A DNA stretch of 64,000 bases from an uncultured Chloroflexia bacterium (GTDB taxonomy: Bacteria > Chloroflexota > Dehalococcoidia > DSTF01 > JACRBR01), in the NCBI GenBank assembly GCA_963743185.1, contig CAVUOT010000006.1, positions 370,107 to 434,106 of the forward strand, in the 5' to 3' direction. The position numbers and the translations under genes are program-made. The notes below the pieces were generated by a model. That model saw nothing but the letters and a program-made list of their open reading frames with translations, did not search any database and was not told the origin of the DNA. Positions 1 through 64,000 of the stretch are shown one piece after another. Position 1 is the first letter of the stretch. Each line of letters starts with the position of its first letter.

Positions 1-1314
1 TGGCGGGACGTCCATTTGCGCTGCCCGCCGGGCGGGTCGTCGGCGGGTCGTCGGCGATCAACACGGCCATCGCCATCCGCGGCGTGCCGGAGGACTACGA
101 CGAGTGGGCGTCGCTCGGGAACAGCGAGTGGTCGTGGGAGAAGGTGCTGCCGTACTTCCGCCGGCTGGAGAACGATCTCGACTTCGACGACGATTTCCAC
201 GGCCGCAACGGCCCGATCCCGATCCGCCGCTATCGCGAAGACGAGCTCGTGCCCGTGCAGGCGGCGTTCATGCGGACGATGCGCGAGCTTGGCTACCCGG
301 AAGCGAAAGACAACAACGATCCCGACTCGACCGGGCTGGCACCGCACCCGATGAACAAGCGCGGCCGCACGCGGATGAGCGTCGCCATCTGCTACGTCGA
401 GCCGGCACGGCACCGCCTCAACCTGACGATACGCGGCGACTGCTTCACGCGGCGCATCATCACGGACGGCACACGCGTCACGGGCGTCGAGGTGGAGACG
501 GGGAGGACGACGCAGATCGTCGAAGGCGAACGGGTGGTGCTGGCGGGCGGCGCGATCGGATCGCCGTGGCTGCTGCTGCGTTCCGGCATCGGCCCCGCCG
601 CACACCTGCGGTGAGTACGGGATCGACGTGGTGCGCGACCTGCCCGGCGTGGGCGGGTTCCTCGACGACCATCCGATGCTCGGCGCGGTCTTCGCGGCGA
701 AGCCGGGCATATTGAAGTTCGAAGACCCGCTCGTGCAGGTGACGTACCGCTACACATCCGGCATCGGCGGCGAACGTAACGACATGCAGCTCATGCCGGT
801 GTCGCAGATCCCGACGCGCGATGGCACGCTGGTGTTCTCGATCGGTTCCGTCATCGAGCGCCAGAAGTCGCCCGGCGGCCGGCTGTCGCTGACATCGGCC
901 GACCCGCACGTCCAGCCGCGCATCGAGCACCGCTTCTGCGAACACGAGGACGACATCCGGCGACTCGTGGACGGCGTGCGCATGGGTATCGAAGTCGGCT
1001 CGCACGCGGGATTCGCCCACATCGCGGATGGCGTGCGCGCGCCGTCGGCGGCGACGGTTGCCGACGACGAACAGCTCGCGTCGTGGTGCAAGCACGTCGC
1101 GTCGAGCGGCTTCCATCCCAGCTGTACGGCGAAGATGGCACCCGCGAACGACCCGATGGGCGTCGTCGATCAGCACCTTCACGTCCGCGGCTTCGACAAC
1201 CTTTTCGTCGCCGACGCGTCGGTGATGCCGAAGTGCCCGCGGGCGAACATCCACCTGACGTCGGTGATGATCGGCGAGCGCGTGGGGGAGTGGATCCGCG
1301 AAGGCGTGGTGTAG
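1..1314 (+). CDS. GMC oxidoreductase (choline dehydrogenase-like), 5'-truncated, 1-nt frameshift near 610
   Basis: Frame 3 gives GRVVGGSSAIN and GAIGSPWLLLRSGIG; the frame of the 628 ORF gives DLPGVG, HPSCTAKM and VADASVMP...NI. These are GMC signature motifs. Confidence 0.9.
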
Positions 1315-1357
1315 GGCCGCGACGTGCGCGGCCATCGCGCGGATGTCGGTGCGCGCT

Positions 1358-1762
1358 CTACCTCACGGTGAACTCGCGGATGATGAAGTTGTCTTCGTCG
1401 GCGGGCGTGAAGCATTCGAACTTATAGGCGCCGGGCGTGTCGACCGTGAACTCGTACGTGTAGTGCGACGCGACCGGCGTCGATTTCGGAGTGCCGCCCG
1501 GCAGCGCGGCGATCTTCTCGGCGCCGATCGGCTTTACGAGCTGCTTGCCCTGCCGGAGTTCGCAGGTGACGGCGACTTCGACGCCGTATCGCTGCGCGAT
1601 CGTCACGTTGCCGGTGAGCGTCGCGCCCGCGCGCATATCGCCCGACACCGTCGCCGACTTGAAGAACTCGTTGCCGGGCTCAGGGTCGCGGAAACGCACG
1701 CCGCAGCCCGCGAGCAGGGCGCACGACAACACCAGCAACAGGAGGAAGGGGGGAGTTCTCAC
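1358..1762 (-). CDS. Small lipoprotein, unknown function
   Basis: Hydrophobic signal with lipobox LAGC; beta-rich mature part. Confidence 0.7.
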   Translation of the reverse strand: MRTPPFLLLLVLSCALLAGCGVRFRDPEPGNEFFKSATVSGDMRAGATLTGNVTIAQRYGVEVAVTCELRQGKQLVKPIGAEKIAALPGGTPKSTPVASHYTYEFTVDTPGAYKFECFTPADEDNFIIREFTVR

Positions 1763-1841
1763 GCGACTCCATGCTATGCGGCGCGCGAATCGCGGACAAG
1801 TCCACGTGCCAGCGGCGCGGACCGCCGACTAGAATCAGCGC

Positions 1842-2960
1842 ATGCACGTGAACGCACTCCACCCGTGGGACCTGAGTCCGCGCGAGGCGGTGTCGCTTCA
1901 GCGCGAGCTTGCGGCGCGCATCGTTCGGGCGGGCGACGTGAGCGAACGCGCCGTGCGATTCATCGCCGGCTCCGACGTGGCGTTCGACAAGCCGTCGCGG
2001 CGCGCCGTCGGCGCGATCGTGGTGCTGGCGTGGCCGTCGCTCGAGGCGGTCGAGCGAGTGACCGTCGAAGAGCCCGTGAGGTTCCCGTACGTGCCGGGGC
2101 TGTTGTCGTTTCGCGAGACGCCGGTGTTGATCCCGGCGTTCCAGCGGCTGCGCCACACGCCGGACCTGCTGATGGTCGACGGCCACGGCTACGCACACCC
2201 GCGACGCTTTGGCTTCGCCTGCCACCTGGGGCTGCTGCTCGACGTGCCGACGATCGGCGTCGCGAAGTCGCGGCTCATCGGGGAAGCGGGCATGCTGGCC
2301 GGCCCGCGTGGATCGCGCGCCGACATCGTCGACGCGGGCGAGGTCGTGGGGTCGTTGCTGCGGACGCGTGCGGGCGTGCGGCCGATCTACGTGTCGGTCG
2401 GGCACCGCATCAGCCTCGCGTCGGCCGAACGCTGGGCACTGGCCTGCGCGACCAAGTATCGCGTGCCCGAGCCGACGCGCCTCGCCGACCACCTCGCGGG
2501 CGAAGCGAAGCGCCGGATGCTCTCTGGCACGATCGAGATCGTGATCGAGCAACGTGCGGGGGAGCCCGGCCGCTGGGAATGGGTCGTCGCCGACCGCGAA
2601 GTCGTCTTCCGCCACGGCGACACTCCGCCGATGCCCGCGCATTACGGTTGCTCGACGACGATCGTGAACCCGGCCGACAACGAACTCCTCGACGTCATGC
2701 TCATCGCCGCCCAGCCACCGCCCGCGCGCGGCCAGCACATGCAGGCCCGCGTGATCGACGTCCTCGAGCGGACCGACGGCGACCACAAACTCCTCGCCGT
2801 CCCAGTCGACACGCCGCTCCCGCTCGACGCGACGCAGCTCGAGGCCGAGCGCGAGCGTATCTGGCGCTGGTGCATCGACATCGGCAAGCCGGTCACGCGC
2901 TGGGCCGGCGAAGACGCCGCGCTCACGCTGATCCAGGGCTGCTCGGAGAATGGCGCATGA
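1842..2960 (+). CDS. nfi: Endonuclease V with C-terminal family I inorganic-pyrophosphatase-like domain
   Basis: [37 protein letters not shown] and PEPTRLAD are EndoV motifs. The C-terminal ~145 aa has IVIE, PAHYG, DNELLD and DGDHKLLAV. Confidence 0.9.
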
Positions 2961-3722
2961 CCGCGGACGATCGACGATCGCGTGCGCTCGCGGAACTGCA
3001 GCCGTACATCGAGCGTGCCCGCGGCTTCTCGGGCTGGACGTTCGGCGACGTCCGCGTTCGGCACCTCGGTGCGCCGATGCCGTGGGACTATGAGGCGCTG
3101 GCGCGAGACCGCGCCGCTCGGGCGCGCTCCGTGCTCGATCTCGGCACCGGCGGAGGCGAAGTGCTGTCGCGGATCATCGCCGGGAGCGACGCGCGCGTGG
3201 TCGCGACGGAGGAGTGGCACGTCAACGCGCCCGTGGCGGCGGCGCGGCTCGGGCCACTCGGCGCGCGCGTCGTCCGCGCCGACAGCTTGCGGCTGCCGTT
3301 CGTCGCGTCGAGCTTCGATCTCGTTCTCGACCGGCACGAAGCGCTCGAACCAGCTGAGGTCGCGCGCGTGCTGGTGTCGCGGCGGCACGGTGATCACGCA
3401 GCAGTGCGGCCCGGACGACTGGCCGGAACTCGGCCGCTTTCTGCCGAAGACCGTGTTCCCCGATCACTTCAACGGCTATCGACAGGGCTTTGCCGCCGCC
3501 GGCCTGACGGTCGAAGATGCGCGCTGGCACGAGGAGCGCGTCGCTTTCGAGACGCTCGGCGATCTCGTCTACATGCTCCTCGTTGCGCCCTGGTTCGTCG
3601 AGGATTTCGATCCTAGGCGCGACATCGATGCGCTGCTCGCGCTGGCGGATGCGCTCGGTACCGACGACGGGATCGTGGTGACAGAGAGTCGGTACTTGAT
3701 CGTGGCGTCGAAGCCGGAGTAG
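2957..3722 (+). CDS. Class I SAM-dependent methyltransferase, frameshift near 3380
   Basis: ATG overlaps the nfi stop (ATGA). Motifs [10 protein letters not shown] and LPF..SFDLV; continues as GGTVITQQ in the 2982..3722 frame. Confidence 0.85.
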
Positions 3723-3759
3723 TTGCTGCCCGTTCATCGATGCGGGAAGGTCGTCGCGC

Positions 3760-4353
3760 TCAGACCCGCAGCTTCCGCCAGACCGCCGCCACCCGTTGAA
3801 CCGCTGTGAAGTGCGACAGCACCGCGAGCACCCAGAGCGCCCACAACACCACGCCGTGTCCGATCAGCAGCGCGCCTCCGAGGAGGATTACGCGCTCCGC
3901 GCGGGTGAACAGCCCCTCGCGCAACGTCAGTCCTTCGCCTTCGGCGCGCGCGCGCACGTAGCTCACCATGATCGAGCCGACGATCGCCGCGTAGCACAGC
4001 ACGATCTCCTGCGTGTGACCGCCGACCTGCGTGTAGTGGAACAGCACGCCGCCCAGCACGGCCGCCTCGGAGATGCGGTCGAGCACCGAGTCGAACACGG
4101 CGCCAAACTTTGTCACCGTGCCCGTCTTGCGCGCCAGCGCCCCGTCCAGCAGGTCCAGCGCGCTGAAGACCAGCATCAGCGCGCCTGCCCACACGTAGTG
4201 GCCGCCAGCCGCCAGCGCCCCGGCGGCGACGTTGCCGGCGAACCCGAAGGCCGAGATCATGTTCGGCGTGACGCCGATCTTCGCGAGCGGCGAGACGATC
4301 GGATCCGTGATCCGCGTCGAGATCTTGTGCGGCACAATCGTGAACGAAGGCAA
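3760..4353 (-). CDS. CDP-alcohol phosphatidyltransferase (PgsA/PIP-synthase-like)
   Basis: DLLDGALAR...G..FDSVLDR signature and TPNMIS; TTG start at 4353 preceded by GGAG. Confidence 0.92.
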   Translation of the reverse strand: MPSFTIVPHKISTRITDPIVSPLAKIGVTPNMISAFGFAGNVAAGALAAGGHYVWAGALMLVFSALDLLDGALARKTGTVTKFGAVFDSVLDRISEAAVLGGVLFHYTQVGGHTQEIVLCYAAIVGSIMVSYVRARAEGEGLTLREGLFTRAERVILLGGALLIGHGVVLWALWVLAVLSHFTAVQRVAAVWRKLRV

Positions 4354-4449
4354 GAGAACTCCAATCGTCGCTGGTGGCGAACAGCCGCCAGTCACGAGCA
4401 ACCATACCGCGCCCCTTGCATGGGGCGACACCCCGCGTTAGGCTCGCCT

Positions 4450-5638
4450 ATGGCCGTCACCATCCTCTACAACGACACCGATGCCATCATCGACGACGCC
4501 GTTTCGGACGGCGCGGACCTCTGGCTGCACCTCGACGATCTGACGCGCGCGTCGGGCTGGCAGCTCAAGCCCGAAGGCGCCTGCCTCGGCGACGTCTGCG
4601 TGCCGCTGCCGGCGGCGCGACGCGATCGCTTCGTACGCAGCGAAGACACCGCCGAAGCGCGCTTCAACCTGGCCGAGCTGGCCCGCCTCCTCGATATGCC
4701 GTCGCTCCACGATCGAGCGCACGGAGACGTGGTGCTTCGTCGATAACGCGAGCACGCGCTCGCAGCGCATGGCGTCTCTCAACGCGCCCGATTTCACGCT
4801 GCCCGACCTCGGCGGCAAGATGCATTCGCTCACCGAGTATCGAGGGCAGAAGATCATCATGGTCGCCTGGGCTTCGTGGTGAGGCTGCCGTTTTGAGCTG
4901 CCCGTGTGGCAGTCGCTGTACGAAGAACTGACGGACCGTGGCCTGACCGTCATCACGGTCGCGCTCGACAGCGGCGGCAGCGAGGCCGCGCGCCCCTTCA
5001 TCGAGCGCGCCAAGCCGACACACCCGTCGCTTATCGATCGCCGCCATGCCGTCGCCGATCTCTACCAGTTCGTCAACGTCCCGAGCGCGGTCTGGATCGA
5101 CGAGCGCGGTGTGATCGTCCGGCCGACGCACACGCCCGCCGCCAATGCGGCGATGGCCGGCATCATCGGCATTGGCCCGGAGGAGTACCTGGACGCCGTG
5201 CGTGACTGGGCGGCGAACGGTGACCGCAGCCGCTTCGTTCCGCCGGTCGAGACGCGCCGTGGCTGGCAGCACGAGCCCGACGACGCCGACGTGATCGCGG
5301 CGCTGAACTTCCGCCTCGGCGAGTACCTTATCGAGCACGGCGGGGCGGATGCCGCGCGTCCGTACCTCGAGGAAGCCGTCCGGCTCCGCCCGGAGAGCTG
5401 GGCGTATCGCCGACAGGCGTGGGCACTCTACGAGCCGCCCGAGAAGAACGGCACGCTCTGGTATGAAGCCGCCGTTGCGCACCCGCGCGTCGCGGACGAG
5501 CCCTACTACGCGCCGGTCCAACTCACGGACACGCCGGCGCGCGGAGCCGCCGAGATCGCCCGCAAGCAACGCGAGATCTTCGAGGCGACGTTCGGCAAGG
5601 CGTTCGCGAAGCAGAAGGACGCGTCGCCGGAGGCGTAG
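4450..5638 (+). CDS. TlpA/peroxiredoxin-like thiol oxidoreductase, probable selenoprotein (Sec at TGA 4880-4882), frameshift near 4723
   Basis: APDFTLPD...SL.EYRGQKIIMVAWASW-TGA-GCRFELPVWQ runs in one frame; hairpin after the UGA; TPR-like C-terminus. Confidence 0.85.
4883..4914 (+). promoter_or_regulatory. Candidate bacterial SECIS hairpin
   Basis: CTGCC-cgtgt-GGCAG stem-loop at 4898-4912, 15 nt after the UGA, with G residues in the loop. Confidence 0.55.
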
Positions 5639-5708
5639 GGCGAGCGGCGCGTCAGTTGCACGTGGCTCTCGCCAACGTGGTTGTCATCGATCACCGAGCG
5701 CGTGGCGA

Positions 5709-6314
5709 CTACGAGTAGCGTTCCTCGGTCCACGGATCGCCGTGGATGTGGTAGCCGTACATCTCCCAGAAGCCCGGCTTCTCGTCCGCCATGAACACCA
5801 TGCCGCGCACCCACTTCGCGCTCTTCCAGAAGTACAGCTTCGGCACGACCAGGCGCAGCGGTCCGCCGTGCTCCCTGGTGAGCGGCTCGCCGTTGTGCTG
5901 GTGCGCGAACAGCACATCGTCGTCCATCAGCTCGGCAAGCGAGACGTTCGTCGTGTAGCCGCCGTAGCTGTGCAGCATCACGTGCCGTGCTTCGGGCTTC
6001 ACGTTCAGCCGCGCCATCACGTCCGTGAACTTCACGCCCGTCCAGTCGTTATCGAACTTGCTCCAGTGCGTCACGCAGTGGATGTCCGACCGCAACGTCG
6101 TCTGCGGCAGCGCCATGAACTCGTCCCAGGAGAAGTGCACCTCCTGTTCGACCAGCCCCACGATCGAGAACTTCCAGGTCGCGAGGTCGACGGCGGGCGT
6201 GCCGCCGTACTGCAGCACGGGCCAGCCGTCGGTCAGCTTCTGTCCGGGCGGCAGCCGCGTGCCGAACCGCTCCCGGTCTTCTTTGCCGCGCTTGTTGAAC
6301 AGGTCGAGTGCCAA
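5709..6314 (-). CDS. Sulfite oxidase-like molybdopterin-dependent oxidoreductase
   Basis: RLPPGQ, DIHCVTHWS (Mo-ligand Cys), EHGGPLRLVVP.LYFWKSAKW and GFWE..GYH..GDPW. Confidence 0.92.
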   Translation of the reverse strand: MALDLFNKRGKEDRERFGTRLPPGQKLTDGWPVLQYGGTPAVDLATWKFSIVGLVEQEVHFSWDEFMALPQTTLRSDIHCVTHWSKFDNDWTGVKFTDVMARLNVKPEARHVMLHSYGGYTTNVSLAELMDDDVLFAHQHNGEPLTREHGGPLRLVVPKLYFWKSAKWVRGMVFMADEKPGFWEMYGYHIHGDPWTEERYS

Positions 6315-6410
6315 TCCCAGCTCCGTTTCGCTCAGCCCGGCGGCGCGCGCGTGCGAGCGCGCCGCGCTATTCGGTTGTGATACGCAGCGCCGGCAGGCGG
6401 CGGATTGCCA

Positions 6411-6992
6411 TCACGGCGTCTTGACGCAGATGACGTTGTCGTGCTTCTTCAGCTCGGCGTCGTTCGTCTGGCACTGCTGATCCTTCGGTACGTCGCCTTC
6501 GAGCGAGGCGTAGAACTTCGCCGACTGCCCGTCCGAGGAGTACCAGTAGCCGATCTTCTGCGGGTCAGCGACAGCGTCGCCGCCGGGGGCCAGCGCCTGG
6601 ATCTTGCAGCCCAGGTCGATGTCCTTGTACGTGCACAATGACTGTACGTTCCCGTTCGTCGACGGGTAAGAACCGTCGCGCTGCTTGATGCGGTTCGCCG
6701 CATCGATCAGCAGCAGCAAGTCCATGCGCCGCTTGAAGTCCCGGTCGGACGGGCTGCCGGTGACGGCGCCGGCGATCGTCGGCCGCGGCTGCGGCGTCGG
6801 TGCGAACCCGATCGGCGTGGCCGTCGGCGCGACGTAGGCCCCGCGGACCGGCGTGCCGATCTCGCCCAGCGGTGTCGCCGGGGTGGCTTCGCCGCCCTTG
6901 GTCACGTCCAGCCAGAGGACAGTGAGGAGTGCGAGCACGATCAGCCCCACGGGCGCGATGATGTCCCATCGCAGCAGCCTCGCGCGTTTCAA
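6411..6992 (-). CDS. Membrane-anchored protein with pilin/GspG-like C-terminal domain
   Basis: N-terminal TM helix, Pro/Thr linker, RDFKRRMDL...DGSYP motif, four Cys. Confidence 0.55.
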   Translation of the reverse strand: MKRARLLRWDIIAPVGLIVLALLTVLWLDVTKGGEATPATPLGEIGTPVRGAYVAPTATPIGFAPTPQPRPTIAGAVTGSPSDRDFKRRMDLLLLIDAANRIKQRDGSYPSTNGNVQSLCTYKDIDLGCKIQALAPGGDAVADPQKIGYWYSSDGQSAKFYASLEGDVPKDQQCQTNDAELKKHDNVICVKTP

Positions 6993-7103
6993 TCGTCCCT
7001 CCGTTCTCGGGCGCTCGGACCGCGATCATCATAACAGCCGCATGCGAATGGCGGCTGCGCCGCGCGACGGCGGCGTGGAAACAGCGGGGCGAGAGTCGGG
7101 TGC

Positions 7104-9239
7104 CTATGCCGCTCCCCGGTCGACGGGCGGTTCGACACCATCTCCGGCGAGTTGGTATGGGACTTCGGCGATGACCGTGTTCGGCCGGTCCAGCAACGCG
7201 GTGCGCAGCCGCCGCGCCGACTGGTTGTGCAGGAAGCGCTGCCATGGCCACGCGGTGCGGAACTCCGGCAGCACCACCGTCACGTACTGCCCCGGGTCCC
7301 TCTTGTCCAGCGCTTCGATGTACGAAATAAGCGGAGCAACCAACGAACGGTACTCGGAGGTGATGATGACGATCGGCACGTCAAGCACAGTGGCTTCCCA
7401 TCGGTCGCGTAGCGCGTGGCCTTGCTCGAGGTCGTCCGTCACGTGCAATGCTGTTACGTTCGGCGAGATCGCGCGCGCGTAGTCGACGGTCCGCAGAACG
7501 GCGCGGTTCAGTTCGTCGATCGGCACCAGCACCGTGTGTTTGCGTCGTGTGGCAGCCTCGATGATCTCACGTTTCGGGACTTTGAGCCTGAGCTCCACGC
7601 CCGTGTAGTGCCTGTAGATAGAGAGGAACGTGAACGCCAGGATGAGCATCGCGACCATGCTGATCCACGCGCCCTCGTTGAACTTGGTGCCGCCGATGAT
7701 GACCGCCACGACCGCCGTGGCCGCCGCGCCGACACCGTTGATGATCAGGCTCTGCTGCCACCCGCGTTCTTTCAGGCGCAGCCAGTGCACGACCATCCCG
7801 CTCTGTGACAGCGTGAACGACACAAAGACGCCAAAGGCATACAGCGGGATGAGCCGGTCCACGTCCGCATCGAAGATGACTAGCAGCATCGCAGCCGCGG
7901 CGCCGAGGACGAGGATGCCGTTCGAAAACGCCAACCGGTCGCCGCGGAAGGTGAACTGATGCGGCAGGAAGCGATCTTTCGCCAGGATCGATCCGAGCCG
8001 CGGAAAGTCGGCGTAGCTCGTGTTCGCCGCCAGGATGAGGATCAACGCCGTCGCTATCTGAATCGCGTAGAACACGGGCCGGAGGTAGCCCGAGAACACC
8101 ACGCTCGCCACTTGCGCCGGCACAGAGACCTTGTCCGCGTGCTGTACGCCCAGCTGGTGCGCCAGGATCGTCAGGCCGATAAAGAAGGTCCCCAGGATCA
8201 CGGCCATCCACATGAGGGTTGTCGACGCGTTCCTGGATTCCGGCTTCTTGAACGCCGGGATGCCATTCGAGATCGCCTCGACGCCGGTGAGGGCAGCGCA
8301 TCCTGCGGCGAACGCGCGCAGCACGAGGAACAGCGTCAGGGTCTTCGGGATCTCCGGCGCGTGCACGACCGACGCGGGGATTGGCGCCGTCAGGCCCGGG
8401 TCGATCGCCAGCCGGGCGAAGCCGCCGATGATCAGCACCAAGAACGCCACGATGAACATGTAGGTCGGCACGGCAAAGATCGTGCCCGACTCGCGGATGC
8501 CACGCAGGTTGAGCAGCGTGATCGCCGCAACCATCGCCACCGAGAGCTCCACGCTCGCCGGATGCAGGCTCGGCACCGCCGACGTGATCGCGAAGACGCC
8601 GGCCGCGATCGACACCGAGACGGTCAGGATGTAGTCGACCGAGAGCGCCGCCGCCGCCGTCAAGCCGGCGACGTCACCGAGATTCTCGCGCGCGACGATG
8701 TACGCGCCACCGCCGCTCGGGTACGCCTTGATCGTCTGGCGGTACGAGAACGCTACGATCGCCAGCAGTAAGCCGATCGCGAGTGCGATCTCGATCGAGT
8801 GTGTGAGCGCGCCGGTGCCGGCCGCCACCAGCACGAGCAGGATTTCGTCGGTCGCGTACGCCGAGGACGAGAGCGCGTCCGATGAGAAGACCGCCAGCGC
8901 CTTCGTCTTCGGCAGCCGTTGCTCCTCGGCATCCTCCGACGAGATCGGCGAGCCGATCGCGACTTTGCGTACGCGCGTCCAGAACCGCTGCGCACCGGTG
9001 CGCGGCGCCGTTGCACGATGCGTCGCGCGGAAGGTGCCCTCGTCCTCGCCGCGCGCGAATCGCCGCTCGCCTTCGCGCACGCGTCTGGCGAAGCGTGAGC
9101 CGGGCTTCGTGCCCTTGACGATCTCCGTCGCTTCTACATCGGGCAGCGGCTGCCGGCGAGGGACGCGCACGCGCTCGTGGATGTCGGCGCCGTTGCTTCC
9201 GCCGGGCTCGGTACTTTCGCCGCCGGGGTGCTCAGCCAC
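7104..9239 (-). CDS. APC-superfamily transporter, KimA/YdaO-like
   Basis: LAVFSSDALSSSAYA, YPSGGGAY, ALTGVEAISNG, LIPLYAFGVF and a C-terminal cytoplasmic domain with LHNQ. Confidence 0.92.
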   Translation of the reverse strand: MAEHPGGESTEPGGSNGADIHERVRVPRRQPLPDVEATEIVKGTKPGSRFARRVREGERRFARGEDEGTFRATHRATAPRTGAQRFWTRVRKVAIGSPISSEDAEEQRLPKTKALAVFSSDALSSSAYATDEILLVLVAAGTGALTHSIEIALAIGLLLAIVAFSYRQTIKAYPSGGGAYIVARENLGDVAGLTAAAALSVDYILTVSVSIAAGVFAITSAVPSLHPASVELSVAMVAAITLLNLRGIRESGTIFAVPTYMFIVAFLVLIIGGFARLAIDPGLTAPIPASVVHAPEIPKTLTLFLVLRAFAAGCAALTGVEAISNGIPAFKKPESRNASTTLMWMAVILGTFFIGLTILAHQLGVQHADKVSVPAQVASVVFSGYLRPVFYAIQIATALILILAANTSYADFPRLGSILAKDRFLPHQFTFRGDRLAFSNGILVLGAAAAMLLVIFDADVDRLIPLYAFGVFVSFTLSQSGMVVHWLRLKERGWQQSLIINGVGAAATAVVAVIIGGTKFNEGAWISMVAMLILAFTFLSIYRHYTGVELRLKVPKREIIEAATRRKHTVLVPIDELNRAVLRTVDYARAISPNVTALHVTDDLEQGHALRDRWEATVLDVPIVIITSEYRSLVAPLISYIEALDKRDPGQYVTVVLPEFRTAWPWQRFLHNQSARRLRTALLDRPNTVIAEVPYQLAGDGVEPPVDRGAA

Positions 9240-9592
9240 GCTCCCGTCCTTTCAGAGAGGAGGTCGTATGCCGCAAGTGGCTGCGCCGGAGACAAGGGGG
9301 ATGGGCGCGCGGCCCGGTCGCAATAGGCGGCGTGGCACGCCGCAGTCGTAATAGCACTTCCCGATCGTATCGCCGCGCCCACTGCAGGTAAAGGCACGCC
9401 GCGTGGATTGGAGAACGCCAGCCTCACGCACCTGTGCTACCATGCGCTCACATGAACTCGATCCGAACTCCTGAGGTGCGCACATCCCGCGGTTCATCGC
9501 CGCGGGGCGCCATCGGCCGCCTTCCGCTTCCCCGATAGGCAGGCCGATCCGCCGGTGACTATACTGGCGCGACATTCAGGAGAATTGCTTCC

Positions 9593-11186
<1,594 letters not shown>

Positions 11187-11274
11187 CCGGCTCGGTACGG
11201 CAGGTGCGGTACGTTCGGCACTGGTGTAGCAAGGCGACACGCGTGACACTGCCTGAAGGAGTCAGCGTGGATCC

Positions 11275-11730
11275 ATGCAGTATATGATCGAACTGGAGCA
11301 CGAGGCGGATATCGCCGGCATCGACGAACATGCGCTCGAGCGGCTGGCCGCGCACGCGCTGAACGTTGAAGGCGTCGCGAAGCCGTCCGAGCTGAGCGTG
11401 CTGCTAGCGGACGATCCGATGGTACACGAGCTGAACCGCGCGTATCGCGCGATGGACGAACCGACGGATGTGCTGTCGTTCTCGCAGACCGAAGGCGAGC
11501 CGTTCGCGCAGCCGGAGGGTGCGGTGCCTCACCTTGGTGACGTCATCATCTCGATCGACACAGCGCGCAGACAAGCGGTCGAGTACGCCGTGCCGCTGCA
11601 CGATGAGGTGGCGCATCTGCTGGTACACGGTGTGCTGCACCTGCTCGGATATGACCACGAGGATGCGTCGGAGGCCGAGGTGATGCGGCGCCACGAGGAC
11701 GCAATCCTGGGTGGATCGTCGCACCACTAG
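11275..11730 (+). CDS. ybeY: rRNA maturation endoribonuclease YbeY
   Basis: PTDVLSF, LGDVIIS and HGVLHLLGYDH. Confidence 0.95.
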   Translation: MQYMIELEHEADIAGIDEHALERLAAHALNVEGVAKPSELSVLLADDPMVHELNRAYRAMDEPTDVLSFSQTEGEPFAQPEGAVPHLGDVIISIDTARRQAVEYAVPLHDEVAHLLVHGVLHLLGYDHEDASEAEVMRRHEDAILGGSSHH

Positions 11731-11957
11731 CGTGCATTATTATTCTGCAATGTGAGCCTTTGGATGCGAGACGCGAGCGGTGTCGCTCGCGTGGAGCGTC
11801 GAATGCCCGCCCGCCTTCGCCGGCCTGCGGCGGCGGGCTTGCAGCGGTTTAGTAGCTTTGGACCGCGGAAAGCGGCCAATCGGCCCGTCCGCGCCGGTCC
11901 GACGAGCGTGAACATCATCGCGAGCCGTCGTGTAGCGCAGTTGGAGGAGGATTCCGG

Positions 11958-13064
11958 ATGAAGCGCAAGTGGTTTATGGCCTCATGGGTGGTGATGCTGC
12001 TTGGCGTGACCATCGTCGTGGGGATCGCGTTCAGGAGCGATACCGGCCGTGCGCGCGCCTCGACGGAGTACTTCGGGCCGAAAGAAGCGGTGGTGACGAT
12101 CGAGGATGGCGACGTCAAGACGGTCCATCTCACGAGCTCGAAGTTCAAGTGGCAGTTCCGCGACGACCAGCCGCCGGTTGAGGTCTGGGGTTACAACGAG
12201 CAGATCCCCGGCCCCACGCTGCGCTTCCGGGTCGGGGAGAAGATCCGGATCTACTACCGCAATGACCTCGATGAGGCGTCAACCATCCACTGGCACGGCC
12301 TCGTGGTGCCCAACTCGATGGATGGTGTCGGCCTGCTGACGATGCCGCCGGTCATGCCAGGCGAGACGATGGTGTACGAGTACACGATCCCGAACACACC
12401 GGGCACGTTCATGTATCACGCGCACATGGACGACCTGCAGCAGGTGAGTATGGGGCTGAGCGGCGCCTTCATCGTCGAGCCGCGTGATGGCGGCGACGGG
12501 AAGTACGACCAGGACCGTATCCTCCTGCTCAACAACATCCAGGGGCACTACCTGGTCAACGGGAAGGAGTTCCCGAACATCGACCCGTGGTTGGTGAAGC
12601 AGGGCGACCTGATGCGCGTGCGGATGATCAACATCAGCCCGATCGAAGTGCACCCGATGCACTTCCACGGACATTTCACGAAAGAGATCGCCCGCGACGG
12701 CACGGCCGAGACTGGCGGCGCCGGCGCTAAGGTCGAGAACACCGTACTTATTGCGCCAGGGCAAACGATCGATGTGGAGGTGAAGATGAACGCACCCGGT
12801 AAGGGAGCGTGGATCTGGCACTGCCACGTCCTGACGCACGTGATGGGTCCGGACGGTAAGTCGCTCAACCTTGCGAAGGCGAACGGCGGCATGGTGATCC
12901 CGGTCGTGTATACCGACAGCCTGAATATTGATGACATTGTGAAGTCACTCAAGGACGCCATTGCTGGCATCCAGCCGGGCCCGCAGGGATTCGCGCCGAT
13001 GCCGGACATGTCGAGTATGTCGGGCATGCCGAACGTGGCGGCGCCATCGACCACGGGCCCTTAA
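11958..13064 (+). CDS. Secreted two-domain multicopper oxidase
   Basis: HWHG, YHAH, HPMHFHG and WHCHVLTH...M; N-terminal signal/TM; strong GGAGG RBS. Confidence 0.9.
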   Translation: MKRKWFMASWVVMLLGVTIVVGIAFRSDTGRARASTEYFGPKEAVVTIEDGDVKTVHLTSSKFKWQFRDDQPPVEVWGYNEQIPGPTLRFRVGEKIRIYYRNDLDEASTIHWHGLVVPNSMDGVGLLTMPPVMPGETMVYEYTIPNTPGTFMYHAHMDDLQQVSMGLSGAFIVEPRDGGDGKYDQDRILLLNNIQGHYLVNGKEFPNIDPWLVKQGDLMRVRMINISPIEVHPMHFHGHFTKEIARDGTAETGGAGAKVENTVLIAPGQTIDVEVKMNAPGKGAWIWHCHVLTHVMGPDGKSLNLAKANGGMVIPVVYTDSLNIDDIVKSLKDAIAGIQPGPQGFAPMPDMSSMSGMPNVAAPSTTGP

Positions 13065-13122
13065 GGCGGCACGGACGGAACCAGACGGATCGCGTCATGC
13101 TGCAGTTGGAGGAGCGGTACAG

Positions 13123-13665
13123 ATGAACAAGAAGTTAGTTGCCGGCGCGATCGCGATAAGCGTGGCGCTGACGATGAGCGTGGCGTGCAGCGCGGCGAAG
13201 GAGCAGGATCCGACACCCGTGAAGCAGTTCAAGATCACGCCGGCGTCCGGGGCCCCCAGCGCCACGCCCGCATCGCAAGCGACGGCGGCCGGGACGCCCG
13301 CCGCATCGCCGGTCACGGGAACGCCGGCGTCGCAGGCCACGGGCACACCGCAAGGTACCGCGACATCCGGCGGCGGCGGGGGAAGCACCCTGAGCATCAC
13401 CGCATCGAACATCCTGTTTGACAAGACGAAACTGACTGCTTCGGCAGGAACGGTGAAGATCGAGCTTGACAATAAGGACGGCGGCGTGCCGCACAACATC
13501 AACGTGTTCGACGGCAAGGACGCGACCGCTAAGAGCCTCGGCGCAACGGCCATCGTGCCGGGACCGGCGAAGCAGGTGCTAACACTGGACTTGAAGCCGG
13601 GCACGTACTACTTCCAGTGCGACGTGCACCTAGCGACGATGTCTGGAACCTTGACGGTGAACTGA
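13123..13665 (+). CDS. Cupredoxin (blue copper) lipoprotein
   Basis: Lipobox SVAC, Ala/Thr/Pro linker, type-1 Cu ligands PHN...YFQCDVH...M. Confidence 0.88.
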   Translation: MNKKLVAGAIAISVALTMSVACSAAKEQDPTPVKQFKITPASGAPSATPASQATAAGTPAASPVTGTPASQATGTPQGTATSGGGGGSTLSITASNILFDKTKLTASAGTVKIELDNKDGGVPHNINVFDGKDATAKSLGATAIVPGPAKQVLTLDLKPGTYYFQCDVHLATMSGTLTVN

Positions 13666-13690
13666 CGCTCGGGGACGCTCGAGCATCGAC

Positions 13691-13726
13691 GAGAACGCCC
13701 GTGGAGTTCGCTCTGCGGGCGTTCTC
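13691..13726 (+). terminator. Intrinsic terminator-like hairpin after the cupredoxin gene
   Basis: GAGAACGCCCGTGGAG-ttcg-CTCTGCGGGCGTTCTC long stem with UUCG loop. Confidence 0.7.
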
Positions 13727-13860
13727 TGTGCCGCCCAGCTCGTTGACGCCGCGCGACCGCGGCGCCCAGCCGGGTACACCGCAGCGCGGGTCCACGCTGT
13801 AAGATGGGGCCAATCTTTAGGGGAGAGCATCGACCGCTCGCGCTGGCGGCAAAGGATTAC

Positions 13861-15446
13861 ATGAGACGCCTGCTCGCTCTCTCCGCGGTCGTCGCGCTGG
13901 CCATCGTTTCGAGCCCTGCGTCCGGCCAGCATCGCGTCGCGCTGGCGGCGGGCGGCAGCACGCTCACCCGGCCCGAGGATCCCGTCGTACTGACGGGCGC
14001 GGATGTGCCCTCCTTGAACGGCATCGCGCCAGGCGACCTCGTGGCGTTTCGGTACGACGGCGGCTGGGTGCAGATCCCCGTGCAAGTGGACGAGCGGGAC
14101 GTCAAGAACTTCCGCTCGATCTACAACAACCTGGCCGGATCGGACATCACGGCCCTTCAGTACACGGACGCGGGCACGTTCACAGGGCCGGACTCCGACC
14201 CGACGCTCGATGGCAACGACGAGATCGCGTTCATGGCGAAAGACGCGGGAGGCGTGCCACCGTCGTTCTCGGAGCCGGCGCACGTGCTGTTCGACAGCGG
14301 CGTGAAGCTGACTCTCACCGATCCGCTGGCCGCAGGGCAGACGGGATACGTGTATCTCTTCCGGCAAGACGGATCGCTGAGCCCGGGGGCGGGACAGTCA
14401 TACGTGAGCTACGCCTTCAATCTGCTCTCTGGCGCGTACAAGACGACGTACACGCTGACGGCGAACGGAGGGAACCCGGAGGACTCGACGATCGCGACGC
14501 GCGAACTACACGTACCATTTCGGCGACCGCTGGCAGGAAGACGAGATGAAGATCAGCGTCGGCGGCGCGACGAACGTCGATATCCTCGATCGCCACAAGG
14601 CGCTGTTCTCGCCCGGATACTGCGGCCGCTCTGAGGACACGTTCGATGGCATCATCGCGTCGAGCCCGATCGAAGGGGCCTTCGTGGCGAACAAGAGCGG
14701 GCCGGTGCGGGCGATCCGGTCGTACATCGGGGCGAACAGCGGGCCACTGACCGAGCGCGAGCAGATCTTCTACGCGCAGCGCCAGGACATTCGCACGTAC
14801 CTCCGTGTGCACGCGATTCCGAGCGTGATGGACTTCTTCGACTACAGCCCGGCAGCGTCCGGGATGACGTACTACAACGACCTGAACACTGGGCGGCGTG
14901 ACGATCGACGGCGTGCCGGACACGACGGTTGCAGGACCGATCCAGTGGCAGATGGTGACAGGCGCGCAGGGGACGGTGGTCCAGAGCGGCCAGCATAACG
15001 ACGAACATCCCCGGGTTCGCGTACACGTCGTACTACCTGGATCAGGCGACCGGCTGCGACCACTCAATGCACAGGCGATGCGTCCGCCTACGGATCGAGC
15101 GGTGCCTGGGTGAACCTGTCCACCGAGCCAGATCCCGTGCACCGACCCCGGAATGGGCTGCGCGAACTTCATGAACACGACGAACACGCTGTACTACGAG
15201 GCGCCCGGCGCGAGCGTCGCATCGGCGCAGGCGCTCAACAACGAGGCGAAGACGCCGTTGACGTCCACGGCACAGCTGTGGCAACAGCCGCTCAGCGTGG
15301 GAGGCGTAGCGGAGCCGCCGCCACCGCTGGCGTCATCGTCCATCGCCCGCAGCGGCTCACATCAGATGCTGGTCGGCATTGGTGCGGCGGCGGTGGTTTG
15401 TATCGTGAGCGTCGCGGGGATGCGCCGGCGGGTTCGTCGGCGATAG
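13861..15446 (+). CDS. Secreted beta-rich protein with C-terminal anchor, several frameshifts (~14498, ~14890, ~15000, ~15125)
   Basis: Signal peptide; consecutive ORF pieces of similar composition; ends SVGGVAEP...TM...RRRVRRR. Confidence 0.6.
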
Positions 15447-15526
15447 GTAGCAGCAGGTTGCTCTCGCCCGGCCTTCGCGGACCTGATACGTGGTGCGCAG
15501 GCGCCCGGACCGGTTGAGGGGCCGGT

Positions 15527-16327
15527 TCACGGGAACGACAGCAGGCGGGAGCCGTACGAGGGGTCGGGCCCGACGTCGGCCATCGTCCTGGCGACAGCCT
15601 CGGTGGGCCGGAGTCCATCGGACAAGAGGTGTGCCAGTAGTGACTGAGTGGCGGCGTCCGTGTGGGCGGCTGTGACGAGGGTGTCCCAGCTAATGAATTC
15701 AGCCACTCCCCGCCGCTGGAAGGCCTGCGCCAGGTCCTTCGTGCTGAGACCGCCGCATCCCATCAGTACGATCGTAGCATCGTGAAATTGCCCCTTCATG
15801 CTTGACTGCACGAACGTTGGTCCGATGAGGAAGTACTTGTCGGTGATGCCAAGCTGTGGGTACGAGCCGACGCCGAGCCTGTACGCGCGTTGATCGTCGG
15901 TGTGCGAAAACGGCGTATAGCTCTCGTTGGTGAACAGCGCGACGCCGGCTCTCTCGATCGAGCCGCCCGTGGCTTTGTCCCGCTCGTACACCTTCTGGGA
16001 CGCGTGGCTACGGATGACGATGAACTTGTAGCCTTTGCGCGGCAGGTCGCGATAGAAGTCGACGGTCACCTCATCGGCGCGATAGTAGTCGACGGCATAG
16101 CCGGCGGCCTGGAGCCGCGTGCCAGCAGCGTTCACGAAGTCGGGATTGGGATCGGTGATGGCGAGCTGGTCGATGATCACGGCCTTCGGCTTACCCGGGG
16201 GACCGTCGTCGGGCCAGAAGGCGAAGGCGAGCGCGGCGCCGGAGGCGGCGAGCAACGCGAGCGCGATCGCCGCGAAGGCGGCGAGGCGCCCGCGGGATCT
16301 GCCGGCGGTGCGAGAGCGCACGCTCAT
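15527..16327 (-). CDS. Membrane-anchored hypothetical protein, possible caspase-like His/Cys fold
   Basis: N-terminal TM; IVIRSH and IVLMGC strand-end motifs. Confidence 0.55.
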   Translation of the reverse strand: MSVRSRTAGRSRGRLAAFAAIALALLAASGAALAFAFWPDDGPPGKPKAVIIDQLAITDPNPDFVNAAGTRLQAAGYAVDYYRADEVTVDFYRDLPRKGYKFIVIRSHASQKVYERDKATGGSIERAGVALFTNESYTPFSHTDDQRAYRLGVGSYPQLGITDKYFLIGPTFVQSSMKGQFHDATIVLMGCGGLSTKDLAQAFQRRGVAEFISWDTLVTAAHTDAATQSLLAHLLSDGLRPTEAVARTMADVGPDPSYGSRLLSFP

Positions 16328-16515
16328 GTTCGTGGCTACCTTATGGGACGCGTCCCTTGTTCGCAGACCGCGCGGCGGCTGCCGGCGTGCCGCGGCGCGT
16401 GGGCAGCGCCACGGCGTCTTATCAGCATACGCGACGGGCAGCGGAACGGATGCGCGAAGCGGAAGGCGCGAGGATCCCGGCGCGCTTCGACGACGTGTGT
16501 GGTAGGATCGCGCCG

Positions 16516-16956
16516 ATGTACTCGTTCGCGGTGAGCGCTGAGATCGATGCTCCGCCCTCGCGCGTGTGGCGAGCGCTCTGCGTTCCGGCGGAAGTCGTGC
16601 GCTGGGATACGGGCGTCGTCGAGGCGATCGACGCTCCGGCTGACTATCCGCAGCCCGGGCAGTACGTGCGCTGGCGGTACTCGAACGGGCCGTTCCGCCT
16701 GCTGCACGATCGCCCCCAGGAAGTCGTGGCCGAACGGATGCTGCGCTCGTTGATCAGCGTCGGGCCGACGGAGATGGACGAGACGTACACGCTGGAGGGG
16801 ATCGACGGCGGCACGCGGCTGACGGCGACGATGCTGGTGCGCGTGCCGTGGCCCGTCGCTGGTGTGATCGCGGAACGCACGCTGTTCGGTCCGGCAACGC
16901 GACGCGCGGTGACTGCTTCGCTCCAGGCGATCAAGCGGCACTGCGAGGCGGGCTGA
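16516..16956 (+). CDS. SRPBCC family protein
   Basis: EIDAPPSRVW...W motif and C-terminal helix SLQAIKRHCE. Confidence 0.8.
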   Translation: MYSFAVSAEIDAPPSRVWRALCVPAEVVRWDTGVVEAIDAPADYPQPGQYVRWRYSNGPFRLLHDRPQEVVAERMLRSLISVGPTEMDETYTLEGIDGGTRLTATMLVRVPWPVAGVIAERTLFGPATRRAVTASLQAIKRHCEAG

Positions 16957-17043
16957 ACCGATCCGCCGAGGACCGGCGAGTTGCGCGGAGCGGTGCGCTC
17001 TCGTAGGCTTCGCGGCATCTCGCACGCGTATAGCAGCAGAGGA

Positions 17044-17526
17044 ATGGATATGGACGAAGCCGCCAAGAAGACCGCGCTGCGGATGATCCCGTACGGTCTC
17101 TTCGTCGTAACGACGAAGCACGAGGGTGCCATCGGCGCCGCGACGATCAACTGGATGACGCAGGTGTCGTTTCAGCCGCCGCTCGTCGCGCTGGGCGTGA
17201 AGTCCGACAGTGGCACGCTGGCGCACATCAAGGCCGGTGGCACGTTCGCCGTGAACGTGCTCGGCGCGGGCCAGAAGGACAGCGCCTTTGCCTTCTTCAA
17301 ACCAACGCAGGTCGATGGCAACACGATCAGCGGCCATGAGTTCGATACGAACATGACGGGAGCCCCATTGCTGCTCGCCGCGCCTGCGTGGTTCGAATGC
17401 CGCGCGACGGACTTTGTCGAACGCGGTGATCACACGGTGGTCGTCGCCGAGGTCATCGCCGCCGGCGTGCGCCGTGAGTCAGCGCCCCTGACGCTGGCGG
17501 AATGCGGGGTGTTCTACGGTGGATGA
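17044..17526 (+). CDS. Flavin reductase family protein
   Basis: LRMIPYGLFVVT, QVSFQPP, FAVNVL and GDHTVVVAEV. Confidence 0.9.
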   Translation: MDMDEAAKKTALRMIPYGLFVVTTKHEGAIGAATINWMTQVSFQPPLVALGVKSDSGTLAHIKAGGTFAVNVLGAGQKDSAFAFFKPTQVDGNTISGHEFDTNMTGAPLLLAAPAWFECRATDFVERGDHTVVVAEVIAAGVRRESAPLTLAECGVFYGG

Positions 17527-17615
17527 TGCGCTGCGCACCCGACGCCAGGCCGTCGGCACAACGGATGATCGGCTGAGGAAGCGGACGCGCGCTCGGCCAC
17601 GGTGAGGGCCGGCGG

Positions 17616-18075
17616 TCAGGTCGCGTCGACGGTCGCAGCCCCCATCGCGCCCAGGATGGTCGCCGTCGACGGCATCCCCCGCTCGTAGAAGCGCACGAGG
17701 CCATCCTTGTCGATCGCCGACGACCGTGCGATTGACGATGGTCACGATCGGGATGGGCATCAGCGCGTCGTACGCGCGTGACACCTTGCCGCCGGCGTCG
17801 AGCAGCAGCGGCGTCTTGAAGCCGTGCTTTTCCGAGAACTTCTTGTGCGTTCCGGCGCTCCCCGGGTTCACGCCGAACACGTTCACGCCCGCGGCGACAT
17901 ACGCGTCGTAGTCGTCGCGTGCCGCGCACAGCTGCGCCGTGCAGCCTGGCGTGTTGTCCGCCGGGTAGAACATCAGCACGACCGATGCCGCGCCGCGAAA
18001 GTCGGATAGTCGCACCGTCTTCCCGTTCTCGTCCAGCAACTCGAACTCCGGCGCCTTCTCTCCGACGCTGATCAT
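17616..18075 (-). CDS. bcp: Peroxiredoxin BCP/PrxQ, frameshift near 17716
   Basis: FYPADNTPGCTAQLC; after the shift it reads IDKDGLVR...* ending at 17616. Confidence 0.85.
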
Positions 18076-18417
18076 GTTGCACGCTCCATTGCTATCGCGT
18101 TGGTGGCTTCGTGGGTTTGCCTATTGTACGCCTCTTCGTCAGTCGCGGATGGACGGACGAACGCAGGCAACGGTGTGGTCGCGCCGCGCCTTACGGGCTG
18201 GCCACTCGGTGAGGGGCCGGTAAGGGATCCCCGCCCATTTGCAGCTCAGCCGCGCAGCGGCCGCCCGACACGTGGCGAACGGCGTGCCGTCACACTTGCG
18301 GAGAAAGCATGAAATCGATAATAAAGTAGCTAACGACCGCGTAAACCTACTTCACTTAGCCCGAAGCCGTCTCTACAATGCCCCGGGTTTCGAGAGCGCA
18401 TTCACAGGAGCATCAAC

Positions 18418-18702
<285 letters not shown>

Positions 18703-18730
18703 CGCTTCGCGCCGGCGGACGCACATTCAT

Positions 18731-18760
18731 GGAGGCCCGGGCTCGTTGTCCGGGCCTTCT
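18731..18760 (+). terminator. Terminator hairpin after the ferredoxin gene
   Basis: GGAGGCCCGGGC...GTCCGGGCCTTC inverted repeat. Confidence 0.6.
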
Positions 18761-18974
18761 GCTCGCTTCCGGATGGAGGGACGTCGCGGCAGGCCGGCGG
18801 CGGCTGGGCGGCATCCACTCGCCGCTGGCGCGCCGTCTGACCACCTACGCGCCGTCAGAAGCGCCACAACGCGGTCAGTAATTCGTCAGAGTTGGGCCGT
18901 ACGATGCGTGAGGTAGGGCCCTGCGACGGACTTGCCCTCGCTGCCGCGGGCTCTGTTGGTGGCGGGGTGGCGCG

Positions 18975-19643
18975 TCACCTGTGTGTGGCTGCGCCGCCCT
19001 CCGCCGTCGGCGCGCCCGGCGGCGCCTCTTCCGCGACGCGCACGATCCGCCGTGACTTTCGCGAGGCTCGCTGCCACATGAGCGACGCCTCGGCGGCGAG
19101 TGTGAGCAGGCCGGCCCAGATGACGATATCGCCGGGGCTCACCACGAAGCCGCCGCCGCCCACGCGTACGATGATGCTGTCGCCCAGCGCGTCCAGCCGG
19201 CCTTCGCCCTCGTCGACGAGCAGATCCTTCGATCCCGAGATCCACTGGCCGGTCGTGTACATATCCGCGCTCTCGGCGCCGACGGCGGACACGAGCGTGC
19301 TCCGCTCCATCGGCATCAGCCCACCGTTCGCGACGATCACGCAGAGGTTCGCCGCCAACCCCACGAAGATGACCCATACGCCCAGCCGCCGGCGGTACGT
19401 CCACAGGGCCATCGGCGCCAGCGCGATCGTCGCGGGCAAGGCGACTCGCACGGGTGCCGACCAGGGCGACAGGCGCACGACGCCGAACTGCACCATCACC
19501 AGGCACAATGCCAGTGTGGCGCTCAATGCGATCCTGTTCCGTGCGATCGACAATACGCGGCCTCCGAAGGCTCGGCGCCTGCGGGAAGGCGCCCGTGCCG
19601 AAGGAGTATCGACAGGCGCAAGCGGCTCATCCAGACTAGACAT
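18975..19643 (-). CDS. DUF5317-like membrane protein
   Basis: G..AN..VIVANGGLMP, L..LGD.I and SPGDI motifs. Confidence 0.7.
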   Translation of the reverse strand: MSSLDEPLAPVDTPSARAPSRRRRAFGGRVLSIARNRIALSATLALCLVMVQFGVVRLSPWSAPVRVALPATIALAPMALWTYRRRLGVWVIFVGLAANLCVIVANGGLMPMERSTLVSAVGAESADMYTTGQWISGSKDLLVDEGEGRLDALGDSIIVRVGGGGFVVSPGDIVIWAGLLTLAAEASLMWQRASRKSRRIVRVAEEAPPGAPTAEGGAATHR

Positions 19644-19729
19644 CGGCACCGGCGACTGCCTCCCGTATTCCCCGACCGCTCCCAAACTGTTGTTCGTCCC
19701 AAGGACGTATGATAGGATTCGCTGCCTAA

Positions 19730-19747
19730 TAGCGTAGAAATTCACAA
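19730..19747 (+). promoter_or_regulatory. Possible Rex operator upstream of nuoA
   Basis: TAGCGTA-gaaa-TTCACAA versus consensus TTGTGAA-N4-TTCACAA; just 3' of a TGaTAGGAT extended -10 (hexamer 19713-19718). Confidence 0.4.
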
Positions 19748-19772
19748 ACTTTTCGAGACGGGAGAGTCGCCG

Positions 19773-20144
19773 TTGATCGAGCAGTTTGGACGGGGCGGAT
19801 TCCTCCTTGTCTTCGCCGTCATCTTCCCGCTCACCCCTGTCCTCGCGTCGGTCGCGCTCGGCGTCTTCAAGATCCGCCCCAAAGCACCTGACCCCATCAA
19901 GGAGTCCATCTACGAATGCGGGATGGTGCCGATAGGGGACGCCCACGTCCGCTACAACGTCCGCTACTACCTCTTCGGCCTGCTCTTCGTCGTGTTCGAT
20001 GTCGAAGCCGTGTTCCTCTATCCGTGGGCTGTCGCCTATCGCCATCTCGGCGTGTACGCCTTCGTCGAGGCGATGATCTTCATCGCGATCCTCGCCGTCG
20101 GTTTCGCCTACGCCTGGCGCAAGCGCGCACTGGAGTGGATCTAG
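19773..20144 (+). CDS. nuoA: Complex I subunit A
   Basis: YECG, YYLFGLLFVVFDVE.VFLYPWA and ALEW. Confidence 0.95.
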   Translation: MIEQFGRGGFLLVFAVIFPLTPVLASVALGVFKIRPKAPDPIKESIYECGMVPIGDAHVRYNVRYYLFGLLFVVFDVEAVFLYPWAVAYRHLGVYAFVEAMIFIAILAVGFAYAWRKRALEWI

Positions 20145-20695
20145 TGCCGCACGCCGTCACGCTCACGCTGCCCGGACCGCAGGTCGCCGACCGCATCCGC
20201 GGCGCGCTGCCGGCGGCCCTGCGCGAAGTCGCGGAAGGCTACGTCGTGCTCGAACCGGCGAGCGCGCTCGACGCGATGCGTCTGATCCGCGACGACGAGC
20301 AGCTCGACGGCAAGTTCCTCGTCCAGATGTGCAGCGTGGACATGATCTCGCGCATCGACGTCGTGTATCACTTCGCATCGCTCGCGCAGAACCACATCTT
20401 CGAGGTGAAGGTACCGGCCGACCACGAGCACCCCGAGGTGCCGTCGATCAGCCCGCTCTGGCGCGGGGCGATCCTGCAGGAGCGGGAGATCTACGACCTG
20501 ATGGGCGTGAAGTTCCCCGGACATCCGGAGCTGAAGCGCATCTTCCTCTGGGAATCGTTTCCCGGGCACCCGCTGCGCAAGGATTTCATGTCGATGCCCG
20601 GCGGCCGGAAGTCAGGGCTTAGCCAGTTCCCGAAGCAAGTCGTCGGACAGACGGGGCAGGAGTTCCGTCCGCGCGCTCCCGGTACGGGTGAGTAG
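20144..20695 (+). CDS. nuoC: Complex I subunit C
   Basis: EREIYDLMGVKFPGHP and GHPLRKDF; GTG start overlaps the nuoA TAG. Confidence 0.92.
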   Translation: MPHAVTLTLPGPQVADRIRGALPAALREVAEGYVVLEPASALDAMRLIRDDEQLDGKFLVQMCSVDMISRIDVVYHFASLAQNHIFEVKVPADHEHPEVPSISPLWRGAILQEREIYDLMGVKFPGHPELKRIFLWESFPGHPLRKDFMSMPGGRKSGLSQFPKQVVGQTGQEFRPRAPGTGE

Positions 20696-20716
20696 CCGCA
20701 GCATCTAAGAATGCTC

Positions 20717-20757
20717 CTCCCCTCGCCCCCTGTGGGAGAGGGGCCGGGGGTGAGGGG
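20717..20757. repeat. REP-like palindromic element
   Basis: CTCCCCTCGCCCCCTGTGGGAGAGGGGCCGGGGGTGAGGGG, an imperfect palindrome between nuoC and nuoD. Confidence 0.6.
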
Positions 20758-20763
20758 ACGCAG

Positions 20764-21870
20764 TTGCCGATCAAGTCAGAGCCGGTCGAAGTCAATATCG
20801 GGCCGCAGCACCCGAGCACGCACGGCGTGTTCCGCATGGTCGCGAAGATCGACGGCGAACGTATCGTCGACGTGAAGATGGTCGTCGGCTACCTGCACCG
20901 CAGCATGGAGAAGCTCGCGGAAGAACGCACGTTCACGCAGAACATCCCGTTCACGGACCGCATGGACTACCTGGCGGCGATGTCCGGCAACCTCGGCTAC
21001 TGCCTCTCGGTCGAGAAGCTCTCCGGCATCGAAGCGCCAGAGCGGGCGCAGTACCTTCGCGTTATCTTCGCCGAACTCCAGCGCGTCGCCAGCCACCTCA
21101 TGGCCACCGGCACGTTCATCAACGATTGCGGCGCCTGGCAAACGCCGGTCATGTACTGCTTGCGTGACCGCGAGAAGGTGCTCGACCTCTTCGAGATGAC
21201 CTGCGGCGCGCGGCTCACGACGAACTACATGCGCATCGGCGGCGTCGCCTTCGACGTGCCCGATGAGTTCCTGCCCGCGCTCGACCGTCTCGTCAACGAC
21301 GATCTGCCGTTCCGCTTCGAGGAGTACGACGACCTTCTCGTGGGTAACGAGATCATCATGATGCGGGCGCGCGACGTCGGCGTCGTGACGCCGGAGATGG
21401 CGATCAACGCCTCGCTCAGCGGCCCGCTCCTGCGCAGCGCGGGCATCGCCTGGGACCTGCGCAAGGCCGACCCGTATTGCGTCTACGACCGCATGACGTT
21501 CGACATTCCCGTCGGTTACAACGGCGATGCGTACGATCGCATGACCATCCGAATCGAGGAGATGAAGCAGAGCCTGCGCATCATCCGCCAGGCCATGCGC
21601 GACCTGCCGGGCGGCCCGCACAAGACCGACGTACCGCTGGCGATCCGCCCACCTGCCGGCGAGGCGTACTCGCGCGTCGAGTCGCCGAAGGGGGAGCTTG
21701 GCTTCTATGTCGTCAGTGACGGCGGTCCGGCGCCGTACCGCTGGCACGTCCGCTCACCATCGCTGATCAACCTCAGCGTCCTGCGGGAGATGACGGTCGG
21801 CAAGAGTATCGCGGACGCAGTCGTGACGCTCGGCAGCATCGACATCAACGTCGGGGAGGTCGACCGATGA
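20764..21870 (+). CDS. nuoD: Complex I subunit D
   Basis: GPQHPSTHGV, GYLHR, DRMDY, ESPKGE and GEVDR. Confidence 0.96.
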   Translation: MPIKSEPVEVNIGPQHPSTHGVFRMVAKIDGERIVDVKMVVGYLHRSMEKLAEERTFTQNIPFTDRMDYLAAMSGNLGYCLSVEKLSGIEAPERAQYLRVIFAELQRVASHLMATGTFINDCGAWQTPVMYCLRDREKVLDLFEMTCGARLTTNYMRIGGVAFDVPDEFLPALDRLVNDDLPFRFEEYDDLLVGNEIIMMRARDVGVVTPEMAINASLSGPLLRSAGIAWDLRKADPYCVYDRMTFDIPVGYNGDAYDRMTIRIEEMKQSLRIIRQAMRDLPGGPHKTDVPLAIRPPAGEAYSRVESPKGELGFYVVSDGGPAPYRWHVRSPSLINLSVLREMTVGKSIADAVVTLGSIDINVGEVDR

Positions 21871-23151
21871 CGCTGCTCTCGCTGCTGACGATCGTCACCG
21901 ACAACTGGTGGGACATCCGCGACCTTTCGAACCTCAGCGGCGCCATCCTCGACCTCATCGACGACGCGGGCGGTCCGGCGTGGCTCATTTACGTCGTCTC
22001 GGCGCTGCTCGGCGCGCTCGGTATCGTCGCGTTCATCGGCGCTGTCGCCGTCATCAACATCTGGGTCGAGCGGCGTGTGGTCGGCCGCATGCAGTCGCGT
22101 CTCGGCCCGAACCGCCTCGGCCCCTTCGGCCTGCTGCAGCCCGTCGCGGACGCGATCAAGCTCATGCAGAAGGAAGTGCTGCAGCCGAAGACCGCCTCCG
22201 GCGTCATCTTCACGATGGCGCCGATCATGTTCACGGTGCCCGGGCATCGCGCTGATGGCCGTCCTGCCGTGGGGGCGCAACATGCTGCTCGCCAACCTGG
22301 ATGTCGGCATGCTCTACATCCTCGGCATGTCGTCGCTCGCCGCGCTTGCCGTCTTCATGGCCGGCTACAGCTCGAACAACAAGTACGCGCTCTTCGGCTC
22401 GATGCGCGTCATCGCCATGCTCGTCAGCTACGAGATCCCGATCGTGCTGTCGCTGCTCGGCATCGTCCTCTTCACCGGCACGATGAATCCGCAGGGCATC
22501 GTGCTCTTCCAGGAGCACTACTGGTCGCTGATGATCATGCTCCAGCCGCTCGCCTTCATCATCTACTTCTTCTCCGTCTCGGCGGAGCTGAATCGCACGC
22601 CCGCCGACATCGCCGAGGCCGAGTCCGAGATCGTCGGCGGCTACCACACCGAGTACTCCGGCATGAAGTTCGGCCTCTTCTACGCGGCCGAGCTGATCAA
22701 CGCCGTCTCGGTCTCGGCCATCATCTCGACGCTCTTCCTCGGCGGCTGGTGGGCCTACAAGCTCGACGAGATCGTCCCAGGCTGGATGATCTACATCGGC
22801 AAGATCTACACCGTCTACTTCCTCTTCGTCTGGACGCGTGGCACGCTGCCGCGGTTCCGCATCGACCAGCTCCTCGCGTTCGCGTGGAAGTGGCTGACGC
22901 CGATGGCGATCCTCAACATCGTCATGGTGTCTGCCGAGGTGACGATCTGGGAGGAGAGCGGCGTCAGCGCCGGCCTCCTGCTGCCGGTCTACATGGCGGT
23001 CAACACCGCGTTCGCCGGCGGCATCATCTTCGCCTTCGTCCGCCTGCTGGCGCCGAAGTTCGAGCGCTTCCCGACGCAGCTACGCTTCTACTCGAACATC
23101 GACGTGCCTTCGCTGCCAGCGGTGGCGCCAGAAGCGAAGGTGATCGCGTGA
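21867..23151 (+). CDS. nuoH: Complex I subunit H, frameshift near 22245
   Basis: ERR..GRMQSRLGPNR.GPFGLLQP.ADAIK, then AELNRTP.D..EAESE..GYHTEYSG and LPRFRIDQL. Confidence 0.95.
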
Positions 23152-23657
23152 TCGAAGACACGGGCATCGTGATCGCGTTCTGGGTGCTCGCCATCACGAC
23201 GATCGGTTGCGCGCTGATGGTCGCCGCGGTCCGTGAGTTGCTCCAGGCGGTGCTGTTCCTCGCGCTGGCGTTCGTCGGTGTTGCGGGCATCTACATCGTG
23301 CTCTCGGCCGACTTCGTCGCGGTCGTCCAGGTGCTGATCTACGCCGGCGCCATCGCCGTGCTCATGACCTTCGCCGTCATGCTCACGCCGGCTGCCGACC
23401 GCAAGAACTCCGAGACGGCGTTCCAGGGCCCCGCGGCGATCCTGGCAGGTCTCGTGCTCGCCGTCATCGTGTTCGTCATCTACGACACCGACTGGAAGAT
23501 CTCCGGCCGCGCCGCCTTCCCCGCCACCGCTGCGTCGCTGGGCGAAGCATTCCTCAAGCCGTACGTCGTGCCGTTCGAGGTGGCGTCGGTGCTGCTGATG
23601 ACCGCGATGATCGGCGCGATCGTTCTCACGAAGGAAGAGGAGGGCGAAGATGCCTGA
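23148..23657 (+). CDS. nuoJ: Complex I subunit J
   Basis: QVLIYAGAIAVL..F and PFEVASVLL; GTG start overlaps the nuoH TGA. Confidence 0.93.
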   Translation: MIEDTGIVIAFWVLAITTIGCALMVAAVRELLQAVLFLALAFVGVAGIYIVLSADFVAVVQVLIYAGAIAVLMTFAVMLTPAADRKNSETAFQGPAAILAGLVLAVIVFVIYDTDWKISGRAAFPATAASLGEAFLKPYVVPFEVASVLLMTAMIGAIVLTKEEEGEDA

Positions 23658-23983
23658 GTTGCTGCTCGCCGCGGTGAAGCTCGAGCAGGTGCTCCTCGTC
23701 GGGCGCGATCCTGTTCGCGATCGGTCTCTATCTCGCGCTGTCCAAGCGCAACGCCATCGGCATCCTGATGGGCGTCGAGCTGATGCTCAACGCGGTCAAC
23801 GTCACGCTGCTCGCGTTCTCGCGCTTCGTCGTCTCGCCGCGTCCGCTCGATGGCCAGGTCTTCGCGGTCTTCGTGATTACCGTCGCCGCGGCGGAGGCCG
23901 CCGTAGCACTCGCGCTGGCCGTGGCTGTCTACAAGCATCGGGAAACAGTAAACATCGACGAAATAGACATGCTGAAGTGGTGA
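23650..23983 (+). CDS. nuoK: Complex I subunit K, frameshift near 23702
   Basis: [23 protein letters not shown] and LKW end. Confidence 0.93.
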
Positions 23984-24013
23984 TCTGGTGACGACAGGAG
24001 ACCGAAGCGGACA

Positions 24014-24205
24014 ATGTGGTCCAAGCTGATCGATGTGAAGAACGGGTACGCCGCCGAGGTATGGAAGGAACTCTTCGACGCCGAGGGCGTGTCGAACCGC
24101 GTCGTCCCGCCGCTCACAAGCGATGCGCCGATGTCACAGCCGCGCGAGATCTGGGTGCCCGACAGCAAGACGCACGTCGCGCAGGAAATCATGCGGAAGA
24201 TCTAA
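24014..24205 (+). CDS. Small DUF2007-like protein inside the nuo operon
   Basis: 63 aa, AEVWKELFDAEGV...EIWVP; AGGAG upstream. Confidence 0.65.
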   Translation: MWSKLIDVKNGYAAEVWKELFDAEGVSNRVVPPLTSDAPMSQPREIWVPDSKTHVAQEIMRKI

Positions 24206-24213
24206 CGAACACC

Positions 24214-24239
24214 GTGGGCGCGGCCACACGTGGCCGCCC
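24214..24239 (+). repeat. GTGG-type REP palindrome
   Basis: GTGGGCGCGGCCACACGTGGCCGCCC. Confidence 0.5.
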
Positions 24240-24257
24240 GGTAAGGCGAAGATGACC

Positions 24258-24285
24258 CACCAATCACCAATCACCAGTCACCAGG
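24258..24285. repeat. Heptamer tandem repeat, 4 units
   Basis: CACCAAT CACCAAT CACCAGT CACCAGG upstream of nuoL. Confidence 0.75.
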
Positions 24286-24297
24286 AGACCACCTAGC

Positions 24298-26271
24298 GTG
24301 TTCCTGCCGACCGTTCCCGAGGGTGTAGTCTGGGCGATCCTGCTTCTGCCTATCGCCTCGCTCCTCGTCACCGCGTCCGTCACGAGGCCCTACCCGAAGA
24401 TCTCGGGCTACGTGACGATCGCGGCGATCGGTACCGCGTTCCTCTTCGCCCTCTGGACGCTCGATAGCGTCATCGAGAGCGACGGGCACGCGCTCGCGTT
24501 CGGCTCCTACCACTGGCTGAAGGTCAGCACGGACAACCCGGTCCTGCAGCAGCTCGGCGGCCCGAACCTCAGCATCGACCTGGCGCTGCGGATCGACGGG
24601 CTGAGCGCGATCATGCTCGTCGTCGTCACCGCGGTCTCGCTGCTCGTGCAGATCTACTCGCAGGGCTACATGGAAGGCGACGGCGGCTACTCGCGGTACT
24701 TCGCCTACATGTCGCTGTTCACCGCCGCAATGCTCGGCCTGCTGATGATGGACAGCATCCTGATGGTGTACGTGTTCTGGGAGCTTGTCGGCCTCGGCTC
24801 GTACCTGCTCATCGGTTTCTGGTTCCACAAGAAGTCCGCCGCCGACGCCGCGAAGAAGGCGTTCCTGACGACGCGCCTCGGCGATATCGGCTTCCTGCTT
24901 GCGGTCCTGCTGATCTGGACGAAGACCAACACGTTCAACATCCCGCTGATCCAGGAGATGGCGCAGAACGGAAAGATCACCGACACCGTACTCACGCTCT
25001 TCGCGCTCGGCATCTTCGCCGGTGCGGTCGGCAAGTCCGCGCAGTTCCCGCTGCACGTCTGGCTGCCCGACGCGATGGAGGGCCCGACGCCCGTCTCGGC
25101 GCTGATCCACGCCGCCACGATGGTCGCCGCCGGTGTGTATCTGGTGGCGCGCATGTACCCCGTCTTCCAGATGTCCGACGAGGCGCTGAAGACCGTCGCC
25201 TACGTCGGCGGCTTTACGGCGATATTCGCCGCGTCGATCGGTATCGTCGTCACTGACATCAAGCGTGTGCTCGCGTACTCAACGATCAGCCAACTCGGCT
25301 ACATGATGCTCGCGCTCGGCACGGGCGGGTACATCGCCGCGATCTTCCACCTGTTCACGCACGCGTTCTTCAAGGCGCTGCTCTTCCTCGGCTCGGGCTC
25401 GGTCAACCACGCGACCGGGACGTTCGACATGCGGAAGATGGGCGGTCTGAAGCAGTACATGCCGATCACCTACGCGACGTTTGTCGTCGGCTCGTTGAGC
25501 CTCGCCGGCATCGTGCCGTTCGCCGGCTTCTGGTCGAAGGACGAGATCCTTGGCTCGGCGTGGCAGGACGACAAGATCCTCTGGGCCGTCGCCATGGCTG
25601 TCGTGTTCATGACCGCGTTCTACTCGTTTCGCGCGATCTTCCTCACGTTCCACGGCGACTACAAGGGCGGGGAGCCTCCCGAGCATGGCGTCCACGACGC
25701 GCACGCCGGCAAGCCGCACGAGTCGCCGCTCGTCATGGCGCTGCCGCTCCTCATCCTCGCCGTCCCGGCCACGTTGGCGGGCTTCGTGAACTTCCCGACG
25801 CACGGCACCGAGGCGCTCGCGCACCTGCTGGAAGGCGCGCTGCCGGAGTCGTCCGCCGCGGCGCTGCATCACGAGAGCTTCAACTGGGGCATCGCCATCT
25901 CGTCGTCGGCGCTCGCGTTCGCCGGCATCGGCCTGGCCTACGTTGTCTACCAGGCGAAGGCAATCTCGTCAGAATCGTTGCAGAAGGTGTGGGGGCCCGT
26001 GCACACGCTCGTCGCGCGCAAGTACTACATGGACGAACTGTACGAGAACCTGATCGTCAAGGAAGGCCTCTACAACATCGTCACGCGCGCCGGCCAGTGG
26101 GTCGACACGAACATCATCGACGGCGCGGTCAATGGCGCGGCGACCGTGGCGCGGCGGACCGGCGATGGCCTGCGCTGGGTGCAATCGGGATCTGTGCAGG
26201 CATACGGCACCGTAGGATTCGCCGGGCTCGTCGCAGCTTCATTCCTCATGCTCGTGTTACTGGAGAGATAG
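24298..26271 (+). CDS. nuoL: Complex I subunit L
   Basis: GKSAQFPLHVWLPDAMEGPTPVSALIHAATMV and HAFFKALLFLGSG. Confidence 0.97.
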   Translation: MFLPTVPEGVVWAILLLPIASLLVTASVTRPYPKISGYVTIAAIGTAFLFALWTLDSVIESDGHALAFGSYHWLKVSTDNPVLQQLGGPNLSIDLALRIDGLSAIMLVVVTAVSLLVQIYSQGYMEGDGGYSRYFAYMSLFTAAMLGLLMMDSILMVYVFWELVGLGSYLLIGFWFHKKSAADAAKKAFLTTRLGDIGFLLAVLLIWTKTNTFNIPLIQEMAQNGKITDTVLTLFALGIFAGAVGKSAQFPLHVWLPDAMEGPTPVSALIHAATMVAAGVYLVARMYPVFQMSDEALKTVAYVGGFTAIFAASIGIVVTDIKRVLAYSTISQLGYMMLALGTGGYIAAIFHLFTHAFFKALLFLGSGSVNHATGTFDMRKMGGLKQYMPITYATFVVGSLSLAGIVPFAGFWSKDEILGSAWQDDKILWAVAMAVVFMTAFYSFRAIFLTFHGDYKGGEPPEHGVHDAHAGKPHESPLVMALPLLILAVPATLAGFVNFPTHGTEALAHLLEGALPESSAAALHHESFNWGIAISSSALAFAGIGLAYVVYQAKAISSESLQKVWGPVHTLVARKYYMDELYENLIVKEGLYNIVTRAGQWVDTNIIDGAVNGAATVARRTGDGLRWVQSGSVQAYGTVGFAGLVAASFLMLVLLER

Positions 26272-26274
26272 GCG

Positions 26275-27774
26275 ATGAACGGACTGCTGGTCTTCACCGT
26301 CTTCTTCCCGGCTGTCGCGGCGGGCGTCGTCATGCTCACCGTCCCTCGCGAGAGCGAGAACCAGGCGAAGTGGCTCGCGCTCATGGCCACGCTTACCGCA
26401 TTCGTCGGATCGGTCATTCTGCTCTTCGCCTTTGAGCGGCATCCGGGCGAGGCGGCCGCCAATCCGTTTCAGTTCGAGTCCACCGCTACGTGGATCGACG
26501 CCGCCACGGCCGGCTTCGACGTGCAGTTCCACATGGGCGTCGACGGCCTCGGCATCACGATGGTCCTGCTGACGACGTTCCTCTTCGTCATCGCGACGTT
26601 GATCTCGTTCGGCGTGAAACTCCGCACGAAGGAGTACTTCATCTGGCTGCTCGCGCTCGAGACGGGCGTGCTCGGCGTCTTCACCTCGCTCGACCTGATC
26701 ATGTTCTTCCTGTTCTGGGAGGTCGAGCTGCTGCCGATGTACATGCTGATCTCGGTGTGGGGCAGCGGTCGCAAAGAGTACTCGGCGATGAAGTTCCTGC
26801 TCTACACGATCGCCGGCTCAGCTTTCATGCTCGTCGGCTTCCTGGTGATGGGCTTCAGCGCTGAACCGGTGCACACGTTCGACATGGTGCGCCTGCAGCA
26901 GAGCACGATCGGCTCCGGGCTGCTGCCGCTCTGGATGATCTTCGGCTTCATCTTCATCGCGTTCGCCGTAAAGCTGCCGATGTTCCCGTTCCACACCTGG
27001 CTGCCCGATGCGCACACCGATGCACCGACCGCGGTGTCCGTCATCCTCGCCGGTGTCCTGCTGAAGATGGGCGGCTACGGCATCCTGCGCATCCTTGTGA
27101 CGCTCATGCCGAAGACCACGAAGGACTACGGCGTCTGGCTCGCGACGCTCGCCGCCATCAGCGTCATCTACGGCGCGATCCTCACGATCCGCCAGAAGGA
27201 CCTGAAGCGCCTCGTGGCATACTCGTCCGTGAGCCACATGGGGTACGTGCTGCTAGGCATCTCCGCGCTCGGCCACGTCAGTCTGACCGGCGCCGCGCTC
27301 CAAATGTTCACCCACGGCACGATCACGGGGCTGCTGTTCGTGATGGTGGGCATCATCTACGACCGCGCGCACACGCGCGACATCGATCAACTCAGCGGTC
27401 TCGCGCACACGATGCCGCTGGCGGCAACGACGATGGTTATCGCCGGGCTCGCCGCTCTCGGCCTGCCCGCACTCTCCGGCTTCGTTGCCGAACTGCTCGT
27501 GTTCCTGGGCAGCTTCGACACGTACACCGTGCCGACCATCTTCGCTGTCTGCGGCATCCTCCTCTCGGCAGGTTACATAACGTGGATGATCCAGCGCGTG
27601 TTCTTCGGCCCGAAGAATGAGAAGTGGGCCCATCTTCCCGACGCGAACCACTGGTGGGAGCAGGTGCCGATGGCCGCGCTGGTCATCGTCATCGTCGCCG
27701 TCGGTGTGCGGCCGTCGCTTGTCGTCGACCTGCTTGATACAGGGATGATCAACATCGTGAAGGTGCTCAACTGA
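26275..27774 (+). CDS. nuoM: Complex I subunit M
   Basis: AFAVKLPMFPFHTWLPDAH and LKRLVAYSSVSHMG. Confidence 0.97.
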   Translation: MNGLLVFTVFFPAVAAGVVMLTVPRESENQAKWLALMATLTAFVGSVILLFAFERHPGEAAANPFQFESTATWIDAATAGFDVQFHMGVDGLGITMVLLTTFLFVIATLISFGVKLRTKEYFIWLLALETGVLGVFTSLDLIMFFLFWEVELLPMYMLISVWGSGRKEYSAMKFLLYTIAGSAFMLVGFLVMGFSAEPVHTFDMVRLQQSTIGSGLLPLWMIFGFIFIAFAVKLPMFPFHTWLPDAHTDAPTAVSVILAGVLLKMGGYGILRILVTLMPKTTKDYGVWLATLAAISVIYGAILTIRQKDLKRLVAYSSVSHMGYVLLGISALGHVSLTGAALQMFTHGTITGLLFVMVGIIYDRAHTRDIDQLSGLAHTMPLAATTMVIAGLAALGLPALSGFVAELLVFLGSFDTYTVPTIFAVCGILLSAGYITWMIQRVFFGPKNEKWAHLPDANHWWEQVPMAALVIVIVAVGVRPSLVVDLLDTGMINIVKVLN

Positions 27775-29258
27775 TGATTCCTGACCTGAACAGGCTAGGG
27801 CCGGTGCTCGCGGTGATGGTCACCGCCGGCATCATCATCATCGCCGACCTCATGACGCCGCGCGACAAGAAGCGCGCGCTCGCCGGCATCGCGGTCGGCG
27901 GCCTCGCGGCCTCCGCCGTGTGGCTCGTCGTGCTAATCCTGCGCGATCGCCAGGCGTCGTTTTTCAGCGACACAATGTCGCTGGACAACTTCAGCATCTT
28001 CTTCACGTTCATGTTTATCGGCGTGGCCGGCGCCGTCATCCTGGCCTCGCTCGATTACACGGAGAAGTTCGGCGAGCGGCAGGGCGAATTCTTCGCGCTG
28101 ATCCTCATCGCCACGTCCGGCATGATGCTGCTCTCCGGCGCGCGTGACCTCATCGCGATCTTCGTCGCGCTCGAGCTCACGAGCATCACGCAATTCATCC
28201 TGGCCGGCTACCTGCGCGACGACCGGGGCAGCGAGGCGGCGCTCAAGTACTTGCTGCTGGGCGCGGTCTCGTCCGCGGTCATCCTGTATGGCATGGCGTT
28301 CCTCTTCGGCATCGCGGGTACCACGCACCTCGTCACCACAGATGGCTCGCCCAGCATTGCCAGCACCATAGCCGCGGGCGACGGCGGCATCCGCTCGGCA
28401 CTCATCGTGAGCATGGTGTTCCTGGCGGCCGGGTTCGGCTTCAAGATGGCCATCGTGCCGTTCCAGATGTGGACGCCCGACGTCTACGAGGGCGCGCCGA
28501 CGCCTGTCGCCGCTTTCCTTTCGGTCGGCAGCAAGGCCGCCGCGTTCGCCGTCGTGCTGCGCATCTTCTACCAGGGGTTCGGCCCGCACACGTTCGTCGG
28601 CGACGACTGGAAGATGCTGTTTGCAGTCCTCGCCGCCATCACGATGACCGTCGGCAACGTCATGGCGCTGCGCCAGACGAACATCCGGCGCATGCTGGGC
28701 TACAGCTCGATCGCCCAGGCGGGCAATTTTCTCGTCGGCATGGCCGCGATAGCCAGCACGACCGATGGCACCTCGCAGCTCGGCGCCAGTGGCGTCGTGT
28801 TCTTCCTGGGCACGTACGCGTTTACGAACCTCGGCGCGTTCATCGCCATCCTGGCCATCTCCAACCGCACCAACAGCGATGAGATCTCCAGCTACGCCGG
28901 GATGGGGCGCCGCGCGCCGCTTCTCGCCGTCGTGCTCGCGCTCTGCCTGCTCTCGCTCACCGGACTACCGCCGACGGCGGGGTTCTTCGCGAAGCTCTAC
29001 GTCTTCAACGCCGCGATCCAGGCCGACCTGGTCTGGCTTGTCGTCATCGGCGTGCTGAACACCGTCGCGTCGGCGTTCTACTACATGGGCGTTGTGCGCC
29101 AGATGTACAGTACGACGGCCGAGGGAGAGCCTGATGTCACTGCGCCGCTCGTCACACAGGGCCTGCTCGTCATCGCGGCGGCCGGCGTTGTCGGGATCGG
29201 GCTGTATCCGATCCCTTTGATTGACGCCGCACAGCGCGCGGTCAACGTCTTCGCCTGA
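27774..29258 (+). CDS. nuoN: Complex I subunit N
   Basis: EAALKY, FKMAIVPFQMWTPDVYEGAP and GLPPTAGFFAK. Confidence 0.97.
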   Translation: MIPDLNRLGPVLAVMVTAGIIIIADLMTPRDKKRALAGIAVGGLAASAVWLVVLILRDRQASFFSDTMSLDNFSIFFTFMFIGVAGAVILASLDYTEKFGERQGEFFALILIATSGMMLLSGARDLIAIFVALELTSITQFILAGYLRDDRGSEAALKYLLLGAVSSAVILYGMAFLFGIAGTTHLVTTDGSPSIASTIAAGDGGIRSALIVSMVFLAAGFGFKMAIVPFQMWTPDVYEGAPTPVAAFLSVGSKAAAFAVVLRIFYQGFGPHTFVGDDWKMLFAVLAAITMTVGNVMALRQTNIRRMLGYSSIAQAGNFLVGMAAIASTTDGTSQLGASGVVFFLGTYAFTNLGAFIAILAISNRTNSDEISSYAGMGRRAPLLAVVLALCLLSLTGLPPTAGFFAKLYVFNAAIQADLVWLVVIGVLNTVASAFYYMGVVRQMYSTTAEGEPDVTAPLVTQGLLVIAAAGVVGIGLYPIPLIDAAQRAVNVFA

Positions 29259-29283
29259 ACGCGACGAGGGTAGTGCTGTCGCC

Positions 29284-29934
29284 TTACGGGCGCGGGGGCT
29301 CGCGGCGCGCGATAAACGCGGCCGCTTCGGAGCGGCGCCGCAGGTTCAACTTGCTGAGGATGTTGCTCACGTAGTTCTTGACCGTCTTGTCGCTCAGGTA
29401 GACCTCGTCCGCGATCTCTTTGTTTGTCTTGCCTTCCGCAATCAGCGAGAGGATCTTGTGCTCCTGCTCGGTCAGCGCGTCGAGGGGGTCATCAGCCTTG
29501 CGCTGGCTGGCTGACCGCACGCGGTCCATGACCTTCTGCGTCACGGCGGCGTCCAGCAACGACTCGCCGCGCGCTACCGCGGCGATGGCGTCTGCCAGCG
29601 CCGCTCCGCGCGTTTGCTTCAGCACGTACCCGGCGGCCCCCGCAAGGATCGATGCGAACACGGCGTCGTCGTCCGCGTACGACGTCAGCATGATGACCTT
29701 CGTCTCCGGCCGCTCCTCCCGAATCTCGCGGCATGCCTCGATGCCGCTCCCGTCGGGCAGTCGCACGTCCATCACGATGACGTCGGGCTTGGTCCGCGCC
29801 GCCTCGGCCACCGCCTGTTCCACGGACCCCGCCTGGCCTACCACGTCGAAGCCCTCGCGTCGGCTCAACAACGCCCGGAGGCCCTCTCGCACCACCTCGT
29901 GGTCATCGACGATCAGGATCCGTGTCTTGGCCAT
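29284..29934 (-). CDS. NarL/LuxR response regulator (DevR/DosR-like), no kinase nearby
   Basis: IVDDHEVVR, MDVRLPDGSG and HTH GKTNKEIA..LSDKTVKNYVS. Confidence 0.93.
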   Translation of the reverse strand: MAKTRILIVDDHEVVREGLRALLSRREGFDVVGQAGSVEQAVAEAARTKPDVIVMDVRLPDGSGIEACREIREERPETKVIMLTSYADDDAVFASILAGAAGYVLKQTRGAALADAIAAVARGESLLDAAVTQKVMDRVRSASQRKADDPLDALTEQEHKILSLIAEGKTNKEIADEVYLSDKTVKNYVSNILSKLNLRRRSEAAAFIARREPPRP

Positions 29935-30180
29935 GCGACTCTCCTTCGCCGGTTCGCAGGGTTCCTTCGACGGCGCCGGAGCCGTTCGAAACTTCTTGCT
30001 GAGTGTACCGTGCAAACGGGGCGCACGCTTCGCGACACAAGGCGATTGGGCCGCGGAGGGAGATTGGCACGAGTGGAACGGCCGAAACCCTCCCGGGCGG
30101 CGGTGCTGGAATCTTGGTCGCCACGCCCGCTGACGCTCGCCGGAGCCGCGTCACGGCGATCCGGCGGCCGCCCGCCGACC

Positions 30181-30200
30181 GTCGGGTGCAGACACCCTAA
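30181..30200. promoter_or_regulatory. Dyad resembling a DosR/DevR-type box
   Basis: GTCGGGTGcagaCACCCTAA between the divergent regulator and the surface-protein genes. Confidence 0.3.
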
Positions 30201-30313
30201 AGCCCGCGCGCGGCCGGCCGACCAATACGCATACTGCTTCGGCTTCTGATGAGATGCCGGGCCCGCACGTCCGCCCCGTCAACCGGCGTGCCGCGATCGA
30301 TCGGAGGGGTGTT

Positions 30314-31294
30314 ATGACTCGACTGCTTCGCTCAAGGGTGCTGGCCGTGCTCGTGGCGCTCGCGGTCCTGGCCACGCTGTCCACGCAGAGGCAATCGCCA
30401 GCAAACGCGGCGGGGCTCACCGCCGTAGGCTGGGCCGTCAGCAACTCCCAGACATCCGCGACGGGCATTACCTACACCTGGAACTTCACGCCGGCAACCA
30501 CGGCGACGCTCTCGTCGATCACCATGACGGTGCCCGCGGGCACGACTGGTACGCCGGCCATCGCCGCCAACTGGGGGATCGGCGCCGGCAGCGTCGGTCT
30601 GTCCGGCGCGACCGTTACCTACACGGTCACGGCACCGGCATCGGTGAGCTCGGGTACCCCGATCTACATTGAACTCTCGGGGTTCACGAATACTGGTACG
30701 GCTGGCAGCTACACGAGCGACGTAACCACCGACAATGGAGCCCCCGTTGATACGGGTACCAGTCAATCCGTGACGTTCGGTTCGTCGACGACGGTCGCCC
30801 ATGTCACAGTCGCGAAGTCGCTGACGCTGACGAACGACACACCAGCGTTTCGTTTGCTGATGGATCCTGGCGTCGCCGCGCTCGCGGACCGCAACAAGGA
30901 TGTCACGCTCACCGTGAAGACGAACTCCGGATCAGGCTATTCGCTGGCCGTCCAGGCGGGATTACTCACCAACACCAGCGCCCAGACCATCCCGGTCGCC
31001 TCGAATGGGATCGGAACGGGTGTGGCGTCGGGTGCGTTTGCGGCGAACACCTTCGGGTACTCGATGACCGCGACCGCCGGCAACGCGTCGGGCGTCGCGG
31101 TGCAGGGCGCTGGGCTGGGCGCCGGCGACTATGTCGGCTACACGAGCGGCGGCGAAACCGCGGCTATCGCGACGGGGCCAACCGGCGACGCCGGCGACAC
31201 GATCGTCCTGAACAATCGCGTGAAGATCAACTACGACACGCCCGGTGGCGAGTACACGTCCACCATCACGTACACGGTGGCACCGTCGTACTGA
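30314..31294 (+). CDS. Secreted Thr/Gly-rich beta-sandwich surface subunit (WxL/pilin-like)
   Basis: Signal peptide; VKTNSGSGYSL; C-terminal PGGEYTSTITYTVAPSY strand. Confidence 0.7.
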   Translation: MTRLLRSRVLAVLVALAVLATLSTQRQSPANAAGLTAVGWAVSNSQTSATGITYTWNFTPATTATLSSITMTVPAGTTGTPAIAANWGIGAGSVGLSGATVTYTVTAPASVSSGTPIYIELSGFTNTGTAGSYTSDVTTDNGAPVDTGTSQSVTFGSSTTVAHVTVAKSLTLTNDTPAFRLLMDPGVAALADRNKDVTLTVKTNSGSGYSLAVQAGLLTNTSAQTIPVASNGIGTGVASGAFAANTFGYSMTATAGNASGVAVQGAGLGAGDYVGYTSGGETAAIATGPTGDAGDTIVLNNRVKINYDTPGGEYTSTITYTVAPSY

Positions 31295-31321
31295 CGCACG
31301 AACACGGGAAGGATCCCGGAC

Positions 31322-32251
31322 ATGAAGGTTCTGGCCGTAGCCGTCGCCATCGCGTTCCTCGCCGCAGCCGCGTCGCTGGCTACAGCGAGGGCCGATGGCG
31401 ACGGCATCACGGTATCCGTGTCGCCCGATCCGATCCGGGCGGCGCCCGGCGCGATCGTGCAGATCCCGCTGCGGGTCAGCAACAACGAGACTGACCAGCC
31501 CGTCCACTTCACCATCGCGCAGCGGGCGCTGTCGATGGAGGACGAAGGCCGGATCACCGTACTCGAGCAGGCGGACCCGGCGTTCGCGGCGCTAAACGTC
31601 CCAGGCGACGAGCAAACCCTGGATCCGGGAGCGTATCGGGATTATGACTTCGAGCTCCAGGTGCCGGCGCTCGCACCCGACACATACCTCATCGGACTCC
31701 TCGTCAGCGTTCGCAGCGAGACGGTCGGTGCGGTCAACGTGCAGGGCCAGGTCGCCACGTTCGCAATGCTCGACATCCCCGGCGTGCGCGACCGGCGCCT
31801 GCACGCCGAGTTGCATCTGCCTGGATTCCACCTCGGGTCGTCGACGTCGGGTCAGGCTGTATTGTCGAACGTAGGCGGATCTTCATTCAACGTCTGGGGT
31901 GAGATCGATGCCGGCGGCGGGCAGCACGACCGGGTCGGCAAGACCCTTCTTGCCGCTGGCCGACAGCGTTCGGTGCCCGTCAGTACCAGCGCGACGTGGG
32001 GCCTCGGACGCAAGCGTGTGACACTCAACGTCTACCACAACATCACTGACAGCCAGACCGGCGTTGATACCGTGACCGCAACGGTCTGGCTGATACATCC
32101 GGCGTACATCGCTGAAGGCGTGACGGTCCTCCTAGCGGGCAGTCTCGCCTTCATCGAGTGGTTGCTGCGGCGTCGCCGGACCCGGCGGGAGCGGTACTCC
32201 GCCCCGACGCTCCTACCGCACGACCGGCGCGGTCAGTCGAAGGTCGCGTGA
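31322..32251 (+). CDS. Membrane-anchored two-Ig-domain protein (DUF916/DUF3324 WxL-partner or chaperone-like)
   Basis: Signal peptide, VSVSP...APG...VSN, NVGG, C-terminal TM followed by RRRR. Confidence 0.6.
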   Translation: MKVLAVAVAIAFLAAAASLATARADGDGITVSVSPDPIRAAPGAIVQIPLRVSNNETDQPVHFTIAQRALSMEDEGRITVLEQADPAFAALNVPGDEQTLDPGAYRDYDFELQVPALAPDTYLIGLLVSVRSETVGAVNVQGQVATFAMLDIPGVRDRRLHAELHLPGFHLGSSTSGQAVLSNVGGSSFNVWGEIDAGGGQHDRVGKTLLAAGRQRSVPVSTSATWGLGRKRVTLNVYHNITDSQTGVDTVTATVWLIHPAYIAEGVTVLLAGSLAFIEWLLRRRRTRRERYSAPTLLPHDRRGQSKVA

Positions 32252-32330
32252 GTTACTCCGCGTCCGAAGCCGATCAGCGTCGTGGTGCGGTGCCTCTGGC
32301 GTTGAACCGTGCGTCGCGTGTGGGCAAACG

Positions 32331-32356
32331 GAAAGCGGCCCTTAAGGGCCGTTTTC
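32331..32356. terminator. Bidirectional terminator
   Basis: GAAAGCGGCCC-ttaa-GGGCCGTTTTC between converging units. Confidence 0.75.
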
Positions 32357-32368
32357 GTATCTGCGGAA

Positions 32369-32444
32369 TGGCACGGGTGGAGGGACTCGAACCCCCGACC
32401 GGCGGTTTTGGAGACCGCTGCTCTCCCAACTGAGCTACACCCGT
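32369..32444 (-). tRNA. tRNA-Trp (CCA), encoded CCA end
   Basis: ACGGGTGTAGCTCAGTTGGGAGAGCAGCGGTCTCCAAAACCGCCGGTCGGGGGTTCGAGTCCCTCCACCCGTGCCA, a 76-nt cloverleaf. Confidence 0.97.
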
Positions 32445-32493
32445 GTGCCACCCTCAGTATACGGAGCGATGCCGATCGGCGGAACCCGGGTCG

Positions 32494-33231
32494 CTACCCC
32501 GGCGTGCGGGCGTCAACCACGCGGCGCACCAGGTCCGGGAAGTTGCTGCAGATACTGTCGACACCCGCCACGCACATCTGCTCCATGTCGGCCTCGGCGT
32601 CCACCGTCCACGTCATGAACGTCAATGAACGCCGCTGCCCCTGCCGCACAATCTCCGGCGTCGCGAACGCGTAGTACACGCTCACGCCCTGCGCGTTCAG
32701 TGAAAGCGCGAACCCGAAGAACTCCTGCCAGTCGACCACGCGGCGTCCGTCCGTCAGCAGCGCCGCGGCGAGTCGCGGCTCCACCGCGCGCATCGCGCGC
32801 ACCACCCGTGGATAGAACGAATGCACTTCGCAATCCGCGATGGCATCCGCCGCGCGCACGACGTCCGCCACCTGCGATTCGATGCCCGCCTGCTTCACCT
32901 CGATCTGCAGCAGCGCCTTGCCCTTCGTCAGGTCCAGCACTTCGGTCAGCAGCGGGATCTTCGCGCCGTGAAACTTCGGTGCGAACTGCCTTGCCCCGGC
33001 GTCGAGCGCACGCGCCACATCGAGCGTCATCTCGTGTATGTTGCCGGCGCCGTCGGTGGTTCGGTCCACGGTGTCGTCGTGGATCAATACCACCGCTCCG
33101 TCCGACGTGCAGTGCACGTCGATCTCGATCGCGTCCGCGCCCAGCCGCAGGGCCGCCTCTATCCCCGCGAGCGTATTCTCCGGCGCGTGCCCCTTGCACG
33201 CCGCGTGTGAAGTGACGAGCGGCGATCTCAT
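32494..33231 (-). CDS. Glycerophosphodiester phosphodiesterase family protein
   Basis: APENTL, IEIDV...DG.VVLIHD.TVDRTT and WTVD. Confidence 0.9.
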   Translation of the reverse strand: MRSPLVTSHAACKGHAPENTLAGIEAALRLGADAIEIDVHCTSDGAVVLIHDDTVDRTTDGAGNIHEMTLDVARALDAGARQFAPKFHGAKIPLLTEVLDLTKGKALLQIEVKQAGIESQVADVVRAADAIADCEVHSFYPRVVRAMRAVEPRLAAALLTDGRRVVDWQEFFGFALSLNAQGVSVYYAFATPEIVRQGQRRSLTFMTWTVDAEADMEQMCVAGVDSICSNFPDLVRRVVDARTPG

Positions 33232-33299
33232 GCGTCCAGTGTAGTGCCTGGCGGAGCGACGTCACACCGTAGCCGAGACGGTCGCGGAGACGGGGCGCC

Positions 33300-34493
33300 C
33301 TAGATCCGGTCCGAGTTCCAGAACCGCAGCGGCGTCTCCGGCAGCAGCGCGTCGATCCGTCGCGCGACGTCGGCGGGCGGGCGGGGCCGCAGCGAGCGTG
33401 CTCGCCCGCCGCTGCCCGAGCAGCGCGTCGAGCGGTGGCCCCCGCGTCGAGCACGTGCGTCGCGCCGTTGCGGCGCATCGCGACGGAACGGGTCGTCACG
33501 TCGAGCACCGCACTCTCGCCGTCGTGCGACGTCAGGCCGAGCCGGACCGGCGGACCCGGATGCCCGGCCGCGCGCGTCCGCAGTTGCGGCAGGAGCTCGC
33601 CGAGCAGCGCTTCGAGCGGAGACGATGCGCGCCATCATCGGGAAGGGGACGTCCGTCGTCTCCGTCGCCGAGGTGATTGCGCGGATCGCCGTCGCCAGCG
33701 GGTGATCACCGGGGGCGAGCGTCACCAGGCGTTCTCGATGAGCAGCGGCGCGCTGTCCAGCGGCCGCGAGCAGCGCGGCGACGGCGCCGTCGTGACGTGG
33801 CGCGCACTCCGCCTCGAGGATCTGGTGGCCGTACGTGCGGCAGCGCGACCGTAGGTACGCGACCGGCACGCCGTTGCGCTCGGCGACGAAGCAGCCGCCG
33901 GCGTCCTCCGCCAGCCAGTGCGCCGCATCGCGCCAGGTGCGGCGGGTGCGTACGATGGTGCCGGTGCCGCCGGCGATCGCGCGGCGATAGATGGCCAGCA
34001 GCCGCGGTACGTCGTGCTCCGTCATCGCGCGCACGGCGTAGAGCCCGGTGTGCGGCGTCGCGGCGGCGTCGCGCGCATCGGCCTCGAAGGACGGCTCGCG
34101 CACGATCCGGTAGCCCAACTGCTCGTAGAAGCCGGCGATGCCCGTGAACAGGAACGAGACGGCCATCCCCTCGCGCCGCATCTGGCCGAGGGCGTCGCGC
34201 ATCAGTGCCGTCGCGATGCCGCAGCCGCGGGCGTCGAGGCGCGTCGCGACGGAGCCGATGCCGCCGGCTGCCACCGGCACGCCGCGGACGAGCATCGTGC
34301 GCGCGAAGATGCGTACGTGGCCCGCGATATGGCCATCGACGATGGCGACGCGCCCGTGCCGGAGCCGGAACGTGACGTCGCGCTCCGTCAGCGCCACGAA
34401 CAGCGAGCGCGGGGCTTCGGGGAACGATTGCTCGAGCAGGTCGTAGACGGCTGGCAGATCTGCCGTGCGTACGGCGCGGATGGTCGTGTTCAT
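33300..34493 (-). CDS. Eis-like GNAT acetyltransferase, compensating frameshifts (~33625, ~33435)
   Basis: GIGSVAT...RG.GIA and FYEQLGY; SCP2-like tail. Confidence 0.85.
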   Translation of the reverse strand: MNTTIRAVRTADLPAVYDLLEQSFPEAPRSLFVALTERDVTFRLRHGRVAIVDGHIAGHVRIFARTMLVRGVPVAAGGIGSVATRLDARGCGIATALMRDALGQMRREGMAVSFLFTGIAGFYEQLGYRIVREPSFEADARDAAATPHTGLYAVRAMTEHDVPRLLAIYRRAIAGGTGTIVRTRRTWRDAAHWLAEDAGGCFVAERNGVPVAYLRSRCRTYGHQILEAECAPRHDGAVAALLAAAGQRAAAHRERLVTLAPGDHPLATAIRAITSATETTDVPFPMMARIVSARSAARRAPAATADARGRASGSAGPARPDVARRRECGARRDDPFRRDAPQRRDARARRGGHRSTRCSGSGGRARSLRPRPPADVARRIDALLPETPLRFWNSDRI

Positions 34494-34543
34494 GCTGATG
34501 ATCGTATCTGTTGCAGGAGCACACTGCTGCGTGTCCGGCGTGC

Positions 34544-34682
34544 TTGACGGGGAGCTGTCGCGTTACGTAAGATCGCCTAGTAACCTTCAAGCTGACCTGG
34601 CGGTCATACCTGCTGGCGGTACAAGCCAGTCGCCGGGCCGATGCGAGACGCCTTCCGGGGCGCTCGACGGCGCGGCTTTTTT
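34544..34682 (+). promoter_or_regulatory. Sigma70 promoter plus structured leader ending in a terminator (candidate riboswitch, attenuator or sRNA)
   Basis: TTGACG (34544)-18 nt-TAAGAT (34568); hairpins; long stem 34623-34678 running into T6 (34677-34682). Confidence 0.6.
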
Positions 34683-34696
34683 GTCGCTGGGACGTT

Positions 34697-35425
34697 ATGG
34701 CGGTTTCGACGAAGACGTACGACCTGTATCTGGAATCGGGACCGCGTCGAAAGAAGACGATGGTCCACGTGCTGGACTTGCTGGGGTGCATAGCGGTGGG
34801 TGCAACGACCGAAGAGGCTATCGAGGCGGCGCCAGACGCGATCCGCGCCTATCTACGGTTCCTGTCCCGGCACGGCGAGCGGGTGTCCCCGGATGCGCCG
34901 TTCACGATCCGCGTGCGCGAGCACATCACCGAGGGCATGTGGCTCGGCCACGGCTCGCCGTACCTGCTTTTCGAGCCGGACCCGAAGCCGGTGTCGGCGC
35001 GAGAGATCGAGACCTTCCTCGCGCGCTTTCATTGGATGCGCGAGGCACTGGTCTCCTGGGCCGAACAGCAGACGGACCGCAAACTCGACGCCGCGTCGAA
35101 GGCCGGGCGCAGCGCACGCGCCGTGCTGCTGCACGTCCTGGGCGGGCCGGGTGGCTATCTGTCGGCCGCGCTTGGCGGCGCGACCGGCTTCTCGCGCGTC
35201 GCCGCTGCCGCCGAGCGCGGCGAGATCGGGCTGCCGGAAGCGCTGCGAACGATCGACGCGATGGCAGCCGAGCGCGTCCGCGCCACGACGGCGGAGGAAC
35301 GATCGACGGTCCGCCAGCGGCCGAAGGATGTGCGCACGCTCCGCAAAGCCCTGCGGCGCATGCTGGAGCACGACTGGGAGCACCTGGCGGAGCTGTCACG
35401 CCGGCCGGGAGGCCCTGAGCTGTGA
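34697..35425 (+). CDS. HicB-like N-terminal domain plus DinB-like helical domain protein
   Basis: LDLLGCIAVGATTEEA (HicB-like); VLLH...RRMLEHDWEHL (DinB-like His motif). Confidence 0.75.
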   Translation: MAVSTKTYDLYLESGPRRKKTMVHVLDLLGCIAVGATTEEAIEAAPDAIRAYLRFLSRHGERVSPDAPFTIRVREHITEGMWLGHGSPYLLFEPDPKPVSAREIETFLARFHWMREALVSWAEQQTDRKLDAASKAGRSARAVLLHVLGGPGGYLSAALGGATGFSRVAAAAERGEIGLPEALRTIDAMAAERVRATTAEERSTVRQRPKDVRTLRKALRRMLEHDWEHLAELSRRPGGPEL

Positions 35426-36672
35426 TGGTGACTCGCACGGACGATGCCGCAACGACAGCTGCGATCGATTGCACACGTCGCGCGCGCCGATTGCGGATAT
35501 CCTCGACCGCGCGCTCGCGGGCGAGCGGCTGACGCCGGACGACGGCTATCGCCTGATCGACGCCGACGCGACGGAGCTCGCGTCGATGATGGCTGCGGCA
35601 TCCGAGCTGCGCGACCGCGGCCACGGACGCGTCGTCACGTATTCGCGCAAGGTCTTCATCCCGCTGACGAACCTCTGCCGTCAGAAGTGCGGCTACTGCA
35701 CCTTCGCGCGCGGTCCGCGCGATCCCATCGCGCACACGATGACGCCGGACGAGGTGCTCGCCGTGGCGCGCGCCGGCGCCCGGCAGGGCTGCAAGGAGGC
35801 GCTGTTCTCGCTCGGCGAGCGGCCGGAGGAGATCTATGAGAACGTGCGCAGCCGACCTCGCGCGCTTCGGCCATGCGACGATGTCGTCGTACCTGCGCGA
35901 GATGGCGGAGCTGGTGCTGCGCGAGACCGGCCTCCAACCGCACATCAACCAGGGCCTGATGGAGCATGACGAGATCGTCTCGCTGCGCGAGGTGAGCGCA
36001 TCGATGGGGATGATGCTCGAGACCGTGTCGCTGCGGCTGCACGAGAAGGGCGGTGCGCACTGGAACTGCCCCGGAAAGATCCCGGAGGAGCGGCTTCGCA
36101 CGATGCGTATCGCCGGCGAAGAGAAGGTGGCGTGGACGACGGGCATCCTCATCGGCATCGGCGAGACGCGTGAAGAGCGGGTCGATTCGCTGTTCGCCAT
36201 CCGCGAACTGCACGACGAGCATCGCCAGATCCAGGAAGTGATCGTGCAGAACTTCCGCGTCAAGGAAGACATCGCCATGCGTCACCGCGACGAGCCGAGC
36301 GTCTTCGAGATGCTGCGGACGATCGCGACCGCGCGGTTGATCCTCGGGCCGCGGATGAACATCCAGGCGCCGCCGAACCTGACGCCCGACGCGCATGGCA
36401 TGTACCTGCTCGCCGGCATCAACGACTGGGGCGGCATCTCGCCCGTCACGAAGGACCACATCAACCCGGAGCGCCCGTGGCCTAACCTGCTCGAACTGAA
36501 AGAGACGTGCGCCGACGCCGGCTTCGAGTTGCGCGAGCGCCTGGGCCTCTACCCCGAGTATGTGCGTGAGGACGCTGGCTACGAAGGCTTCATCTCGGAT
36601 GGCGTGCGGGCACGGATCGAACGCCTCAGCGACACCGAAGGGCTCGTCAAGCGAGAGGAAGAACGATGGTAA
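35425..36672 (+). CDS. cofG: FO synthase subunit CofG, frameshift near 35850 (5' end uncertain)
   Basis: TYSRKVFIPLTNLCRQKCGYCTF, TTGILIGIGE, QAPPNL and GINDWGGISPVT.DH.NPE. Confidence 0.93.
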
Positions 36673-36685
36673 GGCTTGCGCAGAA

Positions 36686-36819
36686 CAGACAGCAAACAGC
36701 AGACAGCAGAGCCGTAGGGGCCTGCGTGACCGCTTGCGCACCCTATGCACCGAATGCACCGATAGCGAAAGCGACAAGAAGATGACGAACAACCAGCGAC
36801 CAGCGACCAGCGACCAGAA
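36686..36819. repeat. Cluster of short tandem repeats
   Basis: CAGACAG/CAAACAG x3 from 36686, ATGCACCGA x2 near 36744, ACCAGCG x3-4 at 36792-36819. Confidence 0.7.
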
Positions 36820-38098
36820 CACCATCTCCTGGTCCCGTCCGCTCCCCGTCGATCGCGAAGTGGCGCGTGTCCTCGATCGCGCGCTCGACGGTTACGACAT
36901 CAGCGTCGATGAGGCCGTGACGCTGTTCGGTGCACACGGGCCGTCGCTGGCGGCGACGATTCAGACTGCCGACGAGCTGCGGCGCCGCACGGTCGGCGAT
37001 GTCGTCACGTACGTCATCAACCGCAACATCAACTTCACGAACGTCTGTATCAAGCATTGCGGCTTCTGCGCGTTCAGTCGGGACCACCGCGAGGAAGAGG
37101 GCTATTTCTTGCCCATGGAGGAGGTGATCCGGCGCGCGCGGGAAGCGTATGACCTTGGAGCGCGCGAGGTGTGCGTGCAGGCCGGGCTGCCACCAAAGAT
37201 GGACGGCTACTACTACGTCGATCTGACGAAGGCGATCAAGCGCGAGATGCCCGACATGCACATCCACGGCTTCTCGCCCGAGGAGGTGCTGTACGGCGCC
37301 GTCCGCGCGAAGTGCTCGATCGAGGAGTACCTCCGCGCGCTCAAGGATGCGGGTGTCGGCAGCCTGCCCGGCACGTCGGCGGAGATCCTGGACCAGGAGA
37401 TTCGCGACAAGATCTCGGCCGGCCGCATCACGAAGGAGCAGTGGGTCGACGTTATCACGACCGCCCACCGCGTTGGTATTCGTACGACGTCGACGATCAT
37501 GTACGGCCACATCGAGACGCCGCGCCACGTCGCCGCGCACATCGGCCTGTTGCGCGATATCCAGAAGGACACCGGCGGCTTCACCGAGTTCGTGCCGCTG
37601 AGCTTCATCGCGTCGGAGTCACCGATGTACAGCAAGAAGCTCGTCCAAGGGCTCCGCCCGGGCGCGACCGGCGCCGAAGTGATCAAGATGTACGCCGTCG
37701 CGCGTATCATGCTCAACAACTGGATTCCGAACCTGCAGGCGTCGTGGGTGAAGGAGGGACCGAAGCTCGCGCAGATGGCGCTCGACGCCGGCTGCAACGA
37801 CTTCATGGGCACGTTGATCAACGAGAGCATCAGCACGTCGGCCGGCGCGATCTACGGCCAGCGCATGGCGCCGCGCGAGATGCGCGCGCTGATCCGCGAG
37901 ATGGGCCGCATCCCCGCCGAGCGTGACACGCTCTACGGCATCAAGCGCACGTTCGGTATCGATCCCGACGACCACTACGACCCGCTCGACCTTGCGGACG
38001 GCAGCGACGAGCGCTTCGGCAGCTACATCAAGCTCACGCAGGACGCGCACTTCAAGTTCGCTGAGCAGTACAAGCGGGCCGAGCCGGTGGCGGGATAG
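36782..38098 (+). CDS. cofH: FO synthase subunit CofH
   Basis: VTYVINRNINFTNVCIKHCGFCAF, LPGTSAEIL, TIMYGHIE, FTEFVPL and NLQASWVK. Confidence 0.93.
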   Translation: MTNNQRPATSDQNTISWSRPLPVDREVARVLDRALDGYDISVDEAVTLFGAHGPSLAATIQTADELRRRTVGDVVTYVINRNINFTNVCIKHCGFCAFSRDHREEEGYFLPMEEVIRRAREAYDLGAREVCVQAGLPPKMDGYYYVDLTKAIKREMPDMHIHGFSPEEVLYGAVRAKCSIEEYLRALKDAGVGSLPGTSAEILDQEIRDKISAGRITKEQWVDVITTAHRVGIRTTSTIMYGHIETPRHVAAHIGLLRDIQKDTGGFTEFVPLSFIASESPMYSKKLVQGLRPGATGAEVIKMYAVARIMLNNWIPNLQASWVKEGPKLAQMALDAGCNDFMGTLINESISTSAGAIYGQRMAPREMRALIREMGRIPAERDTLYGIKRTFGIDPDDHYDPLDLADGSDERFGSYIKLTQDAHFKFAEQYKRAEPVAG

Positions 38099-38165
38099 CG
38101 TCTGCCCTGTCGTACACAGACAGGTCTTCGAACCGATCCGCTTGATGCGCGACGCGATCCTTGAC

Positions 38166-38939
38166 TCAGTCGGCCGGCTCGTTCTGCATATGCCACGTTG
38201 ATCGCACGACCTCGCCGCGCCCATCGAGGATCGCGGCCACCATCTGCGCGCCCTCATCGACAATCAGCTCCCACAGCCGGGCGCCAGCGTCAGGGCTCGC
38301 GGCCGTGGGGTCGCCGATCACGCCGGTGTCGCTGATCGCCGCGAAGTCCATCTCTCGTTTCCACTCGAAAGGCCGCAAGTCCGGTCGCGCTATGAGATCG
38401 TGGCGGACGGATTCTGGCCGGAGCAGCATACAGATCGACGTTGCGAACGAGTCCGCGTGCCCGCCTGCGATGCGACGCCCGAACGCTTCGTCAGCGATGC
38501 GCGGATAGTCGGGCAGCGGCTGCCAGGCCACTGCCTGTTCGTGCGAGGCGTTGAAACGCTCGATGACGTTCGTCAGGTCGTGCTGCCCGCAGCCGCGCCA
38601 CACGATGATTGTCTCGAAGCCTTGCGCCGCCATGCTTCGGAGCACGTCTTCCACGACGGCTTCGTGCGTCGACTGTCGCAGATTCACGTACCCCGCGCCG
38701 AAGCTGGCATGCTCCGGCGTCGGGCCGAACGGCAGTGTCGGCAACACGAGCACGGCACGCCCCCGTTGCGATTGCACACGCTCCGCGATCGCCTGCGCCA
38801 TCGCAGAGATCATCAGCGTGTCGAAGTCGACCGACAGGTGTGGTCCTTGCTGCTCCGTGCATCCGAGCGGCGCGAACACGATCGCACGTTCCGACGCGTA
38901 ATCGCGGACCTGCTCGTACGTGAGATCGGCGAAGTTCAC
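38166..38939 (-). CDS. Divergent creatininase-family amidohydrolase
   Basis: PLGCTEQQGPHL, FG...EH..FG.G and TGVIGDPTAAS...G. Confidence 0.8.
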   Translation of the reverse strand: MNFADLTYEQVRDYASERAIVFAPLGCTEQQGPHLSVDFDTLMISAMAQAIAERVQSQRGRAVLVLPTLPFGPTPEHASFGAGYVNLRQSTHEAVVEDVLRSMAAQGFETIIVWRGCGQHDLTNVIERFNASHEQAVAWQPLPDYPRIADEAFGRRIAGGHADSFATSICMLLRPESVRHDLIARPDLRPFEWKREMDFAAISDTGVIGDPTAASPDAGARLWELIVDEGAQMVAAILDGRGEVVRSTWHMQNEPAD

Positions 38940-39136
38940 TCTCGCGTGACGGCGTCCAGCAGCCGCCGTGACGCCTCCGCTATCTCGTCGACCGCCGCGT
39001 CGAACGCGGACGCGTTGCGCTGCGAGGGCATGCGGTAGCCGCTCACCTTGCGCACGAACTGCAGCGCCGCGGCGTGGATCTCGTCATCGGTCGCGGGCTC
39101 GTCCGCTCGGCGCAGCGTCTTGATGCTTCTGCACAT
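38936..39136 (-). CDS. DUF2277-like small protein
   Basis: MCRSIKTL...AAALQFVRKVSG. Confidence 0.8.
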   Translation of the reverse strand: MCRSIKTLRRADEPATDDEIHAAALQFVRKVSGYRMPSQRNASAFDAAVDEIAEASRRLLDAVTRE

Positions 39137-39322
39137 GCCGGTACCGTATCACACTCCACCGGTGACGATAGAGCGCCTCTGGAAGGCTGGGGACGGCGGG
39201 CGCACAATGGCGCGTCCCAGCACACGAAAGGCCATGTTACCTATCCCGCACCGGGCCGGATGGCCCTATTTCGGCAGTTTTAGCTTGTGATACATTGAGA
39301 ACCAAGGCAGGCGATCAATTCT

Positions 39323-39958
39323 ATGCAGGCAACACGCCAAGATATCCTCGACTACCTCCGCCATCACGCCGAAGCGACGGTCAAGGAGCTGGGTGAGCAT
39401 CTCGGACTCACTTCGACGGGGATCCGCCAACACCTCACGGTCCTCGAGCGCGACGGTCTCGTTGAGGCGCACGAGGAGCGAGGCCGCGTAGGGCGCCCGG
39501 CGCTCGTTTACCGGCTGACTTCGGGCGGAGATGCGCTCTATCCCAAGAAGTACGATGAGCTCGCGAACGCGCTGATCGAGGAAGCACGTCATCTGCTCGG
39601 GCCCGACGCGCTCCAGCAGCTTATGAAGAACGTCGCCGCTCGCTTCGCCGCGCCGTATCTGCCTCGACTCGAAGGACGGCCGGTCGCGGAGCGGCTGGAC
39701 CTGCTCTTGCAGGCGATCCAGGAGCGAGGGAACGTGGCCGACGCCTCGTGGTCCGGCGACGATTACGTTATAGAGAAGCACACCTGTCCGTACTGGAACG
39801 TCGCGACGAAGAACAGCGCCGTGTGCGCGCTCGATGTCGAGTTCGTCCGTCAGCTTGCTGGCAGAGACGCGCGTCTCAGCTCAAGCCTCCTTCGTGGCGA
39901 CGACCGTTGTACGTTCCGCATCCGGCCGCGCAACGGCGCGACGATGGATCGGCACTGA
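39323..39958 (+). CDS. Winged-helix regulator, SufR-like
   Basis: IRQHL..LE.DGLV, GRP...Y.LT and C-terminal CPY...VC...C. Confidence 0.8.
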   Translation: MQATRQDILDYLRHHAEATVKELGEHLGLTSTGIRQHLTVLERDGLVEAHEERGRVGRPALVYRLTSGGDALYPKKYDELANALIEEARHLLGPDALQQLMKNVAARFAAPYLPRLEGRPVAERLDLLLQAIQERGNVADASWSGDDYVIEKHTCPYWNVATKNSAVCALDVEFVRQLAGRDARLSSSLLRGDDRCTFRIRPRNGATMDRH

Positions 39959-40144
39959 CCCTGATTCTCGCAACATAACGTGAGGCGCGGCAACGCCGTG
40001 TGCGCCTCACTACGCGCGTTCGTATACTGTTGCGAACTACCGGGGCTGGCGAAGCCCGAACTCAATCTCACAAACCATCGAGCACCTCGACGCGCACGGC
40101 TCCGCGCGCCGCGGGTTGCCGCAATCAAGGCCCGCCGGAGGGAC

Positions 40145-42248
40145 ATGACCATTCGTACGTGGGTAGGGCGCTTCTGCGTGGCCGATGGCCGCGTCGAGGA
40201 AGAGGGCCCGTGGCTCGGATCGCTGGTGCGTCAGCGCACCGACGAAGAGGCCGATGAGCTCTACGTTCTGATCGAGCCGGCAACGGAGGGTAGCGCCGAA
40301 TTCACGTCGCAGTTGGTCGATGTCATCGTCCAGCTCTACAACAAGGATCCGCTTTCGCTCACCGGTGCACTCACGCGGTCGCTCCGCGCGGCGCACGACC
40401 ACCTGCGCGACTGGAACCGCCAGAGCTTGCCCGAGCACAAGGTCGGCGCTGGCGCGAGCTGCCTCGCGATGCGCGGCGGCGACGCCTACCTGGCGCAGGT
40501 CGGACCGAGCCTCGCCTACGTCCGCTCCGCCACCGGCGACGTGCGCCGCATCCAGGCCGACGATCGCGATTTCGACCATGCGCTCGGCGTCGCCGAGGAG
40601 TTCGAGTCGAAGCTCACGCGCATCAAGCTCGAGCCGGGCGATCTCGTGCTCGTCGCGTCGACCGAGCTGGACGATGTCGCGCCGAGCGATCACGTTGAGC
40701 GCATTCTCGCGCGCGGCGCCGACGAAGCGCTGCCCGAGTTCTATCTGCTGTGCCGCGATCATCCGAATATGGCGCTCGTCTTGCTCTCCTGCTTCGAAGA
40801 GCAAACGGAGCGGCCGCCCGCGTTCCTGACGCACGACGGCGGTACCGACGCCGATAGCGTGACCGTTCCTGCTAATGAGCGACCCGCCGCGATCGCCGGC
40901 GCGCGCGTCGAAGCGCCTGTTGGCGTCGCGCCCGACCTGCCGCAGGCGTCGGTCGCGGCCGGAGCCGCTGAGGATTGGGCGTTGCCGTCGCGGCCGATCC
41001 AGGAGCAGGTGCGCGAGATCACCGACGCGACGGCGCCGCCGCCAGCGACGGGCGTCCGCCTGCGCGGCGATAGCGCGACGCCTCGCTACAAGCGCACGAC
41101 CGGCGCCTTCCAGGTGCCGCAGCTCCAGGTGCCGAAGCTGGCCGTCTTTGCGGTACTCGCGCTCGCGGTCCTGGGCGTGCTGGCGTACCTCTACATCCCC
41201 GGCTCCGTGAAAGAGAGCCGCGAGGCGGACTTCACGTCGGCCGTCGCGGACGCGCGCGCAGCGAACGCACGCGCCCAGGCGACCGGCGATCCCGGCATCA
41301 AGCGTACCCTGCTCGACGATGCGAGCACGAAGCTCGCGGCCGCCGCCAAGATACACAAGGACAACCCGGACGTCGTGTCGCTGCAGGCCGATGTGGCGTC
41401 CGCACGCGCCGTGCTCGACGCCGTGTACGAGGTCAAGGACTTCAAGACGGTCGCGGGCCTTGCGCAACTCGTCACCGGCTCGCTCTCCGTGTCGCGCGCG
41501 GCCGTAGGGGGTGACCAGGCGTACTTCCTTGATGCCAAGGGCAAGCGCGTGCTGCGCGTCCCGCTCGACGGCAGCAGCGCGCCCGACACGGTGCTCCAGG
41601 ACGGCCAGCCGGCCGGGTTCGTCACGGCCGCTCGCCCGGTGCAGATCGCGTGGTCCGAGCAAACGCAGAGCTTGATCATGATCGACGACAAGCGCCAGGC
41701 GTTCGCCTACTTCCCGGCGAGCAAGGGCACGCTGCCGATGACGATCCGCGCCGCCGACAGCATCGGCTCGTTCGACGCGATCGCGGCGAGCGCCGGCAAC
41801 CTCTATGTGCTCGACCTCAAGGCGAACCAGGTATGGCGCTACCTGCCCGGTCAGGGCGGCTTCGACAGTGAGCGCACCGCGCTGCTCGACCAGGCCGACC
41901 TACGCAACGCGACGGAGATCGCCGTGGGCCAGGACGTCTACGTGCTCGACACGAAGCAGGGCATTCGGCGCTTTGTCGGCAAGAGCCGAGGCGGCGTTTT
42001 CCATTGCCGGCATCGATACACCGCTTGTGTCGCCGGCGTCGATCTCGGTGCTACCGGGATCGAACCGGATCGTCGTCGCGGACCGCGGCAACAAGCGGAT
42101 CGTGATCGTGTCGGCCGATGGCGCCTTCATCCGCCAGATAGTCAGCCCCTCGTTCACGGACCTCCGCGCCGTCTCCGTCGACGAAGGCAAGGGCCTGCTG
42201 TACGTCCTCAACGGCGATACGCTGCTGAAGGCCGCGTTCCCGCCGTAA
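40145..42248 (+). CDS. Degenerate PP2C-like domain - TM - NHL/beta-propeller membrane protein, frameshift near 41985
   Basis: AYLAQVG, ALG and LEPGDLVLV (PP2C-like); TM; NLYVLD..ANQVWRY and IVVADRGNKRI repeats. Confidence 0.65.
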
Positions 42249-42276
42249 GCTGGTCGAACTTCCGGGAGACCAGAGC

Positions 42277-42837
42277 ATGAACGCCTTCCACCGCTGGTAC
42301 TGCAACTCCGACCGCTGGACGAAGACGCTGCAGGAAACGTACCTGCCTGCTGTCCTTCGCGGCCTCGATCTCGGCGACGACGTGCTGGAACTCGGACCGG
42401 GCCCCGGCGCCGGTACCGACTGGCTGCGCTCGCGCATCCTGCGGCTGACATCAGTTGAGATCGACCACAAGCTCGCCGATGCCCTCAAGCAGCGCATGTC
42501 CGGCACGAACGTCACTGTGATCGAGGGCGATGCCACCGCGCTCGCGCTGCCGGATGCGTCGTTCAGCGCTGCGCTCTCGTTCACGATGCTGCACCACGTG
42601 CCCTCGCGCCTGCATGACGCGCTGCTCCGCGAGGCCGCGCGCGTGCTGCGGCCGGGCGGCGTCTTCGCCGGCATGGACAGCACGCCGAACTTCGTCTGGA
42701 ACCTCTACCACCTCTTCGACGATCGCAATCCCGTGGATCCCGCGACGTTCGCCGCGCGCCTCGAAGCCGCCGGCTTCAAGGACGTGCGCGTCCGCACCGC
42801 CGCCGGCGGCTTCTCGTGGCGTGCGCAGAAGGCGTAG
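42277..42837 (+). CDS. Class I SAM-dependent methyltransferase
   Basis: VLELGPGPG, LHHV and RVLRPGG. Confidence 0.88.
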   Translation: MNAFHRWYCNSDRWTKTLQETYLPAVLRGLDLGDDVLELGPGPGAGTDWLRSRILRLTSVEIDHKLADALKQRMSGTNVTVIEGDATALALPDASFSAALSFTMLHHVPSRLHDALLREAARVLRPGGVFAGMDSTPNFVWNLYHLFDDRNPVDPATFAARLEAAGFKDVRVRTAAGGFSWRAQKA

Positions 42838-42881
42838 CGTTGCTTCGGCGTATTCCAGCTTCTTCCGCGCCGCGACAAGCG

Positions 42882-44564
42882 TCACACCCCCGCGCGCGTG
42901 ATCGCGCCTTCGCTCGCGCTGGACACGAGCGCGGCGTACTTCGCCATGACGCCGGTCTTGTAGCGGGGCTCCGGGGCGCGCCAGTCGCGGAGGCGGGCGG
43001 CGATCTCGTCGTCGCTCAGCTCCACGTCGAGGCGGCGGTTCGTGATGTCGATGTGGATCGTGTCGCCTTCGCGGATCGCCGCGATCGGACCGCCGACGAA
43101 CGCCTCCGGCGCAACGTGCCCGGCCATCAGGCCGCGCGTCGCGCCGCTGAAGCGACCGTCCGTGAGCAGCGCCACCGTCTCGCCCATGCCCTCGCCGACG
43201 ATCGCCGACGTGACGCCGAGCATCTCGCGCATGCCGGGGCCGCCCTTCGGGCCTTCGTAGCGGATCACCACGACGTCGCCGGGCTTGATGCGGTGCTCCG
43301 TCACGGCGTGCATCGCGTCTTCCTCGCGGTCGAAGACGCGCGCAGGCCCGCGATGCGACAGCCGCTCGTGGCCCGCCACCTTCACGACGCAGCCTTCGGG
43401 CGCCAGGTTGCCCTTCAAGATGACGAGGCCGCCGGTCTTCTTCAGCGGCCTGTCGAGCGCCCGCACGACGTCCTGCCCCGGCGTCTCGACCGCGAGCTTC
43501 GCCTCGTCGCCGAACGAGCGGCCGCTGGGCGTCGGCCGCGACGCGTCGACGAAGCCACCGGCGACCAGTCGCTGAGCGACGAGCTGCACGCCGCCCGCTT
43601 TGTCGAGGTCGGCCGCGACGTACTGGCCGCCCGGCTTCAGGTCGGCCAGCAGCGGCGTGTGCTCGCTGACGCGATCGAAGTCGTCGATCGTCAGCGGCAC
43701 GTTCGCCTCGCGCGCGAGCGCCAGCAGGTGCAGCACAGCGTTCGTCGAGCCGCCCGTCGCCGCGACGCCGGCGATCGCGTTCTCGAACGACGCGCGCGTC
43801 AGGATGTCGAGCGGGCGCACGTTGCGGCGCAGCACGTCCATCACCGTCTCGCCGGCGCGCACGCCGACGTCGTCCTTGCGCGGGTCGACGGCCGGCACGC
43901 TGGCGCTGCCCATCGGCGACAGGCCGATGAACTCCATGGCCAGCGCCATCGTGTTCGCGGTGAACTGCCCGCCGCACGCGCCCGGCCCCGGGCACGCCGC
44001 GTGCTCGAGCGCGTCCAGTTCCTCGTCGGAGAGCGTGCCCGCCGCGTTCTGGCCGACGCCCTCGAAGACGTCCTGAATGTTGACGTCGCGGCCCTTGTAC
44101 CGGCCGGGCAGGATCGTGCCGCCGTAGACGATGATGCCGGGGATGTTCAGCCGCGCCAGCGCCATCGCCGCGCCGGGGATCGTCTTGTCGCAGCCGACGA
44201 GGCACACGAGCGCATCGAACATGTAGCCGCGCGTGCACAGTTCGATCGAGTCGGCGATCACCTCGCGCGAGATGAGCGACGTCTTCATGCCCTCGGTGCC
44301 CATCGTGATGCCGTCGCTGATGGCGATCGTGTTGAACTCCATCGGCGTGCCGCCGGCCTTCCGCACGCCCTCGGCCACCTTCGCGGCGAGAAGCCGCAGG
44401 TTGAAGTTGCACGGCATGGTGCCGATCCAGGTGTTCGCAATGCCGACGATCGGTTTCTGGATGTCTTCCTTCGTGAACCCGATGCTGTAGTAGTAGCTGC
44501 GGGCGGCGGCGCGCGTCGGCCCGTCGGTGATCGTGCGAGAGTTGTGCTTGGGGTCAAATGCCAT
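42882..44564 (-). CDS. ilvD: Dihydroxy-acid dehydratase
   Basis: [29 protein letters not shown] and TDGRFSG. Confidence 0.97.
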
Positions 44565-44762
44565 GATGCCCTCCGTGGGAGAAGATTACAGCTTCGGCGT
44601 CGGGCGTGACAGCCTCAATGCGGGCCGCGGGCTCCCGCGCCTGTTCCTGGTGCGCGGGCTTTCCATTGCACTCCGCACATTGGAGGATCTTGACCGTTAG
44701 CGCGCATTCGTCGATGGTACCGGGGCTGAGCGATGACGCTCAGTCGCCTACGGAGGTGACGT

Positions 44763-45611
44763 GTGTGCCGACGGATGATCATCGCTGCATCGCTGGTTGC
44801 CTGTGCCGCGGCCATCAGCTCCGCCTGCGGCGGCGGCGACTCGAAGGACGCCACCTCAACGCCCGGAGCGACGTCGACCGCGACCGGAAGATCGGCTGCC
44901 CCGACGACCGTGCCGAAGACGCCGACGGCGGCCGCCACTGCCGCGTCGGTCGCAACTCCCGCGCCGGTCGCCACGCCGGCGGGTCAGGCGCCGTCTGGCG
45001 GCAGGACGCTCAACGAGACGCAGGCAAGGGCGCTGCTCGACGAGGCTTCGCTTATGCCGAAGGACATCGGCGCGGACTGGGTCATCACCGCCGACACGCC
45101 CTCGGACAACGCGGCGGCGGCCGCAGCCGATCCGACGAGCGCGGCATCGAACGAGCGCTGCGGCCGCCTGGCGGGACGACTCGTGACGAACGGGCCGAAG
45201 GACACGGTCTCGGCGTACCTCGGCGGCTCGATCGTCTCGGCGTTCTCGCAGCTCACCGTGTACGCGACGGCGGCCGGCGCGGCCGACTGCTCTGCTGAGA
45301 GCGCCGCGCGGTTCGCGCAAGCGGGCGAGCTGGCGCGAGCGTTCGGCTCGGTGTTCGTGAACCCCGATGCGGTGGCCGTCAAACCGGTCGATTACCCGAT
45401 CGTGGGGGACGGCTCGTTCGCGACGGCCCTCACGGGCGACATCAACGCGGCCGGGACGGTGGTGCAGTTGCAGGTCGTCATCGTCGGCTTTCTTAAGGGC
45501 AACACGTCGGCCGTCGTGGGTGTGGCGTATGCGCCGCTGACGACGCCCTCGACGAAGGAGCTGCAGCCGTTCGTCGACCTCGTGCTGCAGCGGATCAGCG
45601 CGAACCAGTAG
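44763..45611 (+). CDS. Lipoprotein, unknown function
   Basis: Lipobox SSAC, Thr/Pro/Ala linker, paired Cys; GGAGG RBS. Confidence 0.7.
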   Translation: MCRRMIIAASLVACAAAISSACGGGDSKDATSTPGATSTATGRSAAPTTVPKTPTAAATAASVATPAPVATPAGQAPSGGRTLNETQARALLDEASLMPKDIGADWVITADTPSDNAAAAAADPTSAASNERCGRLAGRLVTNGPKDTVSAYLGGSIVSAFSQLTVYATAAGAADCSAESAARFAQAGELARAFGSVFVNPDAVAVKPVDYPIVGDGSFATALTGDINAAGTVVQLQVVIVGFLKGNTSAVVGVAYAPLTTPSTKELQPFVDLVLQRISANQ

Positions 45612-45623
45612 TGTGATGCGGGG

Positions 45624-46292
45624 ATGAGCGGCGCCATGCCGGACAAGACGCTGCGTATCGCAGTTTCGGCGGACACGGCCATCACCGCCGTGCGCACTGC
45701 AGTCGAGGACGCGCGCTGGACGTTCATCTACGCGCCCGGCGCGGGCTCCAACATCCACGATCCGTTCGGTGCGTACGCAGCACGCACGCTTGCGGCGCAG
45801 GGCATCGCCACCGTTCGCTTCCAGTTCCCGTATATGGAGGCGGGCCGCCGCGGCCCCGATCGCACCGCCGTGTTGGAGGCGGCGTGGCGCGCCGTCATCG
45901 AAGCGGTCCGCGACGACGGCACGCGCCTCGTAGTCGGCGGCCGCTCGATGGGCGGGCGCATCGCGTCGATGGTTGTGGCGCAGGGCGTCGCGGTCGACGC
46001 GCTGGCGCTGTTCGCGTACCCGCTGCACCCTCCCGGCAAGGCCGATCAGCTTCGTGTCGAGCACTTCGCGGCGATCGAAGTGCCCGCGCTCTTCGTCTCC
46101 GGCACGAACGACGCGTTCGGCTCGCCCGACGAGCTGCGCGCCGCGACGAAGGGGCTGAAGCGCTCGACGCTGCGCCTGCTCGCCGCTGCCGATCACGGCT
46201 TCGCGGCGCCGAAATCAAGCGGGCGGACGCGCGACGACGTATACGCGGAGGCCGTCGATGCGTTCACTGCGTGGCTTGGCGGGATCAAGTAA
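45624..46292 (+). CDS. Alpha/beta hydrolase family protein
   Basis: GGRSMGGR, YPLHPPG, GTND and ADH. Confidence 0.88.
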   Translation: MSGAMPDKTLRIAVSADTAITAVRTAVEDARWTFIYAPGAGSNIHDPFGAYAARTLAAQGIATVRFQFPYMEAGRRGPDRTAVLEAAWRAVIEAVRDDGTRLVVGGRSMGGRIASMVVAQGVAVDALALFAYPLHPPGKADQLRVEHFAAIEVPALFVSGTNDAFGSPDELRAATKGLKRSTLRLLAAADHGFAAPKSSGRTRDDVYAEAVDAFTAWLGGIK

Positions 46293-46394
46293 GCTCACCG
46301 CGACACTATTCGCAGTGCGGGCAGGGGCGGTAAGGCACTGGCTACCACGCCGACCACCACAACAGCAGAGGGGGACGCGAAGCCGCCTCAGGGG

Positions 46395-47573
46395 GTGCCG
46401 CGCAACGTCGTGCTGCTCGGCGTCGTCAGCCTCTTCGCCGACATCAGCAGCGAGATGGTGTACCCGCTGATCCCGCTCTTCCTCACGACGACGCTCGGCG
46501 CGCCCGTCGTCGCTGTTGGCCTGATCGAGGGCGTCGCGGAGAGCACGGCCAGCCTGCTCAAATGGATCTTCGGCTGGTTCTCCGATCGCTTCCGCCGCCG
46601 CGTGCCGTTCACGTTCGCCGGCTACGCGCTTGCCGCGATTGCGAAGCCCGGCCTCGCCGCGGCCTTCGTGTGGCCTACCGCGCTCTTCGTCCGCTTCCTG
46701 GACCGGTCGGGTAAAGGCATCCGCACGGCGCCGCGCGACGCCCTCATCGCCGACTCTACGAACGCGTCGCAGCGCGGACGTGCGTTCGGGCTTCACCGGG
46801 CGATGGATACATCGGGCGCGATCATCGGGCCGCTCGCGGCGCTCGGGTTGCTCGCGTGGTTCGGCCACAGCAACTATCGCCCGATCTTCCTCATCGCGGG
46901 CATCCCCGGCGCCATTTCGATCCTGCTGGTGCTGTTCGTGCGTGAGATCCGGCACACGCCGCGCATCGGCGCGCTGCCGCCGCTGCTCTCGCTGCGCGGC
47001 TACGACCGCCGATTCCTCCAGTTCGTGGCCGTCACGCTGCTCTTCTCCGTGGGCAACTCCAGCGACGCGTTCCTCATCCTTCGCTCGAAGGATGTCGGCC
47101 TCGGCGCAACCGCGATCGTCCTCGCATACGTGCTGTACAACATCTCCTACGCCGCACTCGCGCTGCCGGCCGGCATCCGCTCCGACCGAATCGGGCGGCG
47201 GCCCGTGCTCGTTGCGGGCTTCGCGATCTTCGCCCTGGTGTATGCGGGCTTCGCCCTCGCGTCGGACGGGTGGATGATCTGGCCGTTGTTCATCGTCTAC
47301 GGAGCGTATATCGCCTTCACCGAAGGCGTGGGCAAAGCGTACGTCTCGGACCTCGTCCCCCCGGAGCGACGTGGCACGGCGCTCGGTCTGTACAACGCGA
47401 GCCTGGGCGTCATGCTGCTGCTCTCGAGCATCATCGGGGGCGCGTTGTGGAGTCTTATCGGCCCGGCGGCTACCTTCGCGTTCGGCGCGTCGACCGCCGC
47501 GCTGGCGGCGCTGTTGCTGATCACGCTCAACCCGGTGAGTAAGGTGGCGGTTCGCGTGCAAGCCGTGGATTAG
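46395..47573 (+). CDS. MFS transporter
   Basis: DISSEM, DR.GKGIRTAPRDALIA and about 12 TM helices. Confidence 0.9.
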   Translation: MPRNVVLLGVVSLFADISSEMVYPLIPLFLTTTLGAPVVAVGLIEGVAESTASLLKWIFGWFSDRFRRRVPFTFAGYALAAIAKPGLAAAFVWPTALFVRFLDRSGKGIRTAPRDALIADSTNASQRGRAFGLHRAMDTSGAIIGPLAALGLLAWFGHSNYRPIFLIAGIPGAISILLVLFVREIRHTPRIGALPPLLSLRGYDRRFLQFVAVTLLFSVGNSSDAFLILRSKDVGLGATAIVLAYVLYNISYAALALPAGIRSDRIGRRPVLVAGFAIFALVYAGFALASDGWMIWPLFIVYGAYIAFTEGVGKAYVSDLVPPERRGTALGLYNASLGVMLLLSSIIGGALWSLIGPAATFAFGASTAALAALLLITLNPVSKVAVRVQAVD

Positions 47574-47604
47574 GAGCCGACAGCCAGCGGCTGACAGCGG
47601 TCAG

Positions 47605-48738
47605 CTATCCCAGCTTGTCCTTCAGCTTCCCCATGATGCCGCGGTCCTCCTGCGGCTTCACCGGCGTGCCCATCGAGGCAGCGAGCTGCTTGAGCAGCTC
47701 CTTCTGGTCCTTCGTCGGGTTCTTCGGCGTCACGACGTTGACGTGCACGATCATGTCGCCGCGGCCGCCGCCGCGCAGGTGTGGCACGCCTTTGCCGCGC
47801 ACGATGAACGTCTCGCCGGTCTGCGTGCCGGCCGGGATGCGCAACTCGTGCGGCTGTCCGTCGATCGTCGGCACTTCGACCTCGTCGCCGAGGGCGACCT
47901 GCGCGAAGTTCAGGTCGAGCCCGAGGATCAGATCGTCGTCGTCCCGCTGGAACATCTCGTGCGGTCTGACGTTGAGCTGCAGGTAGAGGTTGCCGCGCGG
48001 GCCGCCGTGGCTGCCGAGTTCGCCCTCGCCGCTGAGCCGCATCTGCGATCCGTCGTCGACGCCGGCGGGGATCTTCACCGAGAGCTTACGCTTCTTCTTC
48101 TCCCGTCCGACGCCGCGGCAGTTCTTGCACGGGTGCGTGACCATGCGCCCCTCGCCGCGGCAGCGGTCGCACATCGCAACGTTCACGAACTGGCCGAAGA
48201 TGCTCTGCTGCGCGCGGCGCACCTCGCCGCTGCCGTTGCACTGCGTGCAGCGCTCGGGCTCGGTGCCGGGCTCCGTGCGGAGGCCGTTGCAGACCGAGCA
48301 GAGCTCGGCCGACTGCACCTCGAAGTTCTTCTCCGCGCCGAAGACCGCCTCTTCGAACGTCAGCGTGAGCGAACGCCGGGCGTCGGCGCCGCGCGCCGGC
48401 CCGCGCTGCGTGCGCGACTGTGCGCCGCCGAAGAAGGCGTCGAAGATGTCGCCCAGGCCGCCGAAGCCGAAGCCCTCGAAGCCGCGCGCGAAGCCGTCCG
48501 CCCCGCCTTGCATCGCGGCGTGGCCGAAACGGTCGTACATCGCGCGCTTCTCGGGATCGGAGAGGACCTCGTACGCTTCGCTGACTGCCTTGAACTTCGC
48601 CTCGGCGCCCGGCTCCTGGTTGCGGTCCGGGTGGAACTGCATCGCCAGGCGGCGAAACGCCTTCTTCAGCTCGTCCGCGCCCGCGCTCCTCGGGACACCG
48701 AGGACATCGTAATAGTCTTGCTTCTGTTCAGTAGCCAT
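47605..48738 (-). CDS. dnaJ: Chaperone DnaJ
   Basis: HPD J-domain, G/F region and four CxxCxGxx-type repeats. Confidence 0.97.
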
Positions 48739-48918
48739 CTACGCCTGTATCGCACTGCATCGCTCGGGCCGGTATCGGTGGATCCATTGTAGCGAGTGCG
48801 GCCGGATCAGGGGATTTCGGGTTCGGATGAGCCAGGCCGGTGATGAGCAGGCGTCGCGAGGCAGCGGGAAAGGCGCGCATCGCGCGCCCTCCCCGGCGTG
48901 GTGGCGAAAGCCGGCGGG

Positions 48919-49663
48919 CTACTTGATGCCCCACGTGATCGATACGTCGACGGTCACATCCAGCTCCCCCGGCTGGATCGGCGTCGATGGCTCCGTCGCG
49001 CGGTGCGGAGACGGCATTACCGGCGCGAGCGTCGAAGATCGGCGTGACGCTGCTCTCCGAGATCGTCATCGCGTCACCGACGCTCACGCCAGCCGACTTC
49101 GCAAGCGTCTCCGCCTTCGCTTTGGCGTCGGCGACGGCCTTCTCGCGCGCCTGCTGCTTCAGGTCGTCCGGGTTGTCGATGGTGAACGACAGGCCCTGGA
49201 TCTGCGTGTCATTGCCACCGGCGGTCACCGCGTCGTCGACCGTCTGACTCGTCTTGTTGATGTCGCGCACCGTCACGCTCAGAATGTTCGTCACCTGGAA
49301 GCCGCGCAACCGCTGCTTGCCTTCGTTGTAGTCGTACTGCGGCTGGATGCTGAACTGCTGTGTCTGGATGTCCTTCTCGGCGACGCCGTTGTTCTTGAGG
49401 GACTTGATCATCGCGTCGAGTGAGGCGGCCGCCTGGTCGCGCGCCTTCTGTACCGTGTCCGCTTCCGCCGACACGCCGAGCGTGAGCTTCGCGATGTCCG
49501 GTTTGCCTGTCACCTTGCCCGTGCCCGTGACGCTGATGCCTCGTTGTATCTGGGCGCCGCCCGTCTCGACGCGCGTCGTCCGGTCGCCGCAGCTGACGGC
49601 CAGCAGCGACAGCGCGACCGCCGCCCCCAGCCCCGCGATAAGCCCGATCGTCCTTCGTTGCAT
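48919..49663 (-). CDS. SIMPL (DUF541) domain lipoprotein, frameshift near 48995
   Basis: ISVTGTG.V...PD.A and A..DAKAKA..LA...GV; lipobox AVSC. Confidence 0.88.
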
Positions 49664-50473
49664 CACAGCCGCTCCCTTCCTCGTCTCCGCACAATGATCG
49701 CGGCAGCCGCCGATGCGAGCGCGATCGCCGCCGCCAGCGATCTCTATGACGCGCATTGCCGTCGTATTGTTCCCGTCGTTGTCGGCCGTAGCTCGGCCGG
49801 ACGCTGCCTTGAGCTCGCTCGTCGCAGTCGGCACCGGCCCGAAGGCCGAGCGCGCCGCCTGCGTTGCGTCGGTACGCAGGTGCGAGCTGCTGCTGGCTCG
49901 TCGGGAGTATCGTCTCGCTGGCGCACCGGGCGCGGCGCGCGTTCGCAGTTGTGTCGGCTCCGGCCGCGCCGCTCTGCGGCACGGGCGCACTCGCCGCACC
50001 GGCGATGCTCTTGTCCGCCGCGCCGCTGCGTCTCCACGTTCGGCGCATTGTCCGCCGCGCGCGCCGCAGCCATCGGCGCCCGATCCGCACTGTAACTCGA
50101 TCCTCCGCTGCTCGACGACAGGTCCACGCCAATCACAATCGCGAACACCACCGCCGCCGCCGCACTCGCGAGCGGGCGCCCACCGCAGCATCGGCGAAGG
50201 CCGCGGCGCGCCGCTGACCGCCGCGCGCTCTAGATCGGCGGCGCGCAGCCGAAAGGAGCGCGTCGGCGCTGCTTCGGGCATCGCCCGCAGCGCTGCGCGC
50301 GTAGCCCGTAGACCGTCGAGCCGGGCGCGGCACGCTTCACAGGAGGCGACGTGCGCTTGCACGCGCACCGTCTCGCGCGCGTCGAGTCGGCCGTCAAGAT
50401 GCGCCGACAGCGCGTCGACGTCCGGCTCATGTTTACGCAGGTATCGCAACAACTTGTTCACACGTTTCACCAT
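49663..50473 (-). CDS. Zinc-finger anti-sigma factor, several frameshifts
   Basis: LSAHLDG...HVASCEAC (HxxxCxxC) and TM segments. Confidence 0.8.
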
Positions 50474-50510
50474 AGCGAGGCCGTACGATGAGTACGGTCC
50501 GTATCTTTAT

Positions 50511-50536
50511 GACGCTACCAGACGCCAGGTTGTTCC
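50511..50536 (-). promoter_or_regulatory. ECF-type promoter at the sigma-gene 3' end
   Basis: GGAAC-N17-CGTC on the minus strand, upstream of the anti-sigma ATG. Confidence 0.5.
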
Positions 50537-51125
50537 CGCGGTCCGAGGTCGCGCCGCAGCTTGTCCCGCCCGCGCGCGATGCGCGACTTCACGGTACCGA
50601 CCGACGTCCGCATCGCCGCCGCGATCTCCTCATACGCGAAGCCCTGGATGTCACACATGACGACGGCCAGCCGCTGGTCCGGCGGCAGCCGTAGCAGCGC
50701 CGCCTGCACCACGTCGTGCTGTTCACGCCGCAGCGCCTCCGTTTCCGGGCCGGGAGCGGTGTCCGGCACGTCGATCGGGTTGTCGCTACCGGGGAGCGGC
50801 GCGTCGAGCGACACGGCGGGCCGCCGTCCGCGCCGCCGCAGCTCGTCGACGCAGGCGTTCGACGCGATGCGCATCAGCCACGGGCGGAGGTTCGCGCCTT
50901 TGAACGTTCGAATACTCCGGTAGGCGGACAGAAAAGCGTCCTGCGTGGCATCTTCCGCGGCGGCGCTGTTGCCGAGCATACGAAGAGCAGAGGTTGTAGA
51001 CTGCGCGCTGGTGCAGGTCTACAAGCCCGTTGAACGCATTGAGATCACCGTCCCGGGCGAGCCGGAGGAAGTCGGGTTCGCTGTCCGGACGTGCGGCGCA
51101 GGCTCGGGAGCAGGATTTCGTATCA
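50515..51125 (-). CDS. ECF sigma factor, frameshift near 50985 (start uncertain)
   Basis: GDLNAFNGLV, AEDATQDAF, WLMRIASN and YEEIA...GTVKSRIARGR. Confidence 0.9.
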
Positions 51126-51193
51126 ATCGCGCAGATTCTAACAGAGTCCGGCGCGCGAAGTGCCGGCGGCTGCATGCTAGAATAGAGGAGCTT

Positions 51194-52208
51194 ATGTCCA
51201 ACGATCCCGCCGGCCCGGACGGCTTGACCGGGCAGCCCTTGCATCCCGCAGAACGAACACTCGATGCGCCCTCGTCGCAGAGCGATGCTGACCCGTCGGG
51301 CTTCGCACCCGGCGGATTCGACGCGGACGTTCCTCCCGCCGCCGCAACGCCCGCGCTGTCCGAACCGGCGCCTGCGAGCGAAGCTTCCGCGCCGGTCGAA
51401 GCATCCGTGCCCGGCGAGCCATCCGCCGAAGCCGACCGACCGCTACGTCGATGTGCCCGCCTCGCTCGAGCTCTCGTACTCCGCGGCCGACATCGGCCTC
51501 AGCCCGAACGCCTACGACCGCGCGTACCCGTACGAGGTCATCCAGCGGAAGCGCCGGCAAACGGCCGGCACGCGCGTCCGAAAGGTCGGCCGCGAGCTGG
51601 CCGAGACGGTCATCCTCGCGCTACTTATCTTCTTCGCGGTGAAGGCCGTCGTGCAGAACTTCCGCGTCGAAGGCGCCAGCATGGAGCCGTCGATGCACAA
51701 CAACCAGTACCTGCTCGTCAACAAGGCGCTCTACTTTCGCGCGAACCTTGACCGGCTGCATGACTTCCTGCCGTTTGTTCCCGGGAGTGGTGACAGCGAG
51801 CACCACCTGTTCCGCGCGCCGCGCCGCGGAGACGTGATCGTCTTCAAGTTCCCGCTCGATCCGAGCCGCGACTTCATCAAGCGTGTCATCGGCGTCCCCG
51901 GCGACACGGTCGAAGTGCGCGACGAGACGGTGTTCATCAACGGCAGCCCGCTCAAAGAGGATTACATCAAGGACAAGCCGAACTACACGTACGCGCCGAA
52001 GACGGTGCCGCCCGGCATGTACTACGTGCTCGGCGACAACCGTCGCAACAGCTTCGACTCGCACGCGTGGGGAAACAGCTGCAGCCCGCAGCAGCTCTGC
52101 GACTTCGTGCCGGAGGAGAACATCATCGGCCAGGCGTGGGTCTCGTACTGGCCCTTCGACCAGCTCGGTCTGATCAACAACAAGATCATCAAGCCGATGG
52201 CGCCGTAG
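51194..52208 (+). CDS. lepB: Signal peptidase I, frameshift near 51437
   Basis: SMEP (Ser), FIKRVIGVPGD (Lys) and GDNRRNSFDS. Confidence 0.93.
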
Positions 52209-52232
52209 CGCGCGGAGCGGCGTGGATTATTC

Positions 52233-52325
52233 GAGAGGGCACGCCATGGCGTGCCCTCTCCGACCTGGAGCCACTATTTCGAATCACCGCACGTGCCGAG
52301 TAGGGGCATTCCGTAGAATGCCCCC
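52233..52325. repeat. Pair of GTAG-type REP palindromes
   Basis: Perfect 28-bp palindrome GAGAGGGCACGCCATGGCGTGCCCTCTC (52233-52260) and GTAGGGGCATTC-cgta-GAATGCCCC (from 52300). Confidence 0.7.
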
Positions 52326-52352
52326 GCCCGTGCGCTCGATGAATACGTCGGA

Positions 52353-53171
52353 TCACTCCTTCTCGACGGGGTACTGGACCTCAGTGACGCTATTTGCTGC
52401 CTCCTTTGCATCGTGCCGGACGTAGATCTCCCGCGACGGACCGACGATGCGGTAGCCGTTCGCCTCGATCCAGCGCAGCAGGGCGGGATGCAGCTGCGTG
52501 AACTCAGCGAAGTCTCCGTGATGTACGGCTGACGCGAAGGTGCCGCCCGCGAGTTCGTACACCTTCACGCGATCGCTGTCCGGCAACACGCGGTTGATCG
52601 GCACGACCGCCTCGGCGTCTTCGTCGGTGTAGGTGTCCGCGGTCGTGTGCCAGAGAGCCATGCATGGCTCCAGGTCCTTGCCGCCATGAGCGCGAATGTG
52701 GTCATACGTTTGCGCGTACGCGGTGCCAAGCAAGGCGGGCACCATGTCGTTCTTGGGGATGCGGACGCGGCAAGCGGCGACGAGGATGGGCTGAATCGTC
52801 TTGAGCGCGACGTCGTATTCGGGCATGTTGTCCTCCAGTTCGATTTCCCTCAATCGTGCTTCGATGCGGGCCATCCGGCCCTGGTCCTCTTTCAACTGAT
52901 GCTCCGCTTCCGCCCGCTTCAGCGTCAACATTCCGCGCAGCTGCTCGTGTGTGACGCCATCGTTCAGCACGCGCGCAATCTGCTCGAGCGAAAAGCCAAG
53001 ATCCTTGAGCGCCAGCAACCGGTTGAGACGCGGAAGCTGCTCGACGGAGTAGTAGCGGTAGCCCGTCGAGCTATCTACGTGTGCCGGGGTGATCAGTCCC
53101 AGATCGTCGTAGTAGCGCAAGGTCTTGACGGGCAGTTGGCTGAGGCGGGCGAAGTCTCCGATCTTGAGCAT
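52353..53171 (-). CDS. MerR family regulator with GyrI-like domain (BmrR-like)
   Basis: IGDFARL..VKTLRYYD..GL...TGYRYY and a C-terminal effector domain. Confidence 0.93.
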   Translation of the reverse strand: MLKIGDFARLSQLPVKTLRYYDDLGLITPAHVDSSTGYRYYSVEQLPRLNRLLALKDLGFSLEQIARVLNDGVTHEQLRGMLTLKRAEAEHQLKEDQGRMARIEARLREIELEDNMPEYDVALKTIQPILVAACRVRIPKNDMVPALLGTAYAQTYDHIRAHGGKDLEPCMALWHTTADTYTDEDAEAVVPINRVLPDSDRVKVYELAGGTFASAVHHGDFAEFTQLHPALLRWIEANGYRIVGPSREIYVRHDAKEAANSVTEVQYPVEKE

Positions 53172-53177
53172 GGCGGA

Positions 53178-53208
53178 ACTGTACGGTCTCCCGCGGCAGG
53201 AGAGTCAA
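53178..53208 (-). promoter_or_regulatory. MerR-type promoter (19-bp spacer with dyad), leaderless
   Basis: TTGACT-ctcctgccgcgggagaccg-TACAGT-6 nt-ATG. Confidence 0.8.
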
Positions 53209-53245
53209 GCCGTTTCCCGAAGAAATGCGGACAGAGTTCCGGCCG

Positions 53246-54310
53246 CTACTTGAACGCCACGAACGCCGCGTACAGCGGCTGGTCCAGGTGCAACTCGCGC
53301 ACACCGCGCAACCCTGCCGCCGACGCCATCTCCTCGAACTCCGCGCGCGAGAAGAATCCGACCGCGTGCCCGCCCTTCGCGACCGCCTGCGGGATCTCGT
53401 AGAACAGGTCGATGTGCGAGAGCACCGCGTTGTACGCGCCGACGCAGTCCTCGATGCGCTCGGCGCCGCGGATCTCCGTCACCAGCAAGATGCCGTCTTC
53501 CTTCAACGCCCGCCGCGCATTCGCAAGCACGACGCGCGCGTCGTCCATCTCGTGCAGCGAGATCTGGGCGTAGATGAAGTCGAACGCGTCCTCGCCCGTC
53601 AGGTCCTCGCCGCGCATCTCTTCGGCGTGGACGTGCTCGCCCAGCCCGGCGTCCTCGATGCGCTGACGCGCCAGCTCGATCGACGTCGGGTCCGGGTCGA
53701 CGCCGGTGACCGTGCACTCCGGGAAGGTGCGGGCCAGCGAAACGAGGCCGGCGCCCGCGCCGCAGCCCAGCTCCAGGATCGTGCCGCCCGCCGTCAGGCG
53801 CTGCGCGAGCTCCGGCAGCGCGGGCAGCAGTACCGACGGCAGGAACAGCTCGTACGCCGCCTTGCTGAACGCGTGGATCGTCTCCACCATCTCCTGGCCG
53901 TACTCCGCGAACGCGATGCCTTCGCCGCTCGTGAAGCAGTCCGCGACGCGGTCCGCAAGCCGTGACTCGACGGCGTGGTTCGTCACCAGCCCGGCCGAGT
54001 ACTGGAAGTCCTGGTCATCCAGCAGCAGCGCCTCCATGAACGGCGCCATGGTCAGCCGCTCCGTCGCCGCGTCGTACTCCAGGAGCTCGCCCGCGACCGA
54101 CGTCCGCGCCCACGCGCGCACGTAGCGCGCGTCGAGCCCCGTCCGCTCGACGAGCTCATCCAGCGTCAGCCCGTCGCCGGCCGCCGTGATCGCGTCGAAC
54201 AGGCCGAGCTTCAGCCCGTAGTACGCCATCCGCAGGCTGGCCGCCCCCGCCGCCCAGTCGAAGATCTTCAGCGCCTGGGCGTCCTTCGTCACAAACGATT
54301 GCTCTGGCAT
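53246..54310 (-). CDS. HTH-containing class I SAM methyltransferase (Rv2258c-like)
   Basis: N-terminal HTH with RYVRAW; ILELGCGAG; SLHEM. Confidence 0.85.
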   Translation of the reverse strand: MPEQSFVTKDAQALKIFDWAAGAASLRMAYYGLKLGLFDAITAAGDGLTLDELVERTGLDARYVRAWARTSVAGELLEYDAATERLTMAPFMEALLLDDQDFQYSAGLVTNHAVESRLADRVADCFTSGEGIAFAEYGQEMVETIHAFSKAAYELFLPSVLLPALPELAQRLTAGGTILELGCGAGAGLVSLARTFPECTVTGVDPDPTSIELARQRIEDAGLGEHVHAEEMRGEDLTGEDAFDFIYAQISLHEMDDARVVLANARRALKEDGILLVTEIRGAERIEDCVGAYNAVLSHIDLFYEIPQAVAKGGHAVGFFSRAEFEEMASAAGLRGVRELHLDQPLYAAFVAFK

Positions 54311-54397
54311 GGATGCTCCGTGGTCGATGGGGTTCGGGTTGTGGCTACTGCGTCGCGTGCGAGCGTCGGCTCAAACACTCTACCGAATGTACCGCCG

Positions 54398-55034
54398 CTA
54401 CGCGCCCGCCTTCCGTGCCCACACCCCGAACAGCGGGTCCTTGGCGGTCGCCGGCGTCGATGCTCCGGTCCTCGGCGGTCACTTCGCCGAAGCCGCCGGC
54501 GTGCTTGAAGTACGTCGCGATCAGACCCGCGCGCTCGCGGTCGTCGAGCGCGCGCCAGATGCGCACCGCCTTCGTCGGGAACATGCGGTTCGAGTACGTG
54601 ACGATGAACGGTGCGCCCGGCTTCAGCACGCGTCCGACCTCGCGGAACGTCTCCAGCGGCTGCGTCATGTACTGCACCGATACGGTCACGACCGCGCCGT
54701 CGAATTCGCCGTCGCCGAACGGCAGCGCCGGGTTGGCGTTGATGTCGTGCACGACGTACTCCGTGAGCTGGTCGTTCGCTCGCAGCTCCTCCTCGTTCAT
54801 GCCGAGGCCGCAGAGCCGCGTCCATGCCAGCTCGGGCGGCATGTGGGAGCGATAGCTCGACATCAGGTCGAGGATCGCGCCGCCGCGTGGCAGTACCTCG
54901 CCGTAGAGCCGCCGCGCCGCCTCGATCGCGTAGTCGTCGATATGCACGAGCAGCCGCGCCTGCGCGTAGAACAGCGCATCCGGCGATTCATCCTCGCGCT
55001 CGAAGAAGTGCGGCTTGAACGGCGACTCGTCCAT
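54398..55034 (-). CDS. Methyltransferase type 11, frameshift near 54452
   Basis: DESPD..FY..ARL..HID, LDLMSS..SH.P, SNRMFPTKA and DPLFGV end. Confidence 0.88.
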
Positions 55035-55504
55035 CGCCGAAGCGTAGCTGACGGGGCGGAGAACGGAACCACAGATTGGCCAGAGTGCGCAGATGGGGAC
55101 GAAGGACGGGAACCACCGCCTCCACAGACGGGCATTGATCGACGCCTTGATCTTTCGTCTTTCGCGTGGCCGGGGACTGCCTTCGAAGCTGGTGACGCGT
55201 TCATGCCGGCTGCGCATTTGATTGTTTGATCGTCCCGCAAGAAAAAATCGCGAATAATAACGGGTCAAGCGTCGTGGCTGGGTGGCCATTGGTTGCGCAG
55301 CTCGCGCCGGCATGCGCGTATTGTGCGCTGCGGCGCGGGCGAACGCCTAGCGGCGGGTGTCACCCGGGGCTGCCGCCGGTTCTCATCCGGTCCGCATTCC
55401 TCGGCCACAACGCGGCCGCGACTCTGCGGAAATCGCGCGCAGCGATTGCGGCGGTTGGGCGGCTCCCCGACAATGAGATCGCACATCTGACGAGAGGTGA
55501 AGTT

Positions 55505-55789
55505 ATGCCGGCGATGACGAAGGACGAGGTGAAGGCGCGCCTCGAGAGCCTAGCCGGCTGGGAGCGCGACGGAGACGAGATCGAGAAGAAATTCCGCTTC
55601 GACGACTTCAAGGCGTCGATGGCGTTCGTGAACCGGGTCGCCGATCTGGCCGAGAAGGCCGACCACCACCCGGACATCACCATCAAGTACAACCGCGTCA
55701 AGATGACGCTCTCGACGCACAGCGAGGGCGGCGTCACCGAGAAGGACTTCGCGCTCGCCGCCCAGATCGACGCCGCCGTACGACCGTAG
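55505..55789 (+). CDS. Pterin-4-alpha-carbinolamine dehydratase
   Basis: DHHPDI and THSEGGVTEKD. Confidence 0.93.
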   Translation: MPAMTKDEVKARLESLAGWERDGDEIEKKFRFDDFKASMAFVNRVADLAEKADHHPDITIKYNRVKMTLSTHSEGGVTEKDFALAAQIDAAVRP

Positions 55790-55820
55790 AATCTGCGGGC
55801 GCCGCCCGCCGAGGACCCAC

Positions 55821-56624
55821 GTGGACAAGACCCCGGCATCATCCGACGCAGTCACCGAGTGGCTGAAGCGCAACTTCAACTGGCTGGCGCTCGCCTTCGG
55901 ACTCATGTTCTTCGTGCTGCCGCACGTCTCTCCGTTCGCGACGTTGAACTACTACCTGAACTCGCCGCAGCGCTTCAGCCAGTGGACACTCGGCAAGCTC
56001 GAGAACCTGTTCGCGAACTACGGCTACTACGTCGTCTTCCTCGGCGTGTTTCTCGAGAACGCGATGTTTCTCGGGTTGCTCGTGCCCGGCTCGGTCATCC
56101 TCATCCTCGGCGGCCTCTCGGCGCAGAACGGCTCGATCGACATCTGGCCCGTGCTCGCGCTCGCCGTCGCGGCCACGATCGCGGGCGACACGCTGAGCTA
56201 CATGATCGGCCGCATGGGCTGGGCGAAAGCGATCGAGAAGGGCGCCGCCGGCTCGATGGTCGAGCGTCTCCGCGCCGCGATGGAATCGAACCACGTCTGG
56301 ATCATCCTCGGCTATCACTGGGCCGGCTACTCGCGCGCCGTCGGCCCGGCCGCCGCCGGCCTGTTCCAGATCCCCTACCGGCGCTGGGCACCCCTCGACT
56401 ACTCTGGCGGCGCCGTCTGGGCCGTCGTCTACGTCATGCTCGGCGTCGTCCTCGGCCTGCTTGGCGTGGAGTTCAGCGACACGAAGACGCTCGTCAAGCT
56501 GCTCGAGTTCCTCTTCCTTGGCATCTTCATTGCCGCCATCGCTGTCGCCTGGTACCGCACGTCGAAAGTCGCCGCGCGCCCCGTGCCCGTGGCGTCCGCC
56601 ATCGTGCCAGCGGACGACGACTGA
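55821..56624 (+). CDS. DedA family membrane protein
   Basis: ENAMFLGLLVPG and GDTLSY..GR. Confidence 0.85.
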   Translation: MDKTPASSDAVTEWLKRNFNWLALAFGLMFFVLPHVSPFATLNYYLNSPQRFSQWTLGKLENLFANYGYYVVFLGVFLENAMFLGLLVPGSVILILGGLSAQNGSIDIWPVLALAVAATIAGDTLSYMIGRMGWAKAIEKGAAGSMVERLRAAMESNHVWIILGYHWAGYSRAVGPAAAGLFQIPYRRWAPLDYSGGAVWAVVYVMLGVVLGLLGVEFSDTKTLVKLLEFLFLGIFIAAIAVAWYRTSKVAARPVPVASAIVPADDD

Positions 56625-56666
56625 CGGGCCACCGGCGCCCGGCGACCAGCGTGATATCCTGCTTCC

Positions 56667-57196
56667 GTGAGCACACTTCCCGATTTCCTCCGCCCGGACC
56701 TCGATCTCCTGTTCGTCGGCATCAACCCCGGCACGAAGTCGGCTGCCACCGGCCATCATTACGCCGGCCCGGGCAACCATTTCTGGCCGCTTCTCCACGA
56801 ATCTGGCCTCGTCTCCGAGCCGTTGACGTACGAGCAGGACGCGACGCGTGCTCGAGTGGCGCATCGGTCTCACGAACATGGTGGCGCGCTACGTCGCCCT
56901 CGATCAGCGACCTCTCGCTCGACGAGTTGCGCGCCGGCGCCCGCACGCTGCGCCGCAAGCTTCTGAGGTACGCCCCGGGCATCGTCTGCTTCAACGGTAA
57001 GCGCATCTACGAAGTGTTTGCCGGCCACGCCTGCAGCTTCGGAGTACAGCCCGAGCGCATCGGCCCTTCGCTTGTGTACGTGATGCCGTCGACGAGCGCG
57101 CGCACGGCGTCGTACCAGCGCGCAGACAAGCTGACGTACTTCGTCGAGCTGCGGAAGCTCGTGCGCGCCCGGGCGCGCCAGGCGGTGGCGTCGTGA
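56667..57196 (+). CDS. mug: G/U mismatch-specific DNA glycosylase, frameshifts (~56848, ~56890)
   Basis: GINPG...GHHYAGPGNHFW and MPSTS. Confidence 0.9.
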
Positions 57197-57776
57197 GCGA
57201 AGTGCCCGCGCAGCAGCCGGACATCCCGGTGTTCTCTCCGCGCCTCGACGAGCTGATGGCGGCGATGATCAAGGGCGAGGCGCCGAACGTTGGACGCTTC
57301 TGCGGCTACTGCTACACGCCGCTGGGCAAGAAGGCCGACGTCTGTCCCCACTGCGGCACTACGACGAGCGCACTACGCGCCCGTCGCGAAGCTGCCGATG
57401 GAGTTCGGCGCGCTGTACCGCCGCATGCGCAAGCGCGAGAGTCTCATCGTCAATTCGTTCGCGTTCGCCGGCCTCGGGCTTGGCGTGGCTGCTCTTCATC
57501 GTGCTCGTCGCTGTCGCGGTGTACGTCTTCAACCAGTCGATCTGGTGGCTCGCGTTCGCGACGCTGGTGCTGATGGTCGGCGGACGGGTGTTCGCCGGCA
57601 TCCTCGGCGGCTGGATCGGCGATAACGTCGGCTATAACTACGCCCACGGGAAGCTCGTCGCCGAATGGCACGAGTACGAGCGCCAGCGCGACGTCGAGCA
57701 GGGCCGCGCACCCGCTCCGCCGCGCGGCGACGACGCGCAGCAGGCATCGGCCGACGCGGCGCATAGCGCGCAGTAA
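57193..57776 (+). CDS. Zinc-ribbon membrane protein, frameshifted
   Basis: CGYC...CPHC followed by two TM helices across frames. Confidence 0.6.
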
Positions 57777-57783
57777 CAAGCGC

Positions 57784-58693
57784 ATGAACTACATCGAGAT
57801 CACCGCCGCCGTTCCCACGGCAGACGTCGAGCGCGCGTCGGACGTTCTCCGCGCTCACACCGGCCTCGACGTGTCGATCGAAGTGCCGTTCGCGCAGGCT
57901 GACCTGGAGTCAGACGCCGTGCTGAGCAGCGGCGGCACCGCGCTCATCAAGGCGTACGTCGCCGACGACGGCGGCGGCCACGTGCTGGCCAGGTCGGCGC
58001 GAGACGCGTTCGCGCGCGCGGGCCTGGCCGCCGAGGTCGCGCAGCGCGCCGTCGCCGAGGAGGACTGGGCCGAATCGTGGAAGGAGCACTTCCACGTCGA
58101 GCGTTTCGGCAAGCACATCGTCGTCGTGCCATCGTGGCGCACGTACGACCCGCGGCCCGACGACGTCGTGCTCGCGCTCGATCCCGGCATGGCGTTCGGT
58201 ACCGGCCAGCACGAGACGACGCGCATGTGCCTCGAAGCGCTGGAGAACGCCGTGTCGCCCGGCAGGCGCGTGCTCGACGTCGGCTGCGGCTCCGGCATTC
58301 TCGTCGATCGCGGCCGCGAAGCTCGGCGCGCGCGAAGTCTACGCCGTCGACGTCGATCCGAACTGCGTGCGCGTCACGCGCGACAACGCCGCCGCGAACG
58401 GGGTCGCCGCCGTCATTCGCGCGGAGACCGGCAGCGCGGGCGGCGCGTGGCCGTTCGCGGAGCCCGCATCGGCTGGCTTCGACGTCGTCGTGGCGAACAT
58501 CATCGCGCGCGTGATCATCGAGCTGGCACAACCGCTCGTCGACGCGCTCGCGCCGGGCGGCCGGCTCATCGTCTCCGGCGTTATCGGCGAGCACGAGGCG
58601 GACGTTCGAGACGCGCTCATCGCGGCTGGCGCGCGCATCGAGTCCGTCCGCGCCATGCGGGACTGGCGCTGCATCGAGGCGGTGCGCGCGTGA
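57784..58693 (+). CDS. prmA: Ribosomal protein L11 methyltransferase, frameshift near 58302
   Basis: [31 protein letters not shown] and VANI. Confidence 0.95.
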
Positions 58694-59439
58694 CGCGCCG
58701 ATTCTACGTCGACGCGGCGTCGCTCACGGGCGATCGCATCGAGATCGAGGGAGCGCTCGCGCATCGCCTGGCGAAGGTGCTCCGCATGCGCGCGGGCGAC
58801 GAGGTGATCCTGTTCGACGGCAGCGGCGAAGACGTCCGCGTGCGCGTCGAAGATGTGAGCGATCGCCGCGCCACCGCTGCGGTCATCGAGCGCCGACCCG
58901 GCCCGCGCGAGCCGCGCGTCAGGCTGCACCTCTACCAGTCGATCACCAAAGGCGAGCGCTTCGAGTGGTTGCTCGAGAAGGCCACGGAGATCGGCGTCGC
59001 GCGCGTTGTGCCGCTCGTCGCCGCCCGCGCCGTCGTCAAGACGCCGTCCGAGGGGAACCGCGCCGACCGCTGGCGTCGCATCGCCGTCGAGGCGGCCGAG
59101 CAGTGTGAGCGCAGCGCCGTGCCCGAGATCGGCGCGCCGCAGCCGTTCGACGACGCGCTGCGCACGGCCGCCGGCATCCTGCTACTGCCGTACGAAGAGG
59201 CGGGCGACGCCGCGTCCAGCATCCACGACGTGCTGAACCGCCGCGTCGACGACGTCTTCGCGCTCGCCGCGGTCAGCGTCTTCATCGGCCCTGAAGGCGG
59301 CTACGAGCCCGCCGAGATCGATCGCGCGAAAGCCGCCGGCGCCGAGATCGTGACCCTCGGCGACCGCGTCCTCCGATCCGAGACGGCCGGCCTCGTCGCC
59401 GCGACGCTCGTCATGCACGCCGTCGGCGAACTCGGCTGA
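58690..59439 (+). CDS. rsmE: 16S rRNA m3U1498 methyltransferase
   Basis: KATEIGV, EAAEQC.R, IGPEGG and [10 protein letters not shown]. Confidence 0.95.
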
Positions 59440-59465
59440 GACGAGGAGTCTGCGAGGAGGACGCC

Positions 59466-59491
59466 GAGGGCACGCCACCGCGTGCCCCTAC
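59466..59491 (-). repeat. GTAG-type REP palindrome
   Basis: Reverse strand reads GTAGGGGCACGC-ggtg-GCGTGCCCTC; same arms as 52233-52260. Confidence 0.7.
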
Positions 59492-59553
59492 GGGTCGCTC
59501 GCGCATCGCCTCTCGGCGCCGAACCCTCATCTGCGAGCTGTGGATCTCCGCCG

Positions 59554-60390
59554 TCAGTTCATCGGCGTGCCGCCGCTGACGTTCAGCGTCTGCCCCGTGA
59601 TCCACGCCGCCTCGTCCGACGCGAAGAACGCCACCGCGCTCGCGATGTCGGCCGGGCGCCCCTGCCGCCCGAGTGCGATCGTCCGCACCACCGCCTGCTT
59701 CATCGCGCCGGCGTCCGCGTGGTAGCGCGACGCCATGTGCCCGAACGTGCCGTCCATCATGTCCGTGTCGACCGAGCCCGGCGCCACGCAGTTTACGGTG
59801 ATCTGGTGCGGCGCCGCCTCGATCGCCAGCATCTGCGTCAGACCGATGATGCCCCATTTCGTCGCGCAGTACGCGCCGTACTGCGGGATGCCCATCCGCC
59901 CCGCCGCGGACGAGATGTTGACGATGCGACCGCCCTGCTTCGCCTCGACCATCCTCCGCAGCACGCGGCTCGTCAGCAGGTAGACGCCGTTGAGATTCAC
60001 GTCGACCACCTCGTACCACTCGCGGTCGTCGATCTCCCACAGGTTCTTCTCGCCGCAGATCCCGAGCCCCGCGTTGTTCACCAGGATGTCGATCCGGCCG
60101 AACCTGGCCATCGTTTCCGCGACGATCCGTTCCGCCTCCGCCGCCTTCGTCAGGTCAGCGTCGATGGCGAGCGCGCGGCGGCCCGATGCCTCGATCTCCG
60201 CGGCGACGGAAGCGGCGCCGCGCCAGCCGATCGCTTTCTCGTCGTCCGGGTACCGCTCCGGCGCTCGCGGCGAGCCCAGCGCCACCACGTCCGCGCCCGC
60301 TGCCGCCAACGCCAACGCTATCCCCCGACCGATGCCTCGATGCCGCGCCGCCCCTGTGACGATCGCGACCTTGCCCTCAAGTGACGACAT
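59554..60390 (-). CDS. SDR family oxidoreductase
   Basis: TGAA..RGIG, NNAG, YCATK and NCVAPG; insertion after beta-2. Confidence 0.93.
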   Translation of the reverse strand: MSSLEGKVAIVTGAARHRGIGRGIALALAAAGADVVALGSPRAPERYPDDEKAIGWRGAASVAAEIEASGRRALAIDADLTKAAEAERIVAETMARFGRIDILVNNAGLGICGEKNLWEIDDREWYEVVDVNLNGVYLLTSRVLRRMVEAKQGGRIVNISSAAGRMGIPQYGAYCATKWGIIGLTQMLAIEAAPHQITVNCVAPGSVDTDMMDGTFGHMASRYHADAGAMKQAVVRTIALGRQGRPADIASAVAFFASDEAAWITGQTLNVSGGTPMN

Positions 60391-60415
60391 GCGTGCTCCC
60401 CTCTCCTCTGGTGCT

Positions 60416-61381
60416 CTAATGGCCGTGTAGGTGAATGCCTGCTTCTGCCGCGACGCCCGCTTCGCTGCCACGCTCCATGATCCCCGGCTCGTCCGGGTCC
60501 ACGTGTATGCCGACGATCGCGCCGGGGACCTGCGCGCGCAGGTCGTGCTCGAAGTGCTCGACGAGCAGGTGCGCCTCGCTTACCGTAATCGCCGGATCGA
60601 CCAGCACGTGCACGTCGATGTGGATCTCGCGCCCGGACTTGCGCGTACGCAGCGCGTGATAGCCGCGCATACCGTGTGCCTCATGCGCCAGGCAGTCTTC
60701 GATCAACCGCCGCGTCTCCTCCGGCAGCGCCGAGTCGACCAACTCATGTAGCGCATCCCGCACGATGTTCGCGGCGATCCACATCAGATAGACCGCCAGC
60801 ATCAGTGCCACGATCGGGTCGAAGATCTGCCGGCCCGTGACGCCGACAAGGACGAGCCCGGCAGCGACGGCGGCCGCCTGCACGACGTTCGTCATCAGGT
60901 GCCGCGCGTCCGACGCGATCGCCACCGACCCCGTCGCGCGCGCCGCGCGCCGCGAGTATGCCGCCACTCCGGCGTTCACGGCAGCCGCCACGCCCGCGGT
61001 GATCAGCGAAGGAGCGACGACAATGTCGGCGTCGTGGGCGAGCGTGCGGCGGATCGCCGCGATTGTGATGAAGACCGCCCCGGCCGCTATCAGTCCCGCT
61101 TGCGAGATCGCCGCCAGGCTCTCGGCCTTGCCGTGGCCATACGGGTGCGCCTCATCGGCCGGCTGCAGCGCCAGCCGCACCGTGAAGAAGGCGAGCGCCG
61201 ACGCCAACAGGTCCTCCGCGCTGTCGACGCCGTCGCCCAGCAACGCGATCGACCCGAACGCCAGTCCGACGCTGACCTTCAGCGCCATCAGCAGCGCGTT
61301 CGACGCCAACGAGAGCACCGCCGCCCGGCTCGCGAGGTCCGTTTGTGATAGCCGGCGCCGGCCGGCCGCGATGATCGACAT
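60416..61381 (-). CDS. Cation diffusion facilitator transporter
   Basis: PADEAHPYGHGKAE, SDARH and a C-terminal dimerisation domain. Confidence 0.92.
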   Translation of the reverse strand: MSIIAAGRRRLSQTDLASRAAVLSLASNALLMALKVSVGLAFGSIALLGDGVDSAEDLLASALAFFTVRLALQPADEAHPYGHGKAESLAAISQAGLIAAGAVFITIAAIRRTLAHDADIVVAPSLITAGVAAAVNAGVAAYSRRAARATGSVAIASDARHLMTNVVQAAAVAAGLVLVGVTGRQIFDPIVALMLAVYLMWIAANIVRDALHELVDSALPEETRRLIEDCLAHEAHGMRGYHALRTRKSGREIHIDVHVLVDPAITVSEAHLLVEHFEHDLRAQVPGAIVGIHVDPDEPGIMERGSEAGVAAEAGIHLHGH

Positions 61382-61418
61382 CGCGGCCATCATACCGCCC
61401 GGCGGACACACCCGCCGT

Positions 61419-62351
61419 CTATGCCGATGCGCCTGCCGCCGCCAGCACCGCGTCCGCCAGCGCCCGCCGCGATGCGTCGTCGCGCATGATCGTCTGTGCG
61501 ACGACCGGTCGTACGCCCACCGCGGCTACGCGCTCCGCCTGTGCGGCGTCCGCTTCGTCGATCACCAGCGTATCGATGAGGCCTCGGTAAACCTCCGCCA
61601 CGCCCGCAACGTCGACCGTGTACCGGAGGCCGGACATCATCTCGCCCGCTGGAGGTTGCAGCGAGCGACCGGCCACGATCGGGCTGATGGCGACGCGCGG
61701 TACCCGCGAGGAGGCGACTGCGTCGCGCACGCCGGGTACCGAAAGGATCGGCAGGATGCTGCCGATCGGATTGCTGGGCGCGATCAGCACCGCCTCCGCG
61801 TTTCGGATCGCGTCGAGCACGCCCGGCGCGGGGCGCGCGGCGTCGATGGCGTCGAAGCGGACGGCGCGCACGGAGTCCTGCGCGTGCCGCTTCACCAGGT
61901 ACTGCTGAAACGGCAGGACCCCGGCGTCCGTCTCGACGACCGTCCGGACACGCTCGTCCGACATCGGCAGCAGGCGCACACGTACGCCGAACGCACGCGC
62001 GATCTCAGCCATGATTTCGCTTGGCGTGCGCCCCTCGCGCATAAGCCGCGTCCGGTGCAGGTGCGTCGCGAGGTCGCGGTCGCCGATCTGGAACCAGGTC
62101 TCGTCTCCGAACCGGCGCAGCGACTCCAGCCAGCGGAAGGTGTCGCCGCGCAGGCCCCAGCCGCGCTCCTCGTCGACCTCGTCCGCGAGCGCGTACGTCA
62201 CGATGTCAGGATCGGGCGAGACGTACAGACCGTGGAACCACTCATCGTCGGCCGTGTTGATGATCGCGGTGATGCGCTCGGGCGGGAGCACGGTCGAGAG
62301 CGCCTTGAGGAACCGCGATCCACCGACGCCGCCGCAAAGCACCGTGATCAT
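61419..62351 (-). CDS. cofD: 2-phospho-L-lactate transferase (F420 biosynthesis)
   Basis: GGVGG, NTADD, SPDPD...[15 protein letters not shown] and PSNP..SI.PIL. Confidence 0.95.
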
Positions 62352-62496
62352 CGCGTGCTCGGTGCAAGCGGCGCGTCGCCAAGCCGGAAGGGCCTGCGGT
62401 GGGGCAGATGTACGGCGGCCCGCCGTCGTGGGCGGTCGTTGGGCGGCTGTCGCTCCGCAGCGCTGGCCGACAGGGTCCTCGGGTGAGCCTCGAGCA

Positions 62497-63765
62497 TCAA
62501 ACGGCGATCGCTTCTCGCTCGCGGCCGAGCAGCTCGCGATTCAGTTCGTCGAGCTCCGACTGATCCCGGTCGGCGCGGCTCCACAACAGCAGTGCCGGGA
62601 ACGCGATAATAGCCGTGATCAGCGCGAAGGTCAGGAACACAGCGCGCAGACCGAACTGATCAGCGACGATACCGCCGATCGGCTCGCAGATTGCGATCAT
62701 GACGCTCGCCACCACGCTCTGCACTGAGAGAATCGTAGCGCGCCGCTCGCTCGGGATCCGGTTGTTCACGTAAGTCGCGATGATTGGCGGCTGGAGGCCG
62801 GCGACCATCCCCATACCGAGGAAACCGGCCGCTGCCCACCTGTGGTCGATGCCTGCCAGCGTCAGGTTTGCCATGACGAGCATCACCGGGAGTGCGAAGA
62901 ACGCGCCGCGCTGCCCCATCCGCGCGACGAATTGATACGCCAGCAGTGCTGAGACGATGCCGACGCCGCGGATCGGCGCCTGCCACAGCCCCAGGTTACC
63001 GGTGCCGACGCCGTAGTGATTGAGGAGCGGCTGTTGAAAGATCAGCGGCGCGAACGTCACGGCGAAGACGATGCCGCTGTACAGGATGATGTAGCGCAGC
63101 GCCGCATGGCGCCAGACGTCGCGGAGGCCACTGACGAGCGTCTGTAGGTAACGCTCCTGAGACTCGTCGTGCTCACGCTCGCCCTCGTGCATCGAAAGCG
63201 CAACGGGCACAGCCAGAAGCGCGACGCCCGCGCTGAGCATGATCGGGAACGAGTAGGTGGTGGCCTCCGCGATCGGTGCGCCGATGAGGATCGCCAGCAG
63301 CACGCTTAATGACCGGAGAGCGGTCAGCCGGCTGTTGATCTTCTGGAACTCCTCGTCGCGTCCGACCGCCTTCAGGCTGTCGTACAGCAGCGCGACGTCC
63401 GCGCCGTTCTGGAACGTCAGCCCCAAGCCCCACGCTCCATACGACAGGAGGATCACCGGGTAGCTGTCGGCGATCGAGAAGACGAACACTGCTGTCGCGA
63501 ACAACGTGCTTCCGAGCACGAGCGACCAGCGCCGGCCAAACCGGTCGGCGATGGCGCCGGTCGGCACCTCAGCGAGGATTATCAGCACGAAGAAGGGTGT
63601 ATCGAGTAGCGCGATCTGCGTCAGCGAGAGCCCGCGCTGCTTCTGCAGATAGATGACCCAGATCGGCCACCACAGCTGAAACTCCATCAGGAAGCGATAC
63701 AGGTACGACTTCCCGATGTTGCCCTCGTAGGCCATCTCGTCGCGGACGCGTCCCAGTAGGTCCAT
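62497..63765 (-). CDS. MFS transporter
   Basis: EVPTGAIADRFGRR, ALLYDSL and RATILS. Confidence 0.9.
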   Translation of the reverse strand: MDLLGRVRDEMAYEGNIGKSYLYRFLMEFQLWWPIWVIYLQKQRGLSLTQIALLDTPFFVLIILAEVPTGAIADRFGRRWSLVLGSTLFATAVFVFSIADSYPVILLSYGAWGLGLTFQNGADVALLYDSLKAVGRDEEFQKINSRLTALRSLSVLLAILIGAPIAEATTYSFPIMLSAGVALLAVPVALSMHEGEREHDESQERYLQTLVSGLRDVWRHAALRYIILYSGIVFAVTFAPLIFQQPLLNHYGVGTGNLGLWQAPIRGVGIVSALLAYQFVARMGQRGAFFALPVMLVMANLTLAGIDHRWAAAGFLGMGMVAGLQPPIIATYVNNRIPSERRATILSVQSVVASVMIAICEPIGGIVADQFGLRAVFLTFALITAIIAFPALLLWSRADRDQSELDELNRELLGREREAIAV

Positions 63766-63812
63766 AGGTGTCGAGTATATCGATGCGGGCGGCGTGCCAG
63801 ACAGAAGAGATA

Positions 63813-63844
63813 GACAAAGGGGGCTCGCGTGAGCCCCCTTTGTC
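63813..63844 (-). terminator. Intrinsic terminator
   Basis: GACAAAGGGGGCTC-gcgt-GAGCCCCCTTTGTC. Confidence 0.8.
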
Positions 63845-63864
63845 AAGACTCGACAAACTAGGAG

Positions 63865-64000
63865 TTAGCGGAAGCTGCCGAAGCCGCTCGCCAGGTCTTT
63901 CAGCGCGTCAACAGGCCGATCGAACACAAAGACCCCGGGCGCCCAGCTGTGGCTGGCCGTCGTCAGCAGCCCGAGCACGATCGCCCACACCGCGAATCCC
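63865..64000 (-). CDS. 3' end of a membrane protein running in from beyond the window
   Basis: Open frame GFAVWAIVLGLLTT...GFGSFR* followed by the terminator. Confidence 0.55.
   Translation of the reverse strand, partial: GFAVWAIVLGLLTTASHSWAPGVFVFDRPVDALKDLASGFGSFR

Follow-up and report, generated by a model that had tools for sequence, protein, structure and literature searches.

A complex I operon without iron-sulphur subunit genes in Dehalococcoidia, and the dispersed loci that probably complete it

A membrane arm without iron-sulphur subunits

What completes a complex I-like operon that encodes no iron-sulphur subunit? Such an operon lies within the window, our term for the whole stretch of 64,000 nucleotides analysed, and the open reading frame listing and NCBIfam assignments give the order nuoA-C-D-H-J-K-x-L-M-N, with all genes on the plus strand:

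19773..20144, plus strand: nuoA (NCBIfam); stop overlaps the nuoC start
20144..20695, plus strand: nuoC (NCBIfam); directly after nuoA, with nuoB absent between them
20764..21870, plus strand: nuoD (TIGR01962, 459.7 bits, cut-off 459.35); quinone-site His/Tyr/Asp intact
21867..23151, plus strand: nuoH (NCBIfam); frame shifted by one extra base near 22239
23148..23657, plus strand: nuoJ (NCBIfam); directly after nuoH, with nuoI absent between them
23650..23983, plus strand: nuoK (NCBIfam); one extra base near 23701
24014..24205, plus strand: x, conserved small protein of 63 aa, DUF2007-like (below the Pfam cut-off)
24298..26271, plus strand: nuoL (NCBIfam); charged proton-path residues kept
26275..27774, plus strand: nuoM (NCBIfam); charged proton-path residues kept
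27774..29258, plus strand: nuoN (NCBIfam); charged proton-path residues kept

The order and the two junctions described in the initial annotation are thereby confirmed, the stop of nuoA overlapping the start of nuoC at 20144 and that of nuoH overlapping the start of nuoJ at 23148-23151. Its statement that NuoB, NuoI and NuoE/F/G are absent from the operon agrees with a family profile search, in which NuoB, NuoI and NuoF gave zero matches within the operon. It had also noted that NuoD keeps its quinone-site His and Tyr; in our alignment the residues corresponding to Thermus thermophilus Nqo4 His38, Tyr87 and Asp139, which we take to be the quinone-site residues, are all retained. Alignments of NuoL, NuoM and NuoN show conserved Glu/Lys/His motifs identical to those of the solved subunits. 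Gene x sits between nuoK and nuoL in 34 of the 39 loci holding both genes, and may encode an accessory subunit.

Soundness of the assembly

Single extra bases, overlooked in the initial annotation, break nuoH (at about 22239) and nuoK (at about 23701) in the window, and these two frameshifts could point to a misassembly, or to a decaying, catalytically dead relic. In the assembly of the window's genome (G000, 84% complete) nuoF and nuoG are frameshifted as well, and H, K, F and G, each with a single frameshift here, are intact in relatives. The extra bases in nuoH and nuoK are most likely assembly errors, because relatives lack them and each is also absent from contigs in two of four public runs. 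The junctions themselves, for which the initial annotation had asked for spanning reads, are bridged by contigs of close relatives from these runs (A/C in 3/4, H/J in 2/4), and the same layout recurs in single-contig genomes. Misassembly is ruled out by this recurrence in many genomes together with the bridging contigs. Against either form of the explanation stand the identical junctions across dozens of genomes, single-contig ones included, the independent bridging contigs without the extra bases, the intact quinone-site and proton-path residues, and a NuoD that is 88-96% identical across most of the host's family; we regard it as extremely improbable.

Iron-sulphur subunit genes elsewhere in the genome

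A genome-wide profile search for NuoB, NuoI, NuoEFG and FpoF, as proposed in the initial annotation, recovered B, I, E-F and G, and found no FpoF/FrhB gene in this 84%-complete genome. G000 has a gene for each of the 14 core subunit types, spread over four loci, namely the operon in the window and the following:

G000:C3:131773-132417, minus strand: nuoB, stand-alone
C10:298108-298644: nuoI; a nuoG-like gene begins at 298637 and overlaps it
C2:244436-246987, minus strand: nuoE-nuoF-like pair

NuoB scores 225.9 against a TIGR01957 cut-off of 142.7 and has four Cys with the tandem-Cys N2 ligands. NuoI carries the eight Cys for N6a/N6b that are invariant among 14 aligned NuoI sequences and scores 91.2, below the TIGR01971 cut-off of 113; NuoE, NuoF and NuoG likewise fall below their NCBIfam cut-offs. 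The earlier idea that the Fe-S wire forms a separate module stands, with nuoB alone, nuoI coupled to a nuoG-like gene, and a nuoB-nuoI-nuoG block kept in relatives. The absence of E/F/G does not hold genome-wide, given the nuoE-F pair and the I-linked nuoG. The initial annotation had also conceded that an ordinary nuoB and nuoI elsewhere would reduce the case to an operon split, and the stand-alone nuoB and the I-G pair in G000 largely amount to this. Since both genes are present elsewhere, the claim shrinks from one of missing core subunits to one of a dispersed complex with an unusual input module.

Other clusters were considered as sources and rejected. Contig C2 ends in a 14-gene nuo cluster. 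Beyond about 360 kb this contig is foreign in composition, with a tetranucleotide distance of 0.22-0.27 against 0.06-0.11 elsewhere, so this part is probably contaminating DNA, and the native E-F pair at C2:244-247 kb falls in the compositionally typical part. Two more clusters, one group-4-hydrogenase-like (C10:426-434 kb) and one of formate-dehydrogenase type (C14), carry B/I- or F/G-like genes of their own, which lie outside the clades of interest.

From sequence, we propose with a probability of roughly 0.75 that 14 subunits from four Rex-controlled loci form one NADH:menaquinone complex I, assembly into one complex being deduced from gene context.

Distribution among Dehalococcoidia

This type of NuoD occurs in 29 of the 31 sampled genomes of the host's order, which as kin are not independent, and in G020 and G024 all four pieces are absent. 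The synteny comparison called for by the initial annotation gave the same split layout in 29/29 orthologous loci of the order, with B or I inside the operon in none, and in 32 of 67 loci checked across the class, the other 35 being intact. Among the 29 split-operon genomes of the order, stand-alone nuoB is found in 28, the E/F locus in 28, and nuoI in 27, in all 27 with a nuoG-like gene directly after it. Stand-alone B is present in 35/35 verified split genomes of the class sample and the I-linked type of G in 34/35; the thresholds for both were passed by 0/35 intact-operon genomes. In a search across the phylum the I-linked G profile matched 0/200 of the other genomes searched at E 1e-95. Four genomes of 120-380 contigs (G040, G055, G108 and G145) have dispersed B and G and no NuoD match at the threshold used, and the partial nuoI of G013 results from a run of N.

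In 80 further nuoI loci a nuoG-like gene follows in 78, a contig edge in 2, and nuoH or nuoJ in none. Of 14 linked loci that were fetched, B-I-G is contiguous in five and B-I adjacent in five more, and the B-I-G block is often found beside cysteine desulfurase and superoxide dismutase genes. The I-G pair also occurs in sequences labelled Tepidiformaceae.

Most relatives carry a second, complete 11-gene operon, from which the split arm might borrow NuoB and NuoI while the stand-alone genes serve otherwise. This is very unlikely: G003, G017, G021 (98% complete) and G025 show only the split-type NuoD, yet hold stand-alone B and I; the tree derives stand-alone B from its counterpart in intact orthologous operons and not from that of the second operon; and five single-contig genomes each have two NuoD, two NuoB and two NuoI-like genes, of which one B and one I lie away from any nuo operon.

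Phylogeny and inferred history

In a quick tree, 51 of 52 stand-alone NuoB fall in one (starred) clade among NuoB of intact operons, apart from NuoB of the second operon. Stand-alone NuoI form one group (30/30, support 91), and I-linked NuoG one clade (25/25, 100/100) that clusters with the NuoG of E-F-G operons. Trees of B, D and D+H place G050, which is split, apart from the main split clade, and its placement within one split clade is not rejected (p-AU 0.42). The ancestor may have had nuoABCDHIJK-x-LMN and a separate E-F-G operon, which would have originated in a Bfu-type/formate-dehydrogenase module. Within one clade of Dehalococcoidia, nuoB and nuoI would have moved out of the operon to form a B-I-G block with nuoG, from which nuoB would later have drifted away in the host's family.

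An unusual input module and its electron donor

NuoF (about 630 aa) is BfuB-like; in the PDB it matches NfnB/HydB best (E 1e-146 to 1e-117), Nqo1/NuoF trailing at 1e-91 and weaker. The FMN-region and N3/B1 motifs are present in 50/50 orthologues and, scored by eye, B2-site ligands in 49/50 and one C-terminal [4Fe-4S] motif in 48/49, and in G037 an outgroup orthologue carries the two C-terminal clusters. These features would suit a complex of the same 14 subunits with a confurcating Nuo-Bfu input, a type predicted in PMC9304861, in which NADH and reduced ferredoxin would be oxidised together and yield energy enough for full pumping with menaquinone. However, the first C-terminal CxxCxxC motif is absent in 49/49 complete orthologues of the split clade and the N-terminal cluster motif in 33/50, the host's family included, and removal of B4 nearly abolished bifurcation by NfnABC of T. 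sibiricus (PMC12018979). We consider confurcation unlikely.

Over its length, the NuoG-like protein matches FdsABG of Rhodobacter capsulatus best among PDB entries (6tg9, E 2e-96). The catalytic Cys/Sec-His pair is absent in 41/41 I-linked NuoG, which by sequence is a catalytically dead relative of formate dehydrogenase; its His/Cys cluster segment is doubled, and it has an additional ferredoxin-type motif. In an outgroup E-F-G operon one paralogue carries selenocysteine-His at its active site, and one genome holds both the selenocysteine copy and the dead I-linked copy.

Gene content speaks against an 11-subunit complex without an N-module, as E-F and I-linked G are present and co-occur. Nearest to the initial annotation is a complex of 11 or 12 subunits (A-C-D-H-J-K-L-M-N with B and I, perhaps also G) that would take its electrons from ferredoxin, flavodoxin or F420H2, with E-F serving a different enzyme. 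It would fit the coupling of G to I, apart from E-F, and the glycine-rich nucleotide loop of NuoF, altered relative to HydB/NfnB in the host's family, so that NADH binding is not certain. The F420 biosynthesis gene cofG, correctly placed in the window by the initial annotation (about 35637-36618), also fits, and Campylobacter offers a precedent with a flavodoxin-fed complex whose twelfth subunit is NuoG-like (PMC3144371, PMC4453560). The two donors first suggested are, however, not supported: among the nine relatives whose upstream sequence extends to 1.9 kb or more, the ferredoxin gene adjoins nuoA in only one, and the FrhB/FpoF family (PF04432) had no match in G000 (84% complete), the control matching in 4/14 genomes. 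E-F and this family of G moreover share a single operon in six outgroup loci, and E-F co-occurs with the split operon in 28/29 genomes and has a Rex-like site. Such a donor-fed complex is improbable in our view.

Predicted control by Rex

A site resembling the Rex operator, scored against the consensus given in PMC2883068 and PMC5355995, precedes nuoA:

19730..19747: predicted Rex-operator-like 7-4-7 palindrome, 11/14 matches to the published consensus

Like palindromes precede the off-window nuoB, nuoI-G and nuoE-F loci. Predicted sites with at least 10/14 matches were found at 32/54 nuoB, 31/49 nuoI and 22/34 nuoE loci (shuffle expectation 1.1, 1.4 and 0.5), and at 47/57 nuoA loci (expectation 1.9), a count that is partly circular as the seed was drawn from that set. 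With one locus left out at a time, the sites of the four split loci in G000 rank 5, 33, 8 and 27 among 3.29 million positions. Owing to their degeneracy, the operator sites escaped an enumeration of exact inverted repeats; a test of half-sites and spacing recovered them. A scan for sigma-70 promoters upstream of nuoA found none. A Rex gene is present in G000, above NCBIfam cut-offs, and in 29/31 genomes of the order. The initial annotation had the Fe-S module possibly separately regulated; it looks co-regulated instead, since the four loci share a predicted Rex-type site. The second complete operon has a strong Rex-like site in 17/24 loci (rank 3 in G000), so such a site is a general mark of respiratory genes and by itself does not tie E-F-G to the split arm.

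A proposed dispersed complex I and its significance

Because all the Fe-S genes are present, split alike and preceded by one predicted type of control site, a single full NADH-oxidising proton pump is likely. The window would contribute the membrane arm with metal-free NuoC and NuoD, and the nuoB, nuoI-nuoG and nuoE-nuoF loci the Fe-S subunits, with Rex, a sensor of NADH/NAD+, predicted to switch on all four loci together; its sites at each piece would match their expression. Electrons from NADH would enter at the FMN and cluster B1 of NuoF, run along the clusters of NuoG to NuoI (N6a/N6b) and NuoB (N2), and end on menaquinone, driving proton pumping by NuoH, L, M and N. The genome has menaquinone genes, recognised from sequence, and a haem-copper oxidase.

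The sorting is strict: all Fe-S-bearing subunits left the operon, and the non-adjacent nuoB and nuoI joined nuoG, their neighbour in the wire, which suggests selection on expression or repair of Fe-S subunits. Far more tentatively, and with low probability, an aerobic Dehalococcoidia clade may have rebuilt complex I as plug-ins: a metal-free membrane arm, a replaceable Fe-S wire cassette (B-I-G) and a Bfu-derived NADH/ferredoxin input, perhaps serving both of the cell's membrane arms. As parts of this joint reading, B-I-G would be expressed beside Fe-S assembly and superoxide-defence genes and replaceable after oxidative damage, and a six-cluster NuoG would be combined with one surviving ferredoxin-docking cluster.

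Operon-based screens would label this complex I incomplete or donor-less, although all 14 parts are present and apparently co-regulated, and the annotation of a large group of Dehalococcoidia would be corrected. The clade appears to preserve steps in the recruitment of an NADH-input module from a formate-dehydrogenase/Bfu ancestor, which bears on the old question of the donor of 11-subunit complexes in Chloroflexota. As Tepidiformaceae, under whose name sequences with the I-G pair are recorded, include cultured aerobes, these ideas are testable.

Comparison with known systems

Our literature search found no paper combining Dehalococcoidia, complex I, nuoB and nuoI, none on Dehalococcoidia with this layout as judged by titles and the starts of abstracts, and, among papers outside subscription, none on the B-I-G block, the Rex link or this input module; the main text of a Tepidiforma paper (PMC10284905) does not mention complex I, nuo or NADH. 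The bare reduced layout is already published for Acidobacteria, the exact gene string being found in one preprint (Hausmann et al., bioRxiv 10.1101/197269; PMC6018796 supplement): nuoACDHJKLMN has the identical reduced order, with nuoB/nuoI elsewhere. The same gene loss is thus seen in both groups. In Acidobacteria one operon per genome usually includes nuoEFG, whereas here E/F/G lie outside and nuoI is coupled to nuoG. The closest intact relatives of the split operon are Dehalococcoidia operons, and we infer that the layout arose independently of the acidobacterial one.

Those intact A-B-C-D-H-I-J-K-x-L-M-N operons are orthologous (NuoD 52-64% identical), share x, and contain the best matches of dispersed B (34/34) and I (33/35); they differ in keeping B and I, and the orthologous E-F-G, where present, form one separate operon (six loci). 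Canonical 14-subunit complex I (T. thermophilus Nqo1-14, E. coli NuoA-N) has the same subunit types, and its quinone-site, N2, N6a/N6b and proton-path residues are retained here. Complex I genes lie together in 86% of the genomes that have them (PMC4453560); the present complex differs from the canonical one in its four loci, cluster-enriched NuoG, BfuB-like NuoF and DUF2007-like gene between K and L.

With Nuo-Bfu/BfuABC, as described by Schut et al. 2022 (PMC9304861), it shares a NuoF with an N-terminal thioredoxin-like domain, B1, B2 and a C-terminal ferredoxin domain, a partner E and a multi-cluster A/G subunit. BfuB is defined there (refined in PMC12018979) by FMN and sites B1-B5, with both C-terminal [4Fe-4S] clusters, whereas here one of these has been lost clade-wide and the N-terminal site frequently. 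The 14-gene nuo cluster of that type includes the bfuABC genes, whereas their counterparts here lie apart from the nuo operon, and the host encodes a haem-copper oxidase. FdsABG resembles the NuoG-like protein most closely, but for the missing catalytic pair. Finally, in Streptomyces avermitilis nuoA1-N1 is repressed by Rex (PMC5355995) and, as here, a 7-4-7 operator lies upstream of nuo genes and Rex is present; there one operator serves one 14-gene operon, whereas here putative sites precede four pieces and the second operon.

The split operon

The operon at 19773-29258 of the window encodes NuoA, C, D, H, J and K, a 63-residue product (x) and NuoL, M and N. The nuoA stop and nuoC start overlap at 20144 and nuoH overlaps nuoJ at 23148-23151, so that there is no space for nuoB or nuoI. 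Contigs from public sequencing runs bridge the A/C junction in three of four runs and the H/J junction in two of four; they represent close relatives rather than the source strain, since no single run contained as much as half of the window's words. The initial annotation of an operon without Fe-S subunit genes, and with clean junctions, agrees with the open reading frames, the overlaps and the bridging contigs. Its statement that the Fe-S core subunits are missing applies to the operon but not to the genome, which encodes nuoB, nuoI and E/F/G-like genes elsewhere.

NuoD, L, M and N pass the NCBIfam cut-offs. NuoD retains the residues aligned to Nqo4 His38, Tyr87 and Asp139, which belong to the quinone site, and NuoL, M and N retain the conserved charged motifs of the proton paths. 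One extra base each in nuoH (about 22239) and nuoK (about 23701) is most likely an assembly error, as relatives and independent contigs do not contain it. The cofG gene (window about 35637-36618) is split over two frames, other genes (e.g. 17479-18075) look frameshifted, and nuoF and nuoG of this genome also have frameshifts, which suggests that indel errors of one base are common in the assembly. The x gene (window 24014-24205) is a small DUF2007-like gene that separates nuoK from nuoL in 34 of 39 loci, whether these are split or intact (orthologous operons retaining nuoB and nuoI); its product may be an accessory subunit or help in assembly. A tRNA-Trp gene lies on the minus strand at window 32369-32444, about 3 kb downstream of nuoN.

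Complex I-type genes elsewhere in the genome

The source genome (3.29 Mb, 84% complete) contains four NuoB-family genes, four NuoD-family loci and three NuoF loci in total.

Features in the window and on other contigs (C numbers) of the source genome
Window 19730-19747: Rex-like palindrome before nuoA (rank 27)
C3:131773-132417: stand-alone nuoB
C10:298108-298644: nuoI, its stop overlapping the start of a nuoG-like gene
C2:244436-246987: nuoE-nuoF-like pair
C6:191189-201308 (locus L148): second operon, complete (A-B-C-D-H-I-J-K-L-M-N), without E/F/G and without x
C10:426407-433867: group-4-hydrogenase-like (Hyf/Ehr-type) cluster with its own NuoI-like and NuoB-like genes
C14: formate-dehydrogenase-type cluster
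End of C2, segment of foreign composition: 14-gene nuo cluster, proteobacterial-looking

The stand-alone nuoB, the nuoI-G pair and the nuoE-F pair are candidates for the missing parts of the window operon, and the second operon could use the same single E-F-G module. From about 360 kb to its end (481,867), C2 has lower G+C and foreign tetranucleotide composition; this segment of about 120 kb, with its 14-gene nuo cluster, is probably chimeric or contaminating.

Distribution of the split layout

Window-type NuoD (identity 72-100%) is present in 29 of the 31 genomes of the order; nuoB and nuoI are absent from all 29 loci but present in a control locus of the other type. The A-C adjacency is visible in 28 of these loci and H-J in 26, the rest stopping at locus or contig edges. 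Stand-alone nuoB and an E/F locus each occur in 28 of the 29 genomes and nuoI in 27, in every case followed by a G-like gene (one broken by a run of N); the genomes with absent pieces are 61% and 84% complete. Among the 31 genomes all four pieces are absent from G020 and G024, which belong to one genus, while G003, G017, G021 and G025 show only the split-type NuoD and keep the dispersed genes.

Across the class, 126 of 151 genomes match NuoD at a threshold of E 1e-125. Sixty-seven new loci were checked (27 returned and 40 picked down the ranking), of which 32 are split and 35 intact. A and C are adjacent in all 32 split loci and the H-J junction is visible in 23, the other nine ending before J. 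Gene x is common to the intact operons, whose B (34/34) and I (33/35) are better matches for the dispersed genes than those of the second operon. With the source genome, G010 and G019 there are 35 verified split genomes, which encode stand-alone B (35), the I-linked G type (34, one match being partial) and the F orthologue (35); neither the B nor the G threshold was passed by any of the 35 intact-operon genomes. Four genomes (G040, G055, G108 and G145) fit imperfectly, having B and G and no NuoD match at threshold. A search of 200 further genomes of the phylum at E 1e-95 did not find the I-linked G type. At nuoI loci of the species collection G lies downstream in 78 of 80 (76 by a script rule of at most 400 bases, two more by inspection), H or J in none of the 80, and a stand-alone-type nuoB is located within 4 kb upstream in seven. 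The split layout is a real, lineage-wide feature.

Five single-contig genomes carry two copies each of D, B and I. In the single-contig genomes G112 and G131, hundreds of kb separate the second NuoI-like gene from nuoB/nuoD of the second set, and in their family the second operon may have lost nuoI too.

Phylogenetic analysis

In a quick tree, 51 of 52 stand-alone NuoB sequences form a starred clade (98) among the intact-operon NuoB, and 13 second-operon NuoB lie apart on a long starred branch. All 30 stand-alone NuoI fall in a single group (91), and 38 of 39 split NuoD make up one clade (97, FastTree). All 25 I-linked G proteins belong to a single clade (100/100), which joins the G proteins of E-F-G operons (95/95). 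These topologies indicate that the dispersed B and its in-operon counterpart are orthologues and that the split is the derived state. A D+H tree places 15 of 16 split rows in a starred clade, and constraining the remaining genome, G050, with them was not rejected (p-AU 0.42); G050 may represent a second split event or an early branch.

Gene neighbourhoods of the dispersed subunits

Among 14 fetched loci, 13 of them selected for nearness of B and G, B-I-G is contiguous in five; B and I are adjacent with G 1.7-10 kb off in five, nickel superoxide dismutase genes lie between B and I-G in three, and one has a 4-kb separation. A cysteine desulfurase gene is found within 1.5 kb of stand-alone nuoB at 19 of 55 loci and sodN/sodX at 9 of 55, neither being so placed in the source genome. 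Loci L260, L263, L274, L276, L278, L288, L454, L456 and L462 provide cases of cysteine desulfurase beside nuoB and of superoxide dismutase, of the nickel or the Fe/Mn type, encoded between nuoB and nuoI. In six loci orthologous E, F and G genes make up a single operon; the genomes concerned branch at the base of the split clade or lie beyond it.

The input module

The top match of the G-like protein, which is 864 aa long in relative G005, is the formate dehydrogenase FdsA; the catalytic Cys/Sec-His is absent from all 41 I-linked copies. It contains a 2Fe-2S motif, a doubled N5-type His/Cys segment, two ferredoxin-type motifs and an N7-type motif, which could ligate up to six clusters; textbook NuoG has four. 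G050 encodes a selenocysteine-His formate dehydrogenase alpha subunit in an E-F-G operon (L466, its contig C50, about 28273-32700), and the paralogue in its B-I-G block (L453, C19) is catalytically dead; the pair is possibly a snapshot of NuoG recruitment.

The F-like protein (about 630 aa) has NfnB/HydB as top matches. Motif counts, read by eye from the orthologue alignment, are 50/50 for the B1 ligands, 49/50 for the B2-site ligands, 17/50 for the N-terminal cluster motif and, for the C-terminal CxxCxxC motifs, 0/49 for the first and 48/49 for the second. The glycine-rich loop has drifted in the family of the source genome, making the nucleotide substrate less certain. BfuB, of the electron-bifurcating BfuABC family, is defined by Schut et al. 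(PMC9304861) through sites B1-B5, and Xiao et al. (PMC12018979) report that zinc can occupy B2 and B5 and that loss of B4 nearly abolishes bifurcation. Set against this definition and the B4 result, the counts make plain NADH dehydrogenase activity the most likely role of the Bfu-derived E-F-G module. One family-level group (G127, G145, G108 and locus L289) has Ser for one Cys of the second ferredoxin-type NuoG motif, and G045 NuoF is without B2-site ligands; these changes suggest that the Bfu-type clusters are still eroding.

Rex-type upstream sites

When 7-mers in the DNA before nuoA were counted without bias, a single word occurred in 48 of 57 regions (0.9 expected); it is also enriched before nuoB. 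With this word and its reverse complement as the two half-sites, matches in all four sets appeared at a spacer of 4 bases and at no other. Sites of at least 10/14 precede A in 47/57, B in 32/54, I in 31/49 and E in 22/34 (shuffles 1.9, 1.1, 1.4 and 0.5), the A count being circular, the other three not, and kin not independent. Leave-one-locus-out ranks in the source genome, of 3.29 million positions, are 27 (A), 5 (B), 33 (I) and 8 (E). The palindrome is identical to a published operator (PMC2883068; PMC5355995) of Rex, an NADH/NAD+-sensing repressor that in Streptomyces avermitilis binds and represses nuoA1-N1 (PMC5355995). The source genome encodes Rex, and a Rex gene was found in 29 of the order's 31 genomes.

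The second operon also has a strong site (17 of 24 loci; C6:191071, rank 3, in the source genome), and the site precedes 12 of 31 intact operons and none of six outgroup E-F-G operons; its occurrence before second and intact operons predicts shared redox control, not by itself partnership. Further high-scoring intergenic sites at C17:54878, C2:100888, C10:110610 and C6:27180, two of which precede genes resembling glutamate synthase and heme A synthase (from N-terminal sequence), outline a predicted Rex regulon in this lineage.

Proposed function and relation to known systems

The neighbouring ferredoxin, initially proposed as electron donor, loses favour, its gene adjoining nuoA in one of nine relatives with enough upstream DNA. 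F420H2, the other proposed donor, is not supported either: cofG lies in the window, but no FpoF/FrhB-family gene was found in the 84% complete genome. We infer that the window and dispersed products would assemble into one complex, in which electrons would pass from NADH via FMN, B1/N3, the NuoG clusters, N6a/N6b and N2 to menaquinone, with proton pumping; NADH would lift Rex repression. The split may serve to keep the supply of Fe-S subunits in step with Fe-S assembly or with oxidative damage. The gene content, linkage, orthology, ligand motifs and upstream sites observed here point to a dispersed complex I that does not lack core subunits, with a recruited input module of unusual kind and a predicted regulon of Rex.

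A literature search covering openly accessible papers and a minority of supplements returned no description of this layout in Dehalococcoidia, nor of the B-I-G block, of the Rex sites or of the input module. Location of nuoEFG apart from the operon and 11-subunit forms are well known (PMC3144371), and in 86% of genomes with complex I its genes stay together (PMC4453560). The input module appears to derive from Bfu but departs from the definition of BfuB. For Acidobacteria, mention is made of nuoACDHJKLMN operons whose nuoB and nuoI lie at other places (10.1101/197269; PMC6018796 and supplement); the split gene string is that of the window operon.
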